DNA of 43,407 bases, filler included, from Jimgerdemannia flammicorona (lineage: Eukaryota): assembly GCA_003990765.1 (NCBI GenBank). It is 2 parts of 2 records of this genome, joined end to end, with 100 filler letters (N's around TTAATTAATTAA, not from the genome) between each part and the next. Parts side by side here need not be neighbours in the genome. Positions count along the whole stretch, not along the records: positions 1 to 21,654 come from RBNJ01001412.1; 1 more part is not named here. One strand, given 5' to 3'. Shown here piece after piece: positions 1 to 43,407 of the stretch. Numbering within the stretch: the stretch's first letter is position 1; each line of letters begins with the position of its first letter. The translations under genes and the position numbers were made by a program. The notes beneath the pieces are model-generated. The model worked only from the letters and a program-made list of their open reading frames with translations, searched no databases and was not told where the DNA came from.

Positions 1-122
1 GGCCCAACTTTGTATTATTATGAATAGTTGTGGGTTGGGTTCATTGTTGTTTTCAAGGTAATTGTAGAGACACATGGATAGTGTTCTCTTCTAGACTAGT
101 GGAATAAAGGAGTCCAAGCGAC

Positions 123-156
<34 letters not shown>
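1..156 (+). mobile_element. 3' UTR and poly(A) tail of a family C LINE
   Basis: Positions 1-110 are nearly the reverse complement of the 3' UTR at ~2815-2925. AATAAA at ~103, A-tail at 126-156. Confidence 0.85.
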
Positions 157-159
<3 letters not shown>

Positions 160-2761
160 GCCCCATCATGTTCTGCCCATATCCCCTAAGGAGCTCAGCC
201 ACTCTACCTCCTCCCATGCATCCAGGCCTCCACTTTTCCCTCCTGTACCCCTCCCACCATCAGTTCGGTCCAGATGCTGATCCTGAACCATATTAAAGTT
301 CCCCCCAAGCACATTAACCACTTCTGCCAAGAGAATACCCCCCTCCAGTAGCTCCTTAATCCATGCAATCTGCTCACCTCTCACTGTAGGGCAGTAGCAA
401 GAGCCAACCCTCACCGACTCCCACACTGGCTGATGCCAATCTCTCCAGACCAAGCAATCACCCCAGCTCCCAATACTCCCCAAGTCTCCTCTACCCTTCC
501 TCACCAGAATCGCCACTTTTCCAAACCAAGCAGTAGCCCCATCCCATTCCCTAGTCCACTCAACCCATTCATCCTCATCCTCACACCAAACATCCTGCAG
601 TAAAAAGAGATCAACCTCCAATCTCTTGAGCCAATTAAAAATGTTCTTATGCTGCCCAGATCCCCTCAGCTCATTTATAAGAAATAATGTTATATACTGA
701 TCCCATCCTCTACAAGTTCTCATTTGGCTCCTCCTGTACCAAGTCCAAGTCATATTCAACAGCAAGTTCCCTTTCTCTAGCTTCCTGTGCCTCCAACCCT
801 CCCAGAAGTTCTACCATCGCCCCATCTTCTCACTCCTCAAAGTCCTCATGATATTCCAGATAGGCCTCCTGCCAGAACCACAAACCATGCCGCTCCACCC
901 AAGTATGCCACCTGCTCACCAGTGACCACCACCAGCTCAGCCCTCCTCTCCTCATCTACCTCATATCCTTCCTCCTCCAGGAAAATTGAAAGAATATCCC
1001 CCTTCAGTGCCTCTACCACTCCCTCACTATGCAAAATCTGTGCCCAGTGCTCCTCAGGCATTACCTGCAGGTCCACTTCCCCCAAAGTCTCAGCCATGAG
1101 GTTATCCATCACCTTACTCATCCACAGCAAGTTCCCCACCTCCTTCCCTTCTGGAGTCCCTGGCCGTCCTACGTCCAACATCGTGGTGTCAGCCTCTATA
1201 CTGGCAGTCTCATCCCACTCCTCTGGGACATCTACCAGCTCATCCTTGCCAACTGCCACCACCTGACCTCTTTTTTCCACATCAGGGACCCCAAAGTATA
1301 CTCGCTGGACTCCCTTCATCAGTGTATCCTCTGTTGGCTCTCTCTTTCCCACTGGGCCCCTCCTGATAAGAGGGGGGGGGGTTGCATCAAGCTCTGGCTC
1401 CCAGACCTTGAAAGTACCATAAGTAAAGGGGTTCTTGCTCAGTATCTTCTCAGCCCCTCCCTTGCCTGCCTCCACCTCCCAAACCTCTTTACTTGCCCAA
1501 ACACTGGCTTTGACACCCCCAGACCCTTCAACTCCCACTGCCTTCTGCTTAGCCTCAACATTCATACTCGCAAGTAGCTCTCTCTGCCTCCTGTGCCCCT
1601 GTGCCCACTCCTACTGCTTTCTGTCAGTACGGATGTGTTTCCCATCCACAACCTCCAGATGTGTCAACTCCTCATACATCTTCCAGGCCCTTGCCCTTCT
1701 CTCCACAGCTCTACTCATCTCCTCCAGTGCCTCCAACAAGTTCTCCTCCTCCTCCTCACTCCTCTTCACCCTCAACACCTTACAGATGAATGCCCCCCAC
1801 ATCAGTATGGAAGGCCAGTCACTTGCCTTCCCTGTGGCCTTCTTGAATCCTGACATCAATGTCACCCATCATGATCATTGTCCCCTCCCACACCTGAAAG
1901 CTGATATCCACCATGTCACCATACTCGATCATCACCTCCTCCACCCTCTTCCTAGTCTCCTCCTTAGTCACTGTGGGCACCCCCTTCACCAGAAGCTGCA
2001 CCACCCTGGGGTCCCATCACAAGCACCACACCATGGGGACCACCACCTCCCTAACCATAATGCCAGTCTTCAGTGTCTCATCCAGTAGGCCTACCTCCTC
2101 AAAGCCCACCTCGACCCCCTCCAGACCCTTCAAGAACTTTACCGAGGCCGCCCCAGCCACCTGCTTCAAAACAAGCCCCAGAACCATCCTCACCATCACT
2201 GCTAAGCCCCAGAAGTATAAGATCACCGCAAACTCCAAGATCGACTTCTTGAGCAACAGGGTCACTGCTAGCCCTGTTACACTATGTGCCAGGTCTCCCT
2301 TCCACATTAGGAACCCCTGCCCCACCTGGCCATCAGCCATCACATCTCTTTTTTTTTCCTGATTCCCTGTCACACTCCCATCAACAGTCATACCCCCAGC
2401 TACAGCACCTCCAGCCCCTACTCCTGCACTCTCAGCTAGAGCACTGCCCCCCCTCTTAAGGCTCACCTTGCCCTTCCCCTCAGTAGCACCAGCCCTATCA
2501 CCAGCCAGCCACCCACTCTCCTTAACCTTGTCTGCGAAGCTCGGGAGACCAGATCTTCCCCCATTACCACCAGATACCAATCCCCCTCCAGAGCCTTCTC
2601 CATTCTTTGGTCCTCTGAAGGCCCCCATCTCCAGGCCATAACCCCTCTCCACCTGCTGCCAGTCAAAGGCCCTAGATCCTCCCAACCTAGTATGCACACC
2701 TGTGTGGCCATTGCTCTCTATATTGCTAGTCATCTTTCACCAAAAACCTTGTCAAAAGTAT

Positions 2762-2765
<4 letters not shown>
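157..2765 (-). mobile_element. Family B LINE (L1/Tx1-like), 5' portion: degenerate ORF1 and start of ORF2 APE endonuclease; cut off at 157
   Basis: ORF fragments 2733-2017, 1865-1611 and 1565-846 are homologous to 15977-17930. Endonuclease motifs LFLLQDVW and LGGNFN lie in 765-166. The 5' sequence GGCAATACTTTTGACAA matches 15933. Confidence 0.85.
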
Positions 2766-2806
<41 letters not shown>

Positions 2807-2941
2807 TAGAAGCTAGACTTTATTCCACTAGTCTATAAGAGAACACTATCCATGTATCTCTACAATTACCTTGAAACAACAATGAACCCAACCCACAACT
2901 ATTCATAATAATACAAAGAAGGGCCATTCAGCCCACCCCAT

Positions 2942-5900
2942 TCAGCCCACCCCTTCTTTCCACCTCACCCCCTTCTCACCAAGTACAAGGTGTTCCTGAC
3001 TTCTCTGAACAATGTCTAACACCTTCTTCATGGCCCCCAACTGGTGCCTCTTCCCCTGATACCACCACCCTTGCACCACTTCCAAGAGTAACCCCTTCCA
3101 CCGCTCCACTAATTCTCCAATACCCATCCAGGGATCCCTCTCAAACACCCATCACCAGTGTACCACCATCAGTACCCAGATGCCGATAATCTGACCCAGG
3201 CCTCCCCAGATGTCCCCAATTTCTCCCACCAGGCGATGCTTGATCACTCAACCAGTGGGGCCCCCTGCCCACTTACTCTCCTCCCCCCAATAACCCTCCA
3301 ATGTCTGCCAAAATCCTTTAACCCCCGGACAGGCTGCCAGAACATGCTCCGGCGTCTGCACTACTCCTCCATCCAGCTCACAACACCACTCACATTCCCT
3401 TACACTGTCTTCCACCATCCACCCTGTCCTGTACCCCAGCATGACGTTCCTCCACAGAAATCGCCACCATACCACCCAGAATTTGGGTGGGGCAATCTTG
3501 AGTAGAGAGATCCCCCAACCCCAAATCCAACCCCACTCCCATTCTTCTCCAAACCCAGCCTTCTGCCAACCCACCGGCCACCTCTCAAGCAGACCTGTCC
3601 AGATCCACTCCATCGCCCCTGACAAGGAGTATTCCACCAACTGGTGGCCGCCAATCCGAATCACACCAAGTCGCCACCATTGTCGATCTGGGTCCTCCTC
3701 TTCTTCGCCAGGTTCTGGGCCCATAAGGCCCATTGCCAGCCAAGCTTCCACAATACCCCACCAAAATCCCCTATAATGCAACCTGCTAACCCTTCCAACC
3801 TGGAGCAAACCTCGCATGTCCTTCCAAACCTCATTCCGGGGGCAGAACCGCACTTCCCAGTTGTCCATAGCCAGTTTGCTCCAGCCCTCCCCTCCTAATT
3901 CTGCCATCCGACAACCCCACCAGCCTCGGAGCACCTTAAGACGCCTTCTGAAGTCCACCAACCCCAGACCGCCATCTGCCCTCGTCATCACCATGATTTC
4001 CCAGCTAATCTGCGATCTCCTTCCCTACCACAGCCATCCTTCAACCACCTTCTTCAGCTTTTGAACCACCCATCCTGGAAAGTCCAGGTGGTACCCCAAG
4101 TACCACAGCTTCGGTAACCAATATACATTCAAGACTACAATCCTCCCAACCAAGGAGAAGCCTCTCCCAGACCAGCCCACCAAGGCATTCTCCCACTTCT
4201 GTATCATTCCACACCACCACTCTTTTGGCAGCACCGTCCCATAAACTGAGAACCAGATGCCCAGATATCGGACTGCTTCCCCAGGTCTAACCAAATGTCC
4301 AAAATGTCCATGCTCCGCCAACCCAGCTCCAAGCTCCATAGTCTCGCACTTGCCCCAGTTCAGCTTCACTCCAGCCAGCATCTCATACTGTCCTACCCCT
4401 TCCTGTAAACTTGCCACATCTTCCACACTGCCTAACCCTACTACCATATCATCTGCAAAAGCCCCCATCTTCCAGACCACATCCCCCATTCTCAATCCAG
4501 TAAGCCTCCCCTTCAACCACGCCAACAAGGGCTCCAAAGATAAAATGTAAAGCAGGGGTGAGAGAGGATCTCCCTGTGGCACACCTCACCCCAAGAGGAA
4601 CTCCGGACCACTCCACCCATTCATCAACACTGCAGCCCGGCAACCTCGCACCAGACCCATCAGCTTTCAAGCCTCCTCCAGATCAAACCCGATCTTCTGT
4701 AGAACTGCCTCCAAGTAGTTCCACCACACCCTGTCGTAAGCCTTCTCCTGATCCAAAAACACCATCCTTCCATCTACTTGCCGGCTTTGACAACCTTCCA
4801 AAACATTTTGCACCCATGCTGTGCTGTCTCTAATCTGCCTCCCCTTCACAAATCCTCGCTGTTCATCGCCCACCATTCGGCCAATCCATTGCTGCATCCT
4901 CCCTGCCAGAATCTTGGAGACCAACTTCCTATCCACATTCAGCAACATGATGGGTCTCCAATTTCGCCACACACGTCTGTCCCCTTTCTCCTTATAGAGC
5001 AGAGAGACTAGCCCTAAGGAGCCATTGCCAATCCAGCAGCCTTCCCCCAGTGTAAAGTTTGCCATTTCCACAAGCCATTCCCTAAGCTCAGTTTGAAACT
5101 CCTTCCAAAACTCCCAAGGCAGTCCATCCTCCCCCGGTGAAGAACCAGTCTGCGCTTTCCTCAGAACCTCTAACACTTCTTCAAGGGACACTCTACCCAT
5201 TACCACCCCACCAATTGCCAGCTCTGCCACCACTGGCCAGCTGTTGACCAAATTGTTATTGTCCTCCAGTGCTGCCTTTCCCTCTGCCAGCCCTCCATCA
5301 TCCTGCCATAGGGTGCACCATCGACCAGAAACCTCCTCTAGCATATCTGTGATATCGGTCACCTCAGTGCCATCCTCCTGCAATACTGAAGCCCAGCTGT
5401 GCCTCACCCTTCTGGCCTTCAAGATGCCAGACAAGTATTTGGTGGGTTGCTCTCCTTCCTCCAACTGCCTGGCTTGCAATCTTGCCAGCAACCCATCCAC
5501 CACCCTATCTTCTGCAGCCCTCAAATCTGACCGCAACTCTGCTACCTCCTTGATCAACAGGGAGCACCGTTCTCCTGAGGTATTCTCTCCCTCTAAAAGT
5601 CTCAACCGCCAGCACAGCCCCTGCTCCACTCTCCTCTCTCTATCCTTCTGCTCCCTTCCTGCTACCTCTCCTACATCACGCCAATATGCACCTGCCAGAT
5701 GTTTAAATTTCCCCCACCACTGTGCTATCGACTGGCCACTATTCTTCCACCGTGCCACTTCCTGTCTTGCAATTTCCACAAACTGGTCCCGCTCCACCTT
5801 TCGCTTGAGTAGTGCCACATTAAGTCGCCATCTGCCCCCACCACCACTGGCCGCCTGAAATCTCCCACACACCTCTACACCCCAGTGATCTGACCAGGGA

Positions 5901-6577
5901 CACCACCATATCTCAGTCGAATCCAAAACATTACCCCAGCGTTCCGCCACCAGAATCCAGTCAATCCTTGTACCCACCAAATCCTCACCAACCAGATGCC
6001 ACCTAGTAAATAGCCCTGATTTTTCACCTTGACGTTGTCATACTCCATCAACCAATCCCATTTCCTTCTCTACTTGAAGCCACCATGAGAGCCCTGTAGA
6101 GACTGCCACGCCGACTCCACCATCAGACCTATCTAATATCCTGTCACGAATCATGTTGAAGTCCCCTCCCAAAATATCCAGCCCAATCTCCTCTTGGCCT
6201 TCTCAATCCAGCCAACCTTCCACCCATTGGTTTCGCTCTCTGCCAACCGCTGGCAGATTCGCTGAGCCAACTGCAAGCCCATCACCTGCTCCTCCTTTCA
6301 GTCTCCCCCAGACCAACCTATCACTATACCTCTCGACCTCCTTCAGCTCTCCTCTCCCCAAGCCAACCAGAATGCCCACCTGCTCATTCCACCCTGTGCT
6401 ACCAAACCATTCCTTGCTCCACTCCTCATAATCTTGCTCCCCATAGGCCCGAACGTCCTGCAGAAATATCAAGTCATACCTCCTGTTCTTCAGCTACTGA
6501 AACAGATGCCTTCGCTTCACTCCATCACGCAAACCATTGACATTTAGTGATAATATTCGTAGACTGTTCATCATCAT
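2942..6577 (-). pseudogene. LINE ORF2 (APE endonuclease, reverse transcriptase, C-terminal CCHC), ~1210 codons, broken by in-frame stops
   Basis: Endonuclease motifs SLNVNG, IFLQD, GGDFN, RIDWIL, SDH. RT motifs SPGEDGLP, WRPIMLLNVD, DQEKAYD, PQGDPLSP, AFADD, YLGI. Zinc knuckle CEWC...PEH...C. All ORF-track fragments (6472, 5980, 4582, 3994, 3148) share one frame. Confidence 0.93.
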
Positions 6578-6589
6578 GAATATAAATGT

Positions 6590-8222
6590 TTAAATTTCCA
6601 CTGGATTCACTGCCACCTTCTCAGCCCTACCGCAAATAATAGCCTTCCATTCCTCACAGATACCCCTCCAGATGCATGCTCCATTCACCCCATCACAAAA
6701 GGCCGCCACTCGCTCTGATGCGACCTTCCTGATTTCAGCCATACGGTCCTCATCAACCTCATATCCTTCATCATCCAGAAGTGCCACCACCATTGCTGTC
6801 ACCAACTTTGGCCCTTGCAATGCCACATTGAGAAACCCTTCCCAGGCCTCCTGCGATCCATTAAACACATCCACTTCCTTAATATCCTCCTCCGCGAGTT
6901 CCTCGAGCACTGCCTGATACCAGTCATCAGCCATCATCACCATGGGCCCCGGGGTGGCCAGCCTTGGAGTCCTGCTCAGCTCCTGCAGCATCTCTCTATC
7001 TGCCGATACATCAGAAGCCACATCCACCAGATCATCCTCCTCAGTGCCCTTCTCCAGCCAAACCACTTCGCCTGCCTCTGGGCATTCCCAATGCACATTC
7101 GCTGCTCCTGCTATACGAACATCCTCCAACTGGGTCTCTGGTACCACCTCGACAACCTCCTCAAAGCACCCAGTGGTCACCTCCTCCTTGTCCACCCACT
7201 TCCCTGTCACTGGTGCATGGGTAGAATCCTCCACACCCCCTAGTTGTGAAAAGGACACCTCAGCCGTCTCCACCTCTCCCATTTGACTCTTGGCCATCTC
7301 TGCTTTTTCCTCCTCCTCCCTTTTCGAGCCCTGGAGGACTGTCTGCAGACGCTCCCAGTTTGTCCTTCACTACCTCTTCCTCTTCCCATCAGTTGGAATC
7401 CAGATCCAATCCTTGGCAAACTCCTCCCACCATCTCACCATATCTACCCAGCACCTCTACCACCATCTCCTTGGTCTCCTGCCTGCCCAGAGTAGGCAGT
7501 CCTTCTACCACCAGCCAAACAGCATGTAGATCCCATCTCAGACACCTCGCCATCCCAATCCAGACATCCTTGACTGTCATCCCTTTCTCCAGTGCCTTCA
7601 CCATCACCTCCTCCTTCACAAATCCAATCTCCACAGCCTCCACTGAAGGGATGAACTTCAGAGACTCTGCTCCAGTCACCTCCTCCCCCACCAGTCTCAG
7701 AACCTCTCTTGCTGACATCGCCAATCCCAGGAAGTTCGCCGAGATCACCAATGTTGACACTGATTTGTGAAAAAAGGGTCTCACCACCAGCTCACCAGTC
7801 CTAGCTGCCAGAGGCACCTTTCCTTTGACCCCCAAAACACCAGTAGTTGTCCCACCTGGTACAGCTGCACCACCTGCAGTCTTCTCCCCAGCCACCTGCC
7901 CAGCCACAGAAGAACCAGTCCCCAGCATCATGCCACCAGACCTCTGTCTCCTGCCAGCCACCTGACCTGTCACCTGACTTGTCACCTGACCTCTCTCCCT
8001 GTCAACACTATGTCCCCCCTGTCCAACCCCCATGGGTCTAGCTGCAGCCCTCCTATTCCCAACCACTGTATGCCAGGCCTCAATCCCTCCAGACCTCCCC
8101 TGCCCACCTGCCCCCTCAGCAGCCACACCAGTCCCTGCAGTAGCCGCAGAGCTCCTGGGAATCCCCAGGCCAGGCCTCCTACTCTCTAGACACTCAGAGC
8201 TAGAGGTATCTTAACTAGCCAT
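6590..8222 (-). pseudogene. Family C LINE ORF1 (low-complexity N-terminus, RRM-like region, acidic C-terminal domain), with an internal deletion
   Basis: ATG at 8222 with an early TAA. Fragments 8126-7389 and 7297-6590. About 240 bp present in the copy at ~14560-14800 is missing near 7430. Confidence 0.8.
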
Positions 8223-8393
8223 GTCACCAAAACTTGATGGTTTTCCCTGAAACTTGTTGTGCCTTGTAGATAGACTCCCGCTACACGATGTACACCAGTA
8301 TATTCAAAATAAAAACTTGCAAACATATTGTCTTTCACTGAAAGATGTCTGTGTGGCTTAGCTCTCTCTGAATAGTTTGAGCAAAAGAAGTCC

Positions 8394-8775
8394 TGTACCC
8401 TGGCCCCCCCCCCATGGGCCTAGCCATAGCCCTCCTATTTCCAACCACTATATGCCAGGCCTCAACCCCTCCAGTCCTCCTTGGCCCACCTGCCCCTCCA
8501 GCCACTACACCAGCCCCTGCAGCAGCTGCAAAGCTCTTGAGAATACCCAGACTGAGCCTCCTCCTCTCCAGATGCTCAGAGCTAGAGGAATCTTGACTAG
8601 CCATATTGCCAAAACTTGATGGTTTTCCCTGAAACTTGTTGTGCCTTGTAGGTAGACTCCTGCCACACGATATACACCAGTATGTTCGAAATAAAAACTT
8701 GAAAACGTGTTGTCTTTTGCTGAAAGATGTCTGTGTGGCTTAGCTCTCTTCGAATGATTCGAGCAAAAGAAGTCC
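8394..8775 (-). mobile_element. Second family C 5' end (UTR and start of ORF1), in tandem upstream of the full copy
   Basis: Direct repeat of ~8030-8393. ORF 8604 begins MASQDSSSSEHLERRR. Confidence 0.88.
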
Positions 8776-8883
8776 AATGCAAAGAAAGGTCACATCAGAT
8801 GGGTGAATAAGTATAAGTACCCTAGGCAAGAATACCCTGCAACTCTCATCCCCCTCTCCTCACAAAGAAAAGACAAGACAAGA

Positions 8884-9729
8884 ATACCTGCTACCTACAA
8901 CTAAGCTACCTGCCACCAAATTGCCTGCCATAGTCAGCCCCTTCCAAGCCAGGTTGACTGCCTCTTTGGACACATCCAGGTTGCTATCCAAGGAAGGAAC
9001 CACTGTTCAGAGGCCCTTAATCTCTCCAGCCAGGATCTAGGACATTATGTCCTCAACTGCTGTGAAGTCATCAAAAGAGCCTATCTTGCCACCAGCCACC
9101 TAGAGATCTGGTATACATATGAGATTGGCCATCAACTCCTCCAATGGGCAAAGGACCTGCCCATGGACCAAGTCTCTGATTGGACCTACCTAGATAGAAA
9201 CGAGCAAAGACTTGCCAAGAAGGTCCATCAAATCATGCACTATGTACCCTTTACAATCCCCAATCTTAACTATATCCAACTGAAGGATTTCCAGAACCTC
9301 TCCTTTCCCAAAGTTGATGAACTAGAGATCAAAGTAGCCCAAAAAGCCAACTCCTGGATCACCCTCCAGTCTACTGACTGTGAATCCTACTGGAGCCCCC
9401 TCCTGAATGACAACTCTGACCAATGACTCTAAGGCCTCTCTGACCTTTTTGAAGGACCACTTATCCAAATGGATATTCCCAGGCATGAAGATTAAGAACC
9501 CTACTTGGATGGCCCTAACTACATCAGATGGAGAACCCCTACACTAGCACCTATCCCAATACAAGAACCATTTGCAGACCTCATTGACTTCTTCATCCTG
9601 GACAGTGAGCCTTCAACAACCACCACCCTCTCTGCTACTGAAGAGGATACCAACAACTCTGAAGAGGATTCCCCACCTTTCTCTCCCCTAGTTCTCAATT
9701 TCCAAATCAACAAGGATGTTAATTTCTAA
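8884..9729 (+). pseudogene. Accessory ORF of unknown function (~281 aa) upstream of the PPT
   Basis: One frame joins ORF-track pieces 9163-9426 and 9505-9729. Presumed start ATG>ATA at 8884. Internal TAA/TGA stops are consistent with C>T changes. Homologous to 41454-40468. Confidence 0.75.
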
Positions 9730-9740
9730 GGGGGGAAGGA

Positions 9741-10539
9741 TGTAATAGAATGACTGAGCAAGTGAACAGATGGGACACAACAAGCGATGAGTGATCATGT
9801 GACCCAGCAAATGATGATGTCACCATATAAATGAAGCATAACATATGATATTACAAATGATGAATAATGAATGATGCAAAACGATGTAGAAAATGATATC
9901 CAGCTTATCTCCAACAACCAGTACCACAGCAATAGTTGCCACAGCAGCTGATCATTGTCTAGTAATTGAGATCTTGATCACAAAGTGTTTTTTGCCAAAA
10001 ACTACCTAATAAAGATCATGATCACAAACCTCACTATAGTTACCAAATTAGTCACTCATACTTAGTCAGAAATCATGGACCAACTTGTATAAATACCCCC
10101 CAGTTTCCATCTGAAATAAAGCAGTTTTAGTTCAGTCCTTGATACAAGAATCAAGTCCCCCCCCATATACATACATTCTCCTGAGTCTTAGTAATGACAC
10201 CTAAGTAACTCTAGTGTTTCTGACTAAACTCCAGAAGCCTAGCTAACTTCTGCCAAAACTGAGACCAGTATATAAATCCACAAAGACTTAAGTAAACCCA
10301 TTGAACCTGAATTCCAAGGTAAATTCAGTCTGTGCACAGCAAAGAACAAGACCCTCGAAATAGGGTACAAGAGAAAGACCTTTGAAACAGAAGGCACTGC
10401 CACTACAAACTACTTATAAGCAATTGCTTTCTCAAACTGAAGGCTTCTTGATACACATTGTATACTAAGTCCCTAAGTAATAGTCCACTTTCCTAATTAT
10501 CTAAAGGATAAAAGAGGGGTAGAAGTGAGAGTTATTACA
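9741..10539 (+). repeat. 3' LTR (~800 bp)
   Basis: TGTAATA...TATTACA 7-bp inverted ends, adjacent PPT, TGTATAAATA at ~10086 and AATAAA at ~10115. Confidence 0.82.
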
Positions 10540-11048
10540 ATACCAGTAAGTCGGATACTCACCATAAAGCTGGCCACATCACTGGATGAAAGATACCACT
10601 TCTCCTTGAGATCTTGCCAGTAGCTCTCAGAGCCTGCATTGCACTGTCTGGCCTACAAAGTGATAAAAACCTTGAATTCTTGAAATCTATAGCCTTGAGG
10701 TTGGGGTAACTCAATACCATTGGACTCCTCTTCTCTTACTGCTTCTGGTACATCCAACCTCAGAGCACTGATGGCCCCCCTTCTCCTGCACCATAGGGAT
10801 CCAATTTCTATCTGGATCTTTTGACCAGTATGGTTTGAGAGAAAGAAGTCTGGTGGAAATAGTGTTTGACAAAGTGGTCTTTTATCAAGAGAGAGTAAGA
10901 GGAAGAGTAGAGGGGGGGGACTCCCTAGGGGGATCAGATAGGGGTGGGCACTGTATATTATATAGAGGATAAACAGGTGTATTAGTAAAGGATGGAGTCT
11001 GAGTAACTATAAAAAAAAAAAATAAAAATAAAAATAAAAATAAATAAA
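10540..11048 (+). mobile_element. 3' end of a more divergent LINE with an A-rich tail
   Basis: Terminus GGAGTCTGAGTAACTAT plus A/(TAAAAA)n at 11011-11048 resembles GGAGTCCAAGCGACTAT plus poly(A) at 109-156. Confidence 0.6.
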
Positions 11049-11733
11049 TCCAATCTCAGGAAATTCACTGAGATCACTCACATCAATACTAATTTGTGGA
11101 AAAAAGGATACACCACTAGTTCTCTAGAGCTAGCTGCTATCATCACCTTCTCCATACCTCCTGAGACACCAGTAGTCACTCTACCAGCCCCAGAGAGCCT
11201 ATCTACAGTCTCTCTCTCAGCCACCAGTCCAGCCACTAGCCCAGCCCAAGAAATGCCAGTCCCAGCAGTCCCACTTCCAGACTCCTGTCCCCTGGCAGTC
11301 ACCTGACCTGCCATCTGTCCAGTCACCTGACTCCCCCCCCTGTCAACACTATATCTCCTCTGCCCTATCTCTATAAGCCTAGCAGTAGCCCTCCTGCCCC
11401 CCATCACTATATACCAGCCTTCGATACCAGCAGACTGTTGGTGACTACCTGTCCCTCCAGTATTAGCACCAGCCCCCACCACTGCTGCAAAACTCTTGGA
11501 GAGGCCCAGGCCAGGCCTCCTCCTCTCCAAGTACTCAGAGCTTAATGAATCTTAAGTTGCCATTTGATGAAAACTTGATGGATTTTGATGAAACTTGTTG
11601 TAAACTATTACCAGACTCCCGCTGCACCTAGTACACCAGTGTAGGTAAGTGAAAACTTGAAAATGTATTGCTTTTCATGAAAAGATGTCTGTGTGACTTA
11701 GCTTACTCTAGGTAGTTTGAGCAAAAGAAGTCT
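11049..11733 (-). mobile_element. Family C LINE 5' fragment
   Basis: Begins GACTTCTTTTGCTC. ORF 11530-11078 matches the family C ORF1 N-terminus (ELVVxPFFHK). Confidence 0.85.
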
Positions 11734-12610
11734 CTACTCTGTCATTACCTCCTCCACCCTCCTCCTAGTCTCAACCTTCATCACTGTAGGCACCCCCTTC
11801 ACTAGCAACTGAACCACACTGGGGTCTTACCTAAAACTCTACACCATAGAGACCACCATCTCTCCTACTACCACTCCAGTCTTCAAAGCTTCCTTCAGTG
11901 GACCTGCCTCCTCAAAACCCACCTCAACCCCCCTCCAGTCCCTTCAGAAACTTCACCAAGACAGCTCCAGCCACTTGCTCTGAGATAATCCCCAGAACCA
12001 TCATTGCTGTCACAGCCAAGCCCTGGAAACACAAGGTTGCCACAAATTTCAAGATTGATTTTTTGAGTAATAGTGCTACTGCCAGCCCTGTCACACCATC
12101 CACCAGATCTCCCTTCCTCTTTGGGCCCATCTGCCCAGCTCTGCTATCAACAATCACACCTGGATTTTTTTCCAGATTCCCAGTCATGCCACTATCAGCA
12201 GTCCCCCCCCTACTTCCAGCTGCTACTCCACTGGCCCTTCCATCCACTGGCTGAGGTTCAGCACCTCTCACTTCTCTTTCTCTCTACTTTCCCTTCTCTC
12301 CTGTCTGTCTGTCATAAGTACCAGTAGACCATCCACCAGTCTTCAGCATATCCACAAAGCTCCTCTCCCTCTGCCCTTCTGCCCTCCCTCCAGTACTGCT
12401 ACTATTGCCAGAACTGCCCTACCCACTCAGACCACTAAAAGACCCCATCTCTAGTCCATACTCTCTCCCAATATATTGCCAGTCAAAGGCTCTAGATCCA
12501 CCCAACCTAGTACATATGTATGTCAGCTTGCTTATTGATTACCATGACCTTAGTATCTTTCTCCAATAAACAGTTCAAAAGAGTGTTTTGAAGTTTGTGT
12601 TATGTGAATG
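11734..12610 (-). mobile_element. Family B LINE 5' fragment
   Basis: Begins CATTCACATAACACAAA (compare CATTCAGATGACACAAA at 15911). ORF 12271-11924 matches 16193-16918. Confidence 0.82.
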
Positions 12611-13087
12611 GTAGGAGAGAAAGATGACTATATACTTATGGAAAATTACCTTATCTCTTATGACCCTAACCCTAATCCCACTCTGTTCACATATTCTCTC
12701 TACCAAATGATGCCGCTGACCACCCTGCAGTTCCCAACCATACCACCAGCCCATCAGAGTATTCTCCATCAATTCTTCCCATTACAACAGTTGTGCCTCT
12801 AAGTCCAGATTTCTTCTATCCTCAAATACAAACAACCAGTGACTTGCCAACTCCATCCATACAGCCAGTACCCATCCTAAAGTAAGTCTCTCCTTCCCAA
12901 CCCCTCCCACCTATCTATCCTACAAATCCTCTCACTGACCCCTCACACCATTCTCCCTCTGCACAATATCCAACCTCTTCCCAACCACTATCCAGAAATC
13001 ACTGAACACCTTATACTCTCCTAGTCAATATTCAGGTATCTGCACAAAGCCCCCTTTCTGTCCAACATTGTAGTACTCCTCACAGTC
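12611..13087 (-). mobile_element. Family B LINE 3' fragment (ORF2 C-terminus from the zinc knuckle on)
   Basis: The minus strand reads CEEYYNVGQKGGFVQIPE...DFW...RDKVIFH, matching 21200-21654. Confidence 0.75.
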
Positions 13088-13610
13088 AATGGGGGAGTGA
13101 TGCAGTCACCAGAGTATGTCTTGGTGGATTGTCTGGGGATAGAAGAGTATTGACAGATACTGGAAGGATATTGGGGCCCATAGGGTGGGAGGCCTGGAGA
13201 ACCCACTAGTCTGGTAGTCAAGTGGTAGCTAGTTGAAGTACCTGGTGATGTCTGGGGTGGGCTGGGCTGGGTCCTTGGATTCTGAGTTCTGTTGGCAGTA
13301 TATTGGTAATAGGTGTTTAAGCAAAACCCTTGGATGGAAATAGAGGAGTTGGTTGAGAGTTAGAGGTGGTTCCTTTGGGAGGTAGTGCAAGAATAGTGAT
13401 ACCAGGGGAAGCATCAACAGCTGGGGGCCTTGAGAAAGATACAGGACATTATATAGAAGAGCTGTGGTAACCTTATGCTAGATGACCAAAGAGTGAGATG
13501 AAAGGAAGGAGTTGGCTGAGAGATCTTTCTCTGTATATAACTTAGTAGTAGTGGTGGTTAGATATTCAATATTATATTAGATTCTAGATAATAAAAGAGT
13601 CCAAGGAATA
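13088..13610 (+). mobile_element. Family C LINE 3' fragment (ORF2 C-terminus and 3' UTR, no poly(A))
   Basis: Reads GGVMQSPEYVLVDCLG...EGYWG...YQGKHQQLGA...KEGVG*, matching 3370-2942. Ends AATAAAAGAGTCCAAG. Confidence 0.78.
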
Positions 13611-15894
13611 GGACTTCTTTTGCTCAAACCACTTAGAGTGAGCTAAGCCACACAGATATCTTTTTGTGAAAAGCAATACATTTTTAAGTTTTCACTTTAC
13701 CTACACTAGTGTACTAGGTGCAGCAGAAGTTTGGCAATAATTCACAACAAGTTTCATCTGAATCTGTTGAGTTTTCATTGAATGGCGACTCAAGACTCAT
13801 CAAGCTCTAAGTGCTTGGAGAGGAGAAGGCCTGGCCTGGGCTTCCCCAAGAGTTTTGCAGTGGTGGCAGGGGCTAGTACTGCTGCTGGAGGGACAGGTGG
13901 TCAGCAGAGGTCTGCTGGCATCGAAGGATAACATATAGTAATGGGGGGCAGGAGGGCTACTGCTAGGCCCATGGGGGTAGAGCAGGGAAGATGTAGTATT
14001 GACAGAGGGGGAAGTCAGGTGACCACCAGGGGATAGGGGTCTGGAGGTGGGATGGCTGGGACTGGTATTTCTAGGGCTGGGCTGGTGGCTGAGCTGGTGG
14101 CTGGGAAAGGAACTGCTGAGGGGCTCTCTGGGGCTGGTGGGGTGACCACCAGTGTCTCAGGAGATAAGGAGAAGGCAACAATAGCAGCTAGCTCTAGAGA
14201 ACTAGTGGTGTGTCCTTTTTTCCACAAATCAGTATTGATGTGGATGATCTTGGCAAATTTTCTGGGACTGAGTTTGTCTGCCAGAGAGGTTTTGCAGCTG
14301 GTGGGTGAGGAGATTGCCGGCACAGAGTCCCTGAAGTTTATTCCATCAGCAGAGGCAGTGGAGATTGGCTTTGTGGAGGAGGAGGAGATGGTGAAGACCC
14401 TGGAGAAAGAGTTGGTGGTCAAGAGCATCAAGGTTAGAATGGTGAGGTGTCTGAGGTGGGTTCTACATGCTGTACATCTGGTGGTAGAAGGGCTGCTAAC
14501 TCTCAGGAGACAGGAGACTAAGTAGATGGTGGCAGAGGCACTGGTGGGCTTTGGTGAGATAGTTGACTTCAGATTTATGTTCTGGGAGAGGACTAAGCTG
14601 AGAAATAGTAACTGTAAGATTATAGTGAGGCTGGAGAGCAAGGAGGCCATGGAGCAAGGAAGAGACTGACCAGAGATAATTTGTGTTGGAGGGTAGGAGT
14701 GTAAGGTGTAGAGAAGGAAAGAATCTGAACAGGAGGAGGAGGAATTGCTGCTTGCCCTAGAGGAGAGAGAGACTACAAAGGAATTGCAGAAGAGGAGATG
14801 GGAGGAGTTCACTAAGGACTGGATCTGGATTCTGATGGATGGGAGGAGAAAGAGATAGTAGAGGGCAAACTAGGAGTACTTACAGACAGTTCTCTAGGGC
14901 TCAAAAGTGGAGGAAGAAGAAAGGACAAAGATGGCTAAGAATCAGATGGAAGAGGTGGAGATGGCCAAGGTGTCCTTTTCACAACAGGGGGGAGTGGAGA
15001 ACTTGGCTCATGTGCTGGTGAAGAAGAAGTAGGCCAATATGGTAGAGGTGAATGTAGGGGATCTTGAGGAGGTTATTGAGATAGTACCAGAGACTCAGTT
15101 AGAGGATGTTCATATGACAAGAGCTGCAAATGTTCATTGGGAATATCCAGAGGCAGGTAAGGTAGTGTGGCTGGAGAAGGGTACTGAGGAGGATGACCTG
15201 GTGGATGTGGCCTCTGATGTATTGGCAGACAGAGAGATGCTATAGGAGCTGAGTAGGACTCTGTGGCCTACCACCCCTAGGCCTCTGGCAATGATGGCTG
15301 ATGACTGGTATCTGGCAGTACTTGAGGAACTTACAGAGGAGGATATCAAGGAAGTAGATGTATTTAATAGATCACAGGAGGCTTGGGAAAGATTCCTCAA
15401 TATGGTATTACAGGGGCTGAAGTTGGTGATGGCAATGATGGTAGCACTTCTGGATGATGAAGGATATGAGGTAGATGAGGCCCATATGGCTGATATCAGG
15501 AAGGTGGCTTCTGAGTGAGTGGATATCTTCTGCAGCAGTGTGAATGGAGCCCATATCTGAAGGGCTATCTGTGAGGAATAAAAGGAAATAATCTGTGGTT
15601 AGACTGAAAAGGTAGTGGTGATTCTGGTAGAGCTTTAAACATTTCTATTCATGATGAAGAATAGTCTATGTATCTTATCATTAAATGTTAATAGTCTGCA
15701 TGATAGAGTGAAGCAAAGGTGTCTGTTTCATTGGCTGAAGGTCAGAAGGTATGATGTGGTATTTCTTCAGAATATTTGAGCCTATGGTGAGCAAGATTAT
15801 GAGGATTGAAGCAAAGAATAGTATGGTAGTACAGGTTGGAATAAGTAGGTGGGAATTTTGGTTGGCTTGGGGAGAGGTGAGCTGATGGATGTGA
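13611..15894 (+). mobile_element. Family C LINE 5' half (UTR, complete degenerate ORF1, start of ORF2)
   Basis: GGACTTCTTTTGCTC at 13611. Fragments 14052-14525, 15039-15245 and 15291-15518 match family C ORF1. SLNVN motif at ~15680. Confidence 0.88.
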
Positions 15895-15910
15895 GATGTT
15901 AGTACTGCAA

Positions 15911-18900
15911 CATTCAGATGACACAAAACTCAGGCAATACTTTTGACAATGTTTTTGATAAAAAGCGACTAGCAACATGGAAAGCAATGAACATACTGAT
16001 GCATGTACTAGGTCAGGTAGACCTAGGGCCTTTGAATGGCAGCAGGTTAGACAAGGATATGGGCTTGGGATGGGTCCATTTAGTGGTCTGAGTGGGCAGA
16101 GTGGCTCTGGCAGTGATAGTGGAACTGGTGGTGGGGCCAGAGGGCAGAAGGGGAGGAGCTTTGCAGATATGCTGTAGGCTGGAGGCTGGCCAATGGGAGT
16201 CCATAGTGGGAAGAAAGAAGGAAAGGGGAAGCAGAAGGTAGGGGATGCTGGAGGTGCTGGCTCTCAGCCAGTGGAGGACAGGGCTAGTGGAGTGGCTGCT
16301 GGGAGTAGTGGTGGGACTGCTGATGGTGGCATGACTGGGAATCTGGAAAAAAATCCAGATGTGACAGTTGATGATGGGGCTGGACAGATGGGCCCAAAGT
16401 GGAAGGGGGACCTGGCTGATAGTGTGATGGGGCTGGCAGTGGCACCATTACTCAAGAAGTTGATTTCAGAGTTTATAGCTACCATGTGCTTCCAGGGCTT
16501 GGTGGTGATGACAAGGATGGTCCTGGGGCTCATCTCAAAGCAGGTGGCTGGAGCTGTCTCGGAGAAGTTCCTGAGGGGTCTGAAAGGGGTTAAGGTGGAC
16601 TTTAAGGAGGCAGGCCCACTGGAAGAGGCTCTGAGGACTGGAGTGGTGGTGGGGGAAGTGGTGGTCCCCATGGTGCACTGTCTGAGGTGGGACCCCAGGG
16701 TGGTGCAGTTGTTGGTGAAGGGGGTGCCCATGGTGACAAAGGAGGAGACTAAGAAGAGGGTGGAGGAGGTAATGGCAGAATATGAGGATGTGGTGGATAT
16801 TGGATTCCAGATGTGGGAGGGGACCACCTTTAGGATGAGAGATGTTGATATCAGGATTAGGCTGGCTAGAAAGGAGGTCACCAGGAAGACAAATGACTGG
16901 CCCTCAGTATTGATGTAGGGGGCATTTGTCTGCAAGGTTTCAAGGGTGAAGGGGAGTGAAGAGAAGGAGGAGGACTTGTTGGAAGCACTGGAGGAGTTGA
17001 GTGGTGCAGTTGAGTAGAGGGCAAAGGTCTGGAAGTGGTATGAGGAGTCGATGTATCTGGAGATTGTTGATGGGAAGTGTATCTGCACTGACAAGAAGCA
17101 GTGGGAGAGGGCTCAAGAGTGCAGGAGGTAGAGGGAGTTGCTAGCAAGCATGACAGGAGAGAATCAGATAAAGGTGGGGGCCCTGAGAAGTCTGGGGAAG
17201 TAGAGGTGAGTGCCTGGGCTAGTAAGGGCAGAGGTGATAGAGAGGAGGGCCTGGAAGGGGCTGAGAAGGCACTGCTCAAGGACCTATTTGCAGATGGTAC
17301 TTTCAAGATCTGGGACCCAGTTGTAGATGACCCTCCCCTTTGATCAGACAGGAACCAGCTGTAAGAGATCAGGCAGCAGAGGATGAGCAGATACAGGGTG
17401 CCCAGCAGGTACACTTTGGGGTTCCAGATATGGCAAAGGGTGGACAGGTGGTGGCTGTGGGTGAGGATGAGCTGGTGGATGTCCCTGAGGAGAGATGGGA
17501 TGAGATGGCCAGTGTGGGAGCAGATATCATGATGTTGGATGCAGGAAGGCCAGGGATGCTGAGAGGGAAAGAGGTGGAAAACTTGCTGTAGATGAGCAAG
17601 GTGATGGACAATCTTGTAGCTGAGGAGTTGGGGAAAGTGGACCTGCAAGCAATGAGTGAGGAGCATTGAGCAGGGATTCTGTGGGGAGAGGGAGTGGTGG
17701 GGGTGCTGAAGGCAGAAATTCTGACAATCTTCCTGGAGGAGGAGAGGTATGAGGTTGATAAGGTGAGGGAGGTAGAGCTTACAGTTATTGCTGGTGAGAG
17801 GGCTGTCTACTGTTGGGCTGAGTGGTATGGTTTGCAGCTCTGGCAGGAGGCATATCTGGAGTATGGTGAGGATTTTGAGGAAAAGGAGGATGAGGTGATG
17901 GCTGGACTTCTGGAAGAGTTGGAGGCATGAGCAGCTGAGGAGAAGGTGCTGGCTGCTGAGCATGACTTAGACTTGGCACAGGAGGAGTTGAATGCAGATT
18001 TGTAGAGGCTGCAGCTGATAATCAATGTTATTCCTAATGAACAGTATAACTAACATTTTCTCTTTGAATGTGAATGAATTGTGGGGTACTAGACAGCATA
18101 AGAACATTTTTACTTGGCTTAAGGGATTGGAGGCCAATCTCTTCTTACTGCAGAATGTATGGTGTGAGGGTGAGGAGAATCAAGTAAAGTGGACTAGGGA
18201 ATGAGGAGGGGCTACTGTGTGGGTAGGCAGAGTAGTGATTCTGATGAGAAAGGGTAGAGGAGATTTGAGTGGAATCAGAAGCTGGAGTGATCATTTGGTC
18301 TGGGGAGAATGGCATAGGCCAGGGTGGGAATTGGTAAAGGTTGGCTCCTACTACTGTCCTGTAGTTAGGAGTGAGTGGATTGAGTGGATTAAGGATCTTT
18401 TGGAGAAGGGCATTCTCTTGGAGGAAGGTGTTGATATTCTGGGTGGTGACTTTAATATAGTGCGGGATCCACAGCTAGATAGAACTGATGGAGAGAGGAG
18501 TGCAGGCAGGAGGAGTAGAGGTCTGGATAAGTGGAAGGAGGCAGAGAACCTTAGCTCCTTAGGGGATATGGGTAGAATGTATTGAGGCACCTGGAGGGTC
18601 TATACACACTGGGTGAATGGGCTGGATATGCGAATTGATTGGATTCTGATGGCTAAATGTTGGAGAGTGGATGTTTGGAGGACTCTAGAGGTGGCATGGT
18701 GCCCATGGTTCAATTACTGAGGGCTGTTGGGGCAGGGACAGTTTGGGGGGAGTGGAGATGGACCTGGACATTGGCGCCTTAACTCCTCCCTACTGGCTGA
18801 GAAGGGGTTATGGGATCCATGGGTGGAGGAAATCTAGAAGAAGATCACTCACTAGATATGTGAAGGTTTATCTATGGGTGACCATTGGATGAGGTTAAAG

Positions 18901-21654
18901 GAGGCTGCAAGGGTATATTGAGGAGGAGTTGGTAGGGAGGCTGGGAGGCAGAGAAGAAAGCAAGTGAGGTATACTTTTAACAGACTAGTTAGATTGCAGA
19001 TGGAATGGGCTGATTTGCTTTCTTCTGAAGGGGTGGAGGATTGGAGATTAGAGAGGGCGAAATTGGAGATAGGGGAACTGCAACAGATATTGAGAGAAGA
19101 GAAGGAAATTTGTTTGAAAGGAATGGCTGCTAGACTATAGTGGCAGGGGCTTGAGAAAGGCGAGCAGCCTACTAGGTACTTGTCTAGGCTTCTTCAAGCT
19201 AGGAGAGTGTGATATCATTGGGAGGGGGTCTTGAATACTGAGGGAGAAATGGTATATGGCACACAACAGATCTTGGAGATACTGAAGGAGAGATGGAGGG
19301 GTCTATGGAGTGAGGAGGAAGAGAGAGCAGATGAAGAGGTAATTGGTGACACATTGGAGAAGTGGGATCTGCCATGAGTGAAGGAACTTGGTGACTTGAT
19401 TAAGTCAGTCCAAGAGGGGGAGATCCAGAGAGTCCTTGCAGTGACCAAGATTGGAACTGTACTAGGAGAAGATGGGTTACCTTGGGACTTCTGGAAGAAG
19501 ATGGCAAAGGTCTCTGGAGTGTTGGGAGAGATGGCTGCTCTCTGTGACCATGTTCTTATAAATGGAGAGTGGGTTGGCAAGCAGGACTTAGGGCTGATGG
19601 CCTTGTTGTATAAGGACAAGGAGAGGAGGGAGAATTGGAAGAACTGGAGGCTGATCATGCTTCTGGATATGGACAGGAAGATGGTGACTAAGGTAATTAT
19701 TGTGAGATTACAGATGGTTGCCCAACAGGTGCTGGGGGAGGAGCAGAGGGGCTTTGTTGGAGGCAGGCTTATCAGAGATGGAACTGCCTGGGTTTATGGC
19801 ATTATTGAAGGGGTGAGAGCATGTGGATTGGATGGGAGGCTGGTCTTTTTGGACCAGGAGAAGGCCTATGACCATGTCTGGCAGGTGTGGCTAGACAAGG
19901 TGCTGGATAGAATTAGTATTCCCTCATGATTTCGAGCATCTATATTGAATCTGTTGGAGGGTAGTAGGGCAGTGCTGATATGCAATGGTCACTGGGGTCT
20001 GGTGTTCCCTTTGGGGAGAGGAGTTCCTCAGAGAGACCCATTGTCTCCTATCCTCTATGTCCTTTCATTGGAACTATTGATGGATAGAATATAGCAGAAA
20101 ATAGCAGGGCTCTTAGTATATGGTGTAGTGTGGAAGGTAGGGGTCTTTGCAGATGATATGGTAGTTGGTCTTGGCTCGGTGGCAGATGTGGAGATACTTC
20201 AGGAGACAGTAGATTGGTACAAGACATACTCTGGGGCAAAACTCAACTAGCATAAGTGTGAGACAATGGTGCTGGGAAATGGTTTAGTAGAAGGAGATGT
20301 CATTGGAACAATTGTTCCTACTGGAGAGGTTGTGAGGTACCTGGGCATCTTTCTCTTGGTGTATGGTTCTGTCTTATCATGGGTGTGGTGGGAGAGGAGG
20401 GTGGCCATTTGGGGGGAGGCCCTGAGAGGTTGGGGAGGTCGCCACATCTCTCTAGAAGGCTGGGTATCAATCCTGAATATTTACTGGTTCCCCAAACTAT
20501 GGTATGTTGCTTATCATTTGGACTTTCCAGCTTAGGTGGTGAAGAGACTGATAAAACTGGCTAGGGATTGGATTTGGGCAGGGAGATGGTCTCAGATTGG
20601 TTGGGACACTCTGGCAACACTGGTGGTTCAGGGAGGGCTTGGACTAGTGGATCTTTCTAAGTAGCTGCATTGTCTGCAAGCTTGGTGGTTGAAAAGGGCA
20701 GTAGAACTGAGGAGAGGGGGCTGGGTACCTCTGATGCAGAAGGTGTGGGAGATGAGATTCTTTCCATGAGAATCCTTGGGTGACTTGCTGGCTTTGGAGA
20801 GTCTGGATAGAAGCTGATGGCTATAGTATAAGGGCTTCTGGTGGGGTGTAGTAGATGGAGCACACCAGATAGGACTATGCTGGTAAAGCAATGAGGGGGA
20901 GATGCTGTGGGGCCCAGCTATATGACAATAGGACAGAATGCTTCTGGGGGGTGTTCCACTTGTTGAGTTTGACATTAGTGATGGAGTGGAATGTCAGTGG
21001 GAACTTGGACAAGATCTGTGGCCAAGTAGCTGGCAGGCAGTGGGGATTGGTGAGGAGTGAGACTGGGCAGAAGTCTGGTCATGGAGTGCTAAGATACATA
21101 GGTGGCTTCCTCCCAAGTTCTGGGTGGTATGGTGGAGGATGTTGCAGAGGAATGTTATGTTGAATTTCCATACTGGACATTTGGTGGATGGTGGTCAGTT
21201 TGAGTGTGAGGAGTGTTATAATGTTGGGCAAGTTGGGGGTTTTGTGCAGATGCTAGAACATTGGCTGAGAGAGTGTGAGGTTCTGGGGGACTTTTGGTTA
21301 GCAATTGGGGCTCAGTTGGGTGTAGAGAGGAATCCAGATGGCAAGAGAGGGCAGTGGGAGGATCTGAAATCTAGGTTAGTGGGGGGTGTGTGCAATAGAT
21401 AGCTTACTGTAGGATGAGTTTTAGCTGTATGGATGGGACTGGCTGGATATTGGCTCTTTGTTTTTGAGGAGAGATAGTAGTTGGATATATAGGAGAAATT
21501 GGTAAGATAGGAGGGGTTGGTGGGAGATTTGTTGATCAGGTGATGGGTTGGTTGGGGGCTCCAGGGTGGGCAACGTCATCAGTTGGTGGAAGGGATCTAT
21601 ATTCAGAGTAGTGAGTGAGTGGCAATGGCAAATGACAAAGTGGTCTTTCATCAT
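15911..21654 (+). mobile_element. Near full-length family B LINE; ORF1 ~15977-18030, ORF2 from 18037; runs into the gap
   Basis: Motifs GGDFN, RIDWIL, GEDGLP, DQEKAYD, VFADD, YLGI and CEEC...EH...C. Fragments 18217, 19378, 20266 and 21124 share one frame and are separated by many stops. Confidence 0.92.
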
Positions 21655-21754
21655 NNNNNNNNNNNNNNNNNNNNNNNNNNNNNNNNNNNNNNNNNNNNTT
21701 AATTAATTAANNNNNNNNNNNNNNNNNNNNNNNNNNNNNNNNNNNNNNNNNNNN
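21655..21754. other. Assembly gap with synthetic all-frame-stop linker TTAATTAATTAA
   Basis: 44 N + TTAATTAATTAA (21699-21710) + 44 N = 100 nt. Confidence 0.95.
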
Positions 21755-23640
21755 TGGGGGGGGTTCACGATAAAGGGAGGAAGATGGGGGGGGTTCGCGA
21801 CAAAGAGAAGGAGATGGGGGAGGTTCGCGATAAAGGGAAGGAGATGGTGCGGGTTGGGATTGTTGGTATTGATGAACGGGCGGGGGCAGGGGGTGCATTG
21901 AGATATTGTCAAAGTCCGAGCCTAGGCGACCCATAGTCGAGCGGGTTGAGCCCGATAGAGATGGTGAAGGAGCTAGGGATGAACCGCCTGAAAAGTCGGA
22001 GTGGGATCTCTTACGATTGTATGAGGGCGGATACGGCGATGGGGTGTTCGTACGTGCCGAGGCATCGTACTTCTTTACGTCCTTAAGAAGGAGAAAACAG
22101 GCCTCATTCTGGGCCACCTTCTTAGACAATCCCTGAGCAGACTGAAGCAGTACCTCCTCCCCATCGAGCTCGACCTGTGCGCGAGCGATCCACTGAGTGC
22201 GGTTGTCCTCACCGGTCTGCTCGTAGTGGACGCGGAGATCGCCGCCGTAGCAGCCCGGGTAGAGCTGGCGGCGGCGCAGAAGGTACTCATCTAGTTCGTT
22301 GCGGAAAGACATGTTACTCTGCGGGAGTGGGAGGTCCGGAGAGAAGCCTAAACCCCCCATATCCGTAGAGGAAGTGGAGGTCGAAGTTGAGGATGAGGCG
22401 GCCATCTTTTCGGATTTGACGATGTCGATTTTCACGCCTTCGGGGAGGTAGCGTTCGAACCAGTTTTTGGCGTGGTCGTTGAAGAGAGGGGCTAGGAATG
22501 CGTCGACGAAATCAAAGCCGTAGAGGTATTGCATTACGCTGAAGGAAAAGTGGGTGTTAAATGTGAAAAAATTCTATAAAAATCAATGGTACTAATTAAA
22601 GTGGTTCATAGTACCAGCGCAAAACCGACCCGCCATTTTCACACCACCTTTTTCTTCCAACCCTCCGCCGACAACCGCCATTAATCCATACCCAACATTT
22701 CCCACATGTCTCGGCCCACGACTTCCGCCTTCTTCCACACCTTCATTCAACTCCCCCCCTCCTTACAAAAATCAACCACCTACCCAATTAAGCTCTCTAC
22801 CACATTCGGCAGCAGTTTCTTCCCCCCTCTGTTAAACTGACCGATGACCCATCTCTCCAGGTCAAAGTGCTTGGCCAAGTCCATCAGTCCCGAATTATTG
22901 CCCACCATGCACTGTCGCCGGTGCGTCAGTCGCCCGACGTCCTCGCGCGGGAAATATTTGCGTAACCAGAGAGTCGCGCTCAGGTTTAGCGCTGCGTCGC
23001 CGACGAATTCGAAGTGCTACGGGAGTTGGTGGAGTAAGAGTAGAGGTGGGGTTATGTATCGGGGAGTGGGCGGTATAGTGTAAAAGGGTTTAGCAGTTTT
23101 TTTTTTTTTTTTTTTTTTTTTTTGAGAAGGGGGGGAAGGAAGAAGAAAAAAGACAACAAAAGAAAATGAAGTACAGAGACCTCCCACCCCACACCCCTTG
23201 TCATATTCCACGACCATGGCGGGACAAGATTCACTCCAAAAACAGTTTGTTGCTTGTAAAGCGAATCTTGTTCGGCCATGGGGAACGTCCATCTGTCCAT
23301 CCATTAACCACCATCCATCCATCAATCCATCCATCCACAAGACGAGACCTTGAGTTTGGCCGTTGCTACCTACGCCCTCCAGTCCAATTACGCCCTTCAG
23401 TCCAATTACGCACTCATAAATGCGTATACCCACCTTGTTTGTCTCGACATTATTACCAATCACGGGTTTTGAGGAAGGTCCGATGAATGCCTGTATGTAG
23501 TAAGTGATGTCCTCCTTTGAGATGACGGCTGAGCTTCCGTCGGGTAGGCGAACGTGTTTGACGAGCTTCTGCACGAAGTCGTGGAAGTCTGGCGGCGCCT
23601 GCACCGTCGTATAGAAGCCGAAGGAGGTCGAGGCGGACAT
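21755..23640 (-). CDS. RNase III domain + dsRNA-binding domain protein; exons 23640-23434, 23016-22784 and 22538 to the gap; 3' end missing
   Basis: Introns GTGGGT..TAG (23433-23017, phase 0) and GTAGGT..CAG (22783-22539, phase 2) join in frame. The join gives TNK|HFEFVGDAAL and KKLLPNVVESLIG|VMQYLYG (RNase III motifs) and FRNELDEY...QGLSKKVAQNEACFLLL (dsRBD), then a Ser/Pro-rich tail with (YREPPPSPSL)n. Confidence 0.85.
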
Positions 23641-24552
23641 GCTGGTAAGAAGGATTATCGGACGTGGGAGAGGCCGAAGGAGCTGCAAATACGGGATAAT
23701 GCGAGCGGTGGTTCGGAGGATGCCGCGGTAGTGAATCGATGTTGTGTGGGGAAGACGGAGAAATCAGTGGTGAATGGTATGGGTTTGAGTTTAGAGGGTT
23801 GTGGTTGGGGAAAGAGGGAGAGGGGTAGGGGGGAGGGGGGGAGGGGGGAGGGAGAGGTAGACGTACTGTGGAAGGTCGGAATAAAAGAAGTTGTTGGCAA
23901 ATTCTAGAAGTTCCTTTTTTTTTTCCTCTAGTGACGACAGTGAACGCTCGCAGGTTAGCATACCCGTTGGATAAAGCTAGTGCAGTGGCGAGGTGTACTT
24001 GGTGCAATAGTGTTAATTTGTGGGCGGCTGTGTTCAAAGAGGACAATACGGTGGTCATTTGCAGAAAGCCAACCTTGGTATCTTGTGCAATCAACAACAA
24101 AACCTCTCCAATTGCAGTCACGTTGAACTACGTAAATCACTCGAAATTGCCGCAGTAACAACCTTACGTATCATGAGTCTATACGTTCAGTCGATGAATC
24201 ATAGGTTCCCCCTCCTAATTATAATTAGCCAAGAGCGTTTCCTCTTACCCAGTTAAGACAGCTCCAAAAAAGAAATATGTTTGCTTGGCACTACAAATGG
24301 ACCGCCCCTAGGGTACTACTGATTAGTGATAATTCGCCACCCGCTTGATTACGATACAATATGAAATTTTCGTGCAGACCACCCTCCCATCCTACACGTT
24401 CATATCCCCTTTCGTTCGCTCGCATCCACGACATACATCTCTTCCTCAATCTCCTCTATCATGTCATTCATCATTTCCTCCAATGGCCAAATCAACAAGA
24501 AAAATGGAACAATGTTATCAATCCTTTCTGGTTCTCATACACTCCCACCCAA

Positions 24553-24852
24553 TTATTTCGGAACATTCCGCTGCACCCCGTAGATTTTGTCCGCCTTCAC
24601 CGTCACCCCGGTAAAATTGACCATCACCCTCCTCAGCGCCCCGGGCTGTTCCTTGGCCTGCACGTCCTCATGTTGCTTCGCCAGCAAGTGCGTCACGTCC
24701 TGCAGAATTTGGTATGCCGTCAACGCCTGCGCCTGCGCCTCTTTCGGATCGGAGGTTGTGTCGAGGATGCGCCCGTCGTTGGCATCAGCGACAAAGGAGG
24801 AAATGTGTCCCGGCAGTGCGGCGAGAGCTTCGAAGCTGGGGTCATGGGACAT
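24553..24852 (-). CDS. LAMTOR4: Roadblock-fold protein, probable Ragulator subunit LAMTOR4 homolog (99 aa)
   Basis: LAALPGHISSFV..DGRIL and LRRVMVNF..VTVKADKIYGVQR resemble the LAMTOR4 pattern (LxxIPxxxGYLV...G.VL; FKRLSVxF..VTV...VFVVKR). The size fits and the sequence is CpG-rich with no stops. Confidence 0.7.
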   Translation of the reverse strand: MSHDPSFEALAALPGHISSFVADANDGRILDTTSDPKEAQAQALTAYQILQDVTHLLAKQHEDVQAKEQPGALRRVMVNFTGVTVKADKIYGVQRNVPK

Positions 24853-24894
24853 TTCGAATGCGATTCACCTAGGCGTGGGAGGGAAGAGGGACTT

Positions 24895-26200
24895 GTATAC
24901 CAACCTCCCCCATGCTGACCTCTCTATGTTCCTCCATGCCGACCTCCCCCATGCTGACCTCTCTATGTTTCTCTATGCTAATCTCCCCCATGCTGACCTC
25001 CCCCATGCCAACCTCCCCCACACTGACCTCCCTCATGCCAACCTCTCCACTGATCTCTCCACTGGCACCGACTCCTCCACCAGTACCAACCTCTCCCACC
25101 TCTCCATCTCCTCCACCACCATCCCCTCAACAAAATGCACAAGCTTGCCATCCATCAGTTACATATGAAGTGTTTTGTCATTCTTCACTGGTACTCATTC
25201 AAATATAGCCAGCAGTTTTTCATATTCATCCATGATGACAATTCTATCTGGACAACCTTGCTTATTCCACACTTTGGCATTCACCTTGAAGCCAGTATGG
25301 TATGATAAACATTCTATGATTTTCACATGGTTTTCTATCGCTCTTATGACTTCTTGCCTCAGTTGGTCATTATGTACTTTCTTAATACATTTGTTAGCTG
25401 CAGCAAAAGTATGCCAAATATCTGATTTGTAAGGCCTTTTCTCCATGAGATTTGGGGTATCCAGGAAATTGGTTTGGCAATGCTTCCAGGTGGTGCTTGG
25501 GCAAAATTGATGGCAAAAATGACAATTATAGCAAGATTTGTGCTCCAGCCCAGACTTAGAAGCTGGAGGATATATATATTTCGAATGTGATTAGGAAAAA
25601 AATTCAGACATTGATTTAAAAAGAAAAAAAAAAAAAAAACTAACTTTTTCAAGCTATGTTATTGAGATCTGGTGGGGGACCTTGTGCTTGCAGACCAGTG
25701 GCAAGCTGGTGGTCAAGCTGGAGATTGGGGAGCTGAGGGTCAGCAAGCTGGTAGTTGGCAAGCTCAGTAACCTGGGTGTCAGCAAGCTTGGTAGGCTGGG
25801 TGTCAGCAAGCTCAGCAGGCTGGGTGTCAGCAAGCTCAGCAGGCTGGGTGTCAGCAAGCTCAGCAGGCTGGGTGTCAGCAAGCTGGGCATCTTTAGGGCA
25901 CTGAGCTTTGGGACAGCGAGCTGAAGTATATCAAGCTTGAGGGGGGCCAAGTAAATACTTATTGGCCAGGCAGTCATATCTATATTTTCTCAATATAGTA
26001 GTGAATTAAGTGAGGTGAAGCAAAGGATGAGGTGAAGTGAAGGATGAGACAAAAAGAATAAGAGGCAATAGTAAGCTTTCGATATCTTAAATATTCAAAA
26101 GCTATAATATTTTTCAGAAGCTCTTTCAGAATCTCTTTGAAATCTCTTTTGGAATCTCTTCGAAATCTCTTTTGAAACCCATTTCTAAATTGCATATTGT
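24895..26200 (-). repeat. CpG-depleted, repeat-rich segment with a degenerate minus-strand ORF (15-bp repeats 24900-25045, 24-bp repeats 25772-25885, 12-bp repeats 26110-26175)
   Basis: Units CATGCTGACCTCCCC, GCTGGGTGTCAGCAAGCTCAGCAG and GAATCTCTTTCA-like are visible. ORF pieces 25977-25654 and 25446-25195. Confidence 0.6.
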
Positions 26201-26287
26201 TTACAATCTAAGGAATGAGGATGAGGGAGGTGGAGGAATATGTGAGGGTTGTGTAAGAGGAGTGGAACATAAGAGGAGTGGAATGCA

Positions 26288-26710
26288 AGAGGAGTGAAAT
26301 ACAGTGAGGAAAGCTCTGGATTGCAAGCATAAGTATAAGCATAAGTACAAGTACAAGCTTTGCTCTGCTCAGCTGATAGCTGATATTACATAATATCAGC
26401 TTATTATCAGCTTGTTAGACTGAGTGGAGCAAAGCTTATACTTATACTTATGTTTGCAATCCAGAGCTTTCCTCACTGCATTCCACTCCTCTCTACATAA
26501 TTTAGTGGATTCTATGTAAGCCCCAATTGAGCAAGATTTGCAAGTGAGATTTGTATAAGCCAGGCTTTGCAAGCCTTGTGCTTGCAAGCTCAGCTGATAG
26601 CTGATATCATGTGATATCAGCTTATATATACATCATTTCAGCTTGTGACTAAGCTTGTCCAGACTTACAAGTACAAAGCTTATAAAGCCTGGCTTATACA
26701 AATCTCACTT
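26288..26710. repeat. Two adjacent long inverted repeats (26288-26492 and 26542-26710) sharing a palindromic core
   Basis: The arms pair by eye. Cores are GCTGATATTA-CA-TAATATCAGC (26379-26400) and GCTGATATCA-TG-TGATATCAGC (26600-26621). Confidence 0.85.
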
Positions 26711-27223
26711 TAATCTTATATGCAAATCTCACTTTAATCTTGCTTACAAATCTTGCTTTAATCTTGCTTGCAAATCTTGCTCAAACCTCACTACAAATCT
26801 CACTCAAATATATTACCAACCTCACTCAAATGTTATTGCAAACCTTGCTCAATCAGGACTTATACAAAATACACTGAATCTCCAAAGTATGTTTGCTGTT
26901 TACAGTTGCATAATGGGTACCAGTTCACCATCCATGCATATTTATTCATCCATCCTCTGTCCACAATCAATTATTGGCTATTACATGCCACCTTGCTGCT
27001 CTCTCTCTCGCTGCCCCCCAGCTTACTGACTCCTGTTCCAGGCCCCACAGTTCCTGGCTTTTCCTGCCACTTGCTGCCTCCCCCCAACTCTCTGCCCCCT
27101 AGTTCACTGCCCCTCCAGCTCATTTCCCAGTTCACCACTCCCCAGCTCACCACTTCCTAGCCACTTTCCAGCTCTTGGTCTCCCACTTAAGCTCCCAGTC
27201 CCTATTATCATCAAACATTTGAA

Positions 27224-29563
27224 ATGTCTAAAGATCAAGAAGTACATTTAGGAGAAATCTTGGAACCATTGAATGATATATCAGAGGATATATTGGAGAA
27301 TATATCAGATATCTCTACTAGTTTGTTATTACCAATAAGCATGAGAATAAAAATAAAAACAAAACCTGGTGATAGCTGGGTGTGGAATCATACCACAAAG
27401 GTAGTTTTATACATTGTGCTAATAGTTGTATTCATAGGGGTGATTGGTCTCATCAGTTGTAAGGGTGGGTGGTTGGTTGTAAGTGGTTGAGGTTCTAATA
27501 TAGTCTCATATCTCTCTAATCAAATGAAATTTACAAAGTAAGCTCATCAGTTGCAACCATTGTATGACTTAGAGCTATATATCGAAGAACAGTAATATCA
27601 ACAATCTTAAATGACATCTATGGAAGCATCACAATACCATGCTCTTATCTCTCCAACATGCTGAGAATCTTTGCTGGTCTAAAAAAGATAATATTGTGAG
27701 TATGGATAGAATGGAATTCAGGAAGTACTTAGGAGATTATTAGAAAAATAATTCATCAAATTTTATTATTACAAATAGGAACACACTAGCAAGACTTTAA
27801 GTAATGAAAATTTCCATCAGTTAATTGCCAACTTCATTATCACTAGATATCAGCTATTCTCCACTATCAAAAATGCTGGCTTCAAGTATCTCCTTCACAT
27901 ATTATGCCCTGATCTGGCCCTTTCATCAGCTGATATGATTTCATGAGTTATTCAAAAGGAATTCAAACTATTGCAGACTCAAGTAAAAGTAAGACTAGCA
28001 GGGCTTAAGTCAAAGATATCACTTATACTTGATTGTTGGATATCAGATGTTAATATCAAGGCCTTCCTTGGAATAACAGCCTATTGGATTGATAGTAATT
28101 GGAAGATGCATGATATTATCTTAGACTTTGTGAATATCAGCAAAATAACACACATGGGTACCAATCTTGCAAAAAGTCTGAAGCTGGTAATAGATAATTT
28201 ATTGCCTAGTGATAATCAAATTATTGCTATTGTGTGTGACAATACCAGTAACAACAATACTCTGTTTAAGAATCTCCATTATTTGCTCACTTATGTATGC
28301 TGTTTCAGATATATGTTAAATCTCATCATTTATGATACTCTTAGTTCTCTTAGCAAGCCTATTGAAAAGCTACAAGAGTTGATAAAGAAGATCAAAAATT
28401 CAGCACAACAACAAGCACAACTAGTGAAGGTCTGTGAATCCTCTGAAATTCCCATTTTGAAGCCTCTCTTAGATATTATGATGAATGGAGTTCTACATAT
28501 GAAATGTTAGCACATGCTCTGGAGATTTGTAAGATAAGATTTTGAATTTATTTGTATAGATTTTGAAATATGATTCAGAAGTATTTTGGTACTAAATAAA
28601 TTAATATTATATTCAAATAGGGCTTGGATATATTGTGTGCCATAGATAAGCAAATGAGTGATATATGTATCTGAAGATATATAGCAACAATTTGAATTGA
28701 TTTGCTGATTTCTCAAGCCTTTTGCCAAAGTGACAACCATGATGTCAGCTTCAAAGTATCCTATAATAGCAGCTGTTATCTCACTATTTAATCAGCTATG
28801 TAATCACCTCAAAGATGTTATTGATATATATCAAACTGGTAAACATTTTAATCAGGTATATATATGATTTTGAAAGTAATTTTATTTATGAATTTAGGAA
28901 CTAATTTAGTAAGTAATTGGGAAGTAATATGTGTATATATATTTCTATTTATTTTTTATTTTTTATAGATAATGCTTACTGTTGCTAAGAATATACATAC
29001 AGAACTTCTAAAGTATTACTGCAAGATGACACCATTATACAGCATAGCTTTGGCCTTAGATTCATGCATCAATATATATTATTTCTATTGTGAGCAATGG
29101 AAAAAATCCTTAATTGATGAATGGAAGAATCAGATGGAATGTATCTGGGAAAAGGAGTATAAGCCTGTTAATGCTGTCATTATACTCTCAATATCTTGTA
29201 ATGCCATGATTTTATCAACTCAATATATGAGAAGAAACAGCATATCAATGTGGATGATAAGCTTGAATAGTGGGGATTGTTTTTATGTTTTTTAGTTAGC
29301 TTGGTTAATTTTCACTTATATTTCTCTATTTCAGTTATTTGTCAGAGAATCTAGCTGATCGTCATATAGATATACTGGATTGGTGGCAGCAAAATCAGTC
29401 AGTATATCTTAATCTTTCTCAAATGACTTGCAATTATCTTGCTATTTTGGTGACATCTGTTCTATCTGAATGTATTTTTTCTATTACTGGTGAGCTGGTG
29501 ACTGAATGTCAAAACAGCTTGTGTGTAAATATAATTCGTACATGCATATATTTGGATTCTTAG
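27224..29563 (+). pseudogene. hAT-superfamily transposase pseudogene, probably intron-containing
   Basis: BED-like SWVWNH, LILDCW, FLGITAYWID, VCDNTSNN, degenerate CxxH (CFRY), and the hAT dimerisation domain DILDWW...YLAILVTSVLSECIFS. Confidence 0.9.
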
Positions 29564-29635
29564 TAGTCTTTAGATATTTTTCACTTCCAATTGCTCTGAA
29601 TATTATCCAAATATTATCTAAATCATTTTTTCAGG

Positions 29636-30011
29636 GCAGAGTTCATAGGGTTGGATTCAGGGTCAGATTCAGGAGTCAGGTTCAGGGCCAGGTTCAGGGG
29701 TCAGATTCAGGTTTAGGTTAAGGGTAAATAACAGGTCAGGTGATATATATTTCCAGGTCAGATTAAAGATGGATTATGTTTAATTCTGGGTCAGGTTAAA
29801 GATGGATAATATATCTTTCCAGGTCAGGTTAAAGACAGGTGACATACAATTCTGGGTCAGGTTAAAGATGAGTGATATATAATTCTGGATCAGATTAAAG
29901 ATGAGTGATATATAATTCCAGGTTAGGTTAAAGATGGGTGACATCTAATTCCGAGTTGGCTGTTTTATAGGTTGGGTTTTGGATTAATTGGGTCAGATTT
30001 ATGGAGCACTA
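29636..30011 (+). repeat. hAT right subterminal repeats (12-bp and ~33-bp units) and probable right TIR ending GGAGCACTA at 30011
   Basis: About six copies of GTCAGGTTAAAGATGGGTGATATATAATTC-like units at 29755-29952. The terminus reads TAGTGCTCC on minus, resembling the MITE TIR at 30379/30750. Confidence 0.7.
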
Positions 30012-30046
30012 TTGCTAACTATAGATTGCTAACTATAGTAAGTATT

Positions 30047-30115
30047 CCTTAAGAGTACAGTATACCTTGAGGGCACAGTGTACCTTGAGAGTATAGTGTA
30101 CCTGGAGAGTACAGG
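30047..30115. repeat. 18-bp tandem repeat, about 4 copies
   Basis: Unit CCTTGAGAGTACAGTGTA with transition variants. Confidence 0.75.
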
Positions 30116-30249
30116 TAAATATACTGTTTCTAGTATCTCTGGCTAAATATATAGATTGGCACAGTAAAGCAGTCTTGGTTACTTAGTGTACTAGATATAG
30201 TATATGACTAATTTATTATTTCAGCAGTATAATTCTATTGCTCATTATA

Positions 30250-30925
30250 CTATAGACTTACTAGTTCTCTGATCTCTTTACTTTAAACTATTTTGATCTA
30301 AGATTTTATTTGCTCTAAATACTAAAAGTATTTATAAGTTTGCTAGCTATAAGATAGCTAAGTTTAAAACTTCTTTTATAGTACTCTCAAATAAATCAAA
30401 TCAACTTAAATCAAATTAAATTAAGAGTCATTCAAATTGAATCAAATTGGGGATTTTTCAATTTAAATAAAGTTTGAATCAAATTAAATTAAGAGTCTGA
30501 TTCTAATACTATTTTTCAAAATATAATAACTCAATGAAAATATGTTCAAATTTAATAAGCTTTAGCTTGTTATATTCCTCTTATATAGAGGAATTTAACA
30601 AGCTAAAGAATATTAATTTTGGATATATTTTCATCAAGATATTACATTTCAAAAAATAGAGTTTAAATTGAATCTTAAATCAAATTATACCTTTGATTCA
30701 ATTTAAATTGAATTGAATTAAACCTTTGATTTGATTTATTGGGAGTATTATTCTTTTATCTTATAACTATAAGATTTTTCTATAATTATAAGATTTTTAT
30801 ATAAATATAAGATTTTTTACATCTATAAGATTAGGTGACTGCTAACTATAGATACCATAATCAAATATCTATTTTTTGATTCTTATTCCTAATTTGGATC
30901 AACTATTATAATATTTAAAAAGTTA
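30250..30925 (-). mobile_element. Decayed solo LTR (limits approximate), interrupted by a MITE
   Basis: 30255-30365 and 30850-30915 are reverse complements of 34335-34450 and 34105-34170. Carries the GCTAGCAAACTT-ATAAATA...AATAAA LTR core. Confidence 0.65.
30379..30750. mobile_element. Foldback non-autonomous hAT element (MITE), 372 bp
   Basis: TIRs TAGTACTCTCAAATAAATCAAATCAA / TTGATTTGATTTATTGGGAGTATTA, perfect 8-bp TSD TTCTTTTA (30371-30378 and 30751-30758), and a ~150-bp internal palindrome centred near 30584. Confidence 0.85.
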
Positions 30926-31660
30926 TAACTTTAATAATATAGAAATTTTAGCTATAAATAAGTAATATAGAAGATATATAAAAATTAGCTATATACTTAG
31001 TTACTATATAGTATAATAAGCTTATATAAATAATCTCAGAAATAAATTTTAGATTAAAATACTTTAGGAAAATATAAGTATTTTTAATAATAAATTTCAA
31101 ATATATCTTTTTTATATTTCAGCCTCACCTGTAACTAACTCTGGGAGTTAAAAAGATAAAAATTCAAGACCAAGAAATCTTATATACTTTCTAGATTAAA
31201 TATTATCTATATTATAATAGAAATATTTTTATTATATTATTATATTATAAAGTTTAAATAAAATTTAAATTAATTTAGATCTCAACTTAATTTAAATTTG
31301 ATTCAATTTATTTGAATATTATATTTTAGTAACTTTTTCATACTCTGAGTATTTTGTGAGAAATAAATTAATTGATATATTGGCCTTATTTGGAATATAA
31401 AGTTGAAAATTATAGATGAGCCTAGGAGTTATTATTATGATAAGGAGAGAAGAATTATATACAGTAATCTTAGCCATAATGATAGATGATCAATGAAGTT
31501 AATTGAGTGATGAGTGTCATATTTATTTAGTTTCAAAACTCATTTGTGTAACATAGGATGTGGTGTTTTCGTGAGCTAGGACATGTTGATTTCGTGACCA
31601 ATTTCAATATTTCTAACCTTGGACATGGTGATTTTGTGTTAGACCATGAGCAAATGGGAT

Positions 31661-31753
31661 GTGTCGCGAGATCATGTCTGGAGATCGTGTCATGAGATCA
31701 TATCACGAGAAGGTCGCGAGTGATTTCATGACACGAGATCGTGTCGCAAGATG
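31661..31753. repeat. Degenerate 13-bp tandem repeat (GTGTCGCGAGATC)
   Basis: About 6-7 units differing mostly by CpG transitions. Confidence 0.7.
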
Positions 31754-32166
31754 CATCTTAATATAATATATCACAGATCACATAATGTTGTGCCAGTATT
31801 TAATCATAATTATGTATTTTAAAAACTTTACTTTTTTTTTTTTTTTAACGGACTCTAAGTCCCGCGGATTTTTATTGGAAGGGAACCTTTATTTCGTGGA
31901 CATGTGCATTGTTAGCAACCGGAAATGGAGGTGACCCGTCTCGTCGGGAAGTGACCGTCTCACTGAGTATCGAAATGTGTTTGTTACACTATACTGAATT
32001 GCGGCAGCTGAAAGGGGTTTCAGAGCGTGCTACCAGCCTTACCACTTTGCAGCAGCAATAATGGCGTGTGTCATGCGGGACACCCGGTCCTGTTGGTTGG
32101 GGCAAATTCGGCGCCAAACAAAAATCTACGAAATTCAACTCTGCTCATTCCAATTCCATCGCAACC

Positions 32167-33291
32167 ATGATATTCGGCTGTTTCGACTGCGAGCGCCTAT
32201 CCAAACGGGGGCTCTGCCAGCCACCCCACCACCCTCTGAAACGGAGACTTATCCTCGTACTCTGCAAGAAGGCCTTGAAAGCCCTCGACGGTCCAGATCC
32301 AAGATATAAATTCGAATTCCTGAGCGACGATTTCGAGTTCAATATGCAAGAAGCGCAAGACGTTTACGCAGCAACGTTATGCAGGTTCGCTCATGAAGCG
32401 GGATGCGAGCCTTACACCAACAATCGTTCGTTCTCATGGAAGCCTGAAGATGCCAAGAACGCTCTCGTTGCAGTTGGGAGAATCCAAAAATGGTGGTTCG
32501 CCGAAATCATCATGCAGTTCGCTGATATACTCGAGCACCGCCACCATAAAACGCTTCGCGACATGGAAGAATATCTCAGCGAGAAGGATGAATTTGAGCA
32601 AAGAGATAAAAAGGAAAAGGAAATGCAACGTGCTCTCGTCAAAGCCGTGAAAGAGCAAACGCAACTTCCGGGGTTTCATTACCTGTACGACTTCGAGTGG
32701 CCTGTGAACCGATATCACAGCAAGGGCCGGGGCGACCTCGTTTTTGCCTCGGCAACTGGGATTTTCGCCGTCGTTGAGACGAAATATATAGACAGCAACA
32801 AATCGGCGCGGACACAGAACGTGAGGAGCGACTTCGTTATCAAACAGGCCGATTCCTACCGCGAGGAGTTTATGCACATGCATCCCGAGGCGATAGCTGT
32901 CGTGGCACTCGTATGCGTCAACAATGGCCGGAAGACCGACGACCTACAAGTTATTCCTGTGGGGGGAGCCTATCGAGTGATCATGGAAGCTGTCCCGGAA
33001 ATTGATTCGGAAAAGGTTGATGAATGTCGGAGACGCGCAAGTGAAAACTATAAAATTAGTTTGGAAGACTGTCATATCGAACATGACCACTATACTCAAA
33101 AACAGACCGTGATCCAGCCTGACACACTACTGGTAATAAGGAGCAAAGAGAATGATTTCAGTCCAGAGAGCGATGCTCCTCAAGTACAGGCGGCACCGCA
33201 AGTCGTCAAGGGGAGTATCGTCGTGACAATATTTAAAAAAGCATTAAATATATTAAGGCACCGCAAGTCGTCTCGGGGAACATTGCCGTGA
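32167..33291 (+). CDS. Intronless PD-(D/E)XK (restriction endonuclease-like) nuclease domain protein, 374 aa from the first ATG
   Basis: EKEMQRAL helix, YDFEW, GRGDLVF, AVVETK and KQADSY (QxxxY) occur in canonical order. The frame is uninterrupted and CpG-rich. The ORF-track start at 32068 is a GTG. Confidence 0.8.
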   Translation: MIFGCFDCERLSKRGLCQPPHHPLKRRLILVLCKKALKALDGPDPRYKFEFLSDDFEFNMQEAQDVYAATLCRFAHEAGCEPYTNNRSFSWKPEDAKNALVAVGRIQKWWFAEIIMQFADILEHRHHKTLRDMEEYLSEKDEFEQRDKKEKEMQRALVKAVKEQTQLPGFHYLYDFEWPVNRYHSKGRGDLVFASATGIFAVVETKYIDSNKSARTQNVRSDFVIKQADSYREEFMHMHPEAIAVVALVCVNNGRKTDDLQVIPVGGAYRVIMEAVPEIDSEKVDECRRRASENYKISLEDCHIEHDHYTQKQTVIQPDTLLVIRSKENDFSPESDAPQVQAAPQVVKGSIVVTIFKKALNILRHRKSSRGTLP

Positions 33292-34099
33292 CAATATTTT
33301 AAAAACGATATATCCCTTTGTTCACAGTCACATGAATTCATAGTTTAGCATATACTTTAGCACTTTTTCTTGAAAATTCTATCAATTTCTGTAACATTCC
33401 ACCACCTTCCAAAAAATTTGTCAGCAATATATCTTAGCTAGAACATATTTGTCATTCTGTAGAAACTTTAGAACTTGGTAGAAATGTCTCAGTATCTATT
33501 TTTCAAAACTTCTCTTTGAAATATCTGTTTTTTTTTTAGTTCAATCATTCTTAGTCATTCTGACTCATTGTTCTCTGATATTCTTTAACAACTTATATAA
33601 ATATTCTCTCTTTTTTCTAACTTATTTTCTCTCAGAAAACTATAAAAAAATACTTGAATATTTAAAAGTATCTCTTTGAGATATTTGGTCTTAATCAGAA
33701 TATTCTAGAAGCAATTACTTTCTCTTAAAGATACTAGAATCATTTTACTTAGAAATACATAATAGATAAGTTATATTTATCTAAAAAAAAACTTTTTTTA
33801 TTTTAAAATACAATTTATATAATTTATATTATCTGGTAACTTTAGAAAATATAACTAACAAATAAGTTTATAAGAGTATAGCTTAATATACTGAAGAAAT
33901 CTAAAGATCAAATATATATTAAATACTAAAAGTATTTTAGTATTATAAAGTTATAAATAATTCTTTATATAGTTTGACTTATCTTTAATATATAGCTTAG
34001 TTAAGATTGTACTTTATTTAGAAGCTCAGTCAAAGTATAGTTCTCTTATAACAAATATTATTTTTCTTATAAATAAGTTAATATATATATTTTAAGATT

Positions 34100-37000
34100 A
34101 ATTTTATTATTATAATAATTGATCCAAATTGAGAATATAAATCAGAGAAATAGACATTTAATTATAGTATTTGAACCAATTTCCAAATATAGTATAGCTA
34201 TATAAATAGTAGTTATTTTACAAATATTGAGATTTAACAGATATTGAATTTTGATAATTGTTGAAATTTTACAGATATTAAGGATTCATATATGTATACT
34301 TATGAAAAATAACTCACAGGAAATATAGTCATAACTTAGCCACTTTAGAGCTAGCAAACTTATATAAATACATATCTCTAGTATTTAGAGTAAATAAACC
34401 TCAGATCAAAATAGTTCAAAGTAAAGAGAAAGTAAAAGAACTAGTAAGCCTGCAGGCAGATATACTTTGAACTCACACCTCTGTACTTTGAGAACTCTGT
34501 GAGAGTCAGAACAAGATTAAGTTTTAAGATATAGAAATATGCTATACTTCTAAGATTAGACATTTACTATATTATAACTTAATATCTATTAGCTAATAAT
34601 TTAAGACAAATCTCTCACTTTCAAGCTAAATAATGAATAACTATTATCTAAAGAATAACTATACAAATTAAATCAAAACATCCAGATAAGATAGATATAA
34701 GACTACTAGTATTCTATAGATATACATATTTTCAATGAATTAATTATATATTATCTTCATTATAGTATACTATTAAGAATTCTGATAGTAGTATAGTAAG
34801 TAGCCCTCATGCTCTTCAGTCTCTGAGATCTAGCAAGAGTTGTACTCATAGCTGTAAATCTTAGAGAAAATAATACAGATGAGACCTTAGCAGTATAGAA
34901 GACTTAGCTATAAACTATCTATTATATAGATGAGATTAAGTAAGTTTTAAAGAATCAACTCATTATAGTCTGCTAAGAAATAAATGAAGACTTAAACATA
35001 TTCTTTATTAGAATCTAATATTAGATAATTTGTAGATTATGTAAGAATAAGTAGCTAATATAACCTTTATAGAAGAAGTTTACTTAGAGATAACAATGAC
35101 TATTTAGTCAATACTAGTAGTTCTGAACTTACTATAGAAAGTGATCTTTGCTCAGTAATATTGGATGGTTAGATACTTTCAAGACTATATAATAGAAAGA
35201 GTTACTAGAGTTAGAATTAAAGTACCTAAGGCAACTAGTGTAATCTCTAATATAGTAATTAATTGAAATATATCTCAATTAAGAGCTACTGAACAGTAGA
35301 GTAATAGTGACCCCATGGAGGAACTTGCTAAGAAGTTTGCTGAAATGACTGCCCACTAGGAGATATAGTAAAAAAAATTAGAAGAAGAGATCACTACTCT
35401 GTCTAGAAGTTTACTGCTATTATAGATAGAAAAAAAAAATATATCTACTATATCTATGAAGAAGAAGGTCACTACTTATATAAATATAAGTGAGACCAAG
35501 TGCAAGGTCCAGTTAAGTAATATTACCTAAAATAAGAAATAAACTAATACAATTATTTTTAAAAAGATTAAAGAATTAGATAAAGAGGAGTGAGATGTCT
35601 ATCTCACTCAGACTACTAAGAAGAATATTTGTAAAGAGCCCTATAAGAGACTATAAAAAAGATTTAAGAAGAACTCAATAGAAAGACAAATAGAGACTAC
35701 TATAGAAAGTTATGCTAAAGAAACAGACTAAGATATAGAGTGAGTAGACAGTTCAAGATATCATCTGAGAAACTACTCTAGCTCCAGCAAGTGAAGGAGA
35801 AATGAAGAAAAAGCTTTGCAAAAGTAAGACCTTTAAGTATAATATCTTCAAAGATCTCAGCCTTAAAAAATTAATACAACCTTTAGACAACTAGTAGAAA
35901 TCCTCATATTTAGATAATAAATGAGATTCAGACTTACTGAAATAGCCAAAGACCAAGAATAGAAGATAACTAAAACCAATAATATCTAAGAAAATTCTAA
36001 AGAAGAGAGTAAAGATAATTACAAAATATCTATTCATATAATATATTAAATCAAAGATAGGATTTTCAAAGTTATTATTTATATAGGAGCAAAAGGATAT
36101 CTCCTCAGCAAGAAAGCAGTAGACCACTTAGATTAGAAAGTTAAAGAAGTAACCAAGTTGATATTTATTACAGCAGATGGTATAAAAGTTACATCTCTGG
36201 AAAAAATTTGAGATATCTCTATTAAGTTCAGAGAAGCAACTATTCTAATAAATATAATTATAACTAATATTATTAACTATGACATCCTTATTAGTAACTA
36301 GTGGCTCTATAAGGCCAAGACTACATATAATCAATATAAATACTTAGAAGATACAGATTATCTACTAAGAACAGAAGATATAGATTCTAATCAATATTAA
36401 CAAAAGAGTACTTCCTGAAATAGAGAAAAGAGATAGTGAGCAGAAAGATATCTATATGATAACTACTCAAAAAAGAAAGTCAGATGGATCAGTAAAGAGA
36501 AATGTAAGAATATCATAGAAGAATATATACTACAAAGAGTCTACTCTCATGAAATTAAAATATACTATATAGAGTATATCAATGATTACTTCCAGTATAC
36601 TAGTGGAATTAAGGAGATCTATAACTAAAGAAGACAAAAGGCTCTTAAGAAACAGACAAGAGAGAAGAAAGAAGAAAAGAATGAGGAAGAGGATGATGAA
36701 CCACCAGCCCTCTTAGAAGATAGTAATGATAAAGAAAAGATTAAGGCCAAGATTACAAAAATCTAATCTGATATAATGCTATTAGAATATAAGTCTGAGA
36801 ATATAGCAGAAATAGATATTACTATAGTAGAGGAAACTATACTTAAGTCTTAGACAACTACTCTATATACAACTGGTCTACTGAAGAACTATATTGAAAT
36901 CCTCAAGATAAGAAGCAGTCTGGCTAGAAGCAAAATTATCATTGAAGGAGAAGTTATTGATTTAGATTATATTAGAGAAATACTACTCATTGCTAAGAAC

Positions 37001-39016
37001 TACAATTTTATAATTTAATTTCCAATCAAGAAGAAGAACTGACTGGTGTAGATATTGATCTTTCTAGTTCTACAGCTAAATATCATAAAAGTCAAGAAGT
37101 TGAAAGAAATAAACAGAGAAAAGAAAGAATTTAGATCTATAAAAAGAGGAGTTTTTATTGGTACTAAGATTACTGAGCTAGACTACAAGAAGGAGAAAAT
37201 TATGAACAAGTATAGCTACATATACTATTAGAAATAGATTCTTACTCAAGAAGGAACTCAAGAAGATATTTTATGAATTTGAGAATATTCTGATCACAGA
37301 TTTTAAGAATATCAAAGAAAAGACTCCATACTATATAATATAGATATACATAGGAGATATCAAACCAATTTACTAAAAAGCAAGATCAATTCCACCAGTC
37401 TATCAAGAATGGCTTAGAGAAGAAATTGAGCAAATAGAAGAAGTTAGTATTATCAAAGAAGCCAGTAGTCCCTGGACTTCACCAGTAGTACTAGCTCTAA
37501 AAAATGAAAGCAAGTTAGGAAAATTTACCTCAAGACTCTACACTAACTATAGAAAACTCAATCTAGTTATCAAGAAGGATTACTAATAACTGCTCCTCAT
37601 TAGTAACATCTTTATAACTCTAAAATATAAAGTATAATATTATAGTATCTTGGATCTATACTTAGGATTCTACTAAATTAGTCTCATAAAAGTAACAAGT
37701 GAGAAGTTAGCCTTCATTACCCCAGACAGAACTTATGTCTACCTATAAATACTATTCAGAATATATAATATCTCAGAAATTTTCTAGTAAATAATGAACA
37801 AAATCTCTACTATAATATAGGAAGATGGATAATAGTTTATATAGATGATATAATCATCTATAGTAAGACACCAGAAGAGCATCTGCAGTATATCCAGCAG
37901 ATGATAGAGAAGCTAAGGAAGTATAAATTTATAGAAATTGAGATCTCCTACCTTAGCTATATTATCAACTAAGATAGAATACACACAGACCCTCTCAAGT
38001 ATAAGCAGTAGCAGTATATCCAAAGCCTACTACTATTACTAAAGTCCAAGTCTTCATAGAACTAGATTCATATTATTACAGATTCATTAGAGGATTTTTC
38101 AATATTGTAGGCTCAATCTATAAACTCGATAAGAAGAATATTAAGTTTCAGTAAACTGGTAGATAATAAAAAGCATTTGATAAACTCAAGGTCAGGCTGA
38201 CCTAGGAACTGATCCTGAGGAGACCTAATTGGACTCAAGAATTCATCTTATAGATAGACACAAGTACAGTTAGATAAGAAGCAGTTCTAGCTCAGAGAAA
38301 AGATAAAGTGGAATATATCATTATATATCTCAGTCAAGAAATCTGAGAAGCTAAAAAGAAATATAAATCCTATAAGTTAGAATATCTTACAGTTCTCTGA
38401 ACTATAGAAAAGTTCCATTACTATCTTGCTAAAAGATACTTCACTATTTAGATAAAGTACTCAGTTCCTACTTAACTATTGATCACTGGGGAATCTATAT
38501 CAGATTGATTATAAAGTTATAGGCCTATGATGTAACTATTATATACTGTCTAAGAAGAACCAATACCAATATAGATACTCTCTTATAGATACTCTAAAGA
38601 ACTCTCAACCAGTAAATCAACTATGAATAAGGAGCTCTACTATAAAATTATCATTTATCTAAGATAGTAAAAAATGTCCCAACATCTGAAAGAATGAACA
38701 CAAATAATTATTAGCAGAATATGGAAACAATTCAAAACTGATAGAGAAACTCTGAAGAATCTATTAAAAATAAAAAATAAAAAAAAAAACTCTAAAGAAA
38801 GAAAAACTACTAGTTATATCTAAGTATAAGAAGAAATAAACAATGAAGTCAGTATATAAACTTGGCTATCTAAGAGGAAGAAATATCTATAATAAAGTAA
38901 AAAGAATAATATAGTGACCAGAAACAAAGGAAGATATCAGACAATTTATCAAAACCTTTAATAAATACCAGAAATAGAACCAAGATCAGTGAAATCAGAC
39001 TTTAGAATTAGTATAT
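34100..39016 (+). mobile_element. Heavily mutated Ty3/Gypsy retrotransposon (5' LTR remnant, gag, PR, RT, RNase H, start of IN), interrupted at 39016; left limit approximate
   Basis: Residual motifs: MEELAKKFAEM (~35314), decayed zinc knuckle (~35445), SSPWTSPVVL (~37465), NYRKLN (~37545), LAFITP, VYIDDII (~37835), AVLAQ (~38280). Extreme TpA richness and almost no CpG. Confidence 0.88.
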
Positions 39017-39587
39017 TGTGGCATTGGTTATGTATAATGAACTTCAACTGCATGGCTCAATATGTGCCACTAGTGAAGCATGCGATGGATAACTGAATAC
39101 GTTGGTGACGTTCGCGGGTCATTGATCACGTGATTGGCTTGTTCGATTCATGCAGTAATTGATAATAGCGGGAGTTTGTTCGACGATGGCTCAATTGTTT
39201 AGTGGATAAGGGCAATGATTATGCTGGCTAAGTTTCCTGGTGGCAATTAACTTGGCAGCAAACTCGAATTTATATGGCAATGACAGGCTTGCTCTTTATG
39301 CGGTCAATTAAAGTGGGCGATGGTCTTGACTTTAAGCAGTTCGTGGCACAATAGGTCGGGAAAATGGAGGTTGATGGCTTGCTCGTCTGTCTTGACTTAT
39401 TAACTTGAAAGATTCCTGGTGGTCGTTCAGGTCTTTGGCAGCGGGTCAGTCTTTTGGCAGTCTAGTATCCTTGGGTTCCTTGGTTTTCTGGGTCTTGAAT
39501 CTCGAATGGTGGCGGTCAAATGCACAGTCCGAATGGTGGTCGAATGGTGGTCTGAATGGTGGCGGTCGGGTATCGTTTTCTTTCCGT

Positions 39588-40065
39588 GGCAAGAGAAAAT
39601 TCTTTAACTCAAACTTCCAAGCGATCCATTGCTCTAGGTTGTTATCTTGTTCTCAGAATTTATCTGGTCTCTTGGAGGTAGTGTGTTTTCTCTGTAAAAC
39701 TATCTGGCTTGCGGGTGGTCCGTGGTCTTGAATCCTTTTCATGGCAGCAAAAAAACTTGAAATTCGGGTGGCAAGAGAAATTCCTTAACTCAAACTTCTG
39801 AGCGATCTGTTGCTCTAGGTTGTTATCTTGTTCTCGGAATTCCATTCTCTTGGAGGCAGTGTGTTTTCTCTGTAAAACTGTCTGGCTTGCAGGTGGTCCG
39901 TGGTCTTAAATCCTTTTTGTGGTAGCAAAAAAACTTGAAATTTGGATGGCAAGAGAAATTCCTTAACTCAAACTTCTGAGTGATCTGTTGCTCTAGGTTG
40001 TTATCTTGTTCTCGGAATTCCGTTCTCTTGGAGGCAGTGTGTTTTCTCTGTAAAACTGTCTGGCT
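39588..40065. repeat. ~180-bp tandem repeat (about 2.6 copies) in the LTR region
   Basis: GGCAAGAGAAA..TTAACTCAAACTTC starts at 39588, 39770 and 39948. Confidence 0.9.
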
Positions 40066-40229
40066 GAGGTTTATTCACTCTAAGAATATGGGTTATTTAT
40101 ACAAGTTTGCTAGCTATGGGTGAGGGGGCATAACTAAGGCTAAGGTATACTATGTTGTGGCGAACTTATGCTATTGGTTTGCATGATGCGAGGTGCAGGC
40201 TATTGTTTACTACAGATTGGGTTGTAGGG

Positions 40230-40425
40230 GATAGTAACGCTGGATTCGGACCTGCTGACAAAATGCTGAAAACGGTGGTACTGGGTAGCAATGCTGGATT
40301 CGGATGAGTTGACATGATACGATGATTGTTGCCAGAAACAGTTGTGGAGGGTGGCAATGCTGAATTTGGACCTGCTGACAAAATGCTGAAAACGGTGGTA
40401 CTGGGTAGTAACACTGGAAACGGAC
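40230..40425. repeat. 120-bp-period direct repeat with ~60-bp subunits
   Basis: GGACCTGCTGACAAAATGCTGAAAACGGTGGTACTGGGTAG occurs at ~40248 and ~40368. Confidence 0.85.
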
Positions 40426-40467
40426 TTGCTGACAAAAGCTGGGTTCTCACGGCTGATGGGTGGTACT

Positions 40468-41454
40468 CTAGAGGAAATAGTACCCTTCGTCCATGGTGGG
40501 CAAATCTTGCTGGGTTGTGATTTCTTCTTCATCATATCTCTCCTCAAAGGGGGGAAGTGCCGGCCAAGAGGTGAGGGGGTAGAAAAGTGGCCAGTTATCT
40601 TCAACAACATTTTCCAATCCTTGAACAGCTTGAATGCGGACAGAGGACTGGTAGACTCTCTGTTGCTCCTCTTTTTCTTCTGAAGACTCGTCAGTTTCGG
40701 TGTCAGAGGGGGTTTCTTCAGGGGCAGGGCCTTGGAGTTCTTGGGCCTCCTCTTTAAAGACAGGAACTTCTTGGGCTTCTTTTTGATTCAGTTTCCAAAT
40801 GATGAGGTGTGAATTGTGGCTGACAAGGTGGTGGGTGGTTGGGGTAGCTCCAACGGGTGCTTCTATGGTAATGGGCGGTCCTTCAAATATCTCTATAAGA
40901 CTCATTAGGTGACCTTGATGGTTGTCTCAGAGTGGGGTGGTGTGGAAACCTGGCTGAGTAGGTTCGGTTTGTTGGCTTCCTACGGCAATGCAGTTGCTGC
41001 CAATAGCATTGGCTACTTCAGATTCTATCCAGTCAGCATCTTCAGTTGAAAGGTGGGAGAGGCTGCCAGCTGTTACTTCTTGCAAGTGTGCTATAGCCTA
41101 GGGAATATGGCGGAAGATTTGATGGACACAGAGGGCTCTCTTGATTAGCCGGCTGGTGGTTAACATTTCGGCAATGAGGTCTTCCTGGTCACCTTCTTGA
41201 GTCTCATTGCAAAGGCGGTGTCCGATTTCATAGTCATGCCAGAGGGTCATTTGTTCGGTAGTGTCTTTGAGCTGTTGGGTCATTATATACCAGTAGTTGA
41301 TGAAGTGTCCAAGGTCCTCAGTGTAGAAGTTCAAGTGTTTGAAAGTATCTGGATGCCAGATGGCCTTCTTGATAGCTTCAAAGATCAGGGTCTTTGGGCC
41401 AGGCAAAGGGGTAGAGCAGTGGGAGGTCTGGTTGGTTCGGCGAATGGGAGGCAT
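40468..41454 (-). pseudogene. Accessory ORF of unknown function (~328 aa) downstream of integrase
   Basis: ATG at 41454 (MPPIRR). One frame runs through 40468 with two stops (TAG at 41100-41098, TGA at ~40929). Homologous to 8884-9729. Confidence 0.78.
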
Positions 41455-43407
41455 TGTGTGGTGGGTACTTGGTTCTTTGGTGCTGATCCTTGAGGCAGAG
41501 TATAGTTCCTTAAATAATGTGGTCTTCATTTTGGCTCGGATCATCTTGTCTTCTTTTGGGATGATCACCTAATGGGTCAGGCTGTCTATTTGATTGTCAT
41601 GCCATTATATCATCTGATCTTAGCAGTCACCAGTACTCCATTGTCAATTGTGTACGTCACATCTGCCTCTTGCAAAATTAGAGCCATTCTCAGCAGTGAG
41701 GGTTACACAGAGTTGGGTGGTCTTAACTCCAAGGACAAGCAGAATACTGGCGCATTTGTGAGGACTGGCCATCCTTGTCTAGGGCGAGGGCTCCCATAGT
41801 CGCAGCTGGGGGTTCAAACCCATCGGAAATAGTATTACTTGTAATCTGAGGCAATTTCTTAGTAACAATGTCTATCACATGGATGGGCTTGAGTCTGGTT
41901 CCAATGTTGTTGGCTTTCTTGAGTTCCGAGTGAAACGTCCATCATATCTCCAGCAGAGATAACACAGACAGAGTGAACAGGATTGTTCAAATGCATTTTG
42001 CTTCTCTTGAGTAGTAGAGTCTTATGTGGTTGCGATGTATCTTGGTCTTGAGTATAACTTCATCCAAGGTCTTGAGTTAATAAGTGTGGTTCGAGAATAC
42101 TTGATATATGAGATAGGGGCCTTCCCATTTTGGTTCAAGCTTGGCACTCCAATTTCCTTCTATGATGGTATGGTACACCAGAACCTTTTGTCCAATGAGC
42201 AGGGGTTCGAGGTCGGCTTTGCAGTCGTAGTACCTCTTTTGGTGTTCTTGTGCCTTGGTGATAAATCCTCGTGCTTGCTGGCATATATCATGTAACCGGG
42301 TGATCTCTTCTGTGACTCGTTTTGACAGATCTAGCTGGACTGATTCAGTAGGATCTTGTGCTTCTCGGCCATACACCAAATAGAAGGGGGTCTGTTGGGT
42401 AGCAGTTGCCTTAGAGGTATGGATGCTGAACAGAATTGCTGGTAGATAGATACATATTCCAGTTTAGTTGATCTCCGGTTCTACTGAGGCCTTGCTTGAT
42501 GGTCTGGTTCATTCATTCAGTGAGTCCATTTGCCTGTGGGTGGTAGGCTGTTGTTGGTCGTAGCTTGATCTTGAAGTTGCTTGCAAAGGTCTTCATGGCT
42601 TGGTTGACGAATTCTTGGCCTTGGTTGGTAATGATTTCCTTGGGCACACTATGGCAGCTGAAAATTTCATTATACAGGATCCCAATAATTGTCTGGGCAT
42701 CGGCAGTCTCGATGGCAAAGGCTTCAGGCCATTTTGTCAGGTGGTCTTCAATAGTGAGGATGTAGCGTCTTCCTCGGCTGGTTATTGGTAGGGGTCCAAT
42801 AATATCTATTCCCAGTCTTTGAAAGGCTCCAGCTGGTGCTGCGATCGGTATTAATGGTGCTCTGTTGGTAGGCTTTTGTCAGTATCTTTGGCAGATATCA
42901 CATTGTTGAATATGGGTTGAAATTTGTTTTCTCATCTTGGGCCACCAGTATCACTTCTTGATTCTTGCAATTGTGGCACCAATTCCTCGGTGTGCATTTT
43001 GGTCATGATTTGTTATCAGGATCTTCAATACTTCTTCCTCTCTTGGAACTCGGGTGTACTGCTCTCCTTCTACTCTCCAAAGTTCGCCGTCGCCTTCTTG
43101 GAATTTCTTGAAATTCCTTTGAATAAACAACTTGTGGGCTGGTTGAATTCCTTTCTTGAAGCTTCTGTGGTGCAGACTCCAGGTGAGGGCGAGGCACAAT
43201 TCTTGGTTCATTTGGGTGAGTGGGAAGCAGCCTTCTCTTATGGGGGCTCCTTCCCTTCTTGTTGGTTTTGTGGGATTCACAACAGGGTATCGACATTGGA
43301 ATTCTTAGCACCTTTCTTGTAGACAATAGTGAACTGATATTCTTGCAGAGACATGATCCATCTAGTGAAGATTCCTGAGGGCTCCAGCTTGTTGAACAAC
43401 TATTGTA

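What the first reader, a model, noticed from the sequence alone, without database searches (positions are those of the whole stretch)
8884..9729. Conserved non-env accessory protein at the 3' end of two divergent LTR retrotransposons (partner at 41454-40468, minus)
Seen: reading through the stops gives two proteins that align over ~230 aa despite no obvious DNA identity. Blocks: QPLPSQVDCLFGHIQVAI / TPLPGPKTLIFEAIKKAI; LNLSSQDLGHY / LNFYTEDLGHF; IWYTYEIGHQL / LWHDYEIGHRL; AKKVHQIMHYVPFTIPNL / ALCVHQIFRHIP*AIAHL; LSFPKVDELEIKVA / LSTEDADWIESEVA; DNSDQ*L*GLSDLFEGPLI / DNHQGHLMSLIEIFEGPPI. Both end in an acidic Ser/Pro tail. Both lie in the sense orientation at the env position, and each has a TATA-like motif ~55-70 nt upstream (TATAAGTA at 8812; TATTTAAG at ~41516 minus). 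Neither has a signal peptide, transmembrane helix or chromodomain. Known: extra ORFs in Ty3/Gypsy elements are usually env-like, or lineage-specific as in plant Athila/Ogre/Retand. Inference: this is a separately expressed, selected third gene of a fungal Gypsy lineage, for example an anti-silencing or targeting factor. I do not recognise the family.
Basis: partly seen in the sequence, partly recalled or inferred. Interest (0 to 1): 0.82.

Follow-up and report, generated by a model that had tools for sequence, protein, structure and literature searches.

The report
Third gene of a fungal Gypsy retrotransposon
Two decayed copies of a previously unnamed protein-coding gene lie between the integrase gene and the final repeat of Gypsy-type jumping elements, probably in a soil fungus; the protein has been kept by selection, resembles nothing known, and its job is still a guess.

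Summary
Frames A (8884-9729 +) and B (41454-40468 -) share a protein alignment of 27% identity over 233 aa (66.6 bits; z = 25 against 1000 shuffles) with no significant DNA identity.

An HMM of the pair found 10 true relatives among 1.84 billion proteins. All come from metagenomes and are unnamed or 'hypothetical'. Several are intact ORFs of 202-342 aa, and most full-length ones begin Met-Pro.

One environmental contig (L001) carries an intact 291-aa ORF. Its stop codon abuts a polypurine tract and an LTR start (TGTAATA), exactly as in A. B lies about 530 nt downstream of a Ty3/Gypsy integrase.

A's upstream neighbour is not a Gypsy pol. It is the 5' end of an L1-like LINE on the opposite strand.

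A versus L001 gives dN/dS of about 0.19. There is no Pfam, PDB-sequence or fold match. The model shows a confident helical domain of about 140 aa and a disordered, strongly acidic tail.

Verdict: a real, selected third gene (ORF3) of a Gypsy lineage, probably in a Mucoromycota fungus. This is a new protein family of a known kind (additional ORFs in LTR retrotransposons). Separate expression and function are not shown. My preferred guess is a non-enzymatic nuclear adaptor or transactivator. Interest 0.5.

The parts
8780..8883 (+). Leader upstream of ORF3 copy A, with TATA-like TATAAGTA at 8812-8819. Similarity to the L001 leader begins about here. To the left lies the 5' end of a minus-strand LINE.
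8884..9729 (+). ORF3 copy A, decayed. ATA replaces the start codon; internal stops at 8902, 9424, 9430 and 9493; no frameshift; terminal TAA at 9727-9729.
   Evidence: (HMM score 316.6).
9730..9742 (+). Polypurine tract GGGGGGAAGGA directly after the stop codon.
   Evidence: The same arrangement is present in L001.
9743..10990 (+). 3' LTR of element A. It starts TGTAATAG. It holds the block AACTTGTATAAATACCCC at 10082-10099 and AATAAA at about 10115. The end is uncertain.
41987..43407 (-). 3' part of pol of element B, decayed, running off the window. Integrase_H2C2 at about 43040-42882 and rve at about 42824-42537. A GPY/F-like end (KWEGPYLI, read by eye). The stop after ...SREAKCI is at about 41989-41987.
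41747..41791 (-). Block of 45-46 nt, 80% identical to L001 10-55. It lies about 290-320 nt upstream of the ORF3 start in both. Function unknown.
41509..41516 (-). TATA-like TATTTAAG, 62 nt upstream of the ORF3 ATG of B.
40468..41454 (-). ORF3 copy B. ATG kept; internal stops at 41100 and 40929; no frameshift; terminal TAG at 40470-40468.
   Evidence: (HMM score 325.0).
39030..40467 (-). Region after ORF3 B, presumed 3' LTR with both ends uncertain. It holds 120-nt repeats at 40221-40434, the block AACTTGTATAAATAACCC at 40107-40090, AATAAA at about 40074, and 178-nt tandem repeats at 39668-40023.
8016..8779 (-). Two 382-nt 5' monomers of an L1-like LINE that abuts copy A. This is context, not part of the element.

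Best explanation
WHAT IT IS
A and B are two dead copies of ORF3, a third gene carried by a Ty3/Gypsy LTR-retrotransposon lineage between the end of pol and the polypurine tract / 3' LTR.

THE PROTEIN (about 200-340 aa in intact relatives)
- It is soluble and non-enzymatic as far as any library can tell.
- A conserved Met-Pro start followed by a short basic stretch.
- An all-helical domain of about 140 aa (LN(L/F)..DLGH, W.(E/D)YEIGH, HQIFRH.P).
- A conserved DN.DQ.LQGL...FEGPPI segment.
- A disordered, strongly acidic Ser/Asp/Glu tail. It holds short hydrophobic motifs (F.DLI.F; acidic run + P-L-V-L-N-F) at or near the C-terminus.

SHOWN HERE
- It is coding and has been under purifying selection.
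- Its place in the element.
- Intact copies exist in the environment.

INFERRED
- It is translated from its own start codon on a subgenomic message, made either from an internal promoter at the TATA-like motif 62-80 nt upstream or by splicing.
- It acts as an adaptor. The folded domain would hold on to an element component or element DNA. The acidic tail would recruit a host factor.
- My preferred version is a nuclear regulator of the element's own transcription or silencing, that is, a transactivator or anti-silencing adaptor in the manner of the regulatory genes of complex retroviruses.

ODDS
- Genuine selected ORF3 of a Gypsy lineage: about 0.9.
- Translated as a separate protein: about 0.75.
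- Adaptor with a host-recruiting acidic tail: about 0.5.
- Specifically a transcriptional activator or anti-silencer: about 0.25.
For: Real homology:
- 66.6 bits; z = 25 with 0 of 1000 shuffles reaching the score.

The family:
- The HMM of A+B against 1,835,955,588 representatives gave 11 proteins at E <= 1e-3. Ten are judged true, five of them at E <= 1e-30.
- Relatives are intact ORFs of 202-342 aa.
- Five of the 7 relatives that reach the aligned start begin Met-Pro, as does B.
- L001 has in-frame stops 20 and 27 codons before its ATG.

Selection:
- A versus L001: 267 codons, pN 0.256, pS 0.669, dN/dS 0.19. Core 0.145, tail 0.45. Differences by codon position are 0.33 / 0.23 / 0.47.
- A versus B: identity is highest at codon position 2.

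Position in the element:
- B lies about 530 nt after the end of an integrase with H2C2 (E 2.3e-15) and rve (E 3.4e-9).
- In A and L001 the stop codon is followed at once by a G-rich polypurine tract and TGTAATA.
- An 18-mer, AACTTGTATAAATA(C/A)CCC, occurs exactly twice in the window. Both copies lie about 355-365 nt after an ORF3 stop, on the matching strand.

Architecture:
- Domain model has pLDDT 79 and pTM 0.69 and is helical. The tail has pLDDT around 30.
- Tail net charge is -4 to -22 in all 11 members that have a tail.
- No TM-like stretch.

Possible expression signals:
- TATA-like motifs 62, 72 and 80 nt before the start in B, A and L001.
- A at position -3 of the ATG in L001 and B.
Against: - No RNA evidence of any kind. 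No RNA run was listed, and the runs laid were contigs.
- Both window copies are dead.
- Only three loci give DNA context (A, B, L001), and none holds a complete element. 'Always between integrase and LTR' is therefore 3 of 3 partial cases, not a survey.
- The seven other environmental clusters could not be placed, because their contigs could not be fetched.
- The TATA-like motifs are short A/T words that occur often by chance. A and L001 share theirs by descent.
- The helical domain is near neutral (pI 5.2-9.2), not the basic surface expected of a typical DNA binder.
- The only DNA-binding look-alikes (ParB/SopB/KorB/VirB HTH, sigma region 4) score Z 2.9-3.7. That is no better than unrelated rows.
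- The reading of the tail motifs (activation-domain-like, SUMO-interaction-like, LIR-like) rests on recalled consensus patterns seen by eye, not on a test.
- dS is saturated (1.67), so the dN/dS value is rough.
Confidence: 0.6

Rival explanations
1. Integration-targeting factor. ORF3 tethers the pre-integration complex to chromatin or to a host protein. It would stand in for the chromodomain that most fungal Gypsy integrases carry at their C-terminus.
For: No chromodomain or other Pfam family follows the rve/GPY-F end of B's integrase. ORF3 has a folded domain plus a tail of short linear motifs. That most fungal Gypsy elements are chromoviruses is recalled, not tested here.
Against: No contact with integrase or chromatin was tested. 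The protein is acidic overall. Only one pol C-terminus, a decayed one, could be read.
Confidence: 0.15
2. Particle, chaperone or transfer function. ORF3 helps to assemble, stabilise or move virus-like particles, for example between hyphal compartments. It would be a non-membrane substitute for env-like ORFs.
For: It holds the env position. A chaperone role has been proposed for plant ENV-like aORFs (passages of PMC7264820).
Against: No signal peptide-like or TM-like stretch (maximum KD19 1.19). No coiled-coil fusion core. No match to viral proteins in BFVD (best E 0.044).
Confidence: 0.1
3. Not a separate gene. It is a C-terminal extension of pol reached by readthrough, frameshift or splicing, and later cleaved.
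For: The 45-46 nt block conserved between B and L001 lies between pol and ORF3. The frame after B's pol stop stays fairly open for about 240 nt.
Against: The conserved Met-Pro start. In-frame stops 20 and 27 codons before the ATG in the intact L001. About 530 nt lie between B's pol stop and the ATG. No hit longer than 342 aa among the true hits of a search with no length limit.
Confidence: 0.08
4. A captured host gene fragment carried along passively, with no role for the element.
For: Gene capture by LTR retrotransposons is known (passages of PMC7264820).
Against: The same position is kept in lineages that have diverged to 27% identity. dN/dS is about 0.19. No paralogue with another architecture appears among 1.84 billion representatives. 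All 17 cluster members are short metagenome gene calls.
Confidence: 0.05
5. Chance open frames with no coding meaning.
For: Both window copies contain stops.
Against: z = 25. Ten relatives, down to E 3e-67. Codon-position pattern.
Confidence: 0.01

Closest known systems
Sense additional ORFs between pol and the 3' LTR of plant Ty3/Gypsy elements (aORF-3S, 'env-like', e.g. Athila/Bagy2 type)
   Same: Same place and orientation in the element. Conserved across copies. Function unsettled. Splicing has been reported for some (passages of PMC7264820 read).
   Different: The plant ORFs are called env-like because many have transmembrane domains. ORF3 here has none and matches no Pfam family. The host is probably a fungus. 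No direct sequence comparison with the plant ORFs was run, because none was at hand.
Non-env ORF3 types of bdelloid rotifer LTR retrotransposons (GDSL esterase/lipase, DEDDy exonuclease)
   Same: They show that LTR elements pick up varied third ORFs that are not envelope genes (abstract of PMC5408684).
   Different: Those are recognisable enzymes. ORF3 here matches no enzyme family in Pfam, no solved structure by sequence, and no fold.
Foamy-virus Tas/BTas transactivator with internal promoter
   Same: A small 3'-proximal accessory gene next to the 3' LTR. The BTas abstract, seen only in the search listing (PMC4929722), says it binds the LTR promoter and an internal promoter. ORF3 has a TATA-like motif upstream and an acidic tail. 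That acidic hydrophobic tails are typical of activation domains is recalled.
   Different: No sequence or fold relationship. DNA binding, activation and an internal promoter are all untested here. This is an analogy of layout only.
Chromodomain of chromoviral integrases
   Same: An element-encoded module at the 3' end of the coding region that could direct the element to chromatin (recalled).
   Different: ORF3 is a separate ORF, is helical, and is not a chromodomain (no Pfam hit).
ParB/SopB/KorB-type helix-turn-helix DNA-binding domains
   Same: Five of the 50 best VIA rows for the full model cover residues 71-180 with such domains (Z 3.0-3.7). Two such rows appear for the domain model (Z 2.9-3.1).
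   Different: The scores are no better than unrelated rows and lie far below the Z of 8-13 that the tool gives as background for helical models. This is not a membership.

Membership tests
Ty3/Gypsy (Metaviridae) LTR retrotransposon (element B) | Integrase with N-terminal H2C2 zinc domain and rve catalytic core, downstream of RNase H | tested here: met
   PF17921 E 2.3e-15 and PF00665 E 3.4e-9 in one frame of the minus strand. rve also scored 5.6e-11 on an open segment. An RNase H-like tail at the window edge was read by eye only.
Ty3/Gypsy (Metaviridae) LTR retrotransposon (element B) | Gene order PR-RT-RH-INT, with gag upstream | not testable with these tools
   The element runs off the window at 43407, and no whole genome is held.
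LTR retrotransposon (elements A, B and L001) | Polypurine tract directly before a 3' LTR that starts TG | tested here: met
   A: GGGGGGAAGGA + TGTAATAG. L001: GGAGGGAGGAT + TGTAATAAG. Both are aligned. For B no clear tract or TG start was found, so the feature is met for 2 of 3 loci.
LTR retrotransposon (elements A, B) | Two matching LTRs with target-site duplication | not testable with these tools
   Only the 3' side of each element lies in the window. No repeat of either LTR was found in the window.
Retroviral / errantiviral env-like ORF3 | Signal peptide and transmembrane anchor or fusion core | tested here: not met
   Maximum 19-residue Kyte-Doolittle mean is 1.19 in 14 family sequences. 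This is a crude test and the threshold is recalled. No env family in Pfam.
Chromodomain | Match to a chromo-type domain | tested here: not met
   No Pfam hit at E <= 1 in 14 family members, nor in the three frames of 39301-43407 at E <= 0.1.
GDSL or DEDDy enzymatic ORF3 (rotifer types) | Match to the enzyme family | tested here: not met
   No such Pfam family was found. The best stray hits have E 0.034-0.18, each in 1 of 14 members.
Tas-like retroelement transactivator (function, not homology) | Sequence-specific DNA binding to the element's promoters | tested here: inconclusive
   Only weak HTH look-alikes (Z <= 3.7). Domain pI is 5.2-9.2.
Tas-like retroelement transactivator (function, not homology) | Acidic activation domain | tested here: inconclusive
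   Composition fits: tail net charge -4 to -22 in 11 of 11 tails, and the tail is disordered. Activity cannot be tested here.
Tas-like retroelement transactivator (function, not homology) | Own promoter or spliced subgenomic mRNA | not testable with these tools
   Only TATA-like motifs are seen. No RNA run was listed.
ParB-type HTH domain | Fold match clearly above background | tested here: inconclusive
   Z 2.9-3.7, rmsd 3.6-7.7 A, 79-89 residues aligned.

The most novel reading that the evidence does not exclude
ORF3 is a regulatory gene of the element. It would be a new-fold protein made from its own subgenomic message that returns to the nucleus and, through its acidic motif-bearing tail, switches on the element's LTR or blocks its silencing. 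That would make this a 'complex' LTR retrotransposon in an early-diverging fungus, with a trans-acting regulator analogous to Tas or Tax of complex retroviruses but evolved independently.
Probability: 0.2. Interest if true: 0.8.

Novelty: new variant of a known kind. Interest (0 to 1): 0.5.

Why it matters
Extra genes in LTR retrotransposons are the raw material from which retroviruses gained env and regulatory genes. Very few non-env examples have a known role, and I know of hardly any from fungi.

This family has three useful properties:
- It is small and clearly selected.
- It has a confidently predicted domain with no detectable relative in Pfam, the PDB or viral structure models.
- Intact copies exist in soil metagenomes.

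It therefore offers a tractable case for asking what an LTR element gains from a third gene: transcriptional control, escape from silencing, or targeting.

It also shows that gene callers and repeat masking have left the family without a name. All 17 database members are unnamed or 'hypothetical' metagenome proteins.

Tried and rejected
They were replaced by 193 stop-free segments and short X-read stretches.

2. No whole genome is held. Copy number, complete elements and a genome-wide check of context could therefore not be done.

3. The search for related loci:
- Alignment A2 was too diverse.
- A3 in metagenome contigs gave 1 locus, L001, out of 196 pattern matches.
- Viral contigs gave none with A3, P0005, P0017 or P0020.
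- Prokaryote genome contigs gave 1 locus, L002. It is an archaeal DNA-ligase-like ORF sharing only the words DDTPDQWLQP. It was rejected as chance.

4. The search for homologous proteins (word-indexed) recovered only members already known.

5. P0007 (2356 aa, 23 matched stretches) was dropped as a coiled-coil repeat artefact.

6. Sequence and fold searches:
- PDB by sequence: best E 0.21.
- Foldseek against PDB: no match at E <= 1e-3 for either model.
- BFVD: best E 0.044.
- VIA wide: best Z 3.8 and 3.6, with 0 of 48,161 chains at Z >= 5.

7. ESM Atlas:
- For ORF3 the recognition value was below the tool's level. The best rows score 0.89-0.92 and are unnamed. One row is Mucoromycota. This is a lead only.
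- For the LINE RT the taxa were mixed and uninformative.

8. Sequencing runs: no RNA holder listed. There were six rows from 4 studies (five labelled soil metagenome, one a coded organism), each holding a share of 0.05-0.17.

9. Laying four runs (contigs only) put 815, 69, 67 and 22 pieces on 39000-43407 at 80-99% likeness. The differences are mostly transitions. This shows relatives of element B in those runs and nothing about expression.

10. LTR limits of B: a break at 40118 in the laid contigs looked like a boundary. The loose letters resemble the window sequence with an indel, so it was rejected.

11. A as a LINE-made retrocopy of a subgenomic mRNA, suggested by the A-rich tract at 11011-11050. 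Rejected as unsupported, for three reasons. The fragment includes the TATA-like motif. The AATAAA lies about 900 nt earlier. The roughly 17 nt before the tract resemble LINE 3' ends at 109-125 and 2804-2809. A very short 5'-truncated LINE tail fits better.

12. Earlier findings of the scan: nothing held.

14. Rfam and tRNA scans of the window: nothing.

15. Literature: word searches listed no paper on such an ORF in fungal Gypsy elements. These are word searches, not sequence searches, so they cannot show that the family is unpublished. No supplements were read.

Full report
1. THE OBSERVATION

Frame A (8884-9729, +) and frame B (41454-40468, -) were translated with X at each stop.

- BLASTP aligns them over 233 residues at 27% identity, 66.6 bits, pairwise E = 1e-16.
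- A local alignment scores 166, against 35.6 +/- 5.2 (maximum 64) for 1000 shuffles of B. That is z = 25, and no shuffle reaches it.
- The other two frames of A score 31 and 34.
- There is no significant DNA identity. The best piece is 28 nt at E = 0.039.
- Along the protein alignment, identity is highest at codon position 2 (0.40 / 0.57 / 0.37).
- A family HMM finds only these two copies in the six frames of the window.
- A has ATA in place of the start codon and four internal stops. B keeps its ATG and has two internal stops. Neither has a frameshift.

2. THE SURROUNDINGS

Pfam scans of all 193 stop-free segments of 70 aa or more, together with the repeat map, show L1-like LINE copies, not a Gypsy element, in 1-8779 and 11046-22000.
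- Hits on the minus strand: endonuclease PF03372 at 169-810, and RVT_1 at 4028-4585 and 4670-6037.
- Hit on the plus strand: RVT_1 at 19378-19926.
- The copies are nested, with 382-nt tandem 5' monomers at 8016-8779.

Copy A is therefore a 3'-terminal fragment of about 2.2 kb, wedged between LINE pieces. Its pol is not in the window.

What shows A's place in an LTR element is its downstream side. The stop codon is followed at once by GGGGGGAAGGA and then TGTAATAG. This is a polypurine tract followed by an LTR start.

Copy B is preceded on its own strand by a decayed Ty3/Gypsy pol end.
- Integrase_H2C2 (E 2.3e-15) and rve (E 3.4e-9) are present.
- A GPY/F-like KWEGPYLI was read by eye, and no chromodomain follows.
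- Pol stops at about 41987, roughly 530 nt before the ORF3 ATG.

The two downstream regions share one 18-mer, AACTTGTATAAATA(C/A)CCC.
- It occurs exactly twice in the window (0 expected).
- Both copies lie about 355-365 nt after an ORF3 stop on the matching strand, each followed by AATAAA.
- It is probably the LTR promoter.

3. RELATIVES ELSEWHERE

A profile of A+B was searched against 1.84 billion representative proteins with no length limit.
- It gave 11 proteins at E <= 1e-3, five of them at E <= 1e-30.
- I dropped one, P0007, a 2356-aa coiled-coil repeat with 23 matched stretches.
- The ten clusters kept hold 17 members. All come from ENA or JGI metagenome assemblies, unnamed or 'hypothetical protein', mostly on contigs of about 1 kb.
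- Several are intact ORFs of 202, 205, 246, 247 and 342 aa.
- Five of the seven that reach the aligned start begin Met-Pro, as does B.

The single contig I could fetch, L001 (1535 nt), shows the following.
- It holds an intact 291-aa ORF.
- In-frame stops lie 20 and 27 codons before its ATG.
- TATAAAAG lies 80 nt upstream.
- A stop codon is followed at once by GGAGGGAGGAT and TGTAATAAG, the same architecture as A.
- Its first 55 nt include a 45-46 nt block that is 80% identical to 41791-41747. In B that block lies between pol and ORF3, at a similar distance from the ATG.

All three loci with DNA context agree with 'after pol, before the 3' LTR'. None is a complete element, and the other clusters could not be placed.

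4. SELECTION

A against L001 (267 codons, 57% amino-acid identity):
- pN 0.256, pS 0.669, dN/dS about 0.19.
- The core gives 0.145 and the tail 0.45.
- Differences by codon position are 0.33 / 0.23 / 0.47.
- dS is saturated, so the ratio is rough. The direction is clear.

This fits with the open frames kept in relatives that share only 21-58% identity with the L001 ORF, leaving aside the near-identical P0003 at 95%.

5. THE PROTEIN

- No Pfam family at E <= 1 beyond stray single hits.
- No solved structure by sequence: best E 0.21.
- AlphaFold2 on the 14-15-row alignment gives a helical domain. The domain-only model has pLDDT 79 and pTM 0.69.
- The domain-only model is followed by a low-confidence linker, then a short conserved helix and two short strands over the DN.DQ.LQGL...FEGPPI segment. 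The tail, present only in the full-length model, has pLDDT around 30.
- Foldseek finds nothing at E <= 1e-3 in the PDB for either model, nor in BFVD.
- An exhaustive alignment to 48,161 PDB representatives gives best Z of 3.8 and 3.6, with none at 5 or more. The tool states that models without clear matches usually reach Z 7-8.
- The ParB-type HTH rows (Z 2.9-3.7) do not stand out.
- The tail is acidic in all 11 members that have one (net -4 to -22).
- No TM-like stretch exists.
- By eye, the tail holds F.DLI.F and 'acidic run + P-L-V-L-N-F' motifs. These recall activation-domain, SUMO-interaction or Atg8-interaction motifs. That reading comes from memory and is not a test.

6. HOST

No genome is held.
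- The 409-aa ORF at 32062-33288 has one named relative: a hypothetical protein of Jimgerdemannia flammicorona (Endogonales, Mucoromycota) at 51% identity.
- One weak Atlas row for ORF3 is also Mucoromycota.
- Four runs that were laid hold many short contigs 80-99% like element B. Three are labelled soil metagenome and one carries a coded organism name.

A soil Mucoromycota fungus is the best guess, at about 0.7.

7. EXPLANATION

The secure part: ORF3 is a selected third gene of a Gypsy lineage, present here as two dead copies.

The inferred part: it is translated from its own Met-Pro start on a subgenomic message. It works as a non-enzymatic adaptor whose acidic tail recruits a host factor. 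My preferred version is a regulator of the element's transcription or silencing.

Rivals are an integration-targeting factor, a particle or chaperone role, a pol extension, and a passive captured gene. They are listed with their odds in the rival explanations.

Nothing here shows expression. The layout analogy with foamy-virus Tas rests on an abstract seen in a search listing (PMC4929722).

8. WHAT IS KNOWN

Additional ORFs between pol and the 3' LTR are an established kind.
- Plants: passages of PMC7264820.
- Bdelloid rotifers: abstract of PMC5408684.

This protein matches none of the described types that I could test (env-like, GDSL, DEDDy, chromodomain). Word searches listed no paper on such an ORF in fungal Gypsy elements. 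Those searches cannot exclude one.

I rate it a new variant of a known kind, interest 0.5. It is a solid, nameless, selected family with a possibly new fold, but no functional evidence yet.

Noticed in passing
window 1-8779, 11046-12515, 13601-~22000: Several copies of an L1-like LINE (PF03372 endonuclease + RVT_1). The sense strand is strikingly G-rich (GC skew about +/-0.45-0.5). There are 382-nt tandem 5' monomers at 8016-8779, 11357-11732 and 13601-14023. A 5'-truncated copy (about 2804-6330, T38 at 2766-2803) is nested inside another.
   Followed up: partly
window 41747-41791 (-) and L001 10-55: A block of 45-46 nt, 80% identical between otherwise unalignable spacers, lies about 290-320 nt upstream of the ORF3 start in both. 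In the laid soil contigs several pieces break at 41748 and 41926. It could be a cis element (promoter, splice site or packaging signal) or the end of pol in intact copies.
   Followed up: partly
window 10994-11050: An A-rich tract (A12 followed by TAAAAA repeats) at the end of the A fragment. The roughly 17 nt before it resemble the sequences before A31 at 126-156 and (reverse complement) T38 at 2766-2803. It is probably a very short 5'-truncated LINE tail, so the true end of A's LTR is uncertain.
   Followed up: partly
window 39668-40023 and 40221-40434: Tandem repeats of 178 nt (94% identical) and 120 nt (82%) inside the presumed 3' LTR of element B, on either side of the conserved TATAAATA block.
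   Followed up: no
window 32062-33288 (+): An intact 409-aa ORF in a GC-rich island (GC 0.52) within a region of 23-29% GC. It has no Pfam hit and is 51% identical to a Jimgerdemannia flammicorona hypothetical protein. By eye it has a D...E.K nuclease-like motif (GRGDLVF...VVETKY).
   Followed up: partly
window 27947-29560 (+) and 29740-29985: A decayed, AT-rich hAT transposase remnant (PF05699 dimerisation region, E 7e-16, at 29309-29560), followed by six 33-nt-spaced tandem repeats.
   Followed up: no
window 21710-23016 (-): A ribonuclease III domain segment (PF00636, E 6e-8, at 22783-23016). A downstream open segment may continue the gene. It looks like a host gene next to the scaffold gap.
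   Followed up: no
window 21655-21698 and 21711-21754: Two runs of 44 N (88 in all): a scaffold join. The protein database holds a window-encoded protein on a contig of 21,653 nt.
   Followed up: no
window 39000-43407 versus laid contigs: Differences between the window copy of element B and soil-metagenome contigs are overwhelmingly transitions. In run X1: A>G 77, T>C 61, C>T 48, G>A 49, against 1-7 for each transversion class. This fits decay by cytosine deamination.
   Followed up: no
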